Source: Kofleriaceae bacterium (GTDB lineage: Bacteria > Myxococcota_A > Polyangia > Haliangiales > Haliangiaceae). From it: a stretch of DNA of 64,000 nucleotides. Shown here piece after piece: positions 1 to 64,000 of this stretch. A model generated the notes under the pieces. That model was not told the origin of the DNA. It made no database searches and worked only from the letters and a program-made list of their open reading frames with translations. The DNA lies in contig JAWKQX010000006.1 in the NCBI GenBank assembly GCA_041389925.1, forward strand, positions 215,837-279,836, written 5' to 3'. Position 1 is the first letter of the stretch. The number at the start of each line of letters is the position of its first letter. The position numbers were made by a program, and so were the translations under genes.

Positions 1-699
1 GACGACGGCGTTGCCGGTCGGCCGCCCGACGGGTGCGAACGTATGCTCGAGGTGCCACTGTTCGCAGAGGGCGCGGCAGTCGGCGCCGGTGTACTGCGGC
101 CCGTGGTCGGTGCGCAGTTCGACACCCTGGGGCACGCCGGCGGGCGATCCGAAGGACTCGACGAGCTTCGCAGTCACCGAGGCGAGCACGGCAGGCCCGT
201 GCTGGTCCTTGGTCACCGTGATGACGGCAGTCCGGTCGCCGCAGTCCATGGTCGGGACCAGCGCGACGATGCCGTCGCGGCGGGTCCACACCGTGGTGAG
301 GTCCGTCGCGAGGCGGCGATTCGACTCGGGGACGGCCACATGACCACGAGGCGTCTCGCCGGGCTCTCGGTCGCGGACGAGCACCAGGCCGTGCGCGCGC
401 ATCAGCGCGTGGACGCGCCGTCGAGACACCCGAAGCCCCTCGCGGCGCAGCGTCGCCCAGACCTTGCGAACACCCCAGGCGCGCGCGGTCTCCCTCGCGA
501 GCACCTCGCGGATGCGCTGGAGCACCACGTCGGCGCACGTATGGCTGGGCCGTGACGGCAGCCGCACCACGGGGGCTCCCTCGGTGGCCGGCGTGCGCCG
601 CTGGCGCTCGGCCTCGGCGTAGTACGCCGCGCGCGACAGATGGAACGTCTCGCACAGCAGCGCCACGCTCGCGGCCCCCGCGACGGTCTGGCGACTCAT
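1..699 (-). CDS. IS3-family transposase OrfB (DDE integrase core), C-terminus truncated by the window edge
   Basis: Minus-strand translation from the ATG at 699 (MSRQTVAGAASVALL...) contains RRRVHALMRAHGL, DHGPQYT and RPTGNAVV, which are integrase-core signatures. The ATG overlaps the orfA stop. Confidence 0.85.
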   Translation of the reverse strand, partial: MSRQTVAGAASVALLCETFHLSRAAYYAEAERQRRTPATEGAPVVRLPSRPSHTCADVVLQRIREVLARETARAWGVRKVWATLRREGLRVSRRRVHALMRAHGLVLVRDREPGETPRGHVAVPESNRRLATDLTTVWTRRDGIVALVPTMDCGDRTAVITVTKDQHGPAVLASVTAKLVESFGSPAGVPQGVELRTDHGPQYTGADCRALCEQWHLEHTFAPVGRPTGNAVV

Positions 700-1124
700 C
701 GCTTGGACCTCGCGGGCACGATAGGGCGGTTCGCACGCTCGGTCTCGAGCGCGTTCTCGAGCAGGCACTTCTGGATAGAGAGCTTGGTGACGACCTGCTC
801 GAGCTCCTGGTTCTTGCGCTCCAGCTGGAGCTCCGTCGGCGTCTTGCCGCTGCCCCGCCGCAGCGCCTCGGCGACGCCACCCAGCGCATCCTGGCGCCAA
901 CCCTCGACGGTCGAGGCGTGCACCCCGAGGCGGCGCGCTATCTGGTCGATGGTCGCCTTGCCGGCGAACAGCTCCATCACGGCGCGATGGCGCTCTTCAA
1001 CGGTACGACGACCGGGGCGAGCCCGAGCATCGGCGTCGTCACTCTCGGTGGCTTCGACTCCGGCCGAGGCCGGGGTGGCTGGTGGGGTGTCCGTCTTCTC
1101 GTTCATGCGGCGGGCTCGTCTCAA
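696..1124 (-). CDS. IS3-family transposase OrfA (HTH / leucine-zipper)
   Basis: 142-aa ORF containing RHRAVMELFAGKATIDQIARRLGVHASTVEGWRQ (HTH) and ELQLERKNQELEQVVTKL (coiled coil). It sits immediately upstream of orfB on the same strand. Confidence 0.85.
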   Translation of the reverse strand: MRRARRMNEKTDTPPATPASAGVEATESDDADARARPGRRTVEERHRAVMELFAGKATIDQIARRLGVHASTVEGWRQDALGGVAEALRRGSGKTPTELQLERKNQELEQVVTKLSIQKCLLENALETERANRPIVPARSKR

Positions 1125-1295
1125 GCGACCTTGTCCATTACCCGAATCACGGGGGATTTCCAGTTCCCGGCGGTGTCAACCTCGGGATGGGGAACACCGT
1201 ACTGGCCGTCGAGGAGCGGCCTTAGCCTGGGATCTCGATCGCCGGGCGCTTCGAGCGCCGTTGGCTCCATGGTAGTCTTCGGCGATGGGGACGCC

Positions 1296-2948
1296 ATGAC
1301 CAACGCAGCGAAGCCTTCGCTCGTTCGGCCACTCACGCGAGGGCCGATGGCGACGACGGTCACCGTGCGGGAGCTCATCGCGAAGGTCTCGGCAGGGGCC
1401 GTGCGGATCCCCCGCTTTCAGCGGCCGCTACGCTGGCGCGATGTAGACGTCGTGAAGCTCCTGGACAGCATCTCGAAGGGGTATCCCGTCGGCTCGCTCC
1501 TCTTCTGGAAGCGCGAGGCGCCCGCCGAGCCGCTCCAGGTGGGCGGGGCCACGATTTCGACCGAGCACACCGAAGACGCCTGGTGGGTCGTGGACGGGCA
1601 GCAGCGGACGACCGCGCTCGCCGCGTCCCTCCTTGATCTTGACCACGGCGGTGACGTTCGCTGGGTCGTGTCCTTTGACCCGGCGACGAACAGCTTTCGC
1701 AGCGGTCCGCCAAACCCGGAGGAGGAAGGGCGCGTGGTTCCCGTCTCGGTGCTGGGTGACCTGCGCCGCCTCGGACGGTGGATTCGCGACAGCCCGCTGG
1801 ACGAGGCGTCGACCGATCTCCTCGAGCAGGTGCAGCAGCGCCTGCTGGACTACGCGATCCCGGCGTACGTCGTGGACACGGAGGATGAGCAGGCGCTGCG
1901 TGCTGTGTTCGCGCGGCTCAACAGCACGGGCACACATATGCGCGAGGATGAGGTCTTCCACGCACTGTACGGTGCTCCATATCAAAGTGGTGCAGCCTCG
2001 CTCGACCTGGATGCGCTGCAGAACGCTTGCGACGTAGACGGGTTCGGCAAACCGCTGCGGGAAGATGTCTTGCGGGCGGTCCTCGCGATGGCGGGCCATG
2101 AGCCTTTTGCTCGGACCGACGTTAGCGAGCTTGACTCGGCGGAGCTACCGTCGCGCGGTGACGCCGAGCGGGTGCTCACCAATGTTCGCGAGTTTCTCTT
2201 CTCACAATGCGGAGTGCCGACCTACTCGTTGCTCCCGTACCCGGTGGCGTTCGTGATCCTCGTGAAGTGGTTCTACCTTCATCCCGACAGCGACCAACCC
2301 ACACGTCAGCAGCTCGCGCGTTGGTTCTGGCGTGAAGCCGCGGCGGGAGTTCACCAGGGCGCTGACGCAGTTCGTGTAGTTCGCATGCGGTTGCAGAGCA
2401 AAAAAATTACGTCGGATCTGCAAGGCTCGCTTGCTCGCCTGCTCGCACAGGCGCCGAGCGACGCGTTCACGGCCTCCCGGGGGTGGAGCTTGCAACGCTT
2501 CGGCTCGCGTAGCGCGCGGAGCCGCCTTGAGACCTTGGCGCTCTTGTCGCGCAGGCCTCGAGACAAGTTTGGAGAGGTGTCGATCGCAGAAGTCGAGGGG
2601 CGGCTGGCGCGAGAGATCTTCTCCTCAAACACCTGGGACGCGTTGGACCGTCCGGACCGCGGGCTGGCGACGACCGCAGCGAACCGGGCAATCCTGGATG
2701 CTAGGGATGTCGATCTCGACGCCCACCTCCGTGAATGGGATGCTGTGAAGGACGCAGAACGGCTACGCACTCACCTGATCGATGAGACATCGTTTCGCCT
2801 GCTGCTCAAGGGCGAGGTCGGCGCGTTTCTGCATCGAAGGGCGGAAGCTGTGCGCGAGTGCGTCGAGAGCTTCTTGCGGGATCGTTGTGCGTGGGAAGAG
2901 CCGCTGTTCCGCCTTCCAGACGCCTACATCGACAAGGATGACCCTTGA
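1296..2948 (+). CDS. DUF262 (ParB/Srx-like, DGQQR motif) domain protein, GmrSD/DndB-like N-terminal module with no recognizable DUF1524/HNH nuclease C-terminus
   Basis: RIPRFQRPLRW...VVDGQQRTTAL is the hallmark DUF262 motif. The ORF listed from 552 overlaps the IS, so I place the start at ATG 1296 (alternative ATG at 1347). The stop TGA overlaps the TTG start of the next gene. Confidence 0.75.
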   Translation: MTNAAKPSLVRPLTRGPMATTVTVRELIAKVSAGAVRIPRFQRPLRWRDVDVVKLLDSISKGYPVGSLLFWKREAPAEPLQVGGATISTEHTEDAWWVVDGQQRTTALAASLLDLDHGGDVRWVVSFDPATNSFRSGPPNPEEEGRVVPVSVLGDLRRLGRWIRDSPLDEASTDLLEQVQQRLLDYAIPAYVVDTEDEQALRAVFARLNSTGTHMREDEVFHALYGAPYQSGAASLDLDALQNACDVDGFGKPLREDVLRAVLAMAGHEPFARTDVSELDSAELPSRGDAERVLTNVREFLFSQCGVPTYSLLPYPVAFVILVKWFYLHPDSDQPTRQQLARWFWREAAAGVHQGADAVRVVRMRLQSKKITSDLQGSLARLLAQAPSDAFTASRGWSLQRFGSRSARSRLETLALLSRRPRDKFGEVSIAEVEGRLAREIFSSNTWDALDRPDRGLATTAANRAILDARDVDLDAHLREWDAVKDAERLRTHLIDETSFRLLLKGEVGAFLHRRAEAVRECVESFLRDRCAWEEPLFRLPDAYIDKDDP

Positions 2949-4198
2949 CCGCGACGCTCACGGCAGGGGCACAGGTCTGGATCTACGACGCGCGCGTGGG
3001 GACGTTGCAGAGAGATCCGAGCGGAGCTATCCGCTTCACGCCCGAGCGTGCGTGGCTCGAAGGTGGGCAGCATCCGCCCCTCGGCTTCGGCATGTTGGCC
3101 AAGCCCGGGGTGCGCGTTGGACGAACGGGCTTGCCGCCCTGGTTCGAGAACCTCTTGCCAGAGCAAGACGGTGCGCTTCGCCGGATGATCTGCCGCTCCC
3201 TGGGGCTCCGCACCAACGACTCGGCGGCGTTGCTGGTGGCGCTGGGAGACGACCTTCCCGGCGCGGTGCGAGTCGTCGGAGACGGCTTCGAGGATCCAGG
3301 TGGTGTACCAGCTGAGCTGGAAGGAGAAGCGGAGGTGCCGTCGTCTGCGCTGAAGATCTCCCTGGCAGGCCTTCAGCTCAAGCTGTCCATGTCCCTGGAA
3401 GGGGACCGGCTGGTCCTGCCCGTGAGCGGCGGCGTCGGCCGATGGATCGTGAAGATCCCAGGTGCGCAGTTTCCGGAGCTCCCGGAGATTGAGGCCGCGA
3501 CGATGAGCTGGGCCCGAGCGATGGGCCTCTCGGTCCCGCGGATCCTCGTCGTTCGCACGGAGGAGGTCCAAGGCGTGAGCGCTCGGATCATGGAGCACTC
3601 CCCCACGGTGTTCGCCATCGAGCGCTTCGACCGACTCGATGATGGCCGGGTGCACCAGGAAGACCTCGCGCAGTCCTTCGAGTTGCCCCCTACGTGCAAG
3701 TATGGAGATTGCTCCGAGCTGAGGAGTCGCGGGAAGATCCGCTACTCTGGTGTCGCGAAGCTGATCGGCGATCTCTGCGGCGACACGGGGCGTGACGATT
3801 TCCTGGATCGCCTGGCGTTCGTCATCGCCTCCGGGAACGGAGACGCCCACCTGAAGAACTGGTCCTTGCAGTGGTCGCATGAACATCGACCCCGGCTCTC
3901 CCCTTGCTATGACATGGTCGCGACGGTGTCCTGGCCCGAGCACGATCGTTCGCTCGCGCTGGAGCTGGTTCGTGGCGTAAGCGCGTTTGCGTCGATCGAT
4001 CGCACGGCGCTGAGGCGCTTCGTCGAGGCTGCCAACATCGAGCACGGCGAGGAGCGCGTCATCACCGCGCTGCAGCGCGCGCGGTCAAGCTGGAGCCAAG
4101 TTGCCCAGGATGCGCCGGAGCGCATGCGCGCCGCCTTGACAGCTCACTGGCAGGACGTTCCGCTGCTTCGCGAGCTCGGCGGCCTCGTCGACGAGTGA
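2945..4198 (+). CDS. HipA-like serine/threonine kinase toxin family protein
   Basis: HipA N-terminal pattern (VWIYDARVGTLQ...FTPERAWL), the GLQLKLSM loop, catalytic HQEDLAQ and GNGDAHLKNWSL (DxHxKN) motifs. The TTG start overlaps the upstream stop (TTGA), so the two genes are translationally coupled. Confidence 0.85.
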   Translation: MTATLTAGAQVWIYDARVGTLQRDPSGAIRFTPERAWLEGGQHPPLGFGMLAKPGVRVGRTGLPPWFENLLPEQDGALRRMICRSLGLRTNDSAALLVALGDDLPGAVRVVGDGFEDPGGVPAELEGEAEVPSSALKISLAGLQLKLSMSLEGDRLVLPVSGGVGRWIVKIPGAQFPELPEIEAATMSWARAMGLSVPRILVVRTEEVQGVSARIMEHSPTVFAIERFDRLDDGRVHQEDLAQSFELPPTCKYGDCSELRSRGKIRYSGVAKLIGDLCGDTGRDDFLDRLAFVIASGNGDAHLKNWSLQWSHEHRPRLSPCYDMVATVSWPEHDRSLALELVRGVSAFASIDRTALRRFVEAANIEHGEERVITALQRARSSWSQVAQDAPERMRAALTAHWQDVPLLRELGGLVDE

Positions 4199-4271
4199 GC
4201 TCGCGCAGCCGCGCAAGCGCAGAGGGCTTCCAGGGGCCGCCCCTGAGCCGAGCCCAACCCTCGCGCACGTG

Positions 4272-5582
4272 TCAGTACCGCAGCGCGCCCGCGAACAGCT
4301 CGCGCATCTGCGCGGCGTCCACGGCGCGCGGCGCGTTGTCGAGCAGGCGCCGCTGCAGCATCGCTCGCTCGACGAGCGGATCGAGATCCTCGGCGCCATA
4401 GCCCACGCCGACCAGGCCCTCGGGCATCGCCGTCTGCCGCATCAGGCCGAGCAGGTGGCTGGCGAGCACCTCTCCGGCGTCGGCGTTCGCGGCGCCGCGG
4501 ACCTCCGCGCCCAGCGCGCGCGCCGCCTCCAGGTGTCGCTCCGGGCACGCCTCGGCGGTGAAGCGCAGGACGCTCGGCGCGTTCAGGATGACGCTCATGC
4601 CGTGCGGCACCATCGGCGCGCCCTGCGGGTAGCCCGCCGGGTGAAAGTCTCGCACCAGCCCGGCGACCGCGTAGCTCATGCCGTGCGGCAAGTGCACGCC
4701 CGCGTTGCCAAACGCGATGCCGGCGAGCGTCGCCGCCCACGCCAGCTCGCCGCGCGCCTCGTCGTCGCTGGCGTCGCGCACCGCGCGCACCAGCGAGCGC
4801 CCCGCCAGCCGCAGCGCCTCCAGGCTGCCCAGATCGCTCCACGGGTTTCGCCCCTGGCTCATCGGCCGCGCCGTCGCCGGCGCGCTGCGCGGTCGCGCGC
4901 CGAGTGGCCGCGCCGTGTACGATTCGATCGCGTGCGACAGCACATCGAAGCCCGCCGCCGCGACCACCTCCGCCGGCAACGTGCGCGTCGCCTCCGGATC
5001 GATGACCGCCAGCGACGGCCGCAGCCGCCGCGACGCGATCCCCGTCTTCGCCGCCTGCGCAAGCAGGTCGAACACCGCGATGCCCGTGCACTCGGCGCCC
5101 GTGCCCGCCGTCGTCGGACACGCCACATGCGGCGGCAGCGGCCCCGGCACCGGCTGCCCGCCGCCGATGGGCGCGTTGACGTAGGTGAGGAACTCCGCCG
5201 GGTACGTCGCGTACAGCGCCGCCGCTTTTGCCGTGTCGATCACCGAGCCGCCGCCGACCGAGACGAACCCTTCGAAGCGCCCTTCCTTGGCGAAGCGCGC
5301 CGCCGCCTGAAACGATCGATCCGTCGGCTCGACCTCGACCTCGTCATACACCACGACGTCCAGCCCCGCGCGCCCCAGCGCCGCGTGCGCCGTGGCGAAG
5401 CACGGCAGCTTCGCCACGCGCTCGTCGGTGAACAGCGCGATCCTCCGCGCTCCCTGCGCGCCCACGTGGTCCCCCAGCTCCTCCAGCGCCCCGCGCCCGA
5501 ACACGATCGCGCTCGCATCGATGGAGAACACCCGCTCGGCGCCCACCTGCACCGCGAGCTCATGTCGACAGCCAGCCGGCAT
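4272..5582 (-). CDS. iron-containing alcohol dehydrogenase family protein (hydroxyacid-oxoacid transhydrogenase-like)
   Basis: [14 protein letters not shown] dinucleotide-binding motif, Fe-ADH His-rich motifs (HAIESY, HLPHGMS), 436 aa. Confidence 0.85.
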
Positions 5583-5679
5583 GCGTCGACGCTAGCACGC
5601 CGCGTGGGAGGGGAGGGAAGGGGCGCAGGAGGAGAGCGGGAGAGAGCGTGCGAGAGATCGAATCCGCCCAGCGTGTGGC

Positions 5680-5943
5680 CTAGCTGTTGCCTAAACATGA
5701 TCGCGTTGGTTGATGGACTGGGTTGACAGGTGATCGCGGCAGGATCATCGTGGACCGATCTCTCCTGCGATGGAGGAGGTCATGCGCCCACCACTTCAGT
5801 CGCCTGACCGACAGCCCCTCCTGCGCGCAGAACTCCGACGCTGGTTTCCGACTTGCTCTCCACTGCGCTACTCGCTGTATCAAGACCGCTCGCTTCTCTG
5901 CCCTCGCGGGATCTTTGGTAGGTCGATCCGTCTGTTCAAGCAC
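5680..5943 (-). pseudogene. possible transposase N-terminal HTH remnant (IS accessory-protein-like)
   Basis: 87-aa ORF with RAEKRAVLIQRVAQWRASRKPASEFCAQEGLSVRRLKWWAHDL, which resembles a transposase HTH. It sits isolated in a 430-bp gap next to the degenerate methyltransferase. Confidence 0.3.
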
Positions 5944-6010
5944 GGGTCAACGCAGCGGTTACGCTCACCCCGCAGGCGCAAGAATGCTAGAGCCGCGACG
6001 CCCGGTCTTG

Positions 6011-7093
6011 TCACGCGCCCGACGGTGCCAGCACAGCTCTATTCCCTAGCCCGGTTCCTGGATGTGCGCTGCGCGCGCCGATGATGGGCCGGAACTTCGC
6101 TGGGACCTTCGTCGTTGGCTCGGCAGGCGAGCAGGGGGAGCGATCAGGTGGGAGCAGCTTGGGGGTGCTTCGCTGTTTTCGTTTCCCGAAGAACTGCGTG
6201 GCGATCTCTCTCGCGAACACTTCCGCGAGCAGGGAGGGCACCGCGTTCCCGATCTGGCGCTGCACTTCGGTTCGACTGCCCCTGACCTGAATGTCATCCG
6301 GAAACGTCTGGATGCGGGCGAGTTCTCTCATCGACAGTCGCCGGTTCTGCCAGTGAAACGGCCCTACTGCTGGACCGGGTTGCGCCTGAACCGTCCAGGA
6401 CGGCAAGTGCTTTGCGAGCTTGAGCAAGAACGACCAGTAGCGGCGGCGCCAACCAAACAGTTCTTCCCCTCCCATGCGACTGGTGTGCCACGGGTAGTTG
6501 TGGCCCTCCGGGATCGATGGAAGTAAATCCGCCCACCGACCAGTGAGGGCGACTGGTTCGCCTGGCTCTGGCCCCACGTCTGCGAGCGCGTCCCACGCCG
6601 TGCGATAGAGGGAGAGCTGCGACGAAAACAGATCAGTCGGCGATTTCGTAGGATCCGCGTGAGTTGGTCCTGGAAACCTGAACTCTGAACCGTCGCGAGA
6701 CGCGACCATGACCAGTTGACATGGTGGCCCCCCAATCAGTACGGCGGCCTCTCCCTTCTTCAAGTTGACGCCCTCGAGGATCTCACCGCTGGGCACTTTC
6801 AAGATGTCCCTCTCGATCACGGGCCAGCCCCTCCCGTTGTTGCGCAGCGTCTCCTGGAGCAGTCGGGAGAGAACACGTGGAAGATGCCCGCATGAGATTC
6901 TTCGTGGGACGTGTCGACGCGCACGCGCGTCCTTCCGGTGTGGGCGATGTAGCCGATCGGCTACAAACGCCGCGAAAGGTGACCGTCGCTTCCTGCGCGC
7001 CAGGATTTCCGCTACGTTCGCCCCGTGAGAGCGCGGTGGCGCGGTGGAAGCAGCGAACGTCGAGACCTCGAAGCGGCGGATGAGGTGTGGCAT
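6011..7093 (-). pseudogene. C5-cytosine DNA methyltransferase-like gene, degenerate (motif I SAM-binding region absent)
   Basis: C-terminal 360 aa of the long minus ORF carries GGPPCQ (motif IV) and RELARIQTFPDD...QIGNAVP (motifs IX/X). No FxGxGG motif I is present, and the upstream part of the ORF is a low-complexity shadow. Confidence 0.5.
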
Positions 7094-7246
7094 GACGAGG
7101 CGCGACGCTTGGCAGTCACGAAGGTGTCCGCCACCGATGATGCGCTGTTGGCGCAACTGCTTGAGGGAGGCAAGGCTGCTGCGCTGGCCCCGGGCAAGCT
7201 GACGCTCGTAGAGGCCGAGCTGCTGCGAGCCAGTCGGACGCCGCAG

Positions 7247-10200
7247 ATGAGCCCGGACACCGCGCTCGAGTATGCGCGGTGGATCCTGCGCGCGGAACGC
7301 GAGGGGCCCGCGGCGCCCTCCGCGCCAACAGCCCTCCGCGCCGACGCGCGCCCGGCGCGCGACGTGCCTGCGCCTGGGGCACCCGCGGCGAGGGAGCCCG
7401 CGCGGCTGCGCGTTGTCGATGACCTTGCATGGAGCGGCGCTCTGGCACGCCGAAGCGGAGCGCACGACGCGCGCGCGCCCGCAGCGGACGCGCGCACCTG
7501 GCCTCGCCGCGGCCGCGCTGACTCCGCGGCCGCTCGCTGGGCCCCGCCGAGCAAGGTCGCGGCGAGGCCAACGCCGGGGGGCCTCGTCGATCCAGAGCAG
7601 GATCGCGGCGAGCACGCGCTGGAGCGCGCTCTCACCCTCGTGCGCGCCGACGGTGAGGGCGCGCCGCTCGCTTCGTCCGTGAGGTTGTCCCTCGACGCCG
7701 AACTGGGCGAGGTGTCTGCGCGCGCCCGTGTCCACACCAGCTCGCTCGCCGCCGAGGCCGCGCAGCTGCTTGGCGCCCAGGCGTTCACCGTTGGTCGCGA
7801 CATCTATTTCGCGGACGGACAGTATGCGCCGGACACCGCTGCGGGCGTTCGGTTGCTTCGGCATGAGCTCACCCACGTCGCCCAGCACGAGCGTGGCGAG
7901 CTCGCCGCGCACGGGGACGCCAAGGTGCTCGCGCCGTCCAGCGCGCAGGAGGCCGAGGCTCACGCCGCCGAGCACCGCGCTCCCGGCGTCGGCGCCTCCA
8001 CGGCCATCGCCTCCCCCGCAGGAGCCAAGAACGCTCCGTTCCTGGCGCGGCCCACAGACGACCTCTTCTCCGCCGATGGGCGCACCAGCGCGATCACCAG
8101 CACCGCGATCGCTCGCAAGCCCGGGGACGCGCCTACCGCCATCCCTGCCGGCGGTGTCAACATCAACAAGGTCGGCGTGGTAGCTTGGGACGGCGCGCCA
8201 GCGCTGCGCCTGCGGTCGGCGCGCAGCACCGGCAGCAAGATCCTCGCCGAGCTGCTCTTCAACAGCCGCTTGCAGGTCATCAAGGAGTTCCCCGGCCAGT
8301 GGTACTTTGTCTCGACGCAGTCGGGGCTCCTGGGCTACGTCTTCAAGGCGCACGTCAAGACCAACCTGCCCGAGCCCGGTGCCAAGCTGCACAAGGTCAA
8401 GGCTGGCCGGTCCGGCTTCGCGATCGCCATCGCCGAGCAGCACTATCGCGCGCACGCCGACGACTGGGGGCAAGATCTGCGCTTCTACGTCAATGTGCTC
8501 GCCTGGGTGAACAAGCGCCCCGTGCCGGACTCGACGGCTGGATGGAAGCGCCTCCAGTTCCGCGCGGGCGAGCTGATCTGGATCCCGACGCCGTCCTTCG
8601 CGCGCAGCCTGCGCGGCGTCGTCAACTCGGGCTCGGTGTCGTACAACGCGCTCGACGCGGTCGGCCTCGCCGGCTTCCTCGAGCGGACCGGCGAGCTCTG
8701 GGACGACGTGCGCGCGGCGATCTCGCTCTCGACCAAGTATCTACCCGCCGCCATCCGCGCCCACGTCGAAGAGTCGCTCTGGTCGATCCTGGAGGCGATG
8801 GCCTTGCTGCTCGTCGGCGCCGCAGCGGTGCTGGCGATCTCTACGGCGATCGGCGCCGCGCTCGGCGCGCTGGCCGGCGGCGCGGGCGCTGCGCCGGGCG
8901 CGGCCGCCGGCTTCGAGGTCGGCCTGGTGCTGCTCAACTGGCTCGGCCTCGGCTTCCTCATCGTCTGGCTCGGGCAGTCGTTGGTCAAGGTGGGCGGCGC
9001 CTTCGGCACGTTCCTCGGCCAGATCTGGGGTGCTCGTGGTGACGCCGCCAAGGTTGACCTGGCCGCCCGCCAGTTCGCCGAGGCGATCGGAACGCTGTGC
9101 GGCGTGCTCATCGAGGCGCTGGTGATGTGGGCCGCCTCCATCGGCGTGGGCCGCGCCATGGGCGTCCTCCGCGGCACGCGCTTCGGCAAGGGGTTCCAGA
9201 GCACGGCCGCCGGCGAGTGGCTGACGCGTCGGGTCGACGCGGTCAAGAGCGGAGACGCCGCGCTGCCCACGCCGAAGGAGGCGTGGAACAAGTTCTCCTG
9301 GAATCGCACCCCGACCGCGAAGCGCCTGCTCGAGCTCTTCGGGGCGACGGCGAGCGAGCACTTCCGCCCGATCGAGCCGAACAAGGTGAGCGTCCATGGT
9401 GAGCTCAAGATCTCGGCGCGCGCGCTGGACGCGCTGTCCGACGCAGATCTGGTGAAGCTCGTCGAGCTCTGCAAGAACAAGGGGCCCGCGGAGGCCTATG
9501 CCTACTTCGAGTCCTCCAGCACCAACGGCGGCAAGCCCGGCGCTCGCCTGCGCTTCGAGTCGCGCCTGCAGGAACGCGCGCAGCAGGTGGTGGACGGGAT
9601 CCGTGAGAGCCTGGGCATCAAGCCTGGCGACGCCCGCGCCAAGCTGCTGGAGAACCTGAGCGAAGGTGACAAGCTCCGCCTCTGGGATCTGTTCAACGAG
9701 CAAGCGTTCAAGAACGCCCAGCTCCGCAAGCAAGCCGCCGAGTGGGCCCTTGGCAAGAAGCCCAAGACCGTGCGAGAGCTGGTAGCGCAGATGCAGTTCT
9801 TCGAGGCCGAGGTGAGCAGGCAGGGAGAGTTGCTCACCGAGCGCGTGAGAGAAGAAAATGCGCGACTCCTACGAGACGCAGCGGACGCCAAGGGCGGTGA
9901 TCTGAGCCCTGTGGAGCAGCGAAACATTACGCGTGAAGTGACGGAGAGGATCCTGGGCAAGGCGCTCGATGCCATTGGTACGGCTGCGGAGAAGGCGGCC
10001 CGAACAAAAGCGCTAGGCGATCTCAACCAGAGTTCTACGGCGTCGGTGGATGCGGCCTGGAGGAGCAACCTCACGGCACAGACTGGCGCCAACGCGCCGC
10101 GGCCGATTCGCCTCGGGGCTCATGATGATGCAACGCTTCCGGCAAAGGTTCAGGAGGCTGGCGATCGCCTCACGTTTGGTAGCGATGCCGATGGCGCGTA

Positions 10201-19133: not shown

Positions 19134-19976
19134 TCAGCGCTTGGCGAGCTTGATCCCCAGCCCGGCCGCGTCGGCGGGGTTCTGGATGGTGTGAGGCCAC
19201 AGCCACTTGCGCAGGTTTACCGTGGCGCGCAGGAACTCGGGATCCCAGGTCTCGACGATGGAGGGGTAGGCGTCGATGAGCAGCGAGCCGTTGATCTCCT
19301 GCGCCGCGAGCGCGCCGGCGGCGCGGGCGTCGGCGGCGGAGAGCTGGCTCGCCAGCTTGGGGCCAAGCAGGGTGACCGGGTAGAGCCGGCGAGCCTTGGT
19401 CCAGCGGTCAGAGGCAGAAACGCAATCGTGCTTGTTGCGTTCTACGTAGGTCGGGGCCTCGAGCTGGCAATTTCCAGAGTCCTCCACTTCGCAGTACGCT
19501 TGATTGAACGATGGCGCGGCGAGCAAGCCGCCCGATACCGGTTGGAGTGCACGCGCGAGCTGTTCGAGCACTTGCCTGCCGGCAGTCAGAACCGGAGACG
19601 TGCTACTGGCTCGTTGTTCACTCACGAAATAGAAGGTCCTCGGGGAGGACGGCCGCAACCGAGGATCAGGGGCGGAGCGGAGCTGCAACTTGGCGCTGAA
19701 CCACACGTCCTTGGGTGCGCCCGCCACCAGGTTCAGAACCTGGACCTCACCGTCCGCGATGGCCTCTTCTACGGCTTGCCACTTGAAGCCTCGCCAGCGA
19801 CCTTCTTGCCGCCCCTTGTACACGGACATCTTGATCTCAGCACCGGATGGGATCAACAGGCTCAGACTGGATCGCGCCACCGCCAGGGCTCGATCTGTGT
19901 GGGTCGCCGGGTCTGAGTCAAAGTATGCAAATGCCGCGAGAGCGCCTCTGAACTCGGTCACAGTTATTGCTCGCAC
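19134..19976 (-). CDS. putative immunity protein, paralog B (280 aa)
   Basis: See paralog A. Its start overlaps the stop of orphan toxin fragment 2. Confidence 0.7.
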   Translation of the reverse strand: MRAITVTEFRGALAAFAYFDSDPATHTDRALAVARSSLSLLIPSGAEIKMSVYKGRQEGRWRGFKWQAVEEAIADGEVQVLNLVAGAPKDVWFSAKLQLRSAPDPRLRPSSPRTFYFVSEQRASSTSPVLTAGRQVLEQLARALQPVSGGLLAAPSFNQAYCEVEDSGNCQLEAPTYVERNKHDCVSASDRWTKARRLYPVTLLGPKLASQLSAADARAAGALAAQEINGSLLIDAYPSIVETWDPEFLRATVNLRKWLWPHTIQNPADAAGLGIKLAKR

Positions 19977-20158
19977 CGGTATTGCTGCGCGCAGCGATCA
20001 TACAGCTCTCGCCTGCTTCGGAACACCAATTCGTCATCCTTCTTGTCCTTGGCGGGGTCCCTGCGGCAGTTTGCTTCGATGAGCACTTGCAGGGCATGTC
20101 CTCCCAGGTCCGAAGCGGCGTCTTCTCCTCGTCGCATGCGCTCTTGGTGGTAGTTCAC
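19964..20158 (-). pseudogene. orphan toxin C-terminal fragment 2 (last ~64 codons of the toxin C-terminal domain)
   Basis: NYHQERMRRGEDAASDLGGHALQVLIEANCRRDPAKDKKDDELVFRSRRELYDRCAQQYRCEQ aligns to the toxin terminus (VRNYHQERMRNGEDASSQLGGHALQSLIETNCRKDYSKDKKDDELYFNSRTESYDRCKQQYQCEQ). Confidence 0.7.
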
Positions 20159-20182
20159 GACGGCGGAGGTGTAGCTAGGGAG

Positions 20183-20389
20183 ATCGGGTACCGGCGCTGC
20201 GGCGCAAGGTCGTTGAAGAAACAGCTCGCGTCTCGACGCGACGCGAGCGTCGTTCAGGGACGCGCGCGACGTCGGCGCGAGACGCTCACTCCACCACGTC
20301 GGCTTCGATCTCGATCAGCATCGCAGGATCGATCAGCGCCTTGACCTCGACCATCGACGTGGCGGGGCGGTGCTCGCCGAAGAACGCGG
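20183..20389. repeat. 207-bp direct repeat, copy 1 (3' end of ridA plus downstream sequence), matching 23880-24087
   Basis: Near-identical run gagatcgggtaccggcgctgcggcgc...gtgctcgccgaagaacgc at both sites. Copy 1 encodes only a truncated RidA C-terminus (ORF 20286-20477). Confidence 0.85.
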
Positions 20390-20393
20390 TCAA

Positions 20394-20555
20394 GTCTCTT
20401 TCCTGGCCTTCAGCGAATGGCCGACCATCTTCCCCAACGCCGTGTGCACGACCGCGCTCATCGACCGCGTCGTCCACCGCGCCGAGATCATCGCCATCGA
20501 AAGTGAGAGCTACCGCAGGCGAGAGTCATCACGCCGCTCGAAGCCCAAGGCGTGA
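20394..20555 (+). mobile_element. IS21-family istB (helper ATPase) 3' fragment
   Basis: ...FPNAVCTTALIDRVVHRAEIIAIESESYRRRE is the characteristic IstB C-terminal sequence (LxDRLxHHAxxxxIxGESYRxxE). No upstream istB or istA is present, so this is a remnant. Confidence 0.7.
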
Positions 20556-20595
20556 ACCGGCCGGTTCAGATTTTCGCGGTTTCACGCGACCGCCA

Positions 20596-20722
20596 ACAGA
20601 GCTCAGCGCTTGGCGAGCTTGATCCCCAGCCCAACCGCGTCGGCGGGGTTCTGGATGGTGTGAGGCCACAGCCACTTGCGCAGGTTTACCGTGGCGCGCA
20701 GGAACTCGGGATCCCAGGTCTC
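20596..20722 (-). pseudogene. duplicated 3' end (~42 codons) of an immunity gene, orphan fragment
   Basis: Sequence cagcgcttggcgagcttgatccccagcc...gggatcccaggtctcgaa matches the 3' ends at 18022-18150 and 19138-19265. It lies between the istB fragment and immunity paralog C. Confidence 0.7.
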
Positions 20723-20738
20723 GAAGCTCCAGCCTCTC

Positions 20739-21578
20739 TCACCGCTTGGGCACCTTGACGCCGAGGCCGACCGCGTCGGCGGGGTTCTGGATGGTGTGGG
20801 GCCACAGCCACCGTCGCAGGTTTACGGTGGTGCGGAGGAACTCGGGATCCCAGGTCTCGACGATGGAAGGGTAGGCGTCGATCAGCAGCGAGCCGTTGAG
20901 CTCCTGGACCGCGAGGGCGCCGGCGGCGAGAGCGTCGGCGGCAGAGAGCTGGTTGGCGAGCTTGGGGCCGAGCAGGGTGATCGGGTAGAGCCGGCGGGCC
21001 TTGGTCCAGCGGTCGGAGGCATGCATTCGGTCAAACTGCAGGCGCTCCTTGAACTCCTTCGATTCGTGCTCGTAGCTGAATGGATAGTCGACTTCGCAGT
21101 CGGCCTGTACGAAACTCTCACCGCGAAAACATCCTCCGGACAGGATCTCTGCGCCTCTGGCGCAAACCTCGAATATCCGGTGAGCTGTGTCCGCGAGGCC
21201 AATGCTCGCACTCGCGCTGGACTCCAAGGAGAAGGAGAACTGGCGAGGCGCATCGGATCGGAGGCGTGGGTCGGGGTTGCAACGCAGCTCTAGCATGCCG
21301 TGGAATGAGACATCATCATCCTTCGATCCGATGCAAAGGTCGATGACCTCTACGAGCTCGTCGCCCACGGCCTCGTCGAACGCGCTCCACTTGAACTTGC
21401 GCCACTTGCTCTTCTTTCGAGGCGTCCTGTAGAGGCTCATCCTCATCAAGTCGACAGGAAGAGAGGTCTCGTCGAGGAGTGCTGACGCTGCCGCGTGCGC
21501 GACCTCCGCGTGTATTGCGGGGTTCTTCTCGAAGTACACGAAGACGCCGACGGTGGGCACGCTAGGGCGAGGGCTCAT
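20739..21578 (-). CDS. putative immunity protein, paralog C (279 aa), cognate to the intact toxin
   Basis: Its start overlaps the toxin stop (ATGA at 21575-21578). Paralogous to A and B. Confidence 0.7.
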   Translation of the reverse strand: MSPRPSVPTVGVFVYFEKNPAIHAEVAHAAASALLDETSLPVDLMRMSLYRTPRKKSKWRKFKWSAFDEAVGDELVEVIDLCIGSKDDDVSFHGMLELRCNPDPRLRSDAPRQFSFSLESSASASIGLADTAHRIFEVCARGAEILSGGCFRGESFVQADCEVDYPFSYEHESKEFKERLQFDRMHASDRWTKARRLYPITLLGPKLANQLSAADALAAGALAVQELNGSLLIDAYPSIVETWDPEFLRTTVNLRRWLWPHTIQNPADAVGLGVKVPKR

Positions 21579-23743
21579 TGTTCACACTGGTACTGTTGCT
21601 TGCACCGGTCATAGCTCTCTGTCCTGCTGTTGAAATATAGCTCATCGTCCTTCTTGTCTTTGCTGTAGTCCTTGCGGCAGTTGGTCTCGATGAGTGATTG
21701 GAGTGCATGGCCGCCTAGCTGAGAAGACGCATCCTCTCCGTTGCGCATCCGCTCCTGATGGTAGTTCCGAACGGCGGAGACATAGTCGCCGAGCTTGAGC
21801 CGACCTGCATATCCCGCAGGCTTGAACTCCAGCACCCAGCAGTCTTGCTTGCCCTTGACTAGCACGCAGTCCGGCCGGTCCTTGCTGAGCCCCGGATACC
21901 CTGAGACGTCGTACAGGTTGCAGCGGAACTCCTTGCCCTTGTCGTTGTGCGCCTGCACACCATAGGCCCTGGCGAACTGGATCGCCGGGTTGTCGTTGCC
22001 GCGCCAGTGGCCGTTCTTGGCCTTGAGCCTGAGCAGGCGCTCGCGTTGCTTCTCGATCTCGGCGAGCACGGCGTTGGCGCCGTCGCGGTACTTGGCCTTG
22101 GCGGCGAGCTTCTTGCCTGTTTCCACGAGCGCAGGGGCGCGCGCGAGGACGCCGTCGATCAGACGCGACTCGCGGTCGATGACCTCGGCGGTCTTCTGCT
22201 CGACGAGCGAGTCCTCGGGCTCCTCGTTGGGCTCGAACTCCACGCCGCACCAGGCGTCCCACAGCTGTTGCATGTCCTTGCAGTCGAGCACGTAGATGCC
22301 TCGGGCGTCGGCCTCCCAGGCGGCGCCCTCTTTCTGGTAGGTCGCGAGGTCGTTGGAGGCGACGCTGCCGAGGCTGCTCAGGAACGTGACGACCTCAGGG
22401 TGACCGACGCCCTTGGCGAGGGCGTCGCACGCGGCGTGGATGCGCTTGTCTTGCTCGTCTCGATAGTCGAGCAGGGCCTTGGCGGCGCGCTGGAGGTTGG
22501 CCTTGACCTGCCGCCAGCGATCGTCGCGCGGGTCGAAGGCGTTTGCCGTCGCGACCAGGCCCGCGTTGGTGGTGCGCTTCCCGTCGGCCCAGGCCAGCGA
22601 CTTGCGATAGTGGTCACCGTGCTTGGCCGCTAGCTCCGGGATGGTCACCAGCGCGTCCGGATCGCGCGCGGCCAGCGCCTGCTTCATTTGCTCGCGCAGC
22701 GCAGCTTCGTCGTTCCTGCACTTGCCCTCCGCTTCGTCCAGCTCGTGCTGCGTGTGCTTGAGCGCGCGCAGCGCCTGCGACGCCGGCTCGAACGCGCGGA
22801 TGTAGTCGGGCCAGGTCTCGGCGATCTGCTTGGCCTTCTTGTCCGCGCCCTTGACCGCCTCCACCTGGCGCACGAGGTAGTCCACCTCGGTCATCACGGT
22901 GCGGGCCTCGTCGATCTTGGCCGCCGAGCTGTCGCCGACGGAGTCGTTGATCAAGCTCTCGATGCGGCGGAACTTCTCGTCCAGCTTGACGTAGAGCTGG
23001 TCCTTGCCTTGCGCCGTGCTGGCTAGCTCGCGCAGCACGCGCTCGATCACCGGGTGCTGGTCGCGGCGGCGCAGGTCGCGGCACGCCGTCTCCGCCTGCG
23101 CGTAGTCGGCTTGCCAGGCGGCGAGCATGCCGGTGGCGGCGTATTGCACCCGACTGGAGACGTTGGACCACGCGTCCGAGGCCGAGAACTGCTGCGCGTA
23201 GCTGGCCCAGCTCTGCAGCTCGGCCTTCTTGCGATCCGCGGTGCTCCACCACTCTTCCGCCTTGCTGCCCACGTCGAGCGCGAGGCGGCGGAGCTCCTCG
23301 ATGCGCGCGCCGTCCTTGTCGCGCTCAAACGCGGTCGCTTGCTCCACCAGTGGCCGCTCCAGATCCTGGCAGCGCCGCGGGAGCTCGCTGACGCTGCGCT
23401 GGTCTGCCTTGAGCTGCACCAGGTACTGCGCAGCTCGATCGAAGTCGTCGCAGATGCGTGGGTAATACGAGACGTAGTTGTTCGCGGTCGAGTCGCCGCC
23501 CTTGACCCGCTCCAACGACGAGAGCCGCGCGCGCACCTCTCTCACCCGGCCGCGCGCGCTCTCGATATCGCTCGCGCTCGAGTCGTTGGCCACGCCGTCC
23601 AGATCGCTCGCGGCGTCGTTGAGCAGCCGCTGGATCTCGCTCACCAGCGCCTGTCGATCGGAGTCATCGTCCGCGTGTCCGCTGCGCATCGCGATCATCG
23701 CTGCGATGCCCGCTCCAACTGCGACCCAAGTCCTGCGCTTCAT
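21575..23743 (-). CDS. Sec-secreted polymorphic-toxin-like protein (722 aa): signal peptide, long alpha-helical region, C-terminal ~160-aa Cys-containing toxin domain that recurs as orphan fragments
   Basis: N-terminal MKRRTWVAVGAGIAAMIAMRSGHA signal. Two degraded C-terminal copies sit downstream, each followed by an immunity paralog. The gene is tightly coupled to paralog C. Confidence 0.7.
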   Translation of the reverse strand: MKRRTWVAVGAGIAAMIAMRSGHADDDSDRQALVSEIQRLLNDAASDLDGVANDSSASDIESARGRVREVRARLSSLERVKGGDSTANNYVSYYPRICDDFDRAAQYLVQLKADQRSVSELPRRCQDLERPLVEQATAFERDKDGARIEELRRLALDVGSKAEEWWSTADRKKAELQSWASYAQQFSASDAWSNVSSRVQYAATGMLAAWQADYAQAETACRDLRRRDQHPVIERVLRELASTAQGKDQLYVKLDEKFRRIESLINDSVGDSSAAKIDEARTVMTEVDYLVRQVEAVKGADKKAKQIAETWPDYIRAFEPASQALRALKHTQHELDEAEGKCRNDEAALREQMKQALAARDPDALVTIPELAAKHGDHYRKSLAWADGKRTTNAGLVATANAFDPRDDRWRQVKANLQRAAKALLDYRDEQDKRIHAACDALAKGVGHPEVVTFLSSLGSVASNDLATYQKEGAAWEADARGIYVLDCKDMQQLWDAWCGVEFEPNEEPEDSLVEQKTAEVIDRESRLIDGVLARAPALVETGKKLAAKAKYRDGANAVLAEIEKQRERLLRLKAKNGHWRGNDNPAIQFARAYGVQAHNDKGKEFRCNLYDVSGYPGLSKDRPDCVLVKGKQDCWVLEFKPAGYAGRLKLGDYVSAVRNYHQERMRNGEDASSQLGGHALQSLIETNCRKDYSKDKKDDELYFNSRTESYDRCKQQYQCEQ

Positions 23744-23879
23744 GTTGCGCCTCCCACCCCATGCGAAGGGTCTCCGCGCACCCTACACGATCGCGCTGCA
23801 GATCGAGGTCCGAACTTGCGCGCATCGCGAAGCCGCGCACGGCGGAGATCGCGCGTGTGGCTGCGTCACCGGTGAGATC

Positions 23880-24087
23880 GGGTACCGGCGCTGCGGCGCC
23901 AGGTCGTCGAGGAAACAGCTCGCGTCTCGACGCGACGCGAGCGTCGTTCAGGGACGCGCGCGACGTCGGCGCGAGACGCTCACTCCACCGCGTCGGCTTC
24001 GATCTCGATCAGCATCGCGGGATCGATCAGCGCCTTGACCTCGACCATCGACGTGGCGGGGCGGTGCTCGCCGAAGAACGCCGCGTG
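23880..24087. repeat. 207-bp direct repeat, copy 2 (inside the intact ridA 3' end and its downstream region)
   Basis: See copy 1. The two copies bracket toxin-immC on one side and the orphan cassettes on the other. Confidence 0.85.
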
Positions 24088-24396
24088 AGCGCGGCCGAAG
24101 TCGCGCCAGCGGGAGATGTCGGTGACGAACATGCGGGTGCGGGCGATGCGGGTGCGGTCGAGTCCGAAGTTCGCCAGCGCGCGCTCGATGAGCTCGAGGC
24201 AGCGGCGGGCCTGGGCCTCGGCGTCGCCGGGCGCGAAGACGCCGTCGCCGCGCTCGTCGACGGGCGCGGTGCCGGTGACGAAGACGTGGGAGCCGGCCTT
24301 GACGGCGCGGCAGTAGCCTACGATCTGCTCCCAGACCGCGGCGGAGGACACGCGCTCAAAGGGGGTTCGGTTCGCGCTTGGCACGTTTTTGCTCCC
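23980..24396 (-). CDS. ridA: RidA/YjgF/L-PSP family reactive-intermediate deaminase
   Basis: [15 protein letters not shown]...[43 protein letters not shown]...[26 protein letters not shown] is the Rid fold signature. Probable GTG start near 24396; it overlaps the DUF2132 gene in a different frame. Confidence 0.7.
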
Positions 24397-24619
24397 GCAG
24401 CATGAAGAGGTAGAGGCTCTCGACCTTGGCGCGCGCCCACGGGGTCTTGCGCAAGAACTTGAGGCTGGAGGGGATGCTCGGATCGCTGTGGAAGCACTGG
24501 ATGCGCACCTCCTGTCCGAGGCGCGGCCAGCCGAAGTGGGCGACCAGCTCGGTGAGGATGCGCTCCAGGGTGATGCCATGGAGCGGGTTCTTCGGCTGGG
24601 GCTTGGGAGGCTCGGTCAT
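24356..24619 (-). CDS. DUF2132 (VF530-like) family small protein
   Basis: [72 protein letters not shown] matches the conserved DUF2132 pattern. Confidence 0.65.
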
Positions 24620-24730
24620 GGCTCGGTCATGGCTCGGTCATGGCTCGGTCATGGCTCTGGCTGGCGTCCGCGCTCGCGGTTCAGCGACGAACTCGACGAC
24701 GATGACGACGACGTACCTGCGGGCGCGCGC

Positions 24731-26551
24731 TCAAGGCGCGCTGCCCTCGAGCTCGGGGCTCGCGGTCTCGACGCGGAACACCGGGAGCAGGTTCATGCGC
24801 TCGTCCCAGGACGGGTGGCGCCGGTAGAAGAACTGCAGGCGCTCGCGCGGGGACATCTCCGGGTCGTCGGCGAGGGCTTGCTGGTACGCGGCGGCGACGT
24901 GCGGGTCGCGGAGCATCTCACGCGCGACCTGCTCGGCGACGTACGCCTCCATGTACTCCTTCTGCTCGAAGACGGCGTTGAAGAAGCCCCACGCTGCCAG
25001 GGAATCGGGCGCGCTGGGCTCGAACAGGTTGAGCACCAGGCGGGCGCGCGGCTGCGCGATGGGGATGAAGATCGCGCCGGTCTCGAGCGCGCGCGTCTCG
25101 TCCGTCCACGCGCCGGTCAGGCGCGCGCGGGTGCGGCCCTCGAACGGCGGATCGAACGCGGCGTCGCTGGCGCGGAAGACCTGCACCGCGGCGCGCGGCG
25201 TCCCGGCGATGACGTGGTAGCGGATGCCGTGCGCGTCGAGCCGCTCGCGCGCGATCGGCGCGAACCCGCCATCGACGACGTAGCCGCGCATGGGCGCCTT
25301 GACGGTCAGCGTGGGCGCGAGCTCGGCGTAGAGCGGCACGTTCCAGATCTGCGGCTGGGTCTCGTCGTAGCGGATCCACGGCGCGCCGGAGATCTCCGAC
25401 GTGAACGTCTCATATTGGTAGCCGCGAAAGGCCAGCGGCTCGGCCTTGCCCGTGGGCCCCCACAAGAGCGGAACCTCGGCGCCGGCGAGCTGGGCGAGCT
25501 CGGCGTCGGCGCGGTCGGCGGCGGCGCGCCAGCTCGCCGCCTCGGTGACCGAGAGCTCCAGCAGGACCTGCAGCGTGTGGTACATCGACTGCGCGCGCTC
25601 CTTGTAGGTCCGCCAGCTGTGCGTCTCGACGAGGATGCCGAGGCGGCCGCGATCGGCGGCGTACGGGGTGGAGAAGCGCGGCGGGGCGTCGCCGCGCGCG
25701 AAGCCGGAGAGAGGCTCGTCGTTCTCGACGAACGATGGGTAGAACGGCAGCGGTAGGTGGCCCAGCGCGGTGAGGCGGGCCTGCAGCGTATTGGAGAGCG
25801 CGGCGGCCGCCTCGTCGAGCGCGTCCGGGCGTGGCACCTGCGGTGACACCATGACCGCGACGTCGTGCTCGAACTGGGCGCCGTCCGTGGTGTGCAGATC
25901 GAGGAAGATGACCGGATCCCAGCGGGTGAGCGCGCCGAGCACCGCGCGGATCTCGGCGCTGTCGGCCTTGAGGAAGTCGCGGTTGAGGTTCTGGTTCTGG
26001 CTGTTGGTGCGAAAGCCCATCTCCGCGGGCCCGCGCTGGTTAGGGCGGTTGTTGGCGGCGCGGCGCTCGTGGCCGTCGGGGTTGAGCACCGGGATGAACA
26101 CCACGGTCACGGCGGTGGCGCCGCCGGGCGCGAGCTTGCCCTCGAGGAGATCGCGCAAGAACGCGAAGCCGGCGTCCTTGCCCTCGATCTCGCCGGCGTG
26201 GATGCCCGCCTGCACGAGGAGCACCGGTCGCCGCGCGCGCTTGGCCTCCGACGGAGAGAGCACGCCGTCGCCCGAGACGATCATCGACAGGATCGGGCGG
26301 CCCTGCGCGGTGCGGCCGAGCTCCTCGCAGCGCGCCTTCCCCGGGAACGCGCGCGGGAAGGCGTGGCAGAGGGTCACCGCCTCGTCGTAGTGGCCGGTCT
26401 GGAGGTACTCGGTGGACTCCGCGGTGGTGCGCAGCGCGGTCGGCGAGATCGCGGCGGCGCCGCAGCCGACGAGGAGCGCGGTCGCGAGCGCGGAGGCGAG
26501 GGAGGGCGTCGCGGAGCGTCCGCGCGCGACGCAGGAGGTCAGGTCGAACAT
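24731..26551 (-). CDS. M14-family zinc carboxypeptidase (secreted/lipoprotein)
   Basis: LLVQAGIHAGEIEG (HxxE zinc ligand), ...NPDGHE..., NRDF, and an N-terminal signal with LLVGC lipobox. Start chosen at MFDL (26551). Confidence 0.75.
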   Translation of the reverse strand: MFDLTSCVARGRSATPSLASALATALLVGCGAAAISPTALRTTAESTEYLQTGHYDEAVTLCHAFPRAFPGKARCEELGRTAQGRPILSMIVSGDGVLSPSEAKRARRPVLLVQAGIHAGEIEGKDAGFAFLRDLLEGKLAPGGATAVTVVFIPVLNPDGHERRAANNRPNQRGPAEMGFRTNSQNQNLNRDFLKADSAEIRAVLGALTRWDPVIFLDLHTTDGAQFEHDVAVMVSPQVPRPDALDEAAAALSNTLQARLTALGHLPLPFYPSFVENDEPLSGFARGDAPPRFSTPYAADRGRLGILVETHSWRTYKERAQSMYHTLQVLLELSVTEAASWRAAADRADAELAQLAGAEVPLLWGPTGKAEPLAFRGYQYETFTSEISGAPWIRYDETQPQIWNVPLYAELAPTLTVKAPMRGYVVDGGFAPIARERLDAHGIRYHVIAGTPRAAVQVFRASDAAFDPPFEGRTRARLTGAWTDETRALETGAIFIPIAQPRARLVLNLFEPSAPDSLAAWGFFNAVFEQKEYMEAYVAEQVAREMLRDPHVAAAYQQALADDPEMSPRERLQFFYRRHPSWDERMNLLPVFRVETASPELEGSAP

Positions 26552-26764
26552 GCGGTCACCAAACCAGGTTTTCCGGTGGCCGGCAACTCCTCGACGGCCG
26601 AGCCGGCGCACTGGAAGACGCTGCGCCGCGGGCCCGCGGAGGCCTGCGAAGGGCCCGCGAAGGGCCCGCGAAGGTGCGAAGGGAATGTTTCGTCGCCGTC
26701 ATGGCGTACGCTAGGACGTGCGGCGCACGGCGGCTGGACGCAGAGGCGATGGATGACTCGATCG

Positions 26765-28168
26765 ATGATGACGAAGCGGCGGTTGCAGCGGTCGCTGCCC
26801 TGGATGGGCTGCCTCGGCGTGGGTGCGATCGCCGCGGCTTTGGGTGCGTGCGCCTCGCCCTCGGCCGCGCCCAACCAAGGGCGCGCGGCGCCGCCGGCCG
26901 GTGGACCGCCGTCCACCTCCGCGCCCGCCGGCGCCGTCGCTGGAGGCCCCCCCACCGCGCCCGCCTCCGACGAGCCTGAGCCCGACAGCGGGGCGTCCTG
27001 CCCGCCGTGCCCCAGCGCCGACGTGGATCCCGAGGGGCGCTCGCAGAGCCCGAGCGTGCGCGACAAGCTCACGCTGACCCGCGTCACCTTCGCCGAGCTG
27101 CCCGGCTGGGACGACGATCACCACGCCGAGGCGCTGCCCGCGGTGCTGGCCTCGTGCGACAAGCTCGATCAGCTCAAGGACCGCGCGCCGCTGGGCGTGG
27201 ACGGCAACGGCGGCCAGGCGCGGCACTGGCGCGCGCTGTGCCGCGGGGCGCGCAAGGTCAAGCCGGGCGACGACGCCGCGGCCAAGGCGCTGCTGGAGCG
27301 CGAGCTCCGCCCGTACGCGGCGAGCGGGCGCGCCGGGCGCGACGGCAAGATGACCGGGTACTACGTGCAGGCGCTGCGCGGCTCGCGCACCCGGCACGGT
27401 CGCTACCAGGTGCCGATCTACGGCCGCCCCTCGGACCTGGTCGTCGTCGATCTCGCGCCGTTTCTGCCCGACGCGCGGGGGCGCCGCATCTGGGGCCGCC
27501 TCGACGCCAAGAAGGGCTCGATCGTCCGCTACCCGACGCGCGCCGAGATCCGCCGCGGGGCGCTGCGCGGGCAGGGGCTGGAGATCCTGTGGGTCGACGA
27601 CGCCGTCGACGCGCTGTTCGCGCAGATCCAGGGCTCCGGCAAGGTCGCGCTCGACGACGGCACCGAGCAGTGGATCGAGTTCGCCGGCAAGAACGGCCGC
27701 GCCTATCGCGGCGTGGGGCGCATCCTGCGCGATCTCGGCGAGCCGCCCGGCACCGGCACGATGCAGGGGATCCGCCGGTACTTCGCCGCGCACCCCGACA
27801 AGTTCAACGAGATCGCCGATCAGAACGAGTCGTTCGTGTTCTTCGGGCTGTCCAAGCGTCCGGGCGCGGTCGGCTCGCAGGGCGTGATCCTCACGCCGCG
27901 GCGCTCCATGGCGGTCGACCGCGCGTTCGTCGCCGCGTCGACGCCGATCTGGGTGGAGACGCGCGCGCCCGATCGCGCGGGCAAGGTGCGGCCGTGGCGC
28001 CAGCTCCTGGTCGCGCAGGACACCGGCGAGGGCATCCGCGGCGCGGTGCGCGGCGACATCTACTGGGGTCACGACGAGGAGGCCACCGAGATCGCCGGGC
28101 ACATGGGCGGCAAGGGGCGCTATTGGCTGCTCTTGCCCAAGCGCTTGAAGGTGCGCACGGGGAAGTAA
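26765..28168 (+). CDS. mltA: membrane-bound lytic murein transglycosylase A (MltA; 3D domain) lipoprotein
   Basis: MMTKRRLQRSLPWMGCLGVGAIAAALGAC lipoprotein signal, MltA domain (FAELPGWDDD...YYVQALRGS...) and C-terminal 3D domain (VAQDTGEGIRGAVRGDIYWG). The annotated 25865 start is a shadow extension. ATG 26753 is an alternative start. Confidence 0.8.
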   Translation: MMTKRRLQRSLPWMGCLGVGAIAAALGACASPSAAPNQGRAAPPAGGPPSTSAPAGAVAGGPPTAPASDEPEPDSGASCPPCPSADVDPEGRSQSPSVRDKLTLTRVTFAELPGWDDDHHAEALPAVLASCDKLDQLKDRAPLGVDGNGGQARHWRALCRGARKVKPGDDAAAKALLERELRPYAASGRAGRDGKMTGYYVQALRGSRTRHGRYQVPIYGRPSDLVVVDLAPFLPDARGRRIWGRLDAKKGSIVRYPTRAEIRRGALRGQGLEILWVDDAVDALFAQIQGSGKVALDDGTEQWIEFAGKNGRAYRGVGRILRDLGEPPGTGTMQGIRRYFAAHPDKFNEIADQNESFVFFGLSKRPGAVGSQGVILTPRRSMAVDRAFVAASTPIWVETRAPDRAGKVRPWRQLLVAQDTGEGIRGAVRGDIYWGHDEEATEIAGHMGGKGRYWLLLPKRLKVRTGK

Positions 28169-28214
28169 CTGTTCTCGCTGGCGTCCTGGGAGCCTTGGCG
28201 GTATTTTCCCGACC

Positions 28215-29111
28215 ATGCGAACGACCAAGCTCCTCGCCTTTGTGCTGCTGGCGGCCGCCGCCTGTCAGCAAGAAGGTCCACCCAAGTTTCAGTTCTCCAA
28301 AGACGTCGAGGCTCCCGCTGCCGCCTCGGGGGACCTCGCCACGCGCGTCGCCGCGCTGGAGGCGGAGGCCGCCAAGAACAAGGAGGCCCTCGAGTTCCTC
28401 AACCAGGTCTTCGCGCAGCAGAAGAAGGCCTCCGATGAGGAAGAGCGCCGCACCGCCGCGCCCGACGCGGTCTTCGCGATCGGCATCACTGGAAACGCCG
28501 TTGACGGTCCCGCCACCGCCGCTGTGACGCTGGTGGAGGCCTGGGACTTTGCTTGACCCTACTGTGAGAGGGTCAGTTCGACCCTCAAGCAGCTGGTGAA
28601 GGAGTACAACGGTCAGCTTCGCGTCGTTTACAAGAACTTCGTCGTGCACCCCGACACGGCGATGGATGCTCACCTCGCCGCGTGCGCGGCGCAGGCGCAG
28701 AACAAGTTCATGGAGTTCAAAGAGGCCTTCTGGGTGAAGGGCTTCGGCGAGTATCGCAACACCCGCGACCCGAGCAAGATGGCGGAGCCGGCGCTCCTCG
28801 AGATCGCCCGGGGGCTCGGCCTCAACGCCGACAAGCTCAAGGCCGACATGCGCGGCTCCACGTGTCAGGAGCGCGTCAAGTCGGACCAGGACGAGCTCAA
28901 TCGGTTCGGCGTCGGCGGAACGCCGGCGTTCTTCATCAACGGCAAGCCGTACCGCGGTGGTCCGGACGCGTCCCAGTTCAAGGCCGCGATTGACGCCGCG
29001 CTCAAGCAGGTGCAGGGGTCCGGCGTCGCGGCGAAGGACTACTACCAGAAGGAGGTCCTCGAGAAGGGCGAGAAGAAGTTCCGCTCGATCAAGGACCCCA
29101 AGCCGAGCTAG
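28215..29111 (+). CDS. DsbA-like thioredoxin-fold thiol:disulfide oxidoreductase lipoprotein, predicted selenoprotein (UGA at 28554-28556 read as Sec within a U-P-Y-C motif)
   Basis: ORFs 28215-28556 and 28596-29111 are in the same frame and separated only by TGA. The translation aligns residue-for-residue with the downstream paralog across the TGA (...LVEAWDFA-U-PYCERV...LKQLVKEYNGQLRVVYKNFVVHPDT versus ...LVKAFDFA-C-PYCQMA...VKQLVKEYNGKLRVVYKNFVVHPDT). A hairpin sits 14 nt downstream. Lipobox: LLAAAAC. Confidence 0.65.
28557..28590 (+). promoter_or_regulatory. candidate bacterial SECIS element (stem GAGGGUC / GACCCUC 28568-28574 and 28580-28586, apical loop AGUUC)
   Basis: Perfect 7-bp stem starting 11 nt after the UGA, with a GU-containing 5-nt apical loop about 22 nt downstream. 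This matches bacterial SECIS geometry. The paralog lacks this palindrome because its codons differ (ERVSSTLK versus QMANDPVK). Confidence 0.55.
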
Positions 29112-29278
29112 CCCTTGGCTCTTCAGCCTCACTCCGGGAGCGCTGCGCCCGGAGTGGGGAATGGTGTTTTGCGTCTTTGCGCGCCGAAAGATTTTCTCAC
29201 TTTCTCGGGAATTTCTTTCTGAAGCGTTTTTGCGTTTTGCTTCTAGGCAAACGACGCGTTCGGCGCAAAGTTTCGCTC

Positions 29279-30199
29279 ATGCCAAAGACCAAGCTCCTCG
29301 CCTGCTCGCTGCTCGCAGCGATGTCAGTCGCCAACGCCGCGTGCGATGACACGCGGAATCCGAAGTTCGAGTTCAAGTCCGCCGAGGCGGCGACCGCCGA
29401 GGCGGCGATGGGCTCCGGGGACCTCGCCTCGCGCGTCGCCGCGCTGGAGGCCGAGGCCGCCAAGAACAAGGAGGCCCTCGAGTTCCTCAACCAGGTGTGG
29501 GGACAGCAGAAGCAGCAGCGCGAGGCCCAGGAGGCCACGGTGCCGGCGCCGGACGCGGTCTTCGCCATCGACGTCACCGGCGATCCGTATGACGGCCCCG
29601 CCGACGCGCCGGTCACGCTGGTGAAGGCCTTCGACTTCGCGTGCCCCTACTGCCAGATGGCCAACGATCCGGTCAAGCAGCTCGTCAAGGAGTACAACGG
29701 CAAGCTGCGCGTCGTGTACAAGAACTTCGTCGTCCACCCGGACACCGCCACCAACGCGCACCTCGCCGGCTGCGCGGCGTGGGAGCAGAAGAAGTACATG
29801 CAGTTCAAGGACGCCTTCTGGGAGAAGGGCTACAACGCGTACCGCTCGACGCGTGATCCGTCGAAGATGGGCGAGGAGAACATCCTGGCGATCGCCAAGG
29901 AGGTCGGCCTCGACCTGGCGAAGTTCACCGCCGACATGAAGGGCGAGAAGTGCAAGAAGCAGCTCGAGGGCGACATGGCCGAGCTGTCCAAGTTTGGCAC
30001 CAACGCGACGCCGTCGTTCTACATCAACGGCCAGCCCTACCAGAACGGCCTCGAGGTCGCCTCCTTCAAGTCGGTCATCGACCAGAAGCTCAAGGAGGTC
30101 GAGGCGTCCGGCGTGCCGGGCAACCAGTACTACCAGAAGGTCGTGATCGAGAAGGGCGAGAAGAAGTTCCGCTCCAAGAAGGATCCGAAGCCGTCCTGA
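29279..30199 (+). CDS. DsbA-like thioredoxin-fold thiol:disulfide oxidoreductase lipoprotein (Cys form, CPYC active site)
   Basis: FDFACPYCQ active site, signal/lipobox (VANAAC), 306 aa. Paralog of 28215-29111. Confidence 0.8.
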   Translation: MPKTKLLACSLLAAMSVANAACDDTRNPKFEFKSAEAATAEAAMGSGDLASRVAALEAEAAKNKEALEFLNQVWGQQKQQREAQEATVPAPDAVFAIDVTGDPYDGPADAPVTLVKAFDFACPYCQMANDPVKQLVKEYNGKLRVVYKNFVVHPDTATNAHLAGCAAWEQKKYMQFKDAFWEKGYNAYRSTRDPSKMGEENILAIAKEVGLDLAKFTADMKGEKCKKQLEGDMAELSKFGTNATPSFYINGQPYQNGLEVASFKSVIDQKLKEVEASGVPGNQYYQKVVIEKGEKKFRSKKDPKPS

Positions 30200-30378
30200 G
30201 CGCGTCGCGGCCGCTCGGGCCGCCTCGTCGAGAGGCGGTCCTGGTCTTCGGCATCAGCGAGCGCTCGCTCGCGCCAGCGCCTGTTGCGCTTCGCGCGGGC
30301 GGCCTCGCAAGACCTCTCATGTGCGCCGGGCGGCGGTGAGCGGCGCCCCGCGCGCTCGCCGTCACGCAGCAGCGGGGC

Positions 30379-31095
30379 TCAGCCCTCGCGGTGGGCAGGG
30401 CCAGGCACCGTCGGCTGGGCGCGTCCCTCGGGCGGTGGCCACGGCGACAGCCGCAGCTTGGCCGCGACCTGCGCGTCCGCGACCGGGTACGGCTCCTCGC
30501 GAGGCGTGAGCAGCTCGTCGCGCGGGCGTCCGCGCTGCTCCGCGACGAGCGCGCTCACGTCCTCGATCTTGAGGATGGCATCGCCGCCGACGCGCTGTCG
30601 CCGCTGCATGGCGCCGCGCACCCCCAGCTGGATCGCGCGGCGGGGCAGCGGCTCGCCGCCAGGACCATGGTCGGGATCCCACTGCAGCCGCACGTCGGAG
30701 TCGCGCAGCGCGTCCTTCCAGGCCTCTTCGCTCGACGCGTCCGACGAGCCGAACGTCGAGGCCACCGCGCGCGCCAGGAGCTCATCGAAGTATGCGCGCC
30801 GCAGCCAGATGGCGAGCGTGATCTCCTGTCCCGGCTTCTGGCCCCAGCCCGAGCGGAACATCATCCACAGGAAGTTCGGCTTGACCCAGCTCATGCGGGC
30901 GAAGCTGTAACCACCGCCAAACGCACCGTGGGCGGCCGCGAACCGCCCGATGCTGGGACGGTAGGCCTGGTAGACGACGACGGAGTCTGCGTCGAACTGG
31001 GCGAGGATGTGGCGGCCTTGGATGGGCCACTGGCGGAGCTGAGCCTGGTAGGGCTCGAGCGTGAGAGCGGAGGGTGTCTTGGTTGTCGTCGTCAT
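30379..31095 (-). CDS. DUF4291 family protein
   Basis: VYQAYRPSIG...FARMSWVKPNFLWMMFRSGWGQKPGQEITLAIWL matches the conserved DUF4291 core. Confidence 0.6.
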   Translation of the reverse strand: MTTTTKTPSALTLEPYQAQLRQWPIQGRHILAQFDADSVVVYQAYRPSIGRFAAAHGAFGGGYSFARMSWVKPNFLWMMFRSGWGQKPGQEITLAIWLRRAYFDELLARAVASTFGSSDASSEEAWKDALRDSDVRLQWDPDHGPGGEPLPRRAIQLGVRGAMQRRQRVGGDAILKIEDVSALVAEQRGRPRDELLTPREEPYPVADAQVAAKLRLSPWPPPEGRAQPTVPGPAHREG

Positions 31096-31274
31096 CGTTC
31101 GCGTCTTCAGTTTGATATTGTCGTTTGTACACTATCAGGTTGGTGCGAGCAACTCTTTTCGATGGGCCGCGCAGGGGCCGCCGCGGTCGGCGTCGCGCAG
31201 GGCTACCGCGTGGGCGCCCGAACATCCGGCGGTCTGCTGTATCCGCGGCGCCGCGGACCGGGTTAGATCGCCGC

Positions 31275-32093
31275 ATGTCGCTTCAAGGAAAGACCCTGGT
31301 CATCACCGGCGCGAGCCGCGGCATCGGGCTCGCGATCGGGCTGCGCGCCGCGCGCGACGGCGCCAACGTCGCCATCCTCGCCAAGACCGCGGAGCCCAAC
31401 CCCAAGCTTCCCGGCACGGTGTACAGCGCGGCGGCGGAGATCGAGGCGGCCGGCGGCAAGGCGCTGCCGCTCATCGTCGACGTGCGCCACGAGGAGCAGG
31501 TCGCCGACGCGGTGGCCAAGACCGTGGCGACGTTCGGCGGCATCGACATCCTCGTCAACAACGCCAGCGCGATCAGCCTGACCGGCACCGAGTTCACGCC
31601 GATGAAGCGCTACGACCTGATGCACCAGATCAACACGCGCGGCACCTTCGTGTGCTCGCAGGCCTGCGTGCCGCACCTGCGCAAGGCGGCGAACCCGCAC
31701 GTGCTCAACCTGTCGCCGCCGCTCAACATGGAGACGCGCTGGTTCGCGCCGCACGTGGCCTACACCATGGCGAAGTTCGGCATGAGTATGTGCGTGCTGG
31801 GTATGTCCGGGGAGTTCAAGAAGGACGGCATCGCCTTCAACGCGCTCTGGCCGCGCACGGCGATCGCCACCGCGGCGGTCAAGAACCTGCTGGGCGGGGA
31901 ACAGTCCATCCGCGGATCTCGCAAGCCGGAGATCATGGCGGACGCCGCGCACGTGATCCTGACCCGCCCGTCGCGCGAGTGCACGGGGAACTTCTTCGTC
32001 GACGACGAGGTGCTGGCGTCCGTCGGCAAGACCGACTTGACCGAATACGCGGTGGATCCGTCGGCCCCCCTGCTACCGGACTTCTTCTTGTAG
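31275..32093 (+). CDS. SDR-family NAD(P)-dependent oxidoreductase (HSDL2-like)
   Basis: TGASRGIGLAIG (Rossmann TGxxxGxG), NNAS, and the catalytic YTMAKFG (YxxxK). ATG 31275 is chosen; the annotated 31125 extension is low-complexity. Confidence 0.8.
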   Translation: MSLQGKTLVITGASRGIGLAIGLRAARDGANVAILAKTAEPNPKLPGTVYSAAAEIEAAGGKALPLIVDVRHEEQVADAVAKTVATFGGIDILVNNASAISLTGTEFTPMKRYDLMHQINTRGTFVCSQACVPHLRKAANPHVLNLSPPLNMETRWFAPHVAYTMAKFGMSMCVLGMSGEFKKDGIAFNALWPRTAIATAAVKNLLGGEQSIRGSRKPEIMADAAHVILTRPSRECTGNFFVDDEVLASVGKTDLTEYAVDPSAPLLPDFFL

Positions 32094-32176
32094 GGTCGCG
32101 GAAGTCTCGGGGGTGCCCTTGGTAGGTGCGATCGGGCGCGCTAAGGTGCAGTCGTCTGCTCGCAAAGGAACAAGCC

Positions 32177-32575
32177 ATGGCGACGATCGAGATCACGTCC
32201 GAGAACTTCAAGAGCCACATCGAGAAGGCCGGCATCCTGGTGCTCGACTTCTGGGCGTCCTGGTGCGGTCCGTGCCGGGCGTTCGCGCCGGTGTTCGAGA
32301 AGGCCTCCGAGACTCACGCCGACGTGGTGTTCGGCAAGGTCGACACGGAGGCGCAGCAGGAGCTCGCGGGCTCGGCGGAGATCACCGCGATCCCCACGCT
32401 GATGCTGTTCCGCGACGGCGTGCTGCTCTTCCGCGAGTCCGGCGCGCTGCCGCCGCCGGCGCTCGACGAGCTGGTCAAGCAAGCCAAGGCGCTCGACATG
32501 GACAAGGTGCGCGCGGAGATCGCGGCGCACGAGCACGAGCACGAGCACGGCCCGGGCTGCAACCACGATCACTGA
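32177..32575 (+). CDS. trxA: thioredoxin
   Basis: WASWCGPCR active site, AIPTLMLF, and an aaggaa RBS 7 nt upstream of ATG 32177. C-terminal His-rich tail. Confidence 0.85.
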   Translation: MATIEITSENFKSHIEKAGILVLDFWASWCGPCRAFAPVFEKASETHADVVFGKVDTEAQQELAGSAEITAIPTLMLFRDGVLLFRESGALPPPALDELVKQAKALDMDKVRAEIAAHEHEHEHGPGCNHDH

Positions 32576-32702
32576 GCGCCGGCCCGGCGCTGCGCCGAGC
32601 GGGCGCGGAGGTGCCCTCGATGAGCGGGCTCGTGAGGGCTGGCCGGCATCGACGAGCCCCGCGAAGCGCGAGCGCTCGCTCGGTGTCGCGGTGCGCGCTG
32701 GC

Positions 32703-34205
32703 CTACGACGCGGCGGCGCGCGCGGAGCCGGACACCGGGGCCTCGCCGTGCCGCGCGAGGTAGCCCTTAACGGACATCTTGCGCGCGGTGTTCGCCGAGG
32801 ACATGTAGCGGATGCAGCCGAAGATCGGCCGCGTCGGCGCCCACGGGCGATCGAAGCGCCCGAGCGTCCAGAAGATGCCGCTGTAGGAGTTGGGATCACG
32901 CCCGTCGAGCGCATACTTGTTGTTGAGCTCGATCATGACCCGGAGCGCCTCCCGCGGGCTCGCCGTCCACTCGAGGATCTTCTTGCCCCAGAGCATGCGG
33001 AGGTAGTTGTGGATGCGGCCGTGGCGCAGCAGCTCGCGCTGCGCCGCGTTCCATAGCGGATCGTGGGTCGCGGCCGCCTCCAGCTCGGCGAGGCGGTAGC
33101 ACGGCGCGCGCGGGTCGCCGGCGTGCTCGTCGAGGCTGCGCCGCGCCCAGTCTGGCAGCGACTCGTAGCGATCGTAGTCGGCGCGGTGGAACGCGAAGCC
33201 GTGGCCGAGCTCGCGCCAGGTGATGAGCTCGTCGAGGAACGCCTCCGACTCGCGCGGCAGGCCCCACCAGCCTTCGCGCCTGCCGGTGGGCTTCGCGTCG
33301 AGCGCGCGGCCGACGTCCCACGCCGACCGACGCAGCACCGCGGCGACCGCGTCGTGCGCGGCCAGGTGCCCGAAGTGCAGGTACGGCGACAGGCCGCTGG
33401 CGACGTCCTGGTCTAGCTGGTTGCGCCCGTCGGCGTAGCGGGCCAGCCGGCGCTGGAGGAACTCCTCGAGCGCCGCGGCCGCGGCGACGCTGCCGCCCGG
33501 CGTCTCCACCGGCGCGACCGCATGATCGATCGGCAGCGCGGCCAGCGCCGCGGCCGCCCCGTCGAGCAGGCCGGCGCTCGCCATGGGGTAGCGGCGCAGC
33601 GCCGCGGCCGGCGGCTCGGCGGCTGGCCCGAGGGGGAGGTGGCACAGTGGGTCGGCGACCGGGAACGCGTGCAGGTGGGGCGCGAGCGCCTTCTGCAGGT
33701 GACGGCGAAACAGCGCGGCCGATGGATAGGCGCGCTCGCTCGCGCGCAGCGGCAGCACGCCGCAGCCGTCCACCGAGCTCAGGCGCACGTCGAGCTGGGC
33801 CGCGGCCGCGGCGAGCATCCGGGGCAGGAAGAACCCCGGCTGCTCGTCGGTGACCACCGAGCACGCGCGCGCCGCAAGCGCGCGGAGCAGGCCGCGGCCG
33901 CCGCCGGGCTCGCGCTCCACGTAAGGCAGGTAGGTGACGCGGTGACGCGCGAGGGCCGCGGCGTTGTCCCGCATGCCGCGCAAGACGAAGGCGTGGAGGC
34001 GGTCGCTCGCCCAGGGGTAGCCGGCGCGGAGCGGCTCGACGACGAGGAGCGGGCGCTCGAAGCGGCGGCACAGCGCGACCGCGTGCTCGAGCGCGGGGTT
34101 GTAGCGGGTCCGGCGCGCGCCGATCATCCAGTAGAGGACGTAGTCGCCGCGGGGGCGCTCGGCAGCGCCGTTGCAGAGCTGGACGCGGAGCGCGGAGACG
34201 GTCAC
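32703..34205 (-). CDS. deoxyribodipyrimidine photolyase (class II-like, FAD-binding)
   Basis: YVLYWM N-terminus. C-terminal FAD-binding signatures: YLRMLWGKKILEW and NNKYALDGRDPNSYSGIFWTLGRFDRPW. Confidence 0.8.
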   Translation of the reverse strand: MTVSALRVQLCNGAAERPRGDYVLYWMIGARRTRYNPALEHAVALCRRFERPLLVVEPLRAGYPWASDRLHAFVLRGMRDNAAALARHRVTYLPYVEREPGGGRGLLRALAARACSVVTDEQPGFFLPRMLAAAAAQLDVRLSSVDGCGVLPLRASERAYPSAALFRRHLQKALAPHLHAFPVADPLCHLPLGPAAEPPAAALRRYPMASAGLLDGAAAALAALPIDHAVAPVETPGGSVAAAAALEEFLQRRLARYADGRNQLDQDVASGLSPYLHFGHLAAHDAVAAVLRRSAWDVGRALDAKPTGRREGWWGLPRESEAFLDELITWRELGHGFAFHRADYDRYESLPDWARRSLDEHAGDPRAPCYRLAELEAAATHDPLWNAAQRELLRHGRIHNYLRMLWGKKILEWTASPREALRVMIELNNKYALDGRDPNSYSGIFWTLGRFDRPWAPTRPIFGCIRYMSSANTARKMSVKGYLARHGEAPVSGSARAAAS

Positions 34206-34289
34206 AAGGCTGGGATGTCAGCAGCGGGCACGAGGTTACGGCGCGGGCGGCGGGATCTGCTGGGGCCGGGCTGCTAGTGTCGTGGCCGC

Positions 34290-37106
34290 GTGCGTCTCCG
34301 GCCTTCTCTGATCTGCGTCACCGCGGCGCTGAGCTGCGCGGGCCTCGGCGTCGCTGGCGCAGAGCCGACGACAGGTTCGACGACGGGGCCCGCTGGGCCC
34401 GGGCCGACGACGAGGCCCGCCGGGCCCGGGCCGACGACGGGGCCCGCTGCGCCGGGGCCGATGCCGGGGCCGACGGCCGCCGCGGCGGTGACCGAGGCGG
34501 ACGCTCGCCGCGATCTTTTCGGCCTTTCGCGCGCCGAGGTGGTCGCGCGGTGTGGCGAGCCCTCGTCGGACGACGAGGCCGACCGGGCCGGCGGCCCGGC
34601 GCCGATGCCGTGCGCGATGGGCCAGGACCCGCTCGCCCTGGAGTCTCCGCTCGGCTTGACGACGCGGCTCGGGCGCGCCGCGCTGCTCCGGTTACCCGGC
34701 GCGGATCTCGCCCATGACGAGCCGGTCGAGCTGACGCTCGGCGTGCGCGCGGACCCCGGCGGCGCCGTGTTCGCCGGCGCGTCCAGCCTGGAGAGCCGCT
34801 GGACCATCGAGGGCGCCCCCGCGGGCTCGCTGCGCACGGGCGCGGCGGAGACCCGGCTGCCGCTGCAGTTTCTCCGCGCGCTGCGCGTGACGTCGGGCGG
34901 GTTCGCGGCTCGCGACCGCGCGTCCAGCGGCGGCGTCATCGACGCCGAGCTGCGGCGCGGCGGCCGGCGTCACGTCGTCGAGGTCGCGGCGTGGAGCGGG
35001 CTCCAGACGGAGCGGCGACGCCGGCCGACGTTGCCAGGCACGTTCTCGGTGCTGCGCGGACGCGTCGTGGATCCCCGGTTCGTGGCGCTCACGTCCGTCG
35101 CGAGCGGGCCGCTGCCCGACGCGCTGGGCGGCAAGCTCTGGTACGCGGTCGGCCTCGCGCCGAGGCTGACCGACATCACCCTTCACCGCGTCGGAGAGCG
35201 CCTGATCGATCGCGACAACGACGGAGAGGTCGACCTCGATCCGTCGGGCGGGTTCGCCACCGAGCCGATCTCGCGGGCCACCACCGAGGCCACCGCCGCC
35301 GACGTGCCGTGGATGGCGCGGGTCGGGCTCGCGCGGCCCGAGCAGTCGCTGGAGCTGACGCTGGTGGGGCAGTGGACCACCAGCGCGCGCTACGATGTCG
35401 TCGCGACCCCGGAGGCCGTGGCGGTGGACCGCGACGCGCTGCTCGTCGACGGCATCGCGACGTGGCGGCGGAGCTGGAGGTCGACCGCGCTGCGCGCGCA
35501 GGTCGCCTGGCACCGCAGCGCGCGCGGCGAGCGAGCCGCGGACGCGCGCGCGGGCGAGGTCCCGCAGGTCCAGACCGCGTTCGTCCCGGACGCCGCCGAC
35601 GTCCCGCAGGAGGATCCGCGCTTCCTCGCGGCCTGCCGAGACGACGCGGACGACCTCTACCCGCGGATCCCCAACTGCCCGATCCTGACGGGCTGGTACT
35701 CCCGCGAGGGCGTCGGCCTGCTGACCGATCTCACCGCGGACCGGCCGTCCTTTTCGGCGGAGCTCGTGCATCAGGCCTCGCGGCACGCGCTGCGCGCCGG
35801 GGTCGACGGCGAGGACTCGCGGCTCGTCGAGCGCTCGCGCTACTCTGGCGGCAGCCTGGTGCGAACCCTGTTTCCGGGGCACCTGGATCGCACGCTCTTT
35901 GTAGACGGCCAGGACGTCGTCGAGTGCTCCACGAACATCGACGTCCCGTGCCCCACCTTGTCCGAGGTCTCGCTGACGTATCGCACCCGCGAGGTGGCCG
36001 CGTTCCTTCAGGACACGTGGCGACCGCGCCCGGATCTCGTGATCGACGTCGGGGCGCGCTGGGAGGCCCAGCAGCTCGGCAGCCGGCTCCGGTTCATCGA
36101 CAACCTGGCGCCGCGCGGCGGCGTCGCGTGGGATCCCTTCGGCGAGGGCCGCTCGCGGGTCGCGGCGTCGTTCAGCCGGATGTTCACGTCGCTGCCCACC
36201 GGGCTCGGCGAGCTGATCGACAAGACGCCCTCGGTGGTCCACGAGGTCACCGCGGGAGACGTGCGCGCCCGCGTGCTCGAGCTCGGCAGGATCGCCAAGG
36301 TGCTCGACGGGACCGGCCCGATGATCACCGACGAGGTCGCGTTCTCCGCCGAGGTGACCTGGCCGCAGCTCGGCGCGCTTCGGCTGCGCACGCAGCACCG
36401 CTGGCTCCGCGCGGGATGGGAGGACACCTCCGAAGGGTTCCACAACCCGGCCGCCGCGTCCCGACGAGTTGACATCCTCGGCGCCGAGCTCGCGACCTCG
36501 GAGGTCGCCGACCTCTACGCGCGCGCCGGGTACGCGTGGGGGCAGGCGCGCGGCTCGCTGGTCGGGGCGTTCGATCCGCGCCGCGGCGCGATCCTGTACA
36601 ACAGCAGCGACTTCGACGAGTTCGCGACGAACGCCCACGGCGTGCTCCCCAGCGACCTCGGTCACCGGTTCTACGCGGAGGTCGCGAGGCGGTGGCGCTG
36701 GCGCGGCGTCGAGCTCGACGCCGGCGGCCGCGTGACCCTCGCGAGCGGGCGGCCGCAGAGCGTGGTGGGCGTGAGCGATCTCGTCGGTCCGATCTATCTG
36801 TTGCCGCGCGGCGAGGGCCCACGCTTGCCCACCGTGCTCGCGGCGGATCTGCGGCTGGCCGCCCGCTGGCGGAAGACCGCGCTGTCGCTGCAGGTCCAGA
36901 ACCTGTTCAACCGCGAGCAGGTCACCGCCACCAACGAGGTCTACGCGAACGGCCTCCTCCTGCCGATCGATGGCGGCGACGCCTCGGACCTGACGTTCCT
37001 GAAGTCGGTCACGGGGACGCCAGCGAGACGTTCGCTGTCCTACGGAACGGTCACGAGCTACCAGCTTCCCTTAGTGGTGACCCTGGGCATCGAGGCGGCG
37101 TTCTAG
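34290..37106 (+). CDS. outer-membrane beta-barrel protein (TonB-dependent-receptor-like / OMP), with N-terminal Gly-Pro-Thr-rich repeat linker
   Basis: Signal peptide, repetitive GPAGPGPTT units, and a C-terminal beta-barrel pattern ending in an aromatic residue (...VTLGIEAAF), typical of OMPs. GTG start. Confidence 0.6.
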   Translation: MRLRPSLICVTAALSCAGLGVAGAEPTTGSTTGPAGPGPTTRPAGPGPTTGPAAPGPMPGPTAAAAVTEADARRDLFGLSRAEVVARCGEPSSDDEADRAGGPAPMPCAMGQDPLALESPLGLTTRLGRAALLRLPGADLAHDEPVELTLGVRADPGGAVFAGASSLESRWTIEGAPAGSLRTGAAETRLPLQFLRALRVTSGGFAARDRASSGGVIDAELRRGGRRHVVEVAAWSGLQTERRRRPTLPGTFSVLRGRVVDPRFVALTSVASGPLPDALGGKLWYAVGLAPRLTDITLHRVGERLIDRDNDGEVDLDPSGGFATEPISRATTEATAADVPWMARVGLARPEQSLELTLVGQWTTSARYDVVATPEAVAVDRDALLVDGIATWRRSWRSTALRAQVAWHRSARGERAADARAGEVPQVQTAFVPDAADVPQEDPRFLAACRDDADDLYPRIPNCPILTGWYSREGVGLLTDLTADRPSFSAELVHQASRHALRAGVDGEDSRLVERSRYSGGSLVRTLFPGHLDRTLFVDGQDVVECSTNIDVPCPTLSEVSLTYRTREVAAFLQDTWRPRPDLVIDVGARWEAQQLGSRLRFIDNLAPRGGVAWDPFGEGRSRVAASFSRMFTSLPTGLGELIDKTPSVVHEVTAGDVRARVLELGRIAKVLDGTGPMITDEVAFSAEVTWPQLGALRLRTQHRWLRAGWEDTSEGFHNPAAASRRVDILGAELATSEVADLYARAGYAWGQARGSLVGAFDPRRGAILYNSSDFDEFATNAHGVLPSDLGHRFYAEVARRWRWRGVELDAGGRVTLASGRPQSVVGVSDLVGPIYLLPRGEGPRLPTVLAADLRLAARWRKTALSLQVQNLFNREQVTATNEVYANGLLLPIDGGDASDLTFLKSVTGTPARRSLSYGTVTSYQLPLVVTLGIEAAF

Positions 37107-37291
37107 CCGGAGGTCGACGACGAGGAGCGTCCCCGCAGCGCGTCGAGCGCGCTCGGCGGCGCGTCCGCCCGCGGGCCGCGAGCTGCGCGCGGTGGCGGTC
37201 GTCAGGGCGGCCGCGCACCGTCGCGCTCGTCTGGGTCGCGCGTCGAGACGTTGCGTTTTGGTGGCCGCCTTCATCCGTGAGAGAGGCCGCG

Positions 37292-40200
37292 ATGTTAGCA
37301 TCGAAGCTCTCGAGCCTAGATGTTGGACGGCCCCCAGCGCCGCTCGGACCCCTCCCCATGGCAGACCTTTCCCAACTCCAAGAAGCCTCTCGAGCTGTTC
37401 GCCAAGCGCCTCACGCGGTCACCGCCTGGAGCGACGTCGAGGCGCTGGCCGCCGAGCTCGATCGACCTGATGACCTGGTAGCGCTCTACGGCGAGGTGCT
37501 AGGCGGACAGGTCCAGCCCGAGGTCGCCGAGATGATCGGCGATCGTGCGAGCTCGTTCTGCGACGAGTGGTTCGGCGACGAGCCGGCGATCATCGAGAAG
37601 CTCCTCTATCGCGTGCTCGAGCTGGCGCCCGGATCGGAGTCGGCGCTGCAGCGCCTCTCGGTGATCTACACGACCGCGGAGCGGTGGGCGGATCTGCTCA
37701 AGCTCTACGACCGCGCGCTCGGCGTCGCCAAGGATCGCACGCGCCGGCTGCGCGTGCTCCGCGAGGCGGCGCAGCTCGCCAAGGACGTGGCGAACCAGCC
37801 GGAGAAGGCCATCGGGTATCTGCAGAGCCTCTTGCCGATGGTGCCTGACGACGTGCAGGTCAGCCAGAGCTTGGAGCGCTTGCTGGAGCGTCACGAGCGT
37901 TGGCCGGATCTGATCGCGCTGTGGGAGGGCCGCTTGGAGCGCGAGACCAAGCGCGATCGCGAGCGGAGCCGCGGCCGGATCGCCGCGTGCTGGCTGGACA
38001 ACATGCACGATCCCGGGCGCGCGCTCGCCGCGATCAAGCCGCTGCTCGCGGAGGCCGAGGACGACACGGAGAGCTGCGCGCTGCTCGAGCGCGTCATCGA
38101 GGCGGCGGAGGGCAACCGGCCGGTGCGCGACGGCGCGATCGAGCTCTTGCGCACGCACTATGACGCCACCGCGCGACCGCGCGAGGTGATCCGCGTCCTG
38201 GAGAGCGTGATCGTCCGCGATCCGCTGGGCAGCCGCGCGCTGCGCGAGGAGGCCGGCGCGCGCCTGGCGGACCTGGAGGACGTCCTCGGCGCGATGGGGC
38301 ACTACGCCGCGCTGCTCGCGCTCATCCCCGAGTCGACGGTCGTGGAGGAGAAGCTTCGCACGCTGGCGCAGCGCGCCGGCCAGCACGATCTCTATGCGGA
38401 GGGCGTCGTCGCGGCGGCGCGCGCCTGCGCCGATCCGACGCGTCGGGTGAACCTCCTCGCGGAGGCCGGGCGCACGCGGCTGGAGATGCTCAACGACCTC
38501 GACGGGGCGATCGCGATCCTCAGCGAGGCCCAGCAGGTGACCGACGCCGACGCGCTCGAGCAGATCGCGGTGAACCGGAAGCTCGGCGAGCTGTACGCGC
38601 GCACCGGCCGTCAGGCGGATCGCCTGGCCGCGCTGGAGCGACTGGCCACGGTGGAGACCTCCGGCACGGCGCGCAGCAACATCCTGGGGGAGGCGGCGAA
38701 GCTCGCGGAGTCGCTCGGCGAGACCGATCGCGCGCTCGGGCTCTGGGAGCGGCGCATCCAGGCCGATCCGCAAGACCTGTCCGGCCTCGACGCGCGGATC
38801 GCGCTGCTCGACAACCAGAACCGCTGGGATGATCTCGTCGAGGCGCTGGAGGCGCGCGCCGCCAAGCACCGCTCCGCGGCGCAGAAGCGCGCGGACCTGG
38901 TGCGCGTCGCGCTGGTGCATCATCAAGAGCGGCAGGATCTGAGCGCGGCGATCTCCGCGTGGCAGCGCGTGGTCGCCGATGCGCCGGACGACGCCGAGGC
39001 GGTGATGTCGCTCTCGGAGCTGCTCTCGCAGACCGGGCGCTGGAAGGAGATGGCGGAGCTGCTCGACGGCACCTCCGAGCGGGACACGCGCCGCACGGTG
39101 GCGCGCCTGGTGCGCCTCGGGGACGCGCTGCGCGCGCACCTCGATGAGCCGGGCCGCGCGCTGGCGGCGTACCGCAGCGCCATCGCGGTGGATCCGCGCA
39201 GCGCGGAGGCGCGCGCCGGGCTGACGGCGCTGTTGCAGATCGAGCGGACGCGGCGGGGCGCCTCGGACGCGCTCGCGGCCGCGTTCCGGCAGAACAGCGA
39301 CGCCACCGGCGTGCTCAGCTTGCTGGACGCGCGCCTCGCCGACGCGCCGGACGACCGGACGCGCTTCGCGCTCCTCTGCGAGGCCGCGTCGCTGCGGCTG
39401 GAGCACGACCGCGACCAGCAAGGCGCCCTGGCCGATCTGACCCGCGCCTTCCCGATGTCGCCGAAGGATCAGATCGTCGAGGCGCAGCTCCACGAGCTGG
39501 CCGACGCGACCGGGGAGCACCACCTCCTCGCGATGGCGTACCTGAGTGCGATCGCCGAGCTCGCCGACGAGCCCCGCGAGGCCACGCGGCTGCGCCTGGC
39601 GTACGCTGATCTGACGGCGCGCCACCTGAACGATCCCGTCAACGCCGCCGTCGCCTACGTCGACGTGGCGGTCGCCGATCCCGGCAACCGCCGCGTGGCG
39701 GCCGCCGTCGCCGATCTGTGCGGCGCGCAGGGCCGCTGGACCGACGCGGTGGGCGCGGTGGTGCGCCACGCCGCGGCGCGCGAGCGGTTCGATGACGAGC
39801 TCCTGGAGATCCTGGATCGGCACGCGAGCGAGCGCGACGCCTACGCGCAGCTCGTGCCCGCCCTGACGCAGGCCCTCGGCGAGCACAAGCTGGTGGGGCC
39901 GGTGGCCTCGATGTTCCACTACCGGCTGGCGCAGCTCCACCGCGATCAGCGTCACGAGCCGGGCGCGGCGATCATCGAGCTGCGCCGCGCGCTGGAGCGG
40001 GGCGGCGATCGCTACGCGTGGCTCACCGAGCTGGTGGAGCTGGAGCGCGGCCAGGGCACCAGCCGGCCGCTCCTGGACGCCCTGCGCCGCCTCGCCGAGA
40101 TGGACGTCAACGATCTCGATCTGCTCGTCGAGGCGGGGGACACCGCCTCCAAGCTCGGCGATCGGCCCCCGGCGATCGCCATCCTCGGCCAGGTGCTGGC

Positions 40201-43200
40201 GCGCGCGGCGGTGGCGTGGCGCGGCGGCAGCAGCCTGCGCTCGTCGCGTCCGGTGGACGCGGTGGCGCGCTGGGCGGTCGATGGTCTCGTCGATCTGCAC
40301 CGCGCCGGCGGCAACCCGCGCGCCGCCGTGGACACGCTCGCCGAGGCCGCGCGCCTGCCGTTCGACGAGGCCGGCCGCCGCCAGCTCCGGATGCGCGCCG
40401 CGCAGCTCGCGGCGTCGGACCTGGGCGATCGCGCGACCGCGATCGACATGTATCGCAACGTGCTCGCCGCGGCGCCGCGCGACGCGGAGGTGATCGAGCG
40501 CCTGGCCGAGTTGCTCGCGATGGAGGATCGCGTCCCCGAGATGCTCGGCCTGCGCAAGCTGCAGCTCGACATCGAGTCCGAGCCAGCGCGGCGCCTGCAG
40601 CTCCGGCTGGAGATCGCCAACCTCGTCGGGGTGATCGAGGAGCGCGGCGGCCGCCTCCAGGCGCTGCTCGCCAACCTCGAGGATCAGCCGGGGCACGACG
40701 CCTCGATCGAGGCCGTCTCTCAGCTCCTGTCCGGCAAGGGGCAGCACGGCGCGCTCGCCGATCTGCTCGAGAAGCAGGCGCAGCGCCTGGAGCCGACGGA
40801 GCCGGCGCGGGCGGCCAAGCTGTGGTCGCAGTTCGCGCTCACCACCGAGCGCGACACCCGGGAGCCAGAGCGCGCGATCGCCGGCCACCGCAAGGTCGTG
40901 GCGCTCGCGCCCACCGCGGACTCGCTGCGCGCGCTGGCGCGCCTGAACCTCGAGCGCAGCCAGCCCACCCAGGCGGTGCCGTGGCTGGAGAGCTTGCTCG
41001 GCACGGTGCCCGCGGCGGAGCGCATGGGCGTGGTCTCGCAGCTCGCGCGCGCGCACCTGTCGGCGCAGCACCCGGAGCGGGCGATCTCCGCCATCGAGAG
41101 CAACCTGAGTGACAAGGAGCCCGCGCTCGATCTCCGCGTGATGCTCGCGGAGCTCTACCGCGAGAGCGAGCAGTGGGAGCCGCTGGCGCGGCACCTCACG
41201 CGCAGCCTGCCGCTCCTGCGCGATGACCAGGGCGCGCGCGAGTTCGCGCGCGAGGCCGCTGCCATCTACCTCAAGCTGGGCCAGCCGGCCAAGGCGATCC
41301 CCGCGCTGGAGACCGCGCTCGCCCTCGATCCCACCGATCGCGAGCTGCGCGCGCAGCTCGCCATCGGCCAGCGCGTCGCCGGCAAGCTGCCCGAGGCGCG
41401 CGCGGTGCTCTCCGAGCTGATCGCGGACTTCGGCCGCCGCCGCTCGCCGGAGCGCGCGGTGCTCCACGTCGAGCTGGCGCGCGTCGCGCAAGCAGAGGGC
41501 AACGTCGACGAGGCGCTCAGCGAGCTCGAGCAGGCCTCCAAGATGGACGTCAACAACGCCGACGTGCTCAAGGAGCTCGCGGAGCTGGCGCGCAAGACGG
41601 GGCAGCTCGACAAGGCCGAGCGGACCTACAAGGGGCTCCTGCTGGTGGTCCGCCGCAAGCCGCCGGGAGACGACGAGAGCGCCGTCGGCCAGAGCGAGGT
41701 GCTCTTCGAGCTGCACAAGCTCGCGGCCCAGCGCGGCGACGCCGAGCAAGCCAAGGAGCAGCTCGAGAGCGCGATGGACGCGGCCGTCCAGTCGGACGCC
41801 GAGGTCCGGCGTCTGCGCCGCAGCATGCTGGCGCATGGCGCGGGCGAGTCGCTGCTGCACGTGCTGGAGCAGCGGCTCAAGCTCAGCCCCGAGCCGGCGA
41901 GCCAGGCGCGCCTGCTCTCCGACATGGCCGAGGTGCTGGACGGCTCGCTCGGGCGCGCCCCGGAAGCGCTGGCGGCGATGCTGCGCGCGGTCAACATCGT
42001 GCCGTCGCGGATCGATCTCTACGAGCGCGCGCGTGAGCTGGCCAAGCGCGACGGGGAGACGCGCAAGTTCGTCGACGCCGTCGAGGCGATCGTCGATCGG
42101 CTCCGCCGCAAGGACGACCCGCCGCTGATCGCGGACCTGCTCATGCTCGCCGGCGACGCGCTGGAGCACGACGCGGGCGATCCGCGCGGCGCCGCGGCGC
42201 TGTACCGCCGCGTCGAGATGATGGGCGAGAAGCTGGCCGAGGCCTACTACGCGCAGGCGCGGATCGCGGCCGCGCAGGGCAACGTCGAGGAGCAGGCCCG
42301 CACGCTCGACAAGATGCTCGAGCTCGCCGGCCCCGATCAGCAGGACCCTTCGCCGGCGCAGATCGACGCATTGTATCGCCTGGCCGAGATCTTCATCTCC
42401 ACCGACCACCGGCGCAGCCAGGGCGTGGAGCTGCTCGAGCGCGCGTTCGGCGCCGAGCCGCGCTGGGCGCAGGCGGCGCGGTCCTTGCGCGAGGCGGCGG
42501 CCGCCGATCCGCAGGACGCGCGCGTCATGACGATGTACGAGCGGGTGGCCCGGGCGGGCGGCGACGGCGAGGTCCTGCTGGACTTCCTGGAGCGTCGCGC
42601 GCAAGGGCCGGAGGCCACCACGGAGCAGATCCGCGAGGCCGTGCTCTGCGCGAACGATCTCGGCCGCAGCGACCGCGTGCAGGCGCTGCTGGAGCGCGCG
42701 GTCGGCGTCGCGCGCGAGGGTGTCGACGGCGTGGGCGCCGCGCCCTGGGCCGTGCTCCAGCTCGCCGAGGCGCGGCTGCAGCAGGGCGAGCTGCGCGTCG
42801 CGCGCGACCTCGTCTACGAGGTCGCCTCCGTGGCGGAGTCGCAGGACGTGGACGCCCTGGCGATGCGCGTCGCCGCGCGGGCGCTCACCGGCGGAGAGCC
42901 GCGGCTCGCCGCCGACATCTACGAGTTCTTGCGCGAGCGCACGCCGGCCGAGCGCGCCGTCTGGCAGCCCCTCATGGCGATCTACCGCGAGCTGCGCGAC
43001 GGCGATCGGCTGGCGAGCGTGCTCTCCTCGACCCTCCCGCACCTGACGACGGCGGCGGAGCGCAACGAGCTGCGCCTCGGTCAGGCGAGGTTCCTCATCG
43101 AGCAGCTCGATCGGCCGCACGACGCGCTCGATGTGCTGCGCGAGGCGCTGGCGGAGGACCCCGACGATCGAGAGGCCGCGCAGCTCTTCGAGCAGACGCT

Positions 43201-45094
43201 GCGTGCGCTCGGCGATGACGATGGCATCACGGAGTTCCTGCTGACGCGCTTCGAGGACGCGCAGCGGCGCGGCAACCGCGAGACCACGGTCGACGTCGCG
43301 CTGCGCCTGGGCGCCATCCTGGAGCAGAGCGAGTCTCCCGACACCGCGCGCGTCTACCGGGCGGCGCTCATCGTGGCGCCGGACGATCGTGAGATCTTGC
43401 GACGCGTGGTGGCGCACCTGGGCCCGAGCGACGATCCGCGCGAGGCGGCGGTCCTGATGGAGCGCCTGCTCTCGGTCGAGACCGAGGAGCACGCCCCTCA
43501 GCTCGCCTGGCGGCTGGCGAGCGCCTGGGAGGCGGCGGGAGACTTCCGCGCGGTGCAGCGGACGCTGGAGCTGGCGTACCGCGCCGCGCCCAACGACGAG
43601 GCGGTCCACGATCGGCTGGAGAAGTGGTACCGCGATCGCACCCTCTGGGCCGAGCTCGCGGAGCTGATGATCCGCGACGCCGAGCGGATGGGGACGCGCT
43701 CGGCGCTGCTGCGGCTGCGCGAGGCCGCGAACGTCTACGGCCATCAGCTCGGGCAGCCGCGCAAGGCCGCCGAGGTGCTCGGCATCGCGCTGACGCGCAC
43801 GCCCGGGTCCACGGAGCTCATCACGGAGCAGGCCAACGCGCTGGCCGCCGCGGGGGATCTCGACGCCGCGCAGCAGGCGATCGGCAACGCCATCGGCGAT
43901 CTGACCGGCGCGCCCCGGGTGGCGATGCTGCAGCTCCGGGCGTCGTTCCGCCAGCAGCTCGGCGACGATCCGGCCGCCGTCGAAGATCTGGAGGAGGCCT
44001 ACCAGCTCGACGCCGATCGGATCCAGGAGTCGCTGATCCAGGCGCTGGAGAAGATGCGCACGCACGCCGCCGGCACGGAGTCGGTGGATCAGGAGCGCGC
44101 GGCGACGCTGCGGCTCTCCCAGCTCCACATCATGCACGGCCAGACCGAGCTCGGTCGCAACCTCCTGGTCGCCTGGATCGAGCGGCAGCCCAGCGATCCG
44201 GAACCGCTGATCATGCTCTGCGAGATCGATGAGTCGATCTCGCACTGGGCGGGGGTGATCGCGGGGGCGACGCGACTCGCCTACGTCTCCACCGGCGAGC
44301 CGCAGGTGCAGGCGGCGCTGCGCGCGGCGCACGCGGCGGCCCAGGCGGGCCGACCGGCCGACGCGCTGGAGGTGCTCGAGCTGGTGCACGGCGCCCAGCC
44401 GGACGCGCTCCCGGTGCGGACCAAGCTGCGCGAGATGTACGAGGGCGCCGGCAGCTTCCGCGAGCTCGCCGGGGTCCTGTTCGCGGACGCCGAGCACGGC
44501 GAGGATCCCGAGCAGCGCTACGCCAACTACCGGCGCGCCGCCGAGCTGTACCTGTACCAGCTCGACGACGCCGCGTCGGCGGCCCCGGCGGCGCAGCGGA
44601 TCCTCGAGCTGCGCCCCGACGACCACGCCGCGCTCATCCTCAACGTCGACGTGCTGATCGCCTCGGGGCAGGCCGAGGTCGCGGGCCGCACGCTCGACGC
44701 GGCGATCGCCGCGCAGAAGAAGCGGAGTCCGGAGCTGGCGATCCTGCAGCAGCGCATGGGGCGGGTGTGCCTGGCGCAGAGCGATCGCGAGGGCCAGATC
44801 GCGTGGCTCAAGAAGGCGTTCGACGTCGATCGCAAGAACCCCGAGGTCGCCGCGGAGCTCGCCCAGCTCGCCACCGAGGCCGGGGACTACGAGCTGGCGC
44901 TCAAGCCGCTGCGCGCCATCAGCCTCATGGACAACCCGCTGCCGGTCACCCGGCCGATGGCGCTGCTCTGGGAGGCGAAGATCGAGCACGCGCGCGGCAA
45001 CCACGCCAAGGCGGAGCTGTGGGCCAAGAAGGCGCTGCGCGAGGACCCCGCGTTCGGCGAGGCGCAGCAGTTCCTCGACGAGCTGGGGACCTGA
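37292..45094 (+). CDS. giant (~2600 aa) tetratricopeptide/HEAT-like repeat protein
   Basis: Continuous alpha-helical repeat sequence (e.g. ...[40 protein letters not shown]...) over 7.8 kb. ATG 37292 ([10 protein letters not shown]) is chosen; the annotated 36536 start is Arg-rich junk overlapping the OMP gene. Confidence 0.7.
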
Positions 45095-45212
45095 TGCGGC
45101 CCCGACGCGCGGCGGGTCGACGTCCCACCGACGGCGACGCGCTGCGCCTGCCGGCTCGCGGCGCCGCGCGCGGGCGCGGTGGCCGCGGAGCTGCGGATCA
45201 AGCGAGGCGCGC

Positions 45213-45998
45213 GTGACCTCCGCCGCGGTCACCTATGCCTCGGCGGATCACGTCGGCGTGATCACGCTCGATCGCCCGGACAACCGCAACAGCATGACGC
45301 CGGAGCTGCTCGCGGCGTTCGCCACGGCGGTGGCCGAGGCGCGCGCGGATCGCGACGCGCGCTGCGTCGTGATCACCGGTCGAGGGCGGTGCTTCTCCGC
45401 CGGAGCGGACTTCCGCGCCGCGGTCCAGCTCGACGGCGCGGGCCGGCTGCCCCACGAGCGGTCCTACGCGATGTACGAGCCGTTCCTGTCGATCCTGGAG
45501 CTCGAGGTGCCGGTGATCGCGGCGATGGGCGGCCACGCCGTCGGCGGCGGCTTCGGGCTCGCGCTGCTCTGCGACCTGCGCATCGCCGCGCGCGAGGGGC
45601 GCTACGGCGCGAACTTCGTCCGGCTGGGCCTGCATCCCGGGCTGGCCATCACGTACCTCTTGCCGCGCCTGGTCGGCGCCGCGACCGCCGCGGAGCTCCT
45701 CTTCACCGGGCGGCTCGTCGACGGCGACGAGGCACAGCGGCTCGGCCTGGTGTCTCGCGTCGCCCCGGCGGCGGAGGTGCTCGGCCTCGCGATGCAGCTC
45801 GCCGCGGACATCGCGGCGAACGCGCCGCTCGCGGTGCGGCTCACCAAGCGCAGCCTGAGGCGCGGCCTCCAGTGGGATCCGCGCGGCGCCGCGCTCCACG
45901 AGGCGCTCGTCCAGGCCGAGACGCTGGACACCGAGGACGCCGCGCACGGCATCGACGCGCTGCTCAAGAAGCAGACGCCGCGCTTCCACGGCCGCTGA
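45213..45998 (+). CDS. enoyl-CoA hydratase/isomerase (crotonase) family protein
   Basis: [13 protein letters not shown]...[15 protein letters not shown]...[21 protein letters not shown] is the crotonase fold. Confidence 0.85.
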
Positions 45999-46058
45999 GC
46001 GGCGCGCCGCCGGGCTCCGACATCGGGCGACGCCATTTGCTGCGCCGCGGCATGGCCC

Positions 46059-47750
46059 GTGGTAGATCCTTGGGTCGTGAAGGACGCCCCTGTCGGTGAT
46101 GTGCGCGCGGCCGCGGAGGTCGCGGACCTGGTGGTGATCGGTGGCGGCATCACCGGCGCCGGGATCGCGCGCGACGCGGCGCTGCGAGGCCTCTCGGTCG
46201 TGCTCTTCGAGAAGGGCGATTTCGGCGGCGGGACCTCGTCGAAGTCCTCCAAGCTCGTCCACGGCGGCCTGCGCTACCTGGAGCACGGCGAGATCGGCCT
46301 GGTCTTCGAGTCGGTCTCCGAGCGGCGCGTGCAGGCGCGCGTGGCGCCGCACCTGGTGCGGCCGATGCCGTTCCTCATCCCGGTGTACAAGGGCGCCAAG
46401 CCGAGCTTCGAGATCATGAACCTCGGCCTGTGGATCTACGACTCGCTCGCGCTGTTTCGCGCGCCGCGCATGCACCGCGCGTTTCGCGGCGCCAGGGCGG
46501 CGCTGGAGGTCGAGCCGCAGCTCCGCGAGGAGAACCTCCGCGGCGTGCTGGAGTACTTCGACTGCGCGACTGACGACGCGCGGCTGGTCCTGGAGAACGT
46601 CCTGGACGCCCAGCGCGCCGGCGCGCGCTGCCACAGCTACACCGAGGTGGTCTCGCTCGTGCGCGGCGAGTCCGGCGAGCTGCAGGCGGTGGAGGCGCGC
46701 GATCGCCGCACCGGGGCGCGCGCGCGGGTGAGCTGTCGCTGCGTCGTGCTCGCCGCGGGCGCCTGGACCGACGAGTCGATCGCCAAGCTGCAGGTGCCGG
46801 CGCAGCGGCCGCTCTTGCGCCGCACCAAGGGCGTCCACGTGGTCGTGCCGCGCGAGCGGCTGCCGCTGGTCCGGGCCATCACGCTGATCTCGCCCGTCGA
46901 CGGCCGCGTGATGTTCGCGATCCCCTGGCGAGAGCGCACCGTGCTCGGCACCACCGACACCGACTTCGAGGGGGTGGCCGACGAGGTGTTCGCGGACGCC
47001 GCGGACGTCCAGTATCTGTGCGACAGCGCGAACGGGTACTTCCCCGCGGCCAAGCTCACGCCCGAGGACGTGATCGCCACCTGGGCCGGCCTGCGGCCGC
47101 TGATCCGCAGCGACGAGGAGAGCGAGTCCGACGTCTCGCGTGAGCACGAGATCTTCGCGCGCGACGACGGCATGGTCATCATCGCCGGCGGCAAGCTCAC
47201 GACCTATCGCCGCATGGCCAAGCAGGCGGTCAACGTGGCGGTACGCTCGCTGCAGAGCCGCGGCCACCTGCAGGCCGAGCGCCTCAAGGGGCCGCAGACC
47301 AAGCACCGCCCGCTCCCCGGCGCCCTCGAGCTGGTGGAGCCCGGGCTGCCCGGCGTCGCGGCCGTCGGCCGCCACCTCATGGAGCGCTACGGCCTCGACG
47401 TCGACACGGCCACGCACCTGTGCGGCGTCTACGGCACGCGCGCGACCCTGCTGGCGGAGGCCATCGCCGCGACGCCGCAGCTCGCGGCGCGGCTCGATCC
47501 GGAGCTGCCGTACGTGTGGGCGGAGATCGACTTCGCCGTCCAGCAGGATCTCGCGGTCACCGTCGAGGATGTGCTCAGCCGCCGGGTGCCGCTGATGTTG
47601 ACCTCGCGCGATCAGGGGCTCGGCGTCGCCGAGCAGGTCGCCTCGCGCATGGCGGAGCTGTGCGGCTGGGACGCGGCGCTGAGGCAGCGCAACCTGGACG
47701 AGTACGAGGCCGAGGTCGCCGCGAGTCGCCGCTGGCGGACCGCGCCGTAG
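46059..47750 (+). CDS. glpD: FAD-dependent glycerol-3-phosphate dehydrogenase
   Basis: DLVVIGGGITGAGIARDAALRGLSVVLFEKGDFGGGTSSKSSKLVHGGLRYLE N-terminal FAD motif, 563 aa, and the GlpD C-terminal domain. Confidence 0.8.
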   Translation: MVDPWVVKDAPVGDVRAAAEVADLVVIGGGITGAGIARDAALRGLSVVLFEKGDFGGGTSSKSSKLVHGGLRYLEHGEIGLVFESVSERRVQARVAPHLVRPMPFLIPVYKGAKPSFEIMNLGLWIYDSLALFRAPRMHRAFRGARAALEVEPQLREENLRGVLEYFDCATDDARLVLENVLDAQRAGARCHSYTEVVSLVRGESGELQAVEARDRRTGARARVSCRCVVLAAGAWTDESIAKLQVPAQRPLLRRTKGVHVVVPRERLPLVRAITLISPVDGRVMFAIPWRERTVLGTTDTDFEGVADEVFADAADVQYLCDSANGYFPAAKLTPEDVIATWAGLRPLIRSDEESESDVSREHEIFARDDGMVIIAGGKLTTYRRMAKQAVNVAVRSLQSRGHLQAERLKGPQTKHRPLPGALELVEPGLPGVAAVGRHLMERYGLDVDTATHLCGVYGTRATLLAEAIAATPQLAARLDPELPYVWAEIDFAVQQDLAVTVEDVLSRRVPLMLTSRDQGLGVAEQVASRMAELCGWDAALRQRNLDEYEAEVAASRRWRTAP

Positions 47751-47778
47751 CGGACGTCGCGGCGCGATGTCGTCGGCG

Positions 47779-49023
47779 TCACGGCGCGGCGATCACGGCG
47801 ATCGACGACGCGCGAGGCCGGCGCGCGATCGCCGCCGCCACGTCCTGGCACGTGCTGCCGGCGGACGCGACGATGGTGAGCTCGGTCGCGTTGGCGAGCG
47901 CGGCGTCGTCGGCCGCGGCGCTCGCGGCTGCAGCGCCTGCGCTCGCGGCGCCTGCGGCCACCTGCAGGCGCGGCGCGCCGTCGCGTGGCGTGGCGTGGAG
48001 CCGCGCCGGGAGCACCCTCGGCAACGCGTACTCGGGCAGCGCGGCGGGCATGGCCACCGCGAGCTGCGCGGGCCGGTCGAGCCCGCGCAGCAGCTCGGCC
48101 AGCCGGGCGGCCGGCAGCCCGCGCGGTGTGAGCACCGTGACGGGCGCGTCGTCGCTCGCCGGCTCCGGCTGGAGCGCGGCGGCGGTGAGCTTGGCGGCCG
48201 CGGCGGTGACCGCCTCGGCGAGCTGGGGCGCCGGGGAGCCGGGGTAGTCTCCGTCGACCTGGAGGCCCGCCTCCGTGAGCCTCGCCCAGGGCAGCCGGCC
48301 GATCATCACCTGGCTCGCCAGCAGGGTGATCGCGAGGCGCCCCGGCGTCGCCAGCGCGGGCGCCGACACCTCTGGAAGCTCGACGCCGCGTCCCTGCGCC
48401 GCCACCGCGGGCAGCGGGAACGGCGCGACCGGAGCGCCGAGCGCCGCGGGGAGCTCTCGTCCCACGCGCCGCGCGACGTGCTCCAGCGCGAACCACGTCG
48501 CGCCGAGGAACCCCTGCGTCTCGGGGGTCCAGCCCAGCTCGGCCGGGCACGCCGCGCCGAGCTCGCGCCACGGCGTGGCCGAAGGCTCCTCGGTGTCGCG
48601 CTGATGCTGCAAGTGGCGCAGGAACTGCTGGCGCGCCTGCGGGGAGCAGTACCCGCTGCAGGCCTCGATCGCGGCGTCGATCTCCGCGACCCAGCCCGCG
48701 GTCCGCGCCGCGACGACGCGATCGCGCAGGAGCGGCCTCAGCGGGCACGCCTCGCACGCACGCAAGATCGCAGCCGCGCGCTCGTGCGTGGGCCGCGAGC
48801 TCAGCGTCGCCAGCGCCGCGGGGCAGGTGATCCGCCAGCTCGGCGGGGGGGCGCCGCCAGCGTCCGCGGACTCGCTCTTGGGCTGGCGCGCGCGACACCC
48901 GCCGCACGCGAGCAGCACGGCGGTCGCGAGCAGCGCCCGCGCGGGGCCGCCGCGCCGCTGGGGACCAGCGGGCGGGCGAGCTAGGCGAGCGGCGGACCTC
49001 GCGCGTCGCCGTGGAGCGCGCAT
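47779..49023 (-). CDS. hypothetical Ala-rich lipoprotein
   Basis: MRAPRRRARSAARLARPPAG...ALLATAVLLACGGC lipobox. Composition is balanced relative to the R-rich shadow on the opposite strand. Sits immediately downstream of the sigma-54 activator on the same strand. Confidence 0.4.
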   Translation of the reverse strand: MRAPRRRARSAARLARPPAGPQRRGGPARALLATAVLLACGGCRARQPKSESADAGGAPPPSWRITCPAALATLSSRPTHERAAAILRACEACPLRPLLRDRVVAARTAGWVAEIDAAIEACSGYCSPQARQQFLRHLQHQRDTEEPSATPWRELGAACPAELGWTPETQGFLGATWFALEHVARRVGRELPAALGAPVAPFPLPAVAAQGRGVELPEVSAPALATPGRLAITLLASQVMIGRLPWARLTEAGLQVDGDYPGSPAPQLAEAVTAAAAKLTAAALQPEPASDDAPVTVLTPRGLPAARLAELLRGLDRPAQLAVAMPAALPEYALPRVLPARLHATPRDGAPRLQVAAGAASAGAAAASAAADDAALANATELTIVASAGSTCQDVAAAIARRPRASSIAVIAAP

Positions 49024-49028
49024 CCGGC

Positions 49029-50390
<1,362 letters not shown>

Positions 50391-50500
50391 GGTGGGCTTT
50401 CAACAACGGCGAGGGTCGCTAAGAAGCGAAGAATACCAGCGCTGTTGGAAGATTCACACCGCTGTCGCTCCCCTCGCGAAGCCAAGCCAACTGTGCAGGT

Positions 50501-52636
50501 TTATTCCACCGTGGTCGTGACACCCGGGCGAACCATGACCTTCACACCGTGGATGTTGCTTCCGTCCGTGTTCGAGACATAGACGGTCTGCTTGCCCTCT
50601 TCGAAGGTGAGCTTGCTGGAAGGTCCTCCATCTGCTTGAAGAACCTTGTTTTTTCCTGGAACGACCCAGCCAAATGAGAAGGTCACCTTGGTCAGCTTGG
50701 AGCGAACCTGGACCCTGCGGTTGGCTCGGGTTCCTCCGCTCACGAAGGAGACCAGGTAGTCCCCGTTGTCGAGGGTGCACGTGGCGGGCGCGTCGATGTG
50801 GCGGCACAGGAGCGAGCCATCGACGGAGGCCTTGCCGTCGATGTTGGCTTCTACTCGAAGTTCATTGCCTTCTTGGAGGTTCACCGACTGCTGCATCCGG
50901 CGTGCGCCGGCCGCTGGGGTCATGCGGACCAGGGCGGGGACGCGCCCTGGCAGCGCGAGCACGAAGCGCTGTTCGGTCCCACCCTTGACGAGGATCTCGT
51001 CTGTTGGCGTCTTCACGCCGGCGAGCTGCTGTCCGTTGAGGTAGACGTCCGCGCCGGGCGGATCGGAGGTCAGCACGACCGACGCCAGATCGGCGGCGAC
51101 CGTGAGCGGCTGGACGATCCGCGTCTCGCGGCCCGGCGAAGGCACCGACACCAACGTGGTCGCGGGGCTGTAGCCGTCCTTCTTGAACGTGACGCTGACC
51201 GTGGTCGACGGCGAGAACTCGGTCACCACCTTCGGGGTCTTCCCAAGCTCCTTGTCCCCCACGATGATCGTCGCGCCCGGTGGATCGGTGTCCAGCGCGA
51301 CCGATGCCGCGATCGGCCGCAGCTTCAAGGAGAAGATGTTGTTCTTGTCGTTGACGCGAAACGCCGACGTCGCAGGTTCATAGCCTTCCAGCTGGCCTTC
51401 CAGCGGGTAGGTGCGCCCGACCTCCAGGCCCTCGACGGTGAGCTTGCCGCCCACCGCCACGCCGACGTTCTTGCCTTCGATCACGACGGCCACGTTCGCC
51501 GGATCCGTGCGGATCTCGACGTTGGTCTTCTTGACCGCGAACAGCCGCGGCCACGCGACCACGGCGATCAGCGCGAACATGGTCGCGATGGCGACCCCGA
51601 GCGCCGCCACCAGGCCACGCGACGCGACCTCGGGGCTGCGGCGCTCGATCGGGTAGCTCGCGCCCGCGGGCAGGCGCCGGGACGGACCGATGAGGCGCCC
51701 GGCGGCGTCGATCTTCTCATTGAAGAACCCGAACGTTTCGAGCTGGAGCTTGGGTGCGTCGAGCGAGAACCTGGAGAGCACCTCGGTCGCCACGCCGGGC
51801 AGGACGTTGAACAGGATCTGCGAGCAGTTGTTCGCGATGAGGTAGAGTCCGAGGCCGGCGCCGCCGGTCTTGCGGTCGATCTGCTGCTCGGTGTGGAGGC
51901 ACTTGTGCAGGTAGCGCAGGATGGTCGCGCGCTCAAGCGTGCCGAAGGCGTCGCGGACGGACACCGCGAAGCTCTTGCCGTCGCAGGTGTACTGCACGAC
52001 GACCTTCTGCTCGACGCGGAGCGAGATCCGGGTCTTGGTGGGGATCTCCGAGAAGATCTGGCGGCCCTGCTCATCTACGGGCGCGTCGTAGAGCGCGTTC
52101 ATCAGCATCTCGTCGACGCTCTGCTCGATCGATTCGCGGTACTTGCGGCGCACGCCCATCATCTCGGCGAACTCCGAGATCTGCGCGATACAGAGCGACT
52201 TCTCCTGATAGTCTCCGACGAGCGCGGAGTGAATCTTGGTGCCCCAGGGGACCATCTTCTCGAGGCCGAACAGGTCGCCGCCGAGCACCCTCGTGGCCAC
52301 CGCCGAGAGGTCCGAGACGTCGAAGGCCTCCGCGACCATCACCGCGGCGATGCGCTCCGAGGCCCCGAGGACCTCGACGATCGGGCCGAGGTTGCTGCGG
52401 GGCAAGATGACGATCACCCGCGCGTCTCCCACGAGGCGAGGCAGCAGCTCACCGAGGAGGTTCCCCAGCTCGGGGACCAGGTGGATCGCGATCAAGGCAA
52501 CTGGAAGTTCACCACGGCCAAGCGCTTCCGCGCTCTGATGGGTTTCAACAGCTCCGCCCGCAGCCTTGAGCGCAACCGACATCTGCTTGCCAAAGGCTCG
52601 GTCTGGCGAGATGGCTACGATTCGGCGCGACAACAT
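50501..52636 (-). CDS. PEGA-domain membrane protein with N-terminal receiver-like/ATPase-like cytoplasmic domain
   Basis: One TM segment (LVAALGVAIATMFALIAVVAW), followed by tandem PEGA motifs (DPPGATIIVGDKELGKTP; SDPPGADVYLNGQQLAGVKTP). Confidence 0.7.
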   Translation of the reverse strand: MLSRRIVAISPDRAFGKQMSVALKAAGGAVETHQSAEALGRGELPVALIAIHLVPELGNLLGELLPRLVGDARVIVILPRSNLGPIVEVLGASERIAAVMVAEAFDVSDLSAVATRVLGGDLFGLEKMVPWGTKIHSALVGDYQEKSLCIAQISEFAEMMGVRRKYRESIEQSVDEMLMNALYDAPVDEQGRQIFSEIPTKTRISLRVEQKVVVQYTCDGKSFAVSVRDAFGTLERATILRYLHKCLHTEQQIDRKTGGAGLGLYLIANNCSQILFNVLPGVATEVLSRFSLDAPKLQLETFGFFNEKIDAAGRLIGPSRRLPAGASYPIERRSPEVASRGLVAALGVAIATMFALIAVVAWPRLFAVKKTNVEIRTDPANVAVVIEGKNVGVAVGGKLTVEGLEVGRTYPLEGQLEGYEPATSAFRVNDKNNIFSLKLRPIAASVALDTDPPGATIIVGDKELGKTPKVVTEFSPSTTVSVTFKKDGYSPATTLVSVPSPGRETRIVQPLTVAADLASVVLTSDPPGADVYLNGQQLAGVKTPTDEILVKGGTEQRFVLALPGRVPALVRMTPAAGARRMQQSVNLQEGNELRVEANIDGKASVDGSLLCRHIDAPATCTLDNGDYLVSFVSGGTRANRRVQVRSKLTKVTFSFGWVVPGKNKVLQADGGPSSKLTFEEGKQTVYVSNTDGSNIHGVKVMVRPGVTTTVE

Positions 52637-52859
52637 CCTCGGTGACTGTAACTAGAGATGCGTAGCGACACAAACTTCCGAGCCGCGAGAGTGCGAGATC
52701 TTCCACAAGCTCAGGAAATTTCGAATTTTATTACTTTTCAAGGGGTTGCTTGCTACACCAGCCCAAAATACATCCTGCGCGCTGCGCGGATGTAGGATAC
52801 CTATCCCTCGAAACACCGGCCGCGGCGCGCCGAGGGCGGCTCAGGCTGGCCGACTCAAC

Positions 52860-53399
52860 TCAGATGACGGTCCCGCTCCACCGAGTGAGCCAGGCCGTCG
52901 GCGCGAACTCGGGGATCGGCAGCGGCGTGAGCACCGGCGTGCCATCGCGCCAGAAGGAGCGAAAGTCTCCACGCTCTCCGGTCTTGTAGAAGTGGAGCAG
53001 ATACTCGAGGTCGCACGCCGCGAAGTCGCTGACCCACTGGTCGAGATCTCGCACGCCCACCTCGTGGAGGAGCTGCAGGCTCAGCCGGCACGCGTCGCGC
53101 TCGTACTCCTCCACCTGAGCGAGCGCCTCCGGCGTCCACTCCGTCGGTCGCGCGACCGCGATCGCGCGGGCCTCGGCGGAGACGTTCCACTGCACGGTGT
53201 GACCGAAGAGGTGGATGAGGATGAACAGCGCGTCCTCCAGATCGACGTCGTGATCGACCTGGATCTCGGCGCCGTCGAGATCGCCGGTGAAGGGGTTGGG
53301 CACGTCCGAGATGCGCACCGGGACGCCCCAGCGCGACTCGATCTCGCGCTCCACGCGGTTCCACACCGTGCGGAGGTACTCGGGATCTAGCTCCGCCAT
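52860..53399 (-). CDS. hypothetical acidic protein (179 aa)
   Basis: Start codon coupled to the stop of the upstream small gene. HLFGHTVQW motif. No family recognised. Confidence 0.5.
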   Translation of the reverse strand: MAELDPEYLRTVWNRVEREIESRWGVPVRISDVPNPFTGDLDGAEIQVDHDVDLEDALFILIHLFGHTVQWNVSAEARAIAVARPTEWTPEALAQVEEYERDACRLSLQLLHEVGVRDLDQWVSDFAACDLEYLLHFYKTGERGDFRSFWRDGTPVLTPLPIPEFAPTAWLTRWSGTVI

Positions 53400-53403
53400 G
53401 GCC

Positions 53404-53697
53404 TCACTTCTGACGAGCCATCGACTTCTCGAGGCGCGCGGCGGCCATGTCGTGCAGCACCTGCATGACGTTGTAGGCGGTCAGCTCGGCGAGCAGCTTG
53501 GTGACCAGGGCGTGCTGCTCGTCGGTGAGGGTGGACTCCACCGCGCGCATCGCGGCCAGGAGGTTGGCCTCCTGCGTGGCGAGCTCGGCCGAGTCCACGA
53601 CGCCGTCGGCGAGGGAGGCCGAGAAGTGCTCGAGCTGCTCCAGGTGGCTGTCGAGATCGGGGGTGTGGTCGTCATTGATCCAGTTGGCGCGGGCCAT
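53404..53697 (-). CDS. hypothetical small protein (97 aa)
   Basis: ATG 53697 preceded by a GAAGGAG RBS. Helical and acidic. Confidence 0.45.
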   Translation of the reverse strand: MARANWINDDHTPDLDSHLEQLEHFSASLADGVVDSAELATQEANLLAAMRAVESTLTDEQHALVTKLLAELTAYNVMQVLHDMAAARLEKSMARQK

Positions 53698-53808
53698 TCG
53701 TCGTCTCCTTCGTACCGGGTTGGCTGGCGAGGTGCCGGGCGGCACGCCGCCGGGCCGGGGTGCTCGAGGGCAAGGTCGCAGGCGTCGTCGTCACCGGCGG
53801 CGCCGGCG

Positions 53809-55611
53809 CTAGCGCTCCTCCAGGATCTGCTTGATCGCGGTGAGGCGCTCCTGCATCTTCTCACGCCCGCCCAGGGTGGCGAGGCGCTCGCGCTTCTGCG
53901 CGGGCAGAAACTCCAGGTCCGTGCACTCGATGATCGCGGCGAGCTCCTGGGCCTCGCGCTCGAGCGTCTGGGTGGAGGGCATGAAGCCCGCCAGCGCGCT
54001 GGCCAGGGCGTCCTTGGTGATGGAGGTGGCGCCGGCGAGCAGCGAGGTGCGGTACGCGCGGCCGATGATCCCCTCGATGTCAGCGCCGGAGAGGTGCCCC
54101 TTGTGCGGCAGCTCCGCCGGGATGTCCTCCTCCGCGACGGAGGTGCCGGACTTGCGCGCCAGCACCGTGAACATCTGGCGCAGCTCGGCGTCCTCGGTCG
54201 GGTAGAACAGCGGGATGTGCACCTCGGCGCGGCCCTGGCGCTTGAGGTCGATGGGCAAGAGATCCGGGCGCGCGGTCAGGAGCATCCAGAGGATCCTCCC
54301 GCGGTAGCGCGTGTCGCCCATCTGCGAGGCGATCATGCCGAAGATGCGCGAGCCGACGCCCGAGTCGCCGCCCTGGTCGCGGTCGCCGAGCATGGCGTCG
54401 GCCTCGTCGACGATGACCACCACCGGGCCCATCGAGCGCAAGACGCCGAGCACACGCTCGAGGTTGCCCTCGGTCTCACCGACGTACTTGGAGCGGAAGT
54501 TCTTGAGCACCACCGCCGGGATGCCGATCGAGCCGGCGAGGCACTGCGCGAGGAAGCTCTTGCCGGTGCCGACCGGGCCGCAGAAGAGGTAGCCCATGGG
54601 CACGGTCTCGATGGCGCCGCGCCGGATCAGCTCGGCGTCGTCGAGGAGCCGCTGCTTGGCGCCCTCGTGGCCGACCACGGTGTCGAGGCCCCACTTGGGC
54701 TCCACGAACTCCAGGCTGCCCTGCGCCTGCCGCTCGATGAGGCGCTTCTTGAGCTCGCGGAAGTACGCGCGATCGAGGCGGCGGCCGCCCTCGGCGCCGG
54801 AGCGCGCCAGGACCTCCAGGTCGGTGAGCGAGATGCCCGCGGTGAGCTTGGCCAGCTCGGGGACGCCGTACTCCGAGAACGCCGTCAGATCCTTGCCCTT
54901 GGTCTGGTAGGTCAGGAACGCGCGGCGGTCGGCCTCGTCGGGGAGCGGCACCTCGACGGAGGCGACGTGCGGGTTGCCGGTGAGCCGCTCGGAGAGGCTG
55001 GAGAGCCGCGGATCGATGAGCACGAACGCCATGTTGAGGCGCTTGACGTACGGGCTCGAGGCCCAGTTGAGCAGCGTGACCAGGTGGGTCTGCTCGACGA
55101 GGCCCAGGCGGTCGCCGCTGGGCGCGACGTACGCGGCGTGATCGATGAGGATCGCGGTGCGGATGCGCTCCTCGGGCTCGGCGATGACGTTCTTCTGCAC
55201 GAGCAGATCGATGGCCGCCAGCGCGCGCGTGGGATCGCGGGGGAGCTGGCGCAGATCGCCGAGCCAGCGGTTGGCGAGCTGCACCATCTCCGTGAGGCGC
55301 TTGGCGTTGCTGCCGGCGAGGCAGCGCAGGCCGCGCGCGAGATCGTAGTGGATGACGAGGTCCCAGCGGCCGAACACCTGCTCGGCGAGGAACTCGGCGA
55401 GGCCCACGTAGCGCAGGTCGTCGTCGCCGCCGGCGCGCACCATGTCGAAGGTGTTGCCGTGGAGCACGAACATGGACGTGGTGCCGGAGAAGTAGAGCTC
55501 GGCGAGCTGGGTCGCCCAGGGCGCGAAGTGCGCGGGCAGCGCGCTGGCCTTGCTCACGCCGTCGCCGCCGGCGAGGACCTTCGGACCAGAGGTGGGAGGG
55601 GTGTCGCTCAT
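53809..55611 (-). CDS. AAA+ ATPase (single AAA domain, CDC48/FtsH-like) with ~300-aa N-terminal domain
   Basis: Walker A (GPVGTGKS), Walker B (VVVIVDEADAM), and the second region of homology. 600 aa. Confidence 0.8.
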   Translation of the reverse strand: MSDTPPTSGPKVLAGGDGVSKASALPAHFAPWATQLAELYFSGTTSMFVLHGNTFDMVRAGGDDDLRYVGLAEFLAEQVFGRWDLVIHYDLARGLRCLAGSNAKRLTEMVQLANRWLGDLRQLPRDPTRALAAIDLLVQKNVIAEPEERIRTAILIDHAAYVAPSGDRLGLVEQTHLVTLLNWASSPYVKRLNMAFVLIDPRLSSLSERLTGNPHVASVEVPLPDEADRRAFLTYQTKGKDLTAFSEYGVPELAKLTAGISLTDLEVLARSGAEGGRRLDRAYFRELKKRLIERQAQGSLEFVEPKWGLDTVVGHEGAKQRLLDDAELIRRGAIETVPMGYLFCGPVGTGKSFLAQCLAGSIGIPAVVLKNFRSKYVGETEGNLERVLGVLRSMGPVVVIVDEADAMLGDRDQGGDSGVGSRIFGMIASQMGDTRYRGRILWMLLTARPDLLPIDLKRQGRAEVHIPLFYPTEDAELRQMFTVLARKSGTSVAEEDIPAELPHKGHLSGADIEGIIGRAYRTSLLAGATSITKDALASALAGFMPSTQTLEREAQELAAIIECTDLEFLPAQKRERLATLGGREKMQERLTAIKQILEER

Positions 55612-55724
55612 GGGAGAGGCCTCAGCGCTGGGCGGTCGGAGAGGGGAGGGGCGTGGCGGGGTGGCGGGGGCTCGCTCGGCGGCGTGGGCATGATGCGGGG
55701 AGCGTGGCGACGAAGCGCGCCGGG

Positions 55725-56683
55725 TCAGCGCCGCCGCGCGGAGGCAGAGGTCGCGGGGGCGGAGGCCGCGGCGGCGCGGACCTCCAGGTTGGCGTCGAGG
55801 ATCGAGGGGGCGACGTCCGCGTCGGCGCTCATCCCGGTGATCGCCTGCAGCTCGCGGATGGTGGCCTCGGTCTGCGAGACGCCCTCGGCGATGGCGTCGA
55901 CCTGGACCGAGAGGGTGTCCGGATCGGAGTGGCTGATCGCCATCTCGGTGAGCGCGGCGATCTTGTTCTCGATGCGATCCAGCTCGGCCTGCACGAACTC
56001 CGCGTTGTCGCGCGCCTTCGCCAGGTTGTCCTTGCGTAGCTCGGCGGTCGCCACGCTGTCGCGGATGGAGCGCAGCAGGCGGTCGTCGGCGCGGGCGGCC
56101 TCCTCGAGCTGCTCGGAGCGGCGCTGCTCACGCTGGCGCAGATCCTTCAGGCTGGCGTCGATCGACTTCTCATCGGCCGCCTGGAGGAACGCCGCGATCG
56201 CCTGATCGGAGAGCAGGAGCCGCAGGAACATCCAGAGCAGGCGATCGAGGGCGGGCGCGCGCAGCTCCTGCGAGGCGCCGCTGACGTCGCGGGTGTCGCC
56301 GCGCACCGCGTTGGCGATGCGCTGCATCTCGACGCAGCGCGCGCGCAGGCGGAGGAAGCGGTTGCGCCGCTCGTCGGAGAGGCTGCGCAGCACCTCGAGC
56401 AGCCGATCTCGGGCGGAGGTCGCCGTCGCGGCGGGCTGGCCGGTCGCGGCGCCGCCGCCGCGCTCCTCGGCGCGGACCTTGGCGTCGATGGCGCGCTGGA
56501 AGCGCGGCAGGGTAGCCAGGCCCGCGAGGTAGGTGACCTCCGCGGCGGCGACCAGCGGCAGCGCGATGTCGGCGTGGCCGCTCAGGAGCGCCGCGGCGGT
56601 CGCGCCGCCGAGCGTCAGCAGGTTCCAATGGAAGGCGAACGCCTCCTTGAGGTACCGAAGCAGTCCGGCGCGCTTGACCTCCG
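55725..56683 (-). CDS. membrane protein with two TM helices and a long C-terminal coiled coil
   Basis: GTG/TTG start directly after the ABC ATPase stop (gggagattgagcgtg). LLTLGGATAAALLSGHADIALPLVAAAEVTYLAGLA hydrophobic block, then a heptad-rich tail. Confidence 0.5.
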
Positions 56684-56689
56684 CCACGC

Positions 56690-57786
56690 TCAATCTCCCG
56701 CTCGCTTGGAGCTCTCGAGCTTCTCGATGATCTCGCGGATGCCCCAGACGATCTCCTGGAACTTGGGATCGCGCTGCGACTCCAGCGCCGGCCGGTCCGG
56801 CGGCGGCACCCGCACCTCCTTGAGCACGGTGCCGGGCGAGTTGGAGAAGATCAGGATGTGATCCCCGAGGAACACCGCCTCCTCGATCGAGTGCGTGATG
56901 AAGAAGATCGTCGGCGACTGCTCGCGCCACAGCTCCACCAGGTTGTCCTGCATCTTGCTGCGGGTCGGCGGGTCGAGCGCGCCGAACGGCTCATCCATCA
57001 GGATGATGCGCGGCTTGAGGATGAGCGTGCGCGCGATCGCGACGCGCTGGCGCATGCCGCCGGAGAGCTCGTGCGGGTGCTTGTCGGCGTCGTTCTTGAT
57101 GCTGAGGCCGACCTTGGCGATCCACTGGCGCGCCAGATCGTGGCGCTCCTCCTTGCCCACGCCGCGGCACTCCAGCCCGAACGCGATGTTGTCCAGCACG
57201 GTGCGGTTGTCGAACGAGGTGTAGTCCTGGAAGACCATGCCGCGGTCCGGTCCAGAGCCGAGGATGGGCTTGCCATCGACGAGGACCTGGCCGCTGGTCT
57301 GCGGGAACTGGGGCATCAGGCCGGCGATGAGCCGGATCACCGTGGACTTGCCGCAGCCGGAGGGGCCGAGGATGGAGACGAACTCTCCGCGGCCGGGGTG
57401 ATCCGGGATCGAGAACGTGACGTCCTTGATCGCGGTGAACGCGCCCGGGCCATCGCCGTAGCGCTTGGTGACCTTCTCGAAGCTGACCACCGGCACCGGC
57501 GCGCCCGGAGCCAGCGGCTTGACGATGGGGGTGCCGCCGCCGATGCTGGGGCGCTCGGGGGGCTTGGCGGCGGCTTGCGGGGGCGCCGTGGCGGCCGGCT
57601 CGCTCTGGGGCGCCGCGGCGGCCGGCTCGCTCGGTGAGGCCTGCTCCGCCTCGAACGCGGCCAGCGCTTCGGCGGCCGCGCGCGGATCGACGGGCGCGGG
57701 CGGCGACGCCGCGGCGGGCGCGGCTCCGTCGGCGCTCTTCGCGCTGCCTGAGCCTTCGGTCTCCGCGGGCTTGCTCGGATCGCTCA
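56690..57786 (-). CDS. ABC transporter ATP-binding protein (NitT/TauT family) with Ala/Pro-rich N-terminal extension
   Basis: GPSGCGKST (Walker A), LSGGMRQRVAIAR (signature), ILMDEPFGALD (Walker B). ATG 57786 overlaps the permease stop (GTGATGA). Confidence 0.85.
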
Positions 57787-58677
57787 TCACAAGTCCTTGC
57801 GATAGTAGAACAGCTGGCGCTGGAAGATGCGAACACAGAGGTCGATCCCGAACGCCAGGAGCGCGATGACGAACAGCACGAGGTAGGTGTGGGCCTGCTG
57901 TCCCAACCGCTGCGACGTATTGATGAGCGCGCCGACGCCGGTCTCGGTGTTGATCGCCTCGGCCAGGGTGATGTAGCCGAGGCCCAGGCCGATCTGGAAG
58001 CGCAGGCTGGTCACGATGTCGGGGAGCGCCAGGCGCAAGAGCACCTTGGTGACGATCTGCCGGCGGCTCGCGCCCAGGGTCTGCGCGGTCTCGACGTAGC
58101 GCTCCGGCACCGAGGAGATCGCCTGCATGGTGTCGGAGAAGACGAACGGCACCACCGCGAGGAAGATGAACATGCGCTTCTGCTCTTCCCCGATGGAGAA
58201 CCACACCAGCGTCAGCGGCAGGAGCGCGCCCATCGGCACCGAGCGCAGGAAGATGACCAGCGGCATCAGCGTGGCCGCGACGACGCGATAGGACGCCGCG
58301 ATCACGCCCAGGCCGACGCCGACGACGGCCGCGAACAAGATGCCCAGGAAGACGCGGCTCAGCGTCGCGATGATCGCGTCGATGAGGCCGCGGTCCAGGA
58401 GCGAGCCGAAGGAGCCGAACACCTCGCCCGGGCTGGGGAGCTTCGACGGGGAGACGATGGCCTCCGTGGCCGAGCCGCGGGTGAGCACCCACCACACGAG
58501 CACGAGCAGCGCCACGAACGACGCGCCCATGGCGAAGCGCGCCAGCGGCGGGCCGTCGGCGCGCAGGGTGCGCCACCACGGCGGCGCGTCGGGCACCTGC
58601 GGCTGCGCCGGAGGCGCGGCAGGCGCCTTGGGCGCCGTGGGGCCGTCGGGGGGCGCGGACGCGGCGGGCTTGGTCAC
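57787..58677 (-). CDS. ABC transporter permease (NitT/TauT family)
   Basis: Six predicted TM helices and the binding-protein-dependent transport EAA-like region. Overlaps the stop of the substrate-binding-protein gene. Confidence 0.8.
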   Translation of the reverse strand: MTKPAASAPPDGPTAPKAPAAPPAQPQVPDAPPWWRTLRADGPPLARFAMGASFVALLVLVWWVLTRGSATEAIVSPSKLPSPGEVFGSFGSLLDRGLIDAIIATLSRVFLGILFAAVVGVGLGVIAASYRVVAATLMPLVIFLRSVPMGALLPLTLVWFSIGEEQKRMFIFLAVVPFVFSDTMQAISSVPERYVETAQTLGASRRQIVTKVLLRLALPDIVTSLRFQIGLGLGYITLAEAINTETGVGALINTSQRLGQQAHTYLVLFVIALLAFGIDLCVRIFQRQLFYYRKDL

Positions 58678-60401
58678 TGGGCTTCCGCCGGGATCACCTT
58701 GACCTCGACGCGTCGGTTCTTGACGTGGTTGTCCGGATCGGTCGCGTCGGCCGGCCGGCTCCAGCCGAGGCCCGCGGTGAGGAACTGGTCGGGCTGGAGC
58801 TTGTACTTGTTGGCCAGCGCCTGCTTCACCGCGTTGGCGCGGTTGAGCGACAGCTCCTTGACCAGCATCTCATCCGCGGTGCCGCGCATCGACGCGTCGG
58901 TGTGGCCCTCGATCTGGATGCGCGCCGCGCCGTACTGCCCGGCGAGCTTGGCGATCTCCTCCACGGTGGTCTCGACGTTCGGGTCATACAGGAGGTCCGC
59001 GCCGCCGCTGGGCGACGGCACCTTCTTGTACAGATCGAACGAGTTCGGGAAGAAGCTGATCACCACCGTCTTGGTGAGGATCGCGCTCTCCACGTTGATC
59101 GCCTCGCTCGCCGTCGGCGCGAAGCGGAACTCGTACTCGTTCTTCTGGCTCGCGTACTTCTCCTCCTTGGCGAGCTTCTTGATGACCGAGAAGTCCATGA
59201 TCTGATCGAACGGCACCTTGTCGTCGATCGCGCGCACCGCCTTGTAGAGCAGGAACGCCGTGTTGTACGTGCGCTCGAAGTTCGTCGGGTTGTTGGCGTT
59301 GAGGAAGAAGTCGCGGTTCTCGGCGTAGTTGCACCAGTGCGCGTCGGCGAGCATGGACTGCGCCGTGCCCGGCGGCAGGCTGTAGACGTCGTCCATGAGC
59401 TTGGCGGCCTCGCGCTGCTTGGCCTCGTCCTTGAGCTCGATGACCGCGTCGAGGATGCCGCGCACCAGGCCCTCGATGATGTCCGGGTTGTCGCGCGCGA
59501 AGTCGGCACGCGCGAACCACACGTCCGCGATCAGCTTGTTCGCGGTGCCGGTGTTGATGAGCATGCGGTTGCCGGGGATCTTGGCCAGGTTGTAGATGTC
59601 CGGCGCCCAGCTCACGGCGGCCGCGAGCTCCTTCTCACCGTTGAACGCGGCCGCCGCCTGGAACGCGTCCTGGGTGAAGTTCATCTTCACCTCGGAGGGC
59701 TGCACGCCGCCGTTGAGCAAGATGTTGAGCAGGAAGTAGTGCGACGGCGAGTTCTGCGCCAGCACCACCGTCTTGCCGCGCAGGTCGGCGACCGACTTGA
59801 TGGAGTCGCGCACGACGATGCCGTCGCCGCCGTTGCTCCAGTCGATCTGCTGGTAGACGCGCGGCATGGTGCGCGGATCCTTGTTGAGCCGCTGCACGAT
59901 GAGCGGGAGCATGTCGACGGTGGCCCAGCCGATGTGCACGTCCCCGGAGGCGAACGCGTTGCCCATGTCGACCGGGTTGTCGAGCTGCACCAGCTCGATC
60001 ATGAAGTCCTTGCCCTTGGCGTCCTTCCAGATCTTCTTCGGGTTCTTGCCGCCGTTGGCGTAGATGATCGGAGCCCAGCCGGCCCACACGTTGTAGGCGA
60101 AGCGCACCACCGGCGTCTTCTTGCCGAGCGGCTTGTAGTCGGCGGAGCCCGGCACCGGGGGCAGCTTCTGCGATGCCTCGAAGGTGTACTCCTTGACGGT
60201 CGTGACCCCCTCGGAGTCCGGGTTCTCGGCCTGAGTGGGCGTGCCCGCGCCCTGCTTGATCGCGTTGATGTCGATCGGCGCCTGCTGGCTGGAGGTCTGC
60301 TTCTTGGCGTTCCACCGGTACAGGGCCATGCCGACGAGGCCGGCGACCACGGCGAGGACGGCGAGGAAGAATGCTGGCTTCGGCTTACCTGCGTTGCTCA
60401 T
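58674..60401 (-). CDS. ABC transporter substrate-binding protein (NMT1/SsuA-like) fused to a C-terminal OmpA-like peptidoglycan-binding domain; N-terminal signal anchor
   Basis: N-terminal TM (FFLAVLAVVAGLVGMALY), an SBP core, then ...LNRANAVKQAL...NRRVEVKV, which is the OmpA C-terminal signature. Confidence 0.7.
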   Translation of the reverse strand: MSNAGKPKPAFFLAVLAVVAGLVGMALYRWNAKKQTSSQQAPIDINAIKQGAGTPTQAENPDSEGVTTVKEYTFEASQKLPPVPGSADYKPLGKKTPVVRFAYNVWAGWAPIIYANGGKNPKKIWKDAKGKDFMIELVQLDNPVDMGNAFASGDVHIGWATVDMLPLIVQRLNKDPRTMPRVYQQIDWSNGGDGIVVRDSIKSVADLRGKTVVLAQNSPSHYFLLNILLNGGVQPSEVKMNFTQDAFQAAAAFNGEKELAAAVSWAPDIYNLAKIPGNRMLINTGTANKLIADVWFARADFARDNPDIIEGLVRGILDAVIELKDEAKQREAAKLMDDVYSLPPGTAQSMLADAHWCNYAENRDFFLNANNPTNFERTYNTAFLLYKAVRAIDDKVPFDQIMDFSVIKKLAKEEKYASQKNEYEFRFAPTASEAINVESAILTKTVVISFFPNSFDLYKKVPSPSGGADLLYDPNVETTVEEIAKLAGQYGAARIQIEGHTDASMRGTADEMLVKELSLNRANAVKQALANKYKLQPDQFLTAGLGWSRPADATDPDNHVKNRRVEVKVIPAEAQ

Positions 60402-60539
60402 GCGATACCTGCTGGGGACAGTCGAGTTGTAAGGGAGGCAACAACGATGAGGTCCGCGGCGGACGCGCGCGCGGGGGGAGAGGGGACGGTCCCCGCGGTC
60501 TCGTCGGAGTGTTGCTGGTGATAGCGGTGAGACACCGGA

Positions 60540-61289
60540 TTACTCGGTTTGCTTGGCGAGCTCCGCCGGGCCCAGGTCTTTTGCGGTCTCCACGACCGCG
60601 GCGGTCTCCGGTGCGCGCATCCCCAGCTCGACCTCCAGCCCCTTGAGGGCGTCCTCGGCGAGAGACTGCTCCATGCGCTCTTCGGCGTGGATCTTGTCCA
60701 TGCCCTCGGACGAGAGGTCGGACGCGACGCGCGCCTTGCCGCGGTTGGCGTCGATCTTTCCCTGGATGACCGACTCGAGCTGGCCGAAGTCGGTGGTCAG
60801 GTTGATGTCGAAGCTCTGCGAGAGCTTGGCGACCTCGGCCTCCGCCTCGCTCATCTTGAGCTCGGCGTCGTAGCGCGTGATCTTCTCTTTGACCTCGACC
60901 AGCTTCTTGTTGGCGTGCTGGATCTTCTTGAGGTTGTTCTGATAGGCCTGCTCGTGCATCACGAGCTGCTCGCGGTTCTGCTCGACCTGGGTCTTGGCCT
61001 TCTGTAGCTCCAGCGCGAACTTCGAGGCGGTGTCGCGATCGCCCGCCTTGAGGTACGCCTTGGCCTGCGCCGTCAGCTTGGCGATCTGGGTATCGCCGTC
61101 CTTGACCTGACGAGACACGCGCTCGACCAAGCCGCGGTATTGCTCGAGCCCCACGCGACCTTCTTTGAGTTGCTCGACTGCGAGATCGTATTCGTACTGC
61201 ATCTGCGCGATCGGATCTGCTTCCCAGAAAAAGTTGGCCAGCTTGTTGAGCTGCGCCCGCATCGCACCGAAGAACTTCTTGAAGATCAT
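60540..61289 (-). CDS. pspA: PspA/IM30 (phage shock protein A / Vipp1) family protein
   Basis: MIFKKFFGAMRAQLNKLANFFWEADPIAQMQYEYDLAVEQLKEG... coiled-coil PspA pattern, 249 aa. GGAGG RBS upstream of ATG 61289. Confidence 0.8.
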   Translation of the reverse strand: MIFKKFFGAMRAQLNKLANFFWEADPIAQMQYEYDLAVEQLKEGRVGLEQYRGLVERVSRQVKDGDTQIAKLTAQAKAYLKAGDRDTASKFALELQKAKTQVEQNREQLVMHEQAYQNNLKKIQHANKKLVEVKEKITRYDAELKMSEAEAEVAKLSQSFDINLTTDFGQLESVIQGKIDANRGKARVASDLSSEGMDKIHAEERMEQSLAEDALKGLEVELGMRAPETAAVVETAKDLGPAELAKQTE

Positions 61290-61639
61290 CAGGTCCTCCC
61301 CTGAGCCGCCGGCGGCTTGCCGACCCCAGGACAGTAACGGCAGGGCGAGGCAGGGACAAGCGCCCCCCCCGTCCATCGCACCCGCGCGAGCCCCGCCGCG
61401 CGCCGGGCCGCGCGGCGAGCTGGTCGACACCGGCTCGTGAGGTGCGCGCCGCGGCCTCGCGAGACGCGCGCCTTCCGTTGCGGCTCCAACCCGTGACGTG
61501 CGCAAGCAGAGGCTCACCGGCGCGCGGGTACGTTCGGGGTAAAGCCGTCGTGCGGCTGGCCGACTGAGGCAGACACATCCTTTTGCTCGTCGGACTCGCA
61601 CGGAGGGTCGCGTCGAGCGCGGCTTCCCTGAGAGGAACT

Positions 61640-64000
61640 ATGACGATTTTTCGACGAGGCTTATGGATCGCAACAGTCTTCGGGTTGGCGAGCTGCTCGA
61701 ACGGCCGCAGCAAGGTCGCGGAGGTCGAGCAGCGCGTCCTCGGCGACAACGACGACGACGGCGTGCCCGACGAGGCGGACCTCGACGACGATAACGACGG
61801 TGTCCTGGACTCGATCGAGTGCCCGGCGCCGACGCTGGCGGCGCAGGAGTTCTGGGTGATGTTCAACCCGAACAACGGCCCGTCAGGGCGCCGCGATCTA
61901 CACGTCGCCGGTCCTCCAGGCACGTCGGTGATCATCGACGGCGGCGCTCCGGTGCTCATCCCGGCCGAGGGCATCCTCACCGTGGACACCGGGCTCGGCC
62001 GCATCCCGACGCCCAACATCGTCGAGAGCGGGAAGGCCATCCTGGTCACGTCCTCGGCGCCGGTGCAGGTCTTCGCCAACAACTTTCAGTCGTTCACCGT
62101 CGACGCCTTCACGGTGGTCCCGGTGCAGCTCCTCGGCACCGACTATCGCGCGATCGGCTATCCGAACGCCATTGGTCAGCCGTCGCAGGTCTCGGTGTAC
62201 GCGACCGAGGACAACACGACGGTCACCATCGAGGGGATCGCTCCGTTCGTCCTCAACCGCGGGCAGTCGTACCTGCGCTCGTTGGTCGGTGACGCGACCG
62301 GCCTGCGCGTCGTCTCGGACAAGCCGGTCGCGGTCAACGCCGGCGATAGCTGCCTCAATACCGGCGATGGGTTCTGCGACCACGTCGAGGAGATGCTCTT
62401 CCCGGTGGACTCGTGGGCGAGCGAGTTCTACGTGCCGGTGATCCCGCAGGGGCAGAACTTCCGTGTCGTCGCGGCGACCGACGGCACCGTTGTCAACGTC
62501 GACGGTGTAGACGTGGCCACGCTCGCCGCCGGGCAGGCCTACCAGGGCGCCGGCGGCGGGCACCGCATCACCGCCAGCAACCCGGCCGAGGTCTACATGA
62601 TCGCCCTCGGCGACACCAGCGGGACCGGCGACCCCGCGTTCATCCTCTTGCCCGGCGCGCAGAACGGCGTCGGCACCGCCACGTTCAGCGCGCTCGCCGC
62701 CGACAACGAGAACACGCTGGTGGTCTCCATGCCGACGGTGGCGGTGGGGACGCTCATGCTCGATGGCGCGCCGGTGGCCCCGACCTGGACTCCGTATCCA
62801 GGGGGGGCCTACTCCTACGCGTCGATCGCCGTCGCGGTGGGCTCGCATACGCTGTCCGCGGATCAGGCCTTCATCCCGGTGGTGTGGGGCGAGAAGCCCT
62901 TCGAGAGCTACGGCTACGTCGCGGGCTATGGGTACCCGCCCGGCGTGTGCACCACCGACACCGACGGCGACGGCATCATCGATAGCTTCGACCCGGACAG
63001 CGACGGCGACGGCATCAACGACGTCGACGAGTCCGGCGGCACGGACCTCGATCGAGACGGCCGCGCCGATGGGCCGGTCGACAGCGACGGCGTGCCCGAC
63101 TCCGCGGGGGGCGGCACCACGCCGCCGGACACCGACGGCGACGGCACGCCCGACAACCTGGACTCCGATAGCGACAACGACGGCGTCAACGACGACACCG
63201 ACAGCCACCGCACCAACGCCTTCCTCTGCCGCGATGTCGACGGCGACACCTGCAACGACTGCTCCGTCACGGGGCCGGATCAGTCCGGCGGCGACGTCAA
63301 CAACGACGGGCCGGACACCGACAGCGACGGGCAGTGCAACGCGTTCGACTCGGACGACGACAACGACGGCGTGCCGGATGTGCTCGACAGCAACGCGACC
63401 GACCCGCGGCAGTGCCGCGACGTCGACGCCGACGGCTGCGACGACTGCTCGGTCACCGGCGCGAACAACTCCGGCGGTGACGTCGCCAACGACGGGCCGG
63501 ACACCGACAGCGACGGGGCCTGCAACGTCGGCGATCCGGACGACGATAACGATGGGGCGCTCGATCCGGTGGACTCGGATGACGGAAACCCGTTCATCTG
63601 CTCGGACACGGACGGCGACACCTGCGAGGACTGCTCGAGCGGGATGTACAACCCGGCGGCCGACGGGCCGGACCTGGACGGCGACGGGAGCTGCGACGCC
63701 GGCGATCCGGACGACGACGACGACGGCGTGCCGGACGGCACCGACAACTGCCCGGGCGTGGACAACCCCGACCAGGCAGACTTCGACGGGGACGGCGCCG
63801 GCGACGCGTGCGATGACGACGACGACAACGACGGCCTCAGCGACGTGCTGGAGCTGGCCGCGCGCAGCAACCCCTTCGACGCGGACACCGATGACGACGG
63901 CCTGATCGACGGCGTGGAGTTCAACCCCGGCGGCGACACCGACGGCGACGGCATCCCGAACGTCCTGGACGCGGACTCCGACAACGACGGCCTGTTCGAC
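61640..64000 (+). CDS. secreted lipoprotein with N-terminal IgGFc-binding-like beta-domain and thrombospondin type-3 (Ca-binding, DxDxDGxxD) repeats; 3' end beyond the window
   Basis: ATG 61640 with a gagagga RBS, lipobox LASC. No stop codon in frame to position 64000. More than a dozen repeats of the type DTDGDGIPNVLDADSDNDGLFD. The minus-strand ORFs here are repeat shadows. Confidence 0.7.
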   Translation, partial: MTIFRRGLWIATVFGLASCSNGRSKVAEVEQRVLGDNDDDGVPDEADLDDDNDGVLDSIECPAPTLAAQEFWVMFNPNNGPSGRRDLHVAGPPGTSVIIDGGAPVLIPAEGILTVDTGLGRIPTPNIVESGKAILVTSSAPVQVFANNFQSFTVDAFTVVPVQLLGTDYRAIGYPNAIGQPSQVSVYATEDNTTVTIEGIAPFVLNRGQSYLRSLVGDATGLRVVSDKPVAVNAGDSCLNTGDGFCDHVEEMLFPVDSWASEFYVPVIPQGQNFRVVAATDGTVVNVDGVDVATLAAGQAYQGAGGGHRITASNPAEVYMIALGDTSGTGDPAFILLPGAQNGVGTATFSALAADNENTLVVSMPTVAVGTLMLDGAPVAPTWTPYPGGAYSYASIAVAVGSHTLSADQAFIPVVWGEKPFESYGYVAGYGYPPGVCTTDTDGDGIIDSFDPDSDGDGINDVDESGGTDLDRDGRADGPVDSDGVPDSAGGGTTPPDTDGDGTPDNLDSDSDNDGVNDDTDSHRTNAFLCRDVDGDTCNDCSVTGPDQSGGDVNNDGPDTDSDGQCNAFDSDDDNDGVPDVLDSNATDPRQCRDVDADGCDDCSVTGANNSGGDVANDGPDTDSDGACNVGDPDDDNDGALDPVDSDDGNPFICSDTDGDTCEDCSSGMYNPAADGPDLDGDGSCDAGDPDDDDDGVPDGTDNCPGVDNPDQADFDGDGAGDACDDDDDNDGLSDVLELAARSNPFDADTDDDGLIDGVEFNPGGDTDGDGIPNVLDADSDNDGLFD
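62940..64000 (+). repeat. tandem thrombospondin type-3-like coding repeats (GAC/GGC-rich)
   Basis: Repeated gacaccgacggcgacggc / gacagcgacaacgacggc units. Confidence 0.8.

Follow-up and report, generated by a model that had tools for sequence, protein, structure and literature searches.

All characterised members of the HipA kinase family are growth-arresting toxins (PMC8262856), and the survey of Gerdes et al. 2021 (PMC8262856) distinguishes 10 Hip gene organisations, none of which includes a DUF262 partner. A further HipA module, HipAD/DS-6 (= PDC-M66), is a validated two-gene anti-phage system that defends E. coli in a kinase-dependent manner, and its authors proposed a toxin-antitoxin-like nature (PMC13092281; PMC12548924). 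DUF262 domains occur in the GmrSD-family type IV restriction enzymes, where the role of the DGQQR motif has been described for HEC-06 and BrxU; in both enzymes mutation of the catalytic dyad abolishes defence (10.1101/2024.01.29.577857). A DUF262 protein of another kind, PtuX, was described as shorter and without any C-terminal domain (Gerdes 2025, PMC11980606).

The window analysed here (a 64,000-nucleotide stretch of contig JAWKQX010000006.1 from a Kofleriaceae bacterium) carries a two-gene operon in which a DUF262 gene directly precedes hipA (Table 1); both ORFs lie at the positions first given for them. The window sequence has a match of 100% identity in a Kofleriaceae (Myxococcota) MAG. 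The pair is not included as a system in PADLOC v2 and we found no paper describing it; for this database and the literature found, the original remark that no described DUF262-HipA system was known is borne out. Our data suggest that the operon is an undescribed toxin-antitoxin-like, possibly anti-phage, module.

The ATG of the DUF262 gene is preceded by GGGGA. A database model of its product (533 aa, start at M18) would cut into residues 9-19, which are conserved among the homologues. TTG is the sole in-frame start of hipA, identical to the start of the database model P0121, and its expected overlap with the TGA of the upstream gene was found.

Table 1. Features of the DUF262-HipA locus (positions refer to the window)
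Feature	Position	Strand	Remarks
IS3-family element	1-1124	-	OrfA 696-1124 (Pfam HTH_Tnp_1); OrfB 1-699 (HTH_21 + rve), runs off the window
DUF262 gene (GmrSD/BrxU-like partner)	1296-2948	+	550 aa; DUF262 NTPase-type N-domain, helical middle, degenerate DUF1524-type C-domain
DUF262 / GmrSD_N (ParB/Srx-like) domain, aa 25-225	1368-1970	+	Pfam PF03235, E = 2e-23
FQR motif of DUF262 protein	1416-1424	+	
DGQQR, aa 100-104, nucleotide-hydrolysis motif of GmrSD-like proteins	1593-1607	+	Invariant in 54/54 family members
AREIFS, aa 438-443, degenerate HNH motif I	2607-2624	+	Alignments; counterpart of BrxU VDHIYP and of FHHIYPK in viral relatives
AANR, aa 461-464, kept structural Asn strand of His-Me finger	2676-2687	+	Alignments; IANIAFL in viral relatives
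Partner C-terminal tail (EEPLFRLPDAYIDKDDP)	2904-2945	+	Family-conserved Pro and Tyr544; candidate HipA-docking peptide
AAGGA, Shine-Dalgarno-like for hipA	2934-2938	+	Within 3' end of DUF262 gene, 6 nt before TTG; read from sequence
TTGA	2945-2948	+	hipA TTG start overlapping TGA stop of DUF262 gene
hipA gene	2945-4198	+	417-aa full-length HipA-family Ser/Thr kinase
Couple_hipA (HipS-like) N-terminal subdomain, aa 10-110	2972-3274	+	Pfam PF13657, E = 8e-20; TIGR03071
Gly-rich loop SLAGLQLK, aa 139-146	3359-3382	+	Alignment; G142 and K146 invariant, S139 conserved
Catalytic motif DAHLKN, aa 300-305	3842-3859	+	D300, H302, K304, N305 invariant in 54/54
Mg-binding D323 of HipA	3911-3913	+	Invariant in 54/54

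Over its whole length the partner protein is homologous to GmrSD/BrxU/SspE-type enzymes, including relatives with an intact HNH motif. Residues 24-356 were matched to the BrxU family with a probability of 99.1 (hhalign), BrxU was also the top structural match, and SspE matched too; the fold matches include ParB, Noc, PadC and the pNOB8 ParB-N domain. Within the partner family both DGQQR and the FQ of the FQR motif are invariant, and the build is kept down to ~30% identity. The protein had been regarded as consisting of DUF262 only, which was not borne out: it is a full-length protein of the GmrSD/BrxU/SspE type with a C-terminal DUF1524-type (His-Me finger) domain, homologous to that of the intact relatives (hhalign, E = 6e-54). 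The absence of a Pfam match to this domain is uninformative, as BrxU itself scores under the Pfam cutoff.

In alignments, R439-E440 occupy the position of the catalytic dyad, and column statistics showed that the (D/E/H)-H dyad is kept in none of the 54 partner-family members. The site is hypervariable (31 different tetrapeptides among the 54 sequences); A462, N463 and R464 of the structural strand are conserved in 50-52 of them. Judged from these residues, the partner is a type IV restriction-enzyme-like protein which has lost its DNA-cutting residues. It had been proposed beforehand that a recognisable C-terminal HNH/DUF1524 domain would make the protein an ordinary GmrSD. As homology to GmrSD/BrxU/SspE extends over its whole length, the DUF1524-type domain included, the first half of this proposal came true, but the second did not, given the lost dyad.

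The HipA kinase is predicted to be catalytically intact. HipA_C covers aa 138-387 (Pfam, E = 1e-36), and the family profile of the kinase matched the E. coli HipA structures with E = 2e-31 and HipT with E = 6e-31. S139 aligns with the autophosphorylation site S150 of E. coli HipA, and D300, N305 and D323 align with its D309, N314 and D332. The motifs which had been noticed as intact, i.e. HQEDLAQ (aa 237-243) and DAHLKN, were confirmed, and K146, K170, D300, H302, K304, N305 and D323 are invariant across the kinase family.

The adjacency of the two genes is conserved in other genomes, as a search proposed with the original prediction revealed. Among the 75 top-ranked related GTDB species-level loci with readable downstream sequence, HipA lies directly downstream on the same strand in 74. 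The pair spans at least seven phyla and was found in Myxococcota, Actinomycetota, Gamma- and Betaproteobacteria, Chloroflexota, Planctomycetota and Riflebacteria, to which an Azospirillum chromid adds the Alphaproteobacteria; cultivable carriers belong to Streptomyces, Amycolatopsis, Salinispora, Saccharomonospora, Methylomonas, Azohydromonas and Azospirillum. Of 70 related loci, 53 have overlapping ORFs (1-17 nt), and in 12 more the gap between the two is 0-3 nt; the pairwise identities of partner and HipA are correlated (r = 0.86; 58 pairs, down to ~27% identity). This pairing is not due to chance, and the idea of a translationally coupled two-gene module is borne out by the adjacency, overlap and co-divergence among the relatives. 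No third conserved gene was found within 4 kb on either side of the pair in the related loci. Similarly, no recurrent HTH or HipB gene was present among 147 neighbours, which extends the earlier remark that the window pair lacks an HTH gene.

These comparative data weigh strongly against the view that the partner is an ordinary type IV restriction enzyme of the GmrSD type, with an unrelated orphan hipA beside it by chance. Full-length homology to GmrSD, BrxU and SspE, in both fold and sequence, would fit such an enzyme. However, all 54 members lack the dyad on which BrxU and HEC-06 depend, and a chance neighbourhood can scarcely account for adjacency in 74 of 75 loci across phyla, overlapping codons and co-divergence. 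We therefore consider this explanation extremely improbable.

The kinases most closely related to those of the family indicate where the partner gene stands with respect to classical Hip systems. In metagenomic loci of closely related HipAs, the DUF262 partner was found upstream in 24 of 72, and most of the others have an Xre-HTH HipB-like gene at the same overlapping upstream position. As the closest other kinases carry a canonical HipB gene there, the place of HipB is taken in our family by a dead restriction enzyme. A single change on the kinase tree explains the partner type; the HipB-linked kinases form a monophyletic clade in 83 of 100 bootstraps, the DUF262-linked kinases in only 25 of 100. 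The GmrSD-like partner thus stands in the position of hipB relative to the sister kinase clade, through a swap of partners that may, on this tree, have gone in either direction. Of the features of a HipBA system, the locus has the full HipA kinase with its N-subdomain and core motifs, and the adjacent Xre-HTH HipB is limited to the sister clade.

The C-terminal tail of the partner has two residues, P536 and Y544, that do not vary within the close family, and it qualitatively resembles the tails of the sister-clade HipBs. It is a candidate HipA-docking peptide, in a part of the model where pLDDT drops to 69-79 (lower confidence). As the same DNA holds the hipA Shine-Dalgarno sequence, the acidic residues of the tail may be dictated by that sequence.

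Decay of the pair is asymmetric. HipA is frameshifted, nonsense-mutated or absent beside an intact partner in five loci, among them those of the isolates Dactylosporangium, Actinoalloteichus and Streptomyces luteosporeus, and the reverse was seen in one; the asymmetry thus rests on six loci, some of which are MAGs. HipA-biased decay is the pattern expected if HipA is the toxin.

Based on these observations and on analogy with known Hip systems, we infer, and regard as somewhat favoured, that HipA acts as a toxin and the GmrSD-like NTPase as its neutraliser and probable sensor, the two genes forming a self-contained toxin-antitoxin-like module. The GmrSD-like protein would bind HipA directly and keep the kinase inactive, possibly via its flexible, conserved Pro/Tyr/acidic tail. 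When the sensor half detects a cue (e.g. an altered nucleotide pool, or DNA that is modified or foreign), HipA would be released, and, by analogy with HipA and HipT, it might phosphorylate an aminoacyl-tRNA synthetase or another essential translation factor. The resulting kinase-driven growth arrest would constitute abortive infection.

The roles could also be reversed, with HipA as a regulator that phosphorylates the GmrSD-like protein, or a shared target, and so switches on an activity of the DUF262 (ParB/Srx) domain that is directed at DNA, the partner being the effector. The DUF262 motifs of the partner are intact, the ParB/Srx fold occurs in some nucleases and NTP-dependent clamps, and kinase-type antitoxins occur in type VII toxin-antitoxin systems. 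However, the gene inactivated in decaying copies is HipA and not the partner, whose dedicated nuclease site is lost and hypervariable. Moreover, kinases of this kind have a HipB antitoxin in the sister clade, and a regulatory HipA would depart from the toxin role of its characterised relatives (PMC8262856). A regulatory HipA is, in our opinion, decidedly improbable, and we retain HipA as the putative toxin.

PADLOC recognises only the partner, as the paralogue PDC-M55C, whose model was matched by all 54 partner proteins (best E = 8e-71; window protein E = 1.7e-56). PDC-M55 components A (an ABC ATPase) and B are absent beside the window gene and are not recurrent in the related loci, HipA matches no PDC-M55 model, and genuine PDC-M55 A-B-C arrays differ in layout from the DUF262-HipA loci. 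In one locus (L025) a complete PDC-M55 system adjoins the DUF262-HipA pair. The relation between the partner and PDC-M55C is one of paralogues, not of system membership. As for the kinase, the family members left the PDC-M66 models unmatched and matched only PDC-M03A in PADLOC, weakly.

The flanks of ~65 related loci are heterogeneous and mostly housekeeping or miscellaneous, with matches to defence models in only a handful of the 147 neighbours, and no copy of the pair turned up on viral contigs or in phage genomes. In the window, fewer than 170 nt lie between the upstream IS3 element and the operon, and the pair is followed by an opposite-strand Fe-alcohol dehydrogenase, a C-terminal Dcm fragment and an eCIS_core/DUF6861 protein. 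Of the defence-island setting claimed for this locus, the upstream IS3 and the downstream Dcm fragment were confirmed, but such a setting does not extend to the related loci. As the pair is missing from the viral and phage sets, the genomic context by itself does little to favour a role in defence over that of a plain toxin-antitoxin system.

Such a plain type II system, serving addiction or persistence without sensing, would be selfish DNA in which the GmrSD-like protein replaces HipB as a DNA-binding antitoxin and autorepressor. Besides the variable, mostly non-defence contexts typical of toxin-antitoxin cassettes and the absence of the pair from phage collections, classical hipBA has the same gene order and overlap, with HipB in the place of the partner, and NCBI labels the Azospirillum kinase as a type II toxin-antitoxin HipA toxin (its partner simply as "DUF262"). 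On the other hand, three domains over 550 aa and an invariant NTP-hydrolysis motif are more than a simple antitoxin would require. The closest paralogue, PDC-M55C, comes from a candidate defence system which in L025 lies side by side with the pair, the relatives BrxU, SspE, HEC-06 and DndI are all defence proteins, and HipAD is an example of a HipA module which has an unusual partner and protects against phage. A module without sensing thus seems unlikely, though it is the strongest competitor of a sensor-neutraliser partner.

Whatever the family does elsewhere, the window copy might be a silenced remnant whose promoter was severed by the IS3 insertion, since OrfA starts at 1124 and the operon at 1296. 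No sigma-70-like promoter was found in 1050-4400, but the consensus used for the scan was of the E. coli type and gives poor guidance in Myxococcota. Against silencing, neither ORF is truncated or has lost any of the conserved residues, and IS elements often supply outward-reading promoters. The window copy may have lost its native promoter through the upstream IS3; that it is a dead remnant appears quite unlikely.

A bolder version of the sensor-neutraliser reading, which we put forward only tentatively, is that a nuclease-less type IV enzyme lineage was rewired as sensor and antitoxin of HipA in place of HipB, that its tail docks HipA as that of HipB does, and that the result is a widespread, multi-phylum family of abortive infection systems missed by current defence-finding tools. 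In that case the pair would constitute an eleventh, phylogenetically coherent Hip gene organisation, in which the small HTH antitoxin gives way to a large NTPase of restriction-enzyme origin. It would also exemplify effector swapping, the dead-nuclease GmrSD scaffold being wired to a kinase here and to an ABC ATPase in PDC-M55. Furthermore, it might offer a route to what switches HipA-type kinases on in nature, as the candidate trigger family has ligands (modified DNA, NTPs) already understood in BrxU and SspE. Current annotation breaks the pair up: it appears as a lone PDC-M55C-like protein in PADLOC, and as a type II toxin and a "DUF262" protein at NCBI.

Compared with known systems, the operon shares with the hipBA type II toxin-antitoxin systems (E. 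coli K-12 HipA/HipB and the Hip families) a partner gene upstream of and overlapping hipA, and the nearest other kinases to this HipA belong to true hipBA pairs; however, the hipBA partner is a ~90-aa Xre-HTH protein, whereas here it is a 550-aa GmrSD-like NTPase. In HipBST the kinase is split into HipS and HipT, with HipB in addition, whereas here the N-subdomain is fused within one 417-aa protein and there are two genes. The GmrSD-family type IV restriction enzymes (GmrSD, BrxU, SspE, HEC-06, DndI) have the three-domain architecture and DGQQR in common with the partner, but they stand alone and carry a catalytic (D/E/H)-H dyad, whereas the partner is always kinase-coupled and its family has R-E or variable residues instead. 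The DUF262 protein (C) of PDC-M55 (PADLOC candidate; Payne et al. 2024 preprint) likewise has no nuclease dyad, but it is coupled to the ABC ATPase (A) and a second protein (B) instead of HipA. In ptuXYZ (PMC11980606), too, the toxic effector is a separate protein, coupled to a DUF262 protein without a nuclease, but that system has three genes, with a PtuA-like ATPase and a PIN/BECR RNase, in contrast to two genes and a kinase effector here. HipAD/DS-6, finally, combines a HipA-family kinase with a large non-HipB partner, as does the DUF262-HipA pair, although that partner is a DUF3037-DUF1829 protein and ours is a DUF262 protein with a dead DUF1524 domain. Thus, of the novelty originally claimed for a HipA with a non-HTH partner, the partnering with DUF262 appears to be new, whereas a non-HTH partner in phage defence has a precedent, and HipAD/DS-6 is the nearest precedent of the DUF262-HipA pair.

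The DUF262-HipA pair is a real and robustly conserved unit, a HipA kinase whose usual HipB is replaced by a GmrSD-type NTPase that is, by its sequence, nuclease-dead. In the window, which is 100% identical to a MAG of Kofleriaceae (Myxococcota), both predicted reading frames were confirmed, and their overlap reads TTGA in the sequence, formed by the TGA stop of the DUF262 partner and the TTG start of HipA. Every motif quoted in the original prediction was recovered from the two proteins. The 533-aa database model of the partner, starting at M18, is probably too short, because residues 9-19 are conserved in the alignment of its homologues. The IS3 element described immediately upstream is present with both OrfA and OrfB, and its end lies less than 170 nt from the partner start codon. 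A promoter and terminator scan of 1050-4400 gave nothing above the shuffled-sequence expectation, the consensus used being of E. coli type and a poor guide for Myxococcota. As the IS3 end is so close and no promoter-like site was detected, it is uncertain whether this copy of the pair, in which both ORFs are intact, is expressed.

Features of the window and of related loci (plain coordinates refer to the window; L-numbers are loci gathered in the analysis)
Feature	Position	Strand	Remark
IS3-family OrfB (HTH_21 + rve)	1-699	-	extends beyond window edge
IS3-family OrfA	696-1124	-	
Partner ORF, 550 aa	1296-2948	+	GGGGA precedes ATG
GmrSD_N (DUF262)	partner aa 25-225		Pfam
HipA ORF, 417 aa	2945-4198	+	TTG start, AAGGA 6 nt upstream
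Couple_hipA + HipA_C	HipA		Pfam
Fe-alcohol dehydrogenase	downstream of pair		convergent
Dcm methylase C-terminal fragment	~6200-6350	-	matches last ~50 residues of methylase model
eCIS_core + SH3_3 + DUF6861 protein, 1133 aa	7025-10426	+	Dcm fragment just upstream on other strand
Viral HNH-intact GmrSD-like proteins, ~530 aa	L085, L086, L088, L091, L096; e.g. L085:778-2436		FHHIYPK / IANIAFL
Complete PDC-M55	L025:3786-8293	-	divergently adjoins DUF262-HipA pair at L025:10001-13074
PDC-M55-type array (AAA ATPase, hypothetical protein, DUF262)	L083:3663-7662		Paracoccus yeei plasmid pYEE5
hipA decayed or missing, DUF262 gene intact	L049:11525-12663		Dactylosporangium complete genome
hipA decayed or missing, DUF262 gene intact	L052:5203-6423		Actinoalloteichus
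hipA decayed or missing, DUF262 gene intact	L060:11637-12914		Frankia symbiont
hipA decayed or missing, DUF262 gene intact	L027:11452-12910		
hipA decayed or missing, DUF262 gene intact	L041		

The degenerate Dcm noted downstream is indeed reduced to a C-terminal fragment. Further along the window, near-identical direct repeats of 130-275 nt (86-99% identity) occupy 18005-24081, with copies at 18.0, 19.1, 20.6-20.7, 22.0 and 23.9 kb among minus-strand ORFs of ~275 aa; they look like duplicated cassettes and are possibly the polymorphic toxin/immunity region reported earlier. A ~1.09-kb tandem duplication (73-91% identity) covers two neighbouring ORFs at 28325-30193, and a degenerate GAC-rich repeat array at 61735-64000, which extends past the right window end, codes D-x-D-x-D-G-type motifs (thrombospondin type 3-like, calcium-binding). 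A window-wide repeat search for IS ends was uninformative.

More than 513 relatives turned up when one genome per GTDB species was searched with an alignment of the DUF262 protein. Among the best 80, which were inspected, 74 have HipA immediately downstream on the same strand, so the predicted adjacency is conserved in other genomes; five of the six remaining loci stop inside the DUF262 gene or within ~100 nt past its end, and that of Streptomyces luteosporeus is the only inspected one that has downstream sequence yet no hipA. The 74 loci span Myxococcota, Actinomycetota (including Streptomyces, Amycolatopsis, Saccharomonospora, Salinispora, Frankia and Mycobacterium), Gamma- and Betaproteobacteria, Chloroflexota, Planctomycetota and Riflebacteria. 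Alphaproteobacteria are added by an Azospirillum chromid, the one replicon with the pair in a plasmid search whose other matches were PDC-M55-like or other DUF262 proteins; NCBI labels its kinase a type II TA HipA toxin. With HipA starts assigned to the codon closest to the profile prediction, 53 of 70 loci show an ORF overlap of 1-17 nt and a further 12 a spacing of 0-3 nt, and the pairwise identities of partner and kinase correlate (r = 0.86, 58 pairs, down to ~27% identity). Neither clustering the flanking ORFs all against all nor scanning them with Pfam revealed a recurrent third gene within 4 kb on either side or, among the 147 neighbours called in these flanks, a recurrent HTH or HipB gene, in line with the lack of an HTH gene noted for the window. 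The pair is thus a conserved, coupled and co-evolving two-gene unit. A 766-aa protein of a JGI metagenome (P0108) was considered as a natural DUF262-HipA fusion and rejected: in it, HipA residue ~104 follows directly on partner residue ~442, which lies just past the REIY site, so that the partner C-terminus and the HipA N-subdomain are lost. As this is an internal deletion rather than a domain fusion, it gives no evidence for a partner-HipA interaction.

The kinase retains its catalytic residues, as originally noted. Its family profile matches the solved structures of E. coli HipA (E = 2e-31), HipT (E = 6e-31) and Shewanella HipA, and G142 and K146 of the Gly-rich loop, K170, the catalytic-motif residues D300, H302, K304 and N305, and the Mg-binding D323 are invariant in 54 diverse members. 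S139 of the window protein aligns with the autophosphorylation site S150 of E. coli HipA. The HipS-like N-subdomain is fused to the kinase, as in HipA and unlike in HipT.

The partner had been described as a DUF262-only protein, and Pfam matches agree with this. However, its AlphaFold2 model, made with 42 homologues, is confident (pLDDT 90.6, pTM 0.86), and Foldseek aligned BrxU and SspE to it over the full length. With hhalign, the family aligned to BrxU alone and to a BrxU-family alignment over aa 24-356 only; a comparison limited to the C-terminal part was non-significant (E = 0.014, probability 3%), although it still placed R-E opposite D-H. The C-terminal homology is settled by closer relatives on IMG/VR viral contigs, which bear a canonical HNH motif, F/Y-H-H-I/V-Y/F-P-K followed by I-A-N-I-x-F-L, and align with the partner family end to end (probability 100%, E = 5.9e-54, aa 19-528 versus 25-536). 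These viral proteins, whose C-domain is not detected by Pfam GmrSD_C, are the HipA-linked family's nearest nuclease-competent relatives.

The C-terminal domain that would have made the protein an ordinary GmrSD is therefore present in homologous form; what has been lost is the catalytic dyad, i.e. the (D/E/H)-H pair of the HNH motif. This pair is D-H in BrxU (DHIYP) and E-H in HEC-06 (EHICP), and its mutation abolishes defence in both (10.1101/2024.01.29.577857). In the hhalign alignment, R439-E440 of the window protein (AREIFS) stands opposite the viral H-H. None of 54 members keeps the dyad, and the four residues at its site take 31 different forms, while the adjacent structural motif AANR is kept in 50-52 members and a later S-H in 50 and 53. 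In the DUF262 domain, DGQQR and the FQ of the FQR motif are invariant. Scans of the 54 members with DUF1524/HNH models of Pfam, NCBIfam and PADLOC gave no match even at E <= 1. This was rejected as proof of absence, since the experimentally validated nuclease BrxU of pEFER (L081:18711-20474) itself scores 17 bits against the GmrSD_C cutoff of 23, and a precomputed GmrSD_C match is missing from most of its homologues; for the same reason, "DUF262-only" annotations in this superfamily are unreliable. Overall, the partner is best read as a protein of GmrSD type whose NTPase motif is live and whose nuclease is predicted to be dead.

The same scaffold occurs with another effector. The PADLOC model PDC-M55C was matched by all 54 partners (best E = 8e-71), whereas the kinases gave a weak match to PDC-M03A and nothing else. 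PDC-M55 is a three-family cassette (Payne et al. preprint), and its DUF262 proteins also lack the dyad; PDC-M55C is thus a paralogue of the HipA-linked partner. A common dead-nuclease scaffold is coupled to an ATPase in PDC-M55 and to a kinase in DUF262-HipA. In L025, two such paralogous scaffolds with different effectors adjoin each other; the PDC-M55 system there encodes an AriA/GajA-like ABC ATPase of 604 aa, a protein of 319 aa and a DUF262 protein of 576 aa, the last matching the C model at E = 5.6e-81. The same gene layout is found on the mobilizable plasmid pYEE5, where the PDC-M55-type array has a recombinase and a ParE/CopG TA pair as neighbours.

The DUF262 partner occupies the place of HipB in the kinase operon. 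When metagenomes were scanned with the HipA alignment, 72 loci had readable upstream sequence; a DUF262 partner precedes hipA in 24, and most of the others have in the same position a 90-215-aa Xre-type HTH HipB-like protein (31 caught by a motif test), with a stop/start overlap of 1-16 nt. One change is enough to account for the partner type on a neighbour-joining tree built from 134 kinases. With E. coli HipA as outgroup, HipB-linked kinases are monophyletic in 83 of 100 bootstraps and DUF262-linked ones in 25 of 100; the two are sister or nested lineages, one partner swap apart, to which no direction is assigned. Of the ten gene organisations that Gerdes et al. distinguish in their Hip kinase survey, none includes a DUF262 partner (PMC8262856).

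The two kinds of partner may also have similar tails. HipB-like proteins of the sister clade (metagenome loci L131-L201), several of which are 196-215 aa long with an extra C-terminal region, end in P-[A/L/M]-Y-x-L-D followed by acidic residues. The partner tail, a low-confidence part of the AlphaFold2 model, reads P-x-x-x-Y-[L/Y/F]-[D/E] in Myxococcota (LPDAYIDKDDP in the window, Y544 being invariant in the close family) and D-T-P-P-L-x-x-[L/F]-x-[L/I]-[D/E]-D in Actinomycetota and Gammaproteobacteria. As the C-terminus of E. coli HipB touches HipA (PMC8262856) and the tails are alike, a common docking tail is plausible, as a lead only; the codons of the acidic tail coincide with the hipA ribosome-binding site, which could have imposed them.

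Decay of the pair is asymmetric. In five loci the partner is intact while HipA is frameshifted, interrupted by in-frame stops or absent; three of the five come from isolates, namely Dactylosporangium, Actinoalloteichus and Streptomyces luteosporeus. One locus, L008 from a MAG, shows the opposite, with HipA intact and the partner gene frameshifted close to its end, and both genes are lost in three. A toxic HipA and a protective partner would be expected to leave such a pattern, five cases against one, although the numbers are small.

We suggest a TA-like module, in which the partner would neutralise HipA and also act as a sensor; this mechanism seems somewhat better than an even bet, and a true anti-phage role, which takes up part of that probability, is put forward tentatively. 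The alternative, a plain TA module, appears rather unlikely. It would suit the neighbours of the pair, which are overwhelmingly not defence-related, and the absence of the pair from the phage genomes and IMG/VR viral contigs searched. Indeed, the classic defence-island context attributed to the pair did not hold in most related loci: the 147 neighbour proteins comprise 189 Pfam families, none found more than four times, with few PADLOC matches (three AAA_21/AriA-like proteins, MADS components, DarG, DrmD and PD-T4-6), a signal so weak that defence-island enrichment was dropped as support. On the other hand, every characterised relative of the partner, i.e. BrxU, SspE, HEC-06 and DndI, is a defence protein, and its paralogue PDC-M55C belongs to a candidate defence system and adjoins the pair in one locus. 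Moreover, if the protein were no more than an antitoxin, its length of 550 aa and its invariant NTPase motif would be difficult to account for.

A TA-like module with a defensive function would have a precedent. HipAD (DS-6, identical to PDC-M66), in which a HipA-family kinase likewise goes with a large non-HipB partner, protects E. coli, and this protection depends on the kinase (PMC13092281); this, too, speaks against a plain TA module. A description of the DUF262-HipA pair was found neither in the searchable literature nor in PADLOC v2, in agreement with the original prediction. Nevertheless, as both of its halves come from known families and the principle has already been shown by HipAD, the pair is not categorically new.

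Follow-up and report, generated by a model that had tools for sequence, protein, structure and literature searches.

The question raised by the gene at positions 28215-29111 (forward strand) of the window, the whole stretch of 64,000 nucleotides of Kofleriaceae DNA that was analysed, is whether its in-frame TGA terminates the protein or is read as selenocysteine (Sec). As the preliminary description had stated, the frame contains a single internal stop, the TGA at 28554-28556; it translates to 298 codons and is closed by a TAG. Translation, Pfam and homology point to a DsbA-like (Thioredoxin_4/DSBA) lipoprotein of 298 residues with a U-P-Y-C active site. This genome uses UGA as a regular stop codon, since the tandem paralog downstream (29279-30199, forward strand) itself terminates in TGA. 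Our reading, to which we give a probability of about 0.88, is that the gene product is an exported DsbA-type thiol-disulfide oxidoreductase, probably anchored by a lipid, with a Sec-Pro-Tyr-Cys active site, the UGA being recoded under the direction of a hairpin.

The TGA falls exactly on the catalytic cysteine, as first described (DFA-U-PYC versus DFA-C-PYC). In the alignment to the Cys paralogs it replaces the N-terminal nucleophilic Cys of the CxxC motif: it faces the TGC at 29642 of the tandem paralog, which has C-P-Y-C, and a TGC or TGT in six paralogous or orthologous genes, and the position is a Cys in 116 full-length family proteins. The putative resolving cysteine of U-P-Y-C (TGT, 28563-28565) is invariant at U+3 in all Sec and Cys forms. 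The window was also scanned for further in-frame TGA codons with coding signal on both flanks; the two candidates obtained, at 553 on the forward and 4087 on the reverse strand, carry no redox motif and have an off-frame composition, and were dropped.

Downstream of the UGA, a perfect 7-bp stem, GAGGGUC/GACCCUC, with the apical loop AGUUC was confirmed at 28568-28586, separated from the UGA by 11 nt (28557-28567). The loop G and U lie at 28576 and 28577, 22 nt from the U of the UGA, in agreement with the distance of about 22 nt noted earlier. This candidate SECIS core is supported by folding, conservation and covariation. In the minimum-free-energy check that the preliminary description had proposed, the 19-nt hairpin gave −11.5 kcal/mol (z = −3.9) and the 42 nt from the UGA gave −18.7 kcal/mol (z = −3.7), with 0/200 shuffles as good in either case. 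The equivalent stretch of the paralog, which, as noted earlier, has no hairpin, gave −9.6 kcal/mol with z = −0.4 and 58/200 shuffles as good. The published model of the bacterial SECIS (PMC13188914, Fig. 2) calls for an upper stem of 4-16 bp capped by an apical loop of 3-9 nt, a G at loop position 1 or 2 that is usually followed by G or U, 16-37 nt from the UGA to the apical loop, and a minimum free energy of −7.5 kcal/mol or lower. The element at 28568-28586 has a 5-nt loop on a 7-bp stem, the loop A-G-U-U-C with G at position 2 followed by U, 18 nt (28557-28574) from the UGA to the loop, and an energy of −11.5 (hairpin) to −18.7 kcal/mol (42 nt), and falls within all four published structural constraints. 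Searches of Rfam, with the whole window at the gathering threshold and with 28500-28660 at a permissive E-value, returned chance matches only; to our knowledge, Rfam holds no model for a bacterial SECIS of this kind.

The reference for such elements is the SECIS of Escherichia coli fdhF, in which a minimal upper stem-loop with a loop G-U is required 11 nt after the UGA and the UGA itself is paired in the lower stem. The element described here resembles it in the 11-nt spacing, in presenting G-U in a small apical loop and in perhaps having an outer helix of which the UGA is part. It differs in its sequence and in its perfect stem without a bulged U, and here the binding of SelB is a prediction. 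In the proposed mechanism, a ribosome positioned at the UGA would leave the hairpin just outside the mRNA channel, where its exposed loop G-U would recruit SelB carrying Sec-tRNA(Sec); SelB would then insert Sec, pre-empting termination by release factor 2.

The same arrangement recurs well outside the window. The TGA form stands in tandem with Cys paralogs in three of the four related genome loci (L002-L004), and two more metagenome orthologues, 72% identical, carry the TGA (L006 and L007). A pattern scan of metagenomes yielded at least about 115 further contigs with the same TGA and hairpin, which brings the total to at least about 120 independent sequences. The alternation of Sec and Cys at orthologous loci, which the preliminary description had proposed to check, was strongly positive (TGA versus TGC/TGT). 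A sequencing or assembly error hiding a true TGC would require a one-base difference from the paralog codon. The probability of such an error is practically negligible: the window sequence recurs letter for letter, TGA and hairpin included, in an independently made Logan assembly (L005, SRR28338158), and more than 100 contigs drawn from many separate metagenome assemblies share the TGA and the hairpin.

We then considered a pseudogene, in which a nonsense mutation from TGC to TGA would have struck one of two redundant tandem paralogs. The Cys paralog, 170 bp downstream, could cover the function, the locus appears as a truncated gene in public gene calls, and one related copy (L062) is frameshifted. 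However, the same TGA is found in at least about 120 sequences, some of them with no more than 47-50% protein identity. Except in L062, the 3′ frame is open to the stop or the contig end, running for 165-190 codons past the UGA in copies uncut by a contig end, and the 77 distinct Sec genes taken for residue analysis retain all key residues. The residues kept in 100% of these genes are G+19, R+22, H+31, H+39, C+43, Q+48, W+59, D+97, C+103, the Thr-Pro of the cis-Pro loop at +122/+123, G+129 and Y+163, the same that are invariant in the Cys forms. The dN/dS ratio is 0.26 for the closest pair and 0.5-0.7 for distant pairs, the latter values being unreliable given a saturated dS and a strong codon bias; residue conservation was therefore preferred as the measure of selection. 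The protein 3′ of the UGA is under continued purifying selection. Since decay would keep neither the open frame, nor these residues, nor the frozen rare codons of the hairpin, the pseudogene is contradicted and exceedingly improbable. The orthologs, with their conserved 3′ coding sequence, are not the simple pseudogenes that the preliminary description had named as evidence against its reading.

The codons of the hairpin are fixed beyond what the protein would call for. Codons +5 to +8 past the UGA are 100% AGG, GTC, AGT and TCG; AGG makes up 100% of Arg in the hairpin against 3.9% elsewhere in the same genes, AGT 100% of Ser against 1.3%, and codon entropy falls from 0.66 outside the hairpin to 0.13 within it (p = 0.002). 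A near-identical 20-nt hairpin core is common to Sec genes with only 47-50% protein identity. Each upper-stem pair forms in 94-100% of 101 distinct sequences, with compensatory double changes at three stem pairs, namely U-A to C-G (L006), G-C to A-U (L025) and G-C to A-U (L014, L077), and with a U-G wobble in 9-11 sequences; covariation events are few because the element is almost invariant. In 72 distinct sequences the loop G23 and U24 do not vary. When the partners were slid by 1-3 columns, 30-45% of cells paired, against 86% in the tested structure, a figure that counts all 11 pairs tested, the non-conserved lower stem included. These comparisons indicate an RNA-level constraint on the hairpin in addition to the protein constraint.

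A longer element is possible. An outer helix at 28552-28601, pairing CUUGAC (28552-28557) with GUGAAG (28596-28601), would enclose the UGA; it has one G.G mismatch in the window, GUCAAG standing there in 65% of relatives, and its pairs form individually in 65-100% of the 101 sequences. The codons 5′ of the UGA are also frozen (TTT 95% and GCT 100%, against 1.7% and 4% elsewhere), and RNAfold draws the helix in a 78-nt stretch. A 4-bp lower stem (28562-28565 with 28589-28592) was rejected as a family feature, its third pair forming in only 16-21% of sequences; RNAfold draws this stem for the window sequence. The pairing UGACCC/GGGUCA, chosen by RNAalifold, was also rejected, because the compensatory changes in L006 and L025 preserve the upper stem yet break this alternative.

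True termination at the UGA would give a 113-residue N-terminal lipoprotein and a separate 171-residue C-terminal product starting from GTG 28596, and several gene-calling pipelines do give exactly this 171-residue fragment (P0003, P0093, P0161 and others). Nevertheless, the CxxC site would be severed from the rest of the thioredoxin fold, the C-terminal part would have no signal peptide, GTG 28596 is not conserved as a start context, and the conserved hairpin and frozen codons would be left without a role. We regard termination as very improbable, and the comparative data make a very strong case for the predicted reading of 28554-28556 as Sec.

The base 3′ of the UGA is a C, and UGA-C is the leakiest stop context in bacteria. 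A readthrough free of selenium may thus be imagined, in which, helped by the hairpin, a near-cognate tRNA would insert Cys or Trp, or a Cys- or Ser-charged tRNA(Sec) would insert its amino acid. The search for the selenocysteine machinery bears on this point: using Aragorn and tblastn with E. coli SelA, SelB and SelD, selA, selB, selD and tRNA-Sec were not found in the 543 kb of the window and related loci, no tRNA was found in the window and L001-L004, and Pfam returned no sel genes among the 29 window ORFs. This absence can be set beside selenium-free readthrough but is uninformative, because the genome spans several megabases. Against such a readthrough, the hairpin agrees with every feature of the SelB-type SECIS model, including the invariant G-U and the 11-nt spacing, and the UGA takes exactly the place of a redox Cys, an arrangement common to all known UxxC selenoproteins. 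Moreover, a cultured relative from the same NCBI family as the window's MAG (Kofleriaceae), Haliangium ochraceum, is listed as a Sec user with 3 selenoproteins (Peng 2016, Table S2). Selenium-free readthrough is quite improbable on these grounds, and selenium insertion at the UGA is the predicted outcome.

At the protein level, translation and family alignment suggest a signal peptide, MRTTKLLAFVLLAAAAC (28215-28265), up to the lipobox Cys17 (TGT, 28263-28265). This N-terminal Cys, equivalent to C22 of the paralog, is invariant in 60 aligned family members, and the closest curated family consists of lipoproteins; as the lipobox AAAC departs from the canonical L-x-x-C, we treat lipidation as probable. 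The protein scores 77.5 bits with Pfam PF13462 (gathering cutoff 23.2) and 76.1 bits with PF01323 (gathering cutoff 25.6), and its solved DsbA-like homologues are 3GYK, 4PWP and BdbD. The structure model (pLDDT 89.9) represents the Cys paralog rather than the Sec protein itself. In this model, C122-P-Y-C125 opens helix alpha-1 (123-138), the UGA position being the N-cap, helices 154-237 are inserted into the thioredoxin fold, and the cis-Pro loop T244-P245 is invariant in the family. The paralog model thus has the CxxC at the start of alpha-1, the cis-Pro loop opposite it and the helical insertion that define DsbA-like proteins, and its fold matches 3GYK (TM 0.85 by target length), BdbD and DsbA. 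A long N-terminal helix is predicted at residues 49-85 of the model. The full-length Sec protein would accordingly carry a long N-terminal helix ahead of a DsbA fold, and its redox role would be periplasmic disulfide exchange via a selenenylsulfide between Sec and Cys+3.

The preliminary description had placed the UxxC active site in a recognised class of thioredoxin-fold selenoproteins, and such proteins have indeed formed an established predicted class since 2005. The first DsbA-like UxxC selenoprotein was predicted from the Sargasso Sea metagenome (Zhang, Fomenko & Gladyshev 2005, PMC1088965), others later in Anaeromyxobacter, Desulfovibrio and Desulfotomaculum (PMC1794560), and the DsbA-like 'form 1' (PF01323, UxxC) is listed in a 2026 review (PMC13188914). 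As DsbA-like and DsbG-like UxxC selenoproteins have been described since that first prediction, the gene belongs to a known kind; its class is known from computational surveys, and the clade itself is uncurated. It shares with form 1 a DSBA domain above cutoff, Sec as the first residue of UxxC, Cys homologues and a bacterial-type SECIS hairpin directly 3′ of the UGA. It differs in coming from a soil Kofleriaceae (Haliangiales) clade with its own near-invariant SECIS, possibly orthologous to the published examples, and in its lipoprotein signal and long N-terminal helix.

The best NCBIfam match is NF041057 (Rcas_1661 family thioredoxin-like (seleno)lipoprotein), a type of protein named 'DsbG-like protein', with UxxC, in the same review (PMC13188914). 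In the window protein and some relatives the match spans positions 2-246 of the 247 of the model, nearly its full length. The common traits are a lipoprotein, with a thioredoxin-like fold and with Sec and Cys members of UxxC type; here we find the N-terminal Cys invariant in the 60 members and UPYC/CPYC, with lipidation as a probable trait. The scores are 76.5 bits for the Sec protein, 78.8 for the paralog and 60.6-78.1 for five main-clade Sec proteins, all below the curated equivalog cutoff of 190 bits, which points to a distant relative of NF041057 and not a member.

The best structural match is 7RGV, the ScsC of Caulobacter crescentus, over 246 columns with the N-terminal helix included. 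ScsC and BcfH are DsbA-like disulfide isomerases/reductases that form oligomers and carry a helical stalk at the N-terminus. The family has in common with ScsC (7RGV; Proteus mirabilis 4XVW, 5ID4) and BcfH (7JVE) the DsbA-like catalytic domain and the Thr-cisPro loop, but sequence identity is 16-20%, and Sec stands here where ScsC and BcfH have Cys. Pfam detected no DsbB, DsbD or ScsB partner among the 29 window ORFs, and no ScsB/DsbD-like partner was found among the conserved neighbours at 26 related loci. As conserved neighbours of the Sec genes, these 26 longer loci contain a polyphosphate kinase, a TPR/SUFU protein, a DUF3108 protein and subunits of a 2-oxoacid:ferredoxin oxidoreductase, and no functional link emerged from them.

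The tandem paralog (29279-30199) is identical to NCBI MEZ4363323.1, and the Sec protein is 59.8% identical to it over the full length. In the region of the N-terminal helix, 80 nt (28329-28408, forward strand) are 97.5% identical to 29417-29496, while the two genes are 55-75% identical beyond this tract, a pattern that identifies 28329-28408 as a local gene-conversion tract. The preliminary description had proposed that the stem was created by compensatory coding changes relative to the paralog; this did not hold, as the shared 20-nt core marks an old element, and more probably the Cys forms lost the hairpin or never had it. Taken further, and with somewhat less than even confidence, the clade may be a distinct, uncurated family of periplasmic oxidoreductases of soil Haliangiales, ScsC-like, helix-stalked and lipid-anchored, in which Sec would be ancestral. 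The many Cys forms, the tandem paralog among them, would then have arisen repeatedly through duplication, Sec-to-Cys replacement, SECIS decay and tandem gene conversion, and the SECIS, joined with the frozen codons that flank the UGA on both sides, would perhaps be a longer element in which the UGA is paired as well.

In a set of 5.8 billion proteins, the Sec forms among the best 120 matches per search are C-terminal fragments of about 170 residues called 'protein-disulfide isomerase', and no full-length selenoprotein was present among these best 120 matches. A large family of soil myxobacteria is routinely split in two by gene callers; once it is recognised, many Kofleriaceae genomes and soil metagenomes could be annotated correctly. 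The current understanding of Sec decoding is unchanged by this gene. The very strongly conserved SECIS offers a handle with which further selenoprotein genes could be found and recognition by SelB studied in this lineage. The tandem Sec/Cys pairs form a natural system in which to study the benefit of selenium to a periplasmic disulfide-exchange enzyme, and an exported, membrane-anchored selenoprotein would join the selenoproteome of these largely aerobic soil myxobacteria.

The reading frame 28215-29111 (+), translated as 298 codons, is broken by a single internal stop, the TGA at 28554-28556 (...VEAWDFA-*-PYCERVSS...). As the preliminary description had claimed, this TGA lies on the first Cys of a CPYC motif, where it aligns with a TGC (29642) of the paralog located 3' of the Sec gene, at 29279-30199 (+). 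The paralog (MEZ4363323.1 at NCBI, from a MAG labelled Kofleriaceae bacterium) is 59.8% identical to the window Sec protein, and both proteins pass the Pfam Thioredoxin_4 and DSBA cutoffs. The paralog terminates at TGA, so UGA serves this genome as a normal stop codon and a genome-wide reassignment of UGA was ruled out.

We found four related loci, with one genome per species scanned, all in MAGs of Kofleriaceae or 'Deltaproteobacteria'. Of the four, L002, L003 and L004 present the Cys/Sec alternation proposed earlier as a check, with tandem paralogs of which one has TGA at the identical codon (Sec form) and the others TGC or TGT (Cys forms). The Sec proteins of these three loci are just 47-49% identical to the window protein, yet the nucleotides TGACCCTWCTGYNAGAGGGTCAGTTCGACCCTC are nearly unchanged. 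Among the protein matches listed, Sec forms are present only as C-terminal fragments of ~171 residues, namely P0003, the window gene as found in an independent Logan assembly, and P0093; the contigs that carry these fragments (L005-L007) have TGA at the same place. Using the pattern W-D-F-A-UGA-P-[YF]-C, with the hairpin left unspecified, at least 120 metagenome stretches were obtained. Among the matches listed, about 115 belong to the family and have the hairpin, while five match by chance and are unrelated; L062 is frameshifted. Members uncut by a contig end keep 165-190 codons open after the UGA. A sequencing error at the window TGA is excluded, because many independent assemblies share it. 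In L062 the match at 2508 (- strand) is thrown out of frame by an additional C in the hairpin's 3' arm (GACCCCTC), which means either a genuine pseudogene or a misassembly. Two tandem UGA copies, each with a hairpin, are seen in L026 (658, 1571), L033 (173, 1179), L083 (1158, 2126) and L110 (101, 1105); Sec/Sec duplications exist besides Sec/Cys pairs.

The 7-bp hairpin GAGGGUC-AGUUC-GACCCUC at 28568-28586, noticed in the preliminary description, begins after a gap of 11 nt from the UGA, a distance equal to that between UGA and stem in the minimal E. coli fdhF element. Folded alone it gives -11.5 kcal/mol (z = -3.9), and the 42 nt starting at the UGA give -18.7 kcal/mol (z = -3.7), a value equalled by 0 of 200 shuffles. 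The paralog indeed lacks the hairpin, its equivalent stretch folding unremarkably (z = -0.4). The published bacterial SECIS consensus requires 4-16 bp of stem, 16-37 nt from UGA to loop, an MFE <= -7.5 kcal/mol and 3-9 nt of loop, in which the first or second nucleotide is a G with a G or U next to it (PMC13188914, Fig. 2). The window hairpin agrees with all of it: 7 bp, a 5-nt loop starting A-G-U, 18 nt and -11.5 to -18.7 kcal/mol.

The hairpin codons +5 to +10 from the UGA were not imposed by the DNA search pattern. Where +5 is an Arg, its codon is AGG in 100%, against 3.9% of the Arg codons elsewhere in the same genes, and Ser +7 is AGT in 100% (1.3% elsewhere in the same genes). In the Sec genes, Val +6 is GTC and Ser +8 TCG in 100%, while Thr +9 is ACC and Leu +10 CTC in 97%. 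The codon entropy of the hairpin columns is 0.13, that of the other columns 0.66 (Mann-Whitney p = 0.002). For all seven pairs of the upper stem, 94-100% of 72-101 distinct sequences allow pairing, and a U-G wobble is present in 9-11 sequences; when the 3' partners are shifted by 1-3 columns, pairing drops to 30-45% of cells. Two-sided changes occur at three stem pairs (G-C to A-U twice, U-A to C-G once), the last in the variant GAAGGCC-GGUUC-GGCCCUC of L006 and L007, and the loop is always N-G-U-N-N with invariant G and U. These features show that the hairpin of the Sec genes is under selection at the RNA level. The compensatory events would disrupt another conceivable pairing, UGACCC/GGGUCA, and so speak against it, and the 4-bp lower stem of the window was rejected as a family feature, not being conserved.

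Two codons 5' of the UGA, TTT GCT (28548-28553), are rare synonyms frozen in the 77 Sec genes (TTT in 95% versus 1.7% elsewhere, GCT in 100% versus 4%). CUUGAC across the UGA is able to pair with GUC/GUG-AAG, the Val-Lys codons 42 nt downstream (window 28596-28601). This suggests either an outer helix holding the UGA or a termination context effect.

All residues invariant downstream of the active site in 116 Cys forms are kept in 100% of 77 distinct Sec genes, including the resolving Cys (+3), two His, Cys +43, Trp +59, Cys +103 and the Thr-Pro of the cis-Pro loop (+122/+123). For the closest pair, the window gene and L006, dN/dS is 0.26 3' of the UGA. The part downstream of the UGA is thus under protein-level selection, and a pseudogene is ruled out by this residue retention and dN/dS. 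The Cys pair at U+43 (28683-28685) and U+103 (28863-28865), C165 and C225 in the paralog, is invariant in 77/77 Sec and 116/116 Cys forms, and probably forms a structural disulfide within the helical insertion.

In a neighbour-joining tree (active-site region masked, no support values), 66 of 77 Sec genes fall in one clade, within which a few Cys forms are nested; the window gene and L006 instead adjoin a 15-member Cys clade containing the window's own paralog. A 20-nt SECIS core is common to all Sec genes, so the SECIS has a single origin. Given one origin, the scatter in the tree would reflect either recurrent replacement of Sec by Cys or gene conversion among the tandem copies, although it is suggestive only. 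The proposal that compensatory coding changes, seen against the paralog, created the stem does not hold, since with a core shared by all Sec genes it reverses the history or dates it far too late. An 80-nt tract (28329-28408 versus 29417-29496) is 97.5% identical between the two genes, compared to 55-75% in their remainder, and represents local gene conversion between the Sec and Cys paralogs in the N-terminal helix region. Two Cys forms, P0025 and P0030, retain the peptide VEAFDFACPYCRRVSDTLE, near the Sec-type VEAWDFAUPYCQRVSSTLE, and may have switched from Sec to Cys recently, leaving a SECIS in decay.

The N-terminus of the window protein (MRTTKLLAFVLLAAAAC) resembles a lipoprotein signal, whose Cys is invariant in 60 family members. 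In the AlphaFold model (pLDDT 89.9), which is of the Cys paralog and not of the Sec protein, a disordered linker and a long helix (49-85) accompany a DsbA fold, whose CPYC caps the N-terminus of helix 123-138. The top solved-structure match is Caulobacter ScsC 7RGV, in an alignment that takes in the N-terminal helix; also among the best are 3GYK (Silicibacter DsbA-like), BdbD, Corynebacterium DsbA/TsdA, Wolbachia DsbA2, Proteus ScsC and Salmonella BcfH. Because of this lipoprotein-like signal and the DsbA-type fold and matches, the protein likely functions in periplasmic thiol-disulfide exchange; by analogy with ScsC, it could be an oligomeric isomerase or reductase. No redox partner gene was found near the window gene or among its counterparts' neighbours in 26 related loci.

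Upstream of the Sec gene lie two homologues of cell-envelope enzymes, an M14 carboxypeptidase (24731-26611, -) and an MltA/3D-domain lytic transglycosylase (25865-28168, +), convergent and overlapping in the ORF list; the neighbours of main-clade Sec genes differ from these. A thioredoxin of 149 residues (32126-32575, +; PF00085, 90.6 bits) is encoded 2 kb downstream of the paralog pair. The window also encodes a HipA-family kinase (2942-4198), a 1147-residue protein with eCIS-core, SH3 and DUF6861 domains (6983-10426) and a 2873-residue TPR-repeat protein (36473-45094).

The window and 543 kb of related loci contain no gene for tRNA-Sec, SelA, SelB or SelD, as expected of a sample too small to indicate absence. 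Haliangium ochraceum DSM 14365, placed in Kofleriaceae by NCBI, is listed as a Sec-utilising bacterium with three selenoproteins (Peng et al. 2016, Table S2, PMC5029168), which lends indirect support to Sec use in this lineage.

DsbA-like UxxC selenoproteins were predicted in 2005 from Sargasso Sea data (PMC1088965) and later in Anaeromyxobacter and others (PMC1794560), and a 2026 review lists a 'DsbA-like protein form 1' (PF01323, UxxC) and a 'DsbG-like protein' (NF041057, UxxC) (PMC13188914). For the window protein, for its paralog and for five Sec proteins of the main clade, the top NCBIfam match is NF041057 ('Rcas_1661 family thioredoxin-like (seleno)lipoprotein'), at just 60-79 bits against a cutoff of 190. 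Among the best 120 matches per search of a 5.8-billion-protein collection, full-length Sec forms and the name 'selenoprotein' are both absent. The Sec forms among these matches are C-terminal fragments alone, of about 170 residues from an internal GTG or ATG (P0003, P0093, P0161, P0162, P0165, P0167, P0170 and P0173), some named 'protein-disulfide isomerase'; the Sec family is systematically truncated in databases.

The observation is genuine, and that the window gene encodes a selenoprotein is very well supported by these comparisons. It is a new, uncurated and seemingly abundant member or subfamily of an already known kind of selenoprotein. It brings no new principle, its value being chiefly for annotation and for Sec/Cys evolution.

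Follow-up and report, generated by a model that had tools for sequence, protein, structure and literature searches.

DsbA-like and DsbG-like selenoproteins with a UxxC active site have already been documented by Zhang and Gladyshev, in the Sargasso Sea in 2005 (PMC1088965) and in bacterial genomes in 2006 (PMC1794560), and a 2026 review lists a "DsbA-like protein form 1, PF01323, UxxC" (PMC13188914). One of them was reported from the myxobacterium Anaeromyxobacter dehalogenans (PMC1794560). The products of two neighboring genes, A and B, in the 64-kb stretch of Kofleriaceae DNA analyzed here (the window) are of a similar kind. This locus resembles the UxxC set of Zhang and Gladyshev in its DsbA-type thioredoxin fold, in the use of Sec for the first Cys, in a SECIS just downstream and in having widespread Cys homologues. 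The Sargasso "DsbA-like" set, however, is COG2761 (PMC1088965), whereas the window proteins are of the Thioredoxin_4 type, and they add to that set a putative lipobox, a helical N-terminal region of about 80 amino acids and the tail KGEKKFRSxKDPKPS. The JGI name for a protein of the window type is protein-disulfide isomerase. We take the window proteins to belong to COG1651.

The best NCBIfam match for both proteins was NF041057 (Rcas_1661 family thioredoxin-like (seleno)lipoprotein), which comprises lipoproteins with a thioredoxin-like domain in Sec and Cys versions, as A and B are predicted to be. The match was nearly full-length (profile positions 2-246 of 247), with scores of 76.5 bits for gene A and 78.8 bits for gene B, which leave both outside the family at its cut-off of 190; Sec-bearing metagenomic sequences that are more distantly related likewise scored under this cut-off. 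By these profile comparisons, A and B belong to a sister family of NF041057 that has yet to be curated. About 150 Sec and Cys members of it are at hand, metagenome sequences and distant TM-anchored Sec forms (L098, L189) included.

In ScsC, BcfH and alpha-DsbA2, a DsbA-like protein carries an oligomerisation helix at its N-terminus. The window proteins are like ScsC (Caulobacter 7rgv, Proteus 4xvw/5id4), BcfH (7jve) and Wolbachia alpha-DsbA2 (6eez) in placing N-terminal helices before a DsbA-like domain, and share with this group the sequence family Thioredoxin_4; the Foldseek alignment of the gene B model to 7rgv extended over 248 columns and included the N-terminal part. A preliminary description of the locus had called the long N-terminal linker atypical. 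This is true in comparison with E. coli-type DsbA, but proteins of the ScsC/BcfH/alpha-DsbA2 class, to which the gene B model was matched, normally have such a region. Unlike the members of this class, to which they are 16-20% identical, the window proteins are predicted to be lipid-anchored and have no ScsB/DsbD-type partner gene nearby, and the solved proteins of the class are without Sec, in contrast to gene A. Sec/Cys isoenzyme pairs in one genome are known from the Sec and Cys hydrogenases of Methanococcus and the [NiFeSe] and [NiFe] hydrogenases of Desulfovibrio. Genes A and B are like these pairs in being coexisting paralogs that differ at the catalytic Sec/Cys position and, by analogy, might plausibly be used according to selenium supply; unlike them, A and B are adjacent, and both products are predicted to be exported oxidoreductases.

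The preliminary description had placed two full-length paralogs in tandem at 28215-30199, and we found these coordinates to be exact. Both genes lie on the + strand, and their products are 60% identical over the full length (BLASTP, E=1e-130). The shared signal/lipobox start and the near-identical C-termini reported there were also found, as an N-terminal hydrophobic leader followed by Cys in both proteins and as the ends EKGEKKFRSIKDPKPS vs EKGEKKFRSKKDPKPS. Gene B is identical to the NCBI protein P0002 ("MAG: Kofleriaceae bacterium"), which is encoded on a contig of 543,886 bp. It had been considered that the two copies could be an assembly duplication artefact; this is excluded, because A and B are only 71% identical at the DNA level and because a separate Logan contig (L003) runs from the 3' end of A through the spacer into the 5' end of B and is identical in sequence. 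At 28326-28412, 24 of 27 codons for the same amino acid were identical between A and B, compared with 68% elsewhere (P=0.012), and this stretch is likely a short gene-conversion tract between the two genes. The motif GGGAATTTCTT in the spacer, which recurs at related loci, is possibly a promoter or operator element; scans of 28100-30400 for sigma-70 promoters and terminators gave nothing above expectation and no sigma-70 consensus. The features of the locus are collected in Table 1.

Table 1. Features of the gene A and gene B locus, in coordinates of the window.
Feature	Coordinates	Strand	Remarks
Gene A, Sec-form DsbA-like predicted lipoprotein	28215..29111	+	Translation; 298 codons including UGA(Sec) at codon 114, plus stop codon
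Predicted signal peptide with lipobox, gene A (MRTTKLLAFVLLAAAA-C17)	28215..28265	+	Read from sequence
N-terminal helical (coiled-coil-like) segment, gene A (SGDLATRVAALEAEAAKNKEALEFLNQVF)	28326..28412	+	Equivalent gene B residues modelled helical, pLDDT >90
DsbA-like thioredoxin-fold catalytic domain, gene A	28503..28997	+	Pfam stretch 97-261; UPYC, Thr236-Pro237, conserved Cys157 and Cys217
Rare-codon pair TTT GCT directly 5' of UGA, gene A	28548..28553	+	Nearly invariant in 31 Sec forms
UGA probably read as Sec (U of UPYC), gene A	28554..28556	+	Aligned with TGC of gene B
Bacterial SECIS hairpin, gene A	28568..28586	+	7-bp stem GAGGGUC/GACCCUC, 5-nt loop AGUUC, start 11 nt after UGA
Conserved C-terminal tail KGEKKFRSIKDPKPS, gene A	29064..29108	+	Alignment; kept across the family
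GGGAATTTCTT motif, A-B spacer upstream of gene B	29207..29217	+	Shared by the window, L004 and the L001 remnant
Gene B, Cys-form paralog	29279..30199	+	Translation; 306 aa; CPYC, first Cys at 29642-29644

Both proteins exceeded the curated Pfam cut-offs for Thioredoxin_4 (PF13462; 23.2 bits) and DSBA (PF01323; 25.6 bits), gene A with 77.5 and 76.1 bits and gene B with 87.1 and 54.7 bits, respectively. The UPYC/CPYC active site is accompanied in the family alignment by an invariant Thr236-Pro237. The putative lipobox of gene A reads LLAAAA-C17, the family consensus being ..xGC[EQ]N, and Cys17 does not vary among 15 family members and reaches at least 90% conservation among 107; that of gene B, VANAA-C, has an unusual Asn at -3. 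An AlphaFold2 model of gene B (pLDDT 90.7, pTM 0.80) showed N-terminal helices at residues 49-85 with pLDDT >90. In Foldseek, its best folds were 3gyk, CcScsC 7rgv, BdbD, TsdA, alpha-DsbA2, PmScsC and BcfH, with a probability of 1.00 against the 3gyk, BdbD, ScsC and DsbA structures. Going by Pfam and by the gene B model, A and B are oxidoreductases of the DsbA-like (Thioredoxin_4) type whose N-terminal part forms a helical stalk and whose fold is nearest to ScsC, BdbD and alpha-DsbA2. Both would be exported to an extracytoplasmic location, where an N-terminal lipid would tether them and the helical stalk, which by analogy with ScsC probably oligomerises, would hold them. By resemblance, given the CPYC motif, the stalk and a Thr that precedes the cis-Pro, both are probably disulfide isomerases or reductases and not DsbA-type oxidases. 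Genes for the redox partners DsbB, VKOR, DsbD, CcdA and ScsB were found neither beside the pair in the window nor at two related loci, and a Pfam scan of 20 window ORFs gave neither Sec machinery nor a Dsb partner.

The prediction that one copy uses Sec and the other Cys was borne out by the alignment, in which U114 of gene A lies opposite the Cys that opens the CPYC site of gene B and opposite its counterpart in over 100 homologues. Gene A has a single in-frame TGA, and its read-through product, ...VEAWDFA-U-PYCERVSSTL..., corresponds to ...VKAFDFA-C-PYCQMANDPV... in gene B. Downstream of this TGA there are 184 stop-free codons, with no other stops or frameshifts, and the TGA is the sole one in the window with at least 60 stop-free, coding-like codons on either side. 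Among three orthologues, dN/dS was 0.16-0.25 for the part of gene A before the TGA and 0.21-0.28 for the part after it, showing that the segment 3' of the TGA is under purifying selection similar to that on the 5' segment. A TGA at the same codon was present in 33 of 77 Kofleriaceae/Haliangiales genome loci, among them orthologues at L001, L004 and many others. The codons around it are constrained as well. Of the pair directly before the UGA, TTT supplies 10% of the Phe codons of the window genes and GCT 4% of their Ala codons, and the rare codons TTT, GCT, AGG and AGT are fixed in Sec forms. Third-position identity from -9 to +33 was 0.92 in Sec forms vs 0.69 in Cys forms and 0.56-0.66 elsewhere. 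Besides the TTT GCT context, the Sec forms have Glu -6, Trp -4 and Phe +51 in common, of which Phe +51 also occurs in Cys groups nested among them.

The E. coli fdhF-type SECIS is a SelB-binding hairpin that follows rules of spacing and apical-loop sequence. The hairpin of gene A is like it in lying within the coding sequence, 11 nt after the UGA, and in having G and U in the apical loop, and unlike it in its stem and loop sequences. The RNA 3' of the gene A TGA folded at -27.1 kcal/mol (z=-3.78), which none of 200 shuffles equalled, whereas the equivalent stretch of gene B gave z=0.06. This fold, together with the uniqueness of the TGA as a coding-flanked codon in 64 kb, puts the pattern in gene A beyond chance. 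Across the Sec forms, 99.1% of the cells of the 7-bp helix were paired and three of its seven pairs showed compensatory changes, values matched by none of 500 shuffles, and RNAalifold gave the identical helix. At L076 a hairpin with another stem sequence occupies the same location. The hairpin of gene A shows the structural conservation required of a bacterial SECIS. An extended lower stem that includes the UGA, seen in the single-sequence fold, was rejected: it was 91% paired, showed no compensatory change, and one middle pair failed in 23 of 31 sequences. At gathering thresholds, no Rfam model matched this SECIS hairpin or anything else in the window and at five related loci. The same 19 nt were found as an identical hairpin in radical SAM genes, 12 nt after their UGA and in another reading frame; on the curated selenoprotein family NF040546 ("CUAEP/CCAEP-tail radical SAM (seleno)protein"), these genes reach 691 bits.

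The alignment of the UGA with Cys, the recurrence of the TGA with a covarying hairpin, the purifying selection and the hairpin identity with NF040546 together indicate that gene A is very probably a genuine selenoprotein gene, in which the UGA is recoded via the SECIS 11 nt downstream to give a DsbA-like UPYC oxidoreductase that is predicted to be exported and lipid-anchored, and that gene B is its CPYC paralog from an old tandem duplication. The chance that gene A is instead a pseudogene created by a nonsense mutation, or that an error of sequencing or assembly produced its TGA or the duplication, is negligible. Public gene calls do cut gene A into two ORFs, of about 115 and about 130-170 amino acids, as such a reading would have it, but over 30 species-level MAGs and 98 metagenome matches share the TGA, the coding sequence beyond it is intact and selected as described above, and both the contig L003 and the low A/B DNA identity speak against an error; the comparative data already refute this reading. 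It is also conceivable, though very improbable, that the UGA is recoded to something other than Sec, either to Cys by a tRNA-Sec-like tRNA with a SelB-like factor or by near-cognate read-through. SECIS-dependent insertion of Cys at UGA is reported from some bacteria, and the window and about 1.3 Mb of related loci yielded no Sec machinery gene (selA, selB, selC or selD), which counts in favor of such recoding. ARAGORN likewise found no tRNA in the window and no tRNA-Sec in the related loci, and tblastn with approximate E. coli SelD and SelA queries, a weak test that covered few bases of the related loci, returned nothing. Against non-Sec recoding stand the identity of the hairpin to that of a curated selenoprotein family and the separate Cys paralog beside the UGA copy in many genomes, which makes little sense if both encode Cys; moreover, Sec use, with a DsbA-like selenoprotein, is documented for a member of the Myxococcota (PMC1794560). 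If gene A is read with Sec, SelA, SelB, SelC and SelD would be encoded elsewhere in the genome, and Sec at the attacking position would provide a more reactive nucleophile. The Cys copy may be retained as a selenium-independent or functionally diverged isoform.

The A clade and the B clade were sisters with bootstrap values of 96-100%, which indicates that the Sec/Cys switch came after the local duplication. Related loci carry both copies (L004, assembly GCA_041916575.1), the Sec copy with a deleted remnant of the Cys copy (L001) or the Cys copy only (L005 and L006), and Sec+Cys arrays recur in many Kofleriaceae MAGs. These copy patterns and the 60% identity point to an old pair, whose duplication is older than the divergence of at least four species-level lineages. 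Thus, the preliminary description was right to see Sec/Cys interconversion by gene duplication here, but the snapshot is not a recent one.

The direction of the switch is less clear-cut. In neighbor-joining (NJ) trees, the sister group of A+B was Sec-type in 54-72% and Cys-type in 17-34% of bootstrap trees, so that a Sec-to-Cys direction for gene B is mildly favored, by about 2:1, and gene B would more likely derive from a Sec-type ancestor than the reverse. A further reading, possible but somewhat less likely than not, is that Sec is the older state in this Kofleriaceae/Haliangiales family of putative lipoproteins, and that Cys paralogs, gene B included, arose at least three times by tandem duplication, Sec-to-Cys change and loss of the SECIS, after which lineages kept both forms, the Sec form or the Cys form. 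The point-estimate trees require one Cys-to-Sec and three to four Sec-to-Cys changes, and Cys groups nested among Sec forms (L078/79 with 98-99% support, L035/29 with 72-85%) show the same pattern again. Alternatively, and this we regard as rather doubtful, Sec was gained in gene A after duplication of a Cys-form ancestor that gene B has left unchanged, the TGA and SECIS being acquired by convergent mutations or through a short conversion or transfer tract. The minority of bootstrap trees with a Cys-type sister group would agree with such a gain, as would the bootstrap of only 16-18% for a "Sec superclade"; monophyly of all Sec forms was rejected at 0% bootstrap. Since an unrelated gene family has the hairpin as well, hairpin identity is no proof of a single origin of the Sec forms, and the presence of the hairpin there in another frame makes convergence on a SelB-preferred sequence possible. 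In addition, many Cys forms already encode ..C-x-RVSGT.. here, there is a short A/B conversion tract elsewhere in the gene, and Cys-to-Sec is regarded as the usual bacterial route (PMC13188914, PMC1794560). A gain in gene A is opposed, besides the point-estimate trees and the nested Cys groups, by what the Sec forms share beyond the hairpin, namely TTT GCT, Glu -6, Trp -4 and Phe +51, the last shared with the nested Cys groups. Relics of a SECIS were not seen in the Cys paralogs, whose identity to the SECIS consensus (36-41 of 54 nt) was not above that of other Cys forms (mean 36.7, max 44), and no stable hairpin was found in them at the SECIS position. Sec-to-Cys events are described as rare and as concerning mainly FdhA and SelD (2026 review, PMC13188914). 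If the reading with Sec as the older state is true, the family would provide a case of a bacterial thiol oxidoreductase in which Sec changed to Cys repeatedly, here a selenoenzyme, predicted to be exported and lipid-anchored, whose bearers are mostly aerobic bacteria of soil and wastewater.

Taken together, the data support the pair well as a further, fairly ordinary case of a type of bacterial selenoprotein that is already known, and the current understanding of Sec decoding is unchanged by it. It adds a well-supported, widespread and hitherto mis-annotated selenoprotein family, for which no NCBIfam model reaches its cut-off, in the Kofleriaceae/Haliangiales, which are common in soil and activated sludge. 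The very conserved SECIS hairpin, common to two unrelated selenoprotein families in different frames, is useful for selenoprotein gene finding. Finally, the loci with Sec and Cys copies, with Sec only beside a Cys remnant and with Cys only form a natural series that bears on why a lineage would keep, gain or drop Sec in a putative extracytoplasmic disulfide-exchange enzyme.

Gene A, the Sec-form gene, and gene B, its Cys-form paralog, encode proteins that align end to end with 60% identity (E=1e-130), and both proteins score well over the cut-offs of Pfam Thioredoxin_4 and DSBA and end in EKGEKKFRSxKDPKPS. In this alignment the TGA of gene A falls on the first Cys of gene B's CPYC motif (FA-U-PYC vs FA-C-PYC). 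The preliminary description had read the two genes as tandem paralogs, the alternative being a duplication artefact of the assembly. However, their DNA is only 71% identical, and the A-B junction reads the same in a Logan contig that was assembled independently (L003). Together these results exclude the artefact and show the duplication to be real.

Coordinates of the gene pair, other features of the window and related genome or metagenome loci (L numbers)
Sequence	Position	Strand	Feature	Remarks
Window	2942-4198	+	HipA-like kinase gene	Unrelated to pair
Window	6983-10426	+	1147-aa protein with eCIS core, SH3_3, DUF6861	Unrelated to pair
Window	28215-29111	+	Gene A	Single frame, 298 codons, sole interruption the TGA
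Window	28326-28412		Coiled-coil segment, A	
Window	28554-28556		TGA of gene A	
Window	29130-29156		9-bp inverted repeat, A-B spacer	T-rich run after it
Window	29207-29217		GGGAATTTCTT motif, A-B spacer	
Window	29279-30199	+	Gene B	306 aa, identical to NCBI protein P0002 (MAG: Kofleriaceae bacterium)
Window	29411-29497		Coiled-coil segment, B	
Window	32126-32575	+	Thioredoxin gene	PF00085, 90.6 bits; ~2 kb downstream of pair
L001	1261-1455		Cys paralog deletion remnant	Between Sec gene and SDR gene
L007	6298		Sec form	UPHC
L009	2251		Sec form	UPHC
L076	5229		Sec form	UPHC
L095	~1523	-	Radical SAM hairpin locus	Example
L098	403	+	Distant DsbA-like Sec gene	UGA-plus-hairpin module
L106	1410	-	Distant DsbA-like Sec gene	UGA-plus-hairpin module
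L118	248	-	Distant DsbA-like Sec gene	UGA-plus-hairpin module
L138	4264	+	Distant DsbA-like Sec gene	UGA-plus-hairpin module
L189	680	-	Distant DsbA-like Sec gene	UGA-plus-hairpin module

Several independent lines argue that the TGA of gene A is decoded. No other TGA in the 64-kb window is flanked on both sides by 60 or more stop-free, coding-like codons. When the family was scanned for across GTDB, with a single genome for each species, 77 loci emerged. Without exception they came from Kofleriaceae, Haliangiales or other myxobacterial MAGs, and 33 of the 77 carry one or more family members with a TGA at exactly the same codon. For the three closest Sec orthologues, those of the window, L004 and L001, dN/dS was 0.21-0.28 downstream and 0.16-0.25 upstream of the TGA, which means that each half of the gene is translated. 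Public gene callers cut Sec-form genes into two, which explains the many 'DsbA family' fragments of 130-190 aa among the homologues.

The RNA directly 3' of the gene A TGA folded into a hairpin of -27.1 kcal/mol (z=-3.78), a stability that none of 200 shuffled sequences matched; the equivalent stretch of gene B gave no fold (z=0.06). Across 31 distinct Sec forms, per-column identity in the 66 nt around the TGA was 92%, even though identity at the protein level is often as low as about 45-70%. RNAalifold found one helix there, of 7 bp (GAGGGUC/GACCCUC) with a 5-nt loop (AGUUC), starting 11 nt after the UGA. In this helix 99.1% of cells were paired and 3 of the 7 pairs showed compensatory double changes; the observed values were reached by 0 of 500 shuffles, and sliding the partner abolished pairing. 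L076 has another stem sequence (CAGGUCC-AGUUU-GGUCCUG) at the unchanged position. From -9 to +33, third-codon-position identity was 0.92 among Sec forms; Cys forms reached 0.69, and other segments 0.56-0.66. TTT, GCT, AGG and AGT, which are fixed here, are uncommon in the window genes, where they account for 10%, 4%, 4% and 2% of the codons for their respective amino acids. A longer lower stem, seen in the single-sequence fold, had no covariation support and was rejected. Gene B retains no SECIS relic.

Independent support for the element came from metagenome contigs, where a search for the exact 19-mer hairpin, GAGGGTCAGTTCGACCCTC, gave at least 126 matches. Among the matches listed, 98 of 126 were DsbA-like UP[YFH]C genes in which the spacer is again 11 nt. 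Another 19 of 126 encoded radical SAM proteins, where the identical 19 nt lie 12 nt past an in-frame TGA, in another reading frame, at the protein C-terminus …EPWFCUAEPTEGQFDPL (loci include L084, L095, L096, L105, L110, L122, L125, L127, L129, L151, L160, L165, L169, L176, L193 and L199). One of these proteins scored 691 bits on NF040546 (cut-off 500), the NCBIfam 'CUAEP/CCAEP-tail radical SAM (seleno)protein', so the hairpin functions as a SECIS in a family curated as selenoproteins. Two unrelated selenoprotein families thus share one SECIS hairpin but read it in different frames, as RVSSTL in the DsbA-like and EGQFDPL in the radical SAM proteins, and for this reason hairpin identity alone cannot prove one origin of the Sec forms.

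UxxC selenoproteins of DsbA-like and DsbG-like type were first described in 2005-2006, one of them in Anaeromyxobacter dehalogenans (PMC1088965, PMC1794560), and also appear in a 2026 review (PMC13188914). The best match of both genes was NF041057, the NCBIfam 'thioredoxin-like (seleno)lipoprotein', but at 77-79 bits they fall far below its cut-off of 190. The two genes thus represent a new family, as yet uncurated, within a known kind of selenoprotein rather than a new kind. Distant DsbA-like Sec genes in L098, L106, L118, L138 and L189 have the same UGA-plus-hairpin module in another architecture, some with a transmembrane anchor replacing the lipobox (EFSDFQ-U-PHC, EFSDFQ-U-PFC) and others as lipoproteins with a GGKKSL/NGKKSI tail, and none of the five reaches the NF041057 cut-off. 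The Sec state, or at least the module, thus extends beyond the Kofleriaceae family.

Proteins of the family have a hydrophobic leader, a conserved Cys (lipobox), a low-complexity linker and a helix of ~40 residues, followed by a DsbA-like domain with CPYC or UPYC, an invariant Thr-Pro and two more invariant Cys, and finally a conserved basic tail. UPHC, with the classical DsbA dipeptide, replaces UPYC in three Sec forms, and L043 and L072 hold CPHC Cys forms, so the CxxC dipeptide varies within the family. The AlphaFold2 model of gene B (pLDDT 90.7, pTM 0.80; helices at residues 49-85 with pLDDT >90) had its best PDB matches among DsbA-like proteins of the Thioredoxin_4 group, namely 3gyk, Caulobacter ScsC, BdbD and TsdA, together with Wolbachia alpha-DsbA2, Proteus ScsC and BcfH; Caulobacter ScsC aligned over 248 columns, N-terminal part included. 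DsbG and isomerases or reductases of the ScsC type have CPYC and Thr-cisPro as their motifs, and ScsC, BcfH and alpha-DsbA2 trimerise through their N-terminal helices. From these motifs, the ScsC-like fold and the helices, we infer that the A and B proteins are lipid-anchored, probably oligomeric, extracytoplasmic disulfide isomerases or reductases, with Sec in gene A as the likely attacking nucleophile of disulfide exchange. Export, lipidation, oligomerisation and activity are all predicted properties, and an oxidase is a conceivable alternative. No partner gene was found near the pair.

The gene order in the window is M14 peptidase (-), MltA (+), A, B, DUF4291 (-), SDR (+) and thioredoxin (+); the thioredoxin gene is syntenic with the DsbA-like and SDR genes in L002, L004 and L005. 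L004 has MltA, Sec, Cys, SDR, PhyH and thioredoxin; L001 and L002 have MltA, Sec, a ~200-nt Cys-gene remnant (leader plus last ~23 codons) and SDR; and L005 and L006 have the Cys copy only, ahead of SDR. The L001 remnant keeps the conserved leader (GGGAATTTCTT...GTTTTTGCGTT) and ~23 terminal codons (..EKGEKKFRSIK..), with ~800 nt between them lost. This copy content indicates that the duplication is older than these lineages and that different copies were lost later. Other genomes have Cys-Sec, Sec-Cys, Sec-Sec-Cys and Sec-Cys-Cys arrays. Within the A-B spacer, the inverted repeat CACTCCGGG...CCCGGAGTG and its T-rich run form a possible terminator, missed by the terminator scan because of the 9-nt loop, and the GGGAATTTCTT motif is also conserved ahead of the L004 Cys gene and in the L001 remnant. 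The repeat and the motif suggest that A and B may be separate transcription units.

In distance-based (NJ) trees of 109 family members, the A clade (window A, L004, L001) and the B clade (window B, L004, L005, L006) each had 100% bootstrap support and were sisters at 100% (full alignment) or 96% (C-terminal domain only). The preliminary description had seen in the pair a snapshot of Sec/Cys interconversion by duplication: the sister clades bear out a duplication-derived Sec/Cys pair, but not a fresh one, the duplication predating the window, L004, L001/L002 and L005/L006 lineages. Sec-form monophyly was never recovered in these trees (0% bootstrap), and two more Cys groups lay among Sec forms (L078/79 with Sec neighbours, 98-99%; L035/29, 72-85%). 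Fitch parsimony on the point-estimate trees gave 1 Cys-to-Sec and 3-4 Sec-to-Cys changes. Phe at +51, outside the SECIS segment, is universal (100%) among the other Sec forms and absent (0%) from the other Cys forms, and A, most of B and the nested Cys groups have it as well. The A+B sister group was Sec-type in 54-72% and Cys-type in 17-34% of bootstrap trees. Taken together, these results mildly favour a Sec-type over a Cys-type ancestor of gene B, roughly 2:1, which is not decisive.

The coiled-coil segment SGDLA[TS]RVAALEAEAAKNKEALEFLNQV is near-identical in DNA between A and B, with 24 of 27 same-amino-acid codons identical vs 68% elsewhere (P=0.012). This excess was absent in the L004 pair and between orthologues, so the segment looks like a short gene-conversion tract. 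Gene B, the Cys copy, may serve as a backup that does not need selenium, or it may be an isoform that has diverged, and, if the helices oligomerise, the near-identical segment could permit mixed A/B assemblies.

Follow-up and report, generated by a model that had tools for sequence, protein, structure and literature searches.

The eight minus-strand open reading frames at positions 52860-61289 of the window (the whole 64,000-nucleotide stretch of Kofleriaceae DNA analysed here) form, as judged from sequence and synteny, one conserved operon-like cassette, with a seven-gene core that recurs across phyla and an eighth gene found only in Haliangiales/Kofleriaceae loci. We give a probability of about 50% to the reading that the cassette specifies a module for remodelling or repairing the inner membrane, built on PspA, equipped with a dedicated AAA+ motor and in physical connection with an ABC transporter tethered to peptidoglycan. 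What the analysis shows directly is which genes are present, their domain architecture, the status of their motifs and their synteny across phyla. The positions of the genes agreed with those predicted originally, and all eight translations were identical to a consecutive series of NCBI proteins, MEZ4363342.1 to MEZ4363335.1, from a Kofleriaceae bacterium MAG. The features, with the genes in order of the proposed transcription, are:

60540..61289, minus strand: g1, PspA/IM30 protein, 249 aa (MEZ4363342.1 exactly)
58674..60401, minus strand: g2, NitT/TauT-type solute-binding protein (SBP), TM-anchored, with an OmpA-like peptidoglycan-binding domain, 575 aa
57787..58677, minus strand: g3, ABC transporter permease (BPD_transp_1), 296 aa
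56690..57787, minus strand: g4, ABC transporter ATP-binding protein (ABC_tran), 365 aa
55725..56687, minus strand: g5, predicted membrane-associated protein with a helical hairpin and a coiled coil, 320 aa
53809..55611, minus strand: g6, two-domain AAA+ ATPase (PF00004), 600 aa
53404..53697, minus strand: g7, predicted helical protein with no family match, 97 aa
52860..53399, minus strand: g8, protein with no family match, 179 aa
61331..61359, minus strand: promoter-like element TTGTCC-N17-TACTGT, ending 41 nt 5' of the pspA start codon

The original prediction was right that all eight genes share the minus strand, but its description of their start and stop codons as overlapping or abutting holds for four junctions only. 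The g2/g3 overlap is 4 nt (the GTGA at which g3 starts overlaps the g2 stop codon), g3 and g4 overlap by 1 nt, and the spacings of g4-g5 and g7-g8 are 2 and 4 nt. The three remaining junctions are open (g1-g2, 138 nt; g5-g6, 113 nt; g6-g7, 111 nt), and the same three gaps are usually short in relatives, with medians of 33, -4 and 19 nt, respectively.

Among the 40 Haliangiales loci with enough flanking sequence to hold the cassette, 37 contained all eight genes, g8 included, and in all 40 the detected genes were colinear on a single strand. The arrangement is far beyond chance, and the eight genes thus behave as the single conserved unit that had been proposed. Five distant loci, from one Acidobacteriota genome and metagenome contigs, also kept the order g1-g7, with identities of 42-72%; one of them ends inside g6. 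Across lineages the PspA proteins are ~70% and the AAA+ proteins ~64% identical; conservation this high suggests either that the components are jointly under strong constraint or that the cassette was recently transferred horizontally.

Of 50 loci, 45 had a motif of the form TTGnnn-N16-18-TAnnnT at the equivalent site 5' of pspA, compared with 0.64 expected and a maximum of 3 in shuffled sequences. This conserved element is of the sigma-70 type (TTGAGx-N17-TAnnnT) and is a putative promoter; a generic promoter scan missed it because of stricter thresholds. No sigma-54 consensus, an earlier suggestion for this region, was detected 5' of pspA, where the sigma-70-type element was found instead. 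The divergent neighbour is a lipoprotein gene (>787 aa, with TSP3-type repeats) whose start, at 61640 on the plus strand, is separated by 350 nt from the start codon of pspA. The promoter that it was thought to share with pspA is not a conserved feature, as the lipoprotein gene lies upstream in one locus (L002) only. Separate promoters between pspA and the ABC transporter genes had been raised as an objection to a single unit; a consensus scan revealed no sigma-70-like promoter in the three internal gaps, and no intrinsic terminator was seen there, although gaps of 111-138 nt are roomy enough for internal promoters that escape such a scan.

The g2 protein combines an NMT1 domain (residues 135-321, E 2e-7) with an OmpA domain (residues 468-562, E 1.8e-12) in Pfam, and its relatives in the PDB include TauA (6ssy, E 3.5e-12) and Omp38 (3td3, E 1.3e-9), with SsuA also among the closest structures. 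Its single hydrophobic segment (residues 7-30) is a predicted N-terminal TM anchor, and no lipobox was found. The OmpA domain carries GHTD and LSxxRA, the diaminopimelate-binding motifs of OmpA-like domains (AbOmpA). The NCBIfam matches of g2 (TIGR03427, TauA and SsuA) all fell under the equivalog cut-offs, for example 80 bits against 334 for TIGR03427 and 53 bits against 304 for TauA. Across 52 related loci the fusion protein measures 557-592 aa; in the five distant loci it measures 575-581 aa, with an OmpA Pfam match in all five and an NMT1 match in four. These constant lengths and domains rule out the frameshift or annotation artefact that had been a concern, and by this comparison the fusion, which every related locus retains, is genuine. 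The permease g3 matched PF00528 (E 9e-23), with TauC and SaoP as its best NCBIfam matches, below cut-off, and g4 matched PF00005 (E 1.1e-28) and is TauB-like in NCBIfam. An N-terminal extension of g4 (~95 aa, Pro/Ala-rich) has an in-frame GC3 of 0.91 (other frames, 0.79 and 0.73) and is not kept in relatives, the ATPases of the distant loci being 266-292 aa long. No riboswitch hinting at the transported solute was found.

PspA (g1) matched PF04012 (PspA_IM30) over residues 1-218 (E 3.6e-12; score 46.8 bits, cut-off 33.9) and has an N-terminal amphipathic helix. It ends in a tail (residues 219-249) that is specific to cassette copies, with E219, G223, P227, K237, L239, G240 and P241 invariant. 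The g5 protein likewise has a conserved C-terminal tail (TG[LM]-x7-P-x-IL), and profile comparison of the pair aligned only these two regions, with a similarity below statistical significance. The AF2 model of g5 is all-helical (pLDDT 74.5), with a hydrophobic hairpin (H3-36 and H39-75) followed by helices at H92-129, H144-193, H203-251 and H256-284. Its family comprises 846 cluster representatives at 50% identity, and g5 itself matched no family in Pfam or NCBIfam. The protein at this position was earlier named "TM+divergent Snf7" (PMC11237479). Kinship with Snf7/ESCRT-III was not confirmed here: neither Snf7 nor PspA was matched when 39 close and 92 diverse family members were scanned against Pfam, PDB profile searches were negative, hhalign of g5 against cassette PspA gave P 0.2-0.3, and Foldseek reached CdvB2 at E about 0.7 at best. 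The suggestion that g5 is PspB/C- or LiaI-like also found no match in the Pfam, NCBIfam or family-wide Pfam searches.

The AAA+ protein g6 has two domains. The N-terminal one (about residues 30-300) has a degenerate, AAA-like alpha/beta fold that lacks both Walker motifs, and the second (about 320-550; PF00004 match at 342-467) is a classical-clade AAA domain with intact Walker A, Walker B and arginine fingers and the aromatic pore loop KYVG. This C-terminal domain is predicted to be active, although its sensor-1 Asn is replaced by Ala (LLTARPD), which might lower its ATPase activity. MIT, DNA-binding and sigma-54 interaction domains are all absent from g6, and its AAA domain scored nearer to Cdc48, Afg2 and PAN than to CdvC; a specifically Vps4-like assignment was rejected on the MIT and scoring results. 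Neither g7 nor g8 had a match in Pfam, NCBIfam, PADLOC, PHROG or the PDB. In 57 Haliangiales loci g7 lies directly 3' of g6, as it does in each of the four distant loci whose sequence extends beyond g6 (identity 46-57%, E 4e-26 to 6e-39), and by this synteny the protein (~95 aa, helical by prediction) is the seventh core member of the cassette. The g8 protein has the invariant motifs PFTGDLDG, HLFGHTxQWN and DFxACD in an alignment of 30 orthologues, and no g8 follows g7 in the distant loci.

The first six genes are identical in order and domain architecture to a neighbourhood in Table S3 of Ravi et al. (mSystems 2024; PMC11237479), listed as PspA, PBPB-OmpA, permease, ABC ATPase, TM-Snf7 and inactive-AAA+AAA and exemplified by OGG56892.1 from Candidatus Handelsmanbacteria. 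Given this identical gene order, the idea of a PspA, transporter and AAA+ association is not new. From independent comparative genomics, these authors inferred that membranes are remodelled in an ATP-dependent way in connection with solute transport, and that OmpA binds peptidoglycan (PMC11237479). The published row stops at the AAA+ gene, whereas the cassette here continues with g7 across phyla and g8 in Haliangiales loci only; what we add is thus g7 as a core component, g8 as a Haliangiales-only addition, and the conserved promoter-like element. The linkage of transporter, PspA and AAA+ genes across phyla, with which Ravi et al. concur (PMC11237479), favours the original view of a membrane or envelope machine over a stand-alone nutrient importer. 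A link to motility or development, for which deletion phenotypes had been suggested, is not supported.

In the reading we prefer, the sigma-70-type promoter about 40 nt 5' of pspA would drive a transcript through all eight genes. PspA, an ESCRT-III superfamily member (Liu et al. 2021, as reported in papers citing it), would form polymers at the inner membrane, on its cytoplasmic side. The g5 protein would sit in the same membrane via its N-terminal hairpin, its coiled coil, fixed to the membrane, serving the PspA polymer as partner or nucleator. The g6 protein would form a ring whose degenerate N-terminal domain, possibly with g7 as its adaptor, grips the conserved tails of PspA and/or g5, and whose predicted-active domain threads them via the KYVG pore loop, disassembling or recycling the polymer as Vps4 does for ESCRT-III. 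The N-terminal helix of the SBP would hold it in the inner membrane and its OmpA-like domain would attach it to peptidoglycan, and therefore the position of the machine would be fixed relative to the cell wall. The importer may either move a small solute or signal periplasmic conditions where remodelling takes place.

The same components could instead make a sensor of the envelope state, in which the tethered SBP and ABC module import no nutrient but detect a periplasmic ligand or the distance between inner membrane and wall, the ATPase cycle controls PspA assembly, and g6 holds or releases PspA as a regulator, loosely like E. coli PspF, rather than as a disassembly motor. A binding protein tethered at both ends (TM helix and OmpA) would be odd for a solute-delivering shuttle, g2 is far under every equivalog cut-off, PspA in Proteobacteria is known from a review to be under AAA+ protein control, and the sensor-1 substitution in g6 fits as well. 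We nevertheless consider this unlikely, if conceivable, as the permease and ATPase look complete and typical of type I importers, the pore loop of g6 is of the threading kind and the protein has neither a DNA-binding nor a sigma-54 interaction domain, and pspA lacks a sigma-54 promoter. Vesicle formation or cargo sorting, with PspA, g5 and the AAA+ protein budding or pinching the inner membrane and the SBP picking periplasmic cargo or marking the site, would be in line with the ESCRT-III and AAA+ pair at the core of scission machines, and with archaeal Vps4/ESCRT loci that contain the ABC-type binding protein ProX, for which cargo sorting was proposed (Makarova et al. 2024). A peptidoglycan anchor would work against vesicle release, however, the cassette has no ESCRT-I/II-like or winged-helix adaptor genes, and the bacterial PspA functions known to date are repair and stabilisation (review), making this explanation rather improbable.

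There is little chance that g2-g4 are an ordinary sulfonate, taurine or urea-like importer adjoining an unrelated pspA and AAA+ gene. The nearest named families (TauABC, SsuABC and a urea-associated binding protein), the closest solved structures (TauA and SsuA) and the 111-138 nt gaps between blocks in this genome all point that way, but the explanation is already disfavoured by the seven-gene order, kept at 42-72% identity and with mostly tiny gaps in Myxococcota, Acidobacteriota and further lineages from metagenomes, and by the OmpA fusion that the SBP always carries there, together with scores that are all far under the equivalog cut-offs. Anti-phage defence, in the form of an abortive-infection or membrane-guard system built from PspA and an IetA/IteA-like AAA+ ATPase, seems highly improbable. 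The g6 AAA domain did match IetA/IteA models (PADLOC E 5.9e-15, NCBIfam E 1.4e-12), and the OmpA domain weakly matched ZorB models in PADLOC, but these matches are at the level of generic domains, and partners specific to such a system, for example the IetS protease, are missing. Moreover, g5, g7 and g8 had no match in PADLOC or PHROGs, and ~70% PspA identity across phyla with stable chromosomal synteny is unlike fast-turnover defence islands.

Compared with known systems, the cassette shares with E. coli pspF-pspABCDE a PspA/IM30 effector with an amphipathic N-terminal helix and a co-encoded AAA+ protein. Unlike that system, it has no PspB, PspC or PspD (Pfam/NCBIfam) and no sigma-54 promoter, its AAA+ protein is of the classical-clade unfoldase type with a pore loop rather than a sigma-54 activator, and its PspA has an additional conserved C-terminal tail. 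The transporter has the SBP, BPD_transp_1 permease and ATPase trio of the NitT/TauT type I importers TauABC and SsuABC, its best family and structure matches, but scores well under their equivalog cut-offs and differs in the uncleaved TM anchor and C-terminal OmpA-like domain of the SBP, the Pro/Ala-rich extension of the ATPase, and the constant placement of its genes between pspA and g5. MotB, TssL and Pal anchors likewise present a C-terminal OmpA-like domain with GHTD and LSxxRA on an inner-membrane-anchored protein, whereas g2 has a solute-binding protein, and no plug or linker, between anchor and OmpA module. The archaeal "Meth_adaptin" ESCRT loci also include an ABC-type binding protein inside an ESCRT-III/AAA+ locus, but it is ProX rather than NMT1/TauA-like, the archaeal loci have a true Vps4 and adaptin-like parts, and neither an OmpA fusion nor a full transporter was reported for them (Makarova et al., mBio 2024). 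As in ESCRT-III/Vps4 systems (CdvB/CdvC, Snf7/Vps4), a superfamily polymer protein adjoins a classical-clade AAA+ protein with an aromatic pore loop, and both candidate substrates, PspA and g5, have conserved C-terminal tails. The differences are that g6 has a degenerate AAA domain in place of an MIT domain, along with the closer scores to Cdc48, Afg2 and PAN, and that the cassette has no ESCRT-I/II parts. Vps4-like partners are absent from bacteria according to reviews, and the cassette is a candidate for a bacterial equivalent of the ESCRT-III/Vps4 machinery that remodels membranes.

The eight minus-strand genes (genes 1–8, in transcription order) were modelled with start codons placed according to ribosome-binding sites and to the stop codons nearby. 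Each translation is identical to an NCBI protein, the eight running consecutively from MEZ4363342.1 to MEZ4363335.1 (on a 544-kb contig). This puts the gene models beyond doubt, and the eight open reading frames of the original prediction are borne out. The gene 5 product has a 100%-identical counterpart in a Kofleriaceae bacterium MAG. The description of the genes as overlapping or abutting holds for four junctions (a 4-nt overlap of genes 2 and 3, a 1-nt overlap of genes 3 and 4, and spacings of 2 nt for genes 4–5 and 4 nt for genes 7–8), whereas the other three are gaps of 111–138 nt (138 nt for genes 1–2, 113 nt for genes 5–6 and 111 nt for genes 6–7).

Features of the cassette and its flanks (positions in the window; genes 1–8 all on the minus strand).
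49029-50390, minus strand: gene for a protein with an FHA domain, a sigma-54 activator domain and a Fis-type HTH
50501-52636, minus strand: gene for a 711-aa single-pass protein with a cytoplasmic N-domain, a TM helix (337-368) and three PEGA domains
52860-61289, minus strand: the cassette, genes 1–8
60540-61289, gene 1: pspA
58674-60401, gene 2: SBP-OmpA, 575 aa, with a lone N-terminal hydrophobic helix (residues 7-30), an NMT1/TauA-like domain and a C-terminal OmpA-like domain
Gene 3: BPD_transp_1 permease
Gene 4: ABC ATPase with a ~95-aa Pro/Ala-rich N-terminal extension
55725-56687, gene 5: helical-hairpin/coiled-coil protein, 320 aa
53809-55611, gene 6: AAA+ ATPase, 600 aa, AAA domain at residues 342-467
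Gene 7: 97 aa, no family
Gene 8: 179 aa, no family
61359-61331, minus strand: promoter-like element TTGTCC-N17-TACTGT upstream of pspA
61640-64000, plus strand, running off the window: large lipoprotein (>787 aa) with lipobox LASC and many TSP3/calcium-binding DxDxDG repeats

The gene 5 alignment, scanned against a single genome for each species, recovered 73 loci, all from Haliangiales/Kofleriaceae-type Myxococcota MAGs except for one contig binned as Ideonella. Forty of the 73 had room for the whole cassette; the cassette genes were colinear on one strand in all 40, with genes 1–7 present in 38 and all eight in 37. Median intergenic distances in the related loci, from genes 1–2 to genes 7–8, were 33, 5.5, 10, 1, -4, 19 and 1 nt, so the three wider gaps are peculiar to the window. 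The gene 5 family comprises 846 cluster representatives (50% identity) at E 0.001 or better, and contig look-ups of five homologues 49–54% identical to gene 5 provided distant loci (one complete Acidobacteriota genome and four metagenome contigs). All five have the order PspA, SBP-OmpA (575–581 aa), permease, ABC ATPase, gene 5 and a ~600-aa AAA+ gene, the last of which ends at 525 aa with the contig end in one locus (L078). A 90–95-aa gene follows in all four contigs that reach that far, and is a homologue of gene 7 (46–57% identity, E 4e-26 to 6e-39); no counterpart of gene 8 was found in the distant loci. Across the Myxococcota, Acidobacteriota and metagenome lineages, PspA is ~70% and the AAA+ protein ~64% identical.

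Given this cross-lineage synteny, the SBP-OmpA fusion is real and the cassette is a unit of seven core genes. A frameshift artefact, which had been considered for the fusion, is ruled out by its conservation across loci together with an in-frame GC3 of 0.97. Judged by conservation, gene 7 is a core component across lineages, and gene 8, with an invariant HLFGH motif, is an addition found only in Haliangiales loci; for both, searches returned no Pfam, NCBIfam, PADLOC or PHROGs family and no PDB relative. The G+C contents of pspA (0.62) and the SBP-OmpA gene (0.65) lie below those of the other cassette genes (0.67–0.73) and of the window (~70%). Together with the ~70% PspA identity across phyla, this may hint that the cassette spread horizontally. 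Two of the distant loci, an Acidobacteriota genome and an ENA contig, have a VWA-domain gene directly 5' of pspA on the same strand (L074, 4992-5756; L078, 4880-5662), a gene that the window does not have.

The gene order is already published and known from computation alone. The order and strand in the window (PspA, SBP+OmpA, permease, ABC ATPase, TM coiled-coil, two-domain AAA+) match the OGG56892.1 row in Table S3 of Ravi et al. (mSystems 2024; PMC11237479), which gives the same gene order with the same interpretation; this supplementary table of one comparative-genomics paper is the only prior mention of the cassette. New here are gene 7 as a core gene, the gene 8 addition, the conserved promoter-like element, the tail motifs of PspA and gene 5, the sensor-1 substitution of the ATPase, and a negative outcome on the Snf7 assignment of gene 5.

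The gene 1 product matches PF04012 at 46.8 bits (cut-off 33.9), with residues 1-218 covering profile positions 1-214 of 220. It is thus a PspA/IM30 family member over the whole helical core, and its N-terminus is an amphipathic sequence, MIFKKFFGAMRAQLNKLANFFW. PspA belongs to the ESCRT-III superfamily. Its tail (residues 219-249) lies outside the Pfam domain and is conserved across phyla.

Gene 5 has no family in Pfam or NCBIfam. Its AlphaFold2 model (pLDDT 74.5) has an N-terminal helical hairpin (H3-36 and H39-75), a disordered linker and then four long helices; the hairpin is moderately hydrophobic with an invariant Glu50, and a C-terminal tail, 'TG[LM]-x7-P-x-IL', is kept even in 40%-identical members. 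Its homologue has been labelled a membrane-anchored divergent Snf7 (Ravi et al.; PMC11237479). For 39 close and 92 diverse family members, Pfam scanning returned coiled-coil noise only, PDB profile searches were negative, Foldseek reached CdvB2 filament chains at E ~0.7, and hhalign against the cassette PspA was non-significant (P ~0.2). Gene 5 is therefore an ESCRT-III candidate on the strength of the literature. In that non-significant hhalign match, the C-terminal tails were the sole segment aligned between gene 5 and PspA, with shallow and deep profiles; they are a candidate common recognition motif for the gene 6 ATPase. Positions 58-123 of the gene 5 profile gave a weak, non-significant match to the VPS4B/SKD1 MIT domain (E 0.23; four PDB sequences of one protein), which was gone with a deeper profile.

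The C-terminal domain of gene 6 is a classical-clade AAA domain whose closest sequence matches of known structure are Afg2, Cdc48 and VAT (E ~1e-29); among NCBIfam models it scores 69.8 bits with CDC48, 62 bits with PAN and 35.4 bits with CdvC. Forty-eight homologues show no variation in Walker A (GPVGTGKS), in Walker B (VVIVDEAD), in pore loop 1 (KYVGE) or in the arginines of RQGR, a motif set typical of what would be a substrate-threading unfoldase. The sensor-1 Asn of the ATNRP motif is replaced by Ala (LLTARPD, residues 444-450), with T446 invariant and A447 nearly so in the 48 homologues; the remaining catalytic motifs are intact. Conservation of the N-terminal 310 residues is as strong as that of the active domain. 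This region is without both Walker motifs, having LHGNTFD and ILIDHA instead, and its AlphaFold2 model (pLDDT 71) has an alpha/beta core of five strands and, after it, a helical lid. It is predicted to be an inactive AAA-like domain, in agreement with the published 'inactive classical AAA + classical AAA' (PMC11237479). An hhalign comparison of the N-domain with the protein's own C-domain was uninformative, the profiles being shallow (Neff 1.7).

Genes 2–4 together encode a binding protein, a BPD_transp_1 permease and an ABC ATPase, the layout of a NitT/TauT-family type I importer. The gene 2 protein falls in no substrate-defined equivalog (TauA, SsuA, NrtA or urea-associated) and scores far below every NCBIfam cut-off (best TIGR03427, 80 bits against 334; TauA, 53 bits against 304); its binding domain is nearest to TauA/SsuA among solved structures and to a urea-associated binding protein among NCBIfam models. 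Its OmpA-like domain matches PF00691 at 47.9 bits (cut-off 27.2) and keeps the GHTD and LSLNRA (LSxxRA) motifs, whose Asp and Arg we take to be diaminopimelate contacts as in AbOmpA (3td3 family). Because the N-terminal helix is uncleaved and the C-terminus is predicted to bind peptidoglycan, the protein is probably anchored in the inner membrane at one end and to the cell wall at the other. The in-frame GC3 of the gene 4 extension (0.91) suggests that it is translated.

Upstream of pspA, an element TTGAGx-N17-TAnnnT occurs in 45 of 50 orthologous loci (0.64 of 50 in shuffled sequences), and in most loci that have it the -10 hexamer ends ~40–48 nt before the pspA start codon. It looks like a putative housekeeping-type promoter. 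A sigma-54 promoter, for which a search of this region had been suggested, was not recovered: 61290-61640 has no TGGCAC-N5-TTGCW match with up to two mismatches, and no consistent GG-N10-GC site was found among 50 orthologous pspA upstream regions. Three matches in the sigma-54 pattern search fall within a perfect 11-nt tandem repeat at 24609-24657, GGCTCGGTCAT, in 4.5 copies. Nor did the idea of a divergent promoter common to pspA and the TSP3 lipoprotein hold, as that neighbour lies upstream only in the closest relative, L002. Separate promoters between pspA and the ABC genes had been named earlier as something that would refute the operon; none of the three gaps contains a sigma-70-like element or an intrinsic terminator. 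A generic sigma-70 scan of 52400-62200 found no promoter-like sites, and the terminator-like sites from an intrinsic terminator scan of the same region were all on the wrong strand. Folded as RNA, the three gaps were unremarkable (z-scores -2.05, +1.25 and -0.11) and had no U-tracts, and an Rfam search including them gave no credible match and no riboswitch to name the solute.

The gene with PEGA domains comes next after gene 8 in ~30 related loci (median gap 29 nt). In the window this gap is 223 nt and contains its own promoter-like TTGTGT-N17-TACAGT; the start codon chosen here differs from the public call, and the exact protein sequence is without a match. The FHA-sigma54-activator gene lies 2.5 kb downstream of the cassette on the same strand, and full-length orthologues (~62–82% identity) are found downstream of the cassette, at variable distance, in ~18 Haliangiales/Kofleriaceae loci; no sigma-54 promoter was found at pspA to support a regulatory link. 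Both genes are syntenic only within the Haliangiales/Kofleriaceae family, the activator gene only within Kofleriaceae, and were not counted as part of the cassette. Elsewhere in the window, direct repeats at 18900-22100 (284 nt at 89% identity, 135 nt at 99%, and a 130-nt pair at 98% with a spacing of 2977 nt) suggest tandem paralogous genes or repeated domains.

From the observed architecture and linkage, we infer that the cassette most likely encodes a PspA-based module for remodelling or repairing the inner membrane, which has an AAA+ motor of its own and is linked to an ABC transporter anchored in the wall. Gene 5 would give PspA a membrane-fixed coiled-coil partner. Subunits would be pulled out by the gene 6 ATPase, which would thread their tails and may use gene 7 as an adaptor, and the transporter would anchor the site to peptidoglycan while moving or sensing a solute. 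The original reading, an envelope-stress or remodelling machine rather than a nutrient importer, is thus supported in part and was already in print (PMC11237479).

Genes 2–4 could serve as a sensor, or the membrane module could sort vesicles or cargo, and we keep both as rivals to the remodelling module. A nutrient importer lying beside pspA by coincidence is disfavoured by the cross-phylum synteny of the cassette. An anti-phage role is likewise disfavoured: PADLOC did return matches, but these were generic and domain-level only, defence-specific partners are absent, and the defence-system reading was rejected. The cassette bears on the disassembly and recycling of the ESCRT-III relatives of bacteria (PspA, Vipp1), and the coupling of a membrane-remodelling module to an ABC transporter anchored in the wall is a second puzzle.

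Among known systems, the canonical Psp regulon is defined by PspF, sigma-54 and PspB/C. The cassette differs from it in having no sigma-54 promoter, and Pfam and NCBIfam gave no PspB or PspC match for any of the eight proteins. Nor does the cassette encode a PspF-type activator together with pspA, the FHA-sigma54-activator gene being a neighbour outside it; because these defining features are absent, identity with that regulon was rejected. The gene 6 ATPase was also tried as a Vps4 family member and rejected because of two defining features. In Vps4/CdvC an MIT domain binds ESCRT-III tail motifs, whereas no MIT domain was found in gene 6, where a degenerate AAA-like alpha/beta domain occupies residues 1-310; and its AAA domain is nearer to CDC48, PAN, Afg2 and VAT than to CdvC. 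The cassette may nevertheless work like ESCRT-III/Vps4. A bolder proposal, which we consider possible but doubtful, is a complete bacterial ESCRT-III-type machine with a dedicated AAA+ disassembly motor, mechanically referenced to the wall through the peptidoglycan-bound ABC transporter. PspA would then be joined by gene 5 as a membrane-anchored second polymer subunit and gene 7 as a small adaptor, and the two-domain ATPase would recognise a C-terminal tail motif common to PspA and gene 5. Reviews state that bacteria lack Vps4-type partners of ESCRT-III. Such a machine, if real, would overturn those statements and offer a minimal, genetically compact system for ATP-driven ESCRT-III dynamics; with a PspA ~70% identical across phyla and a pore-loop AAA+ protein side by side, the question of disassembly becomes directly testable with a handful of proteins.
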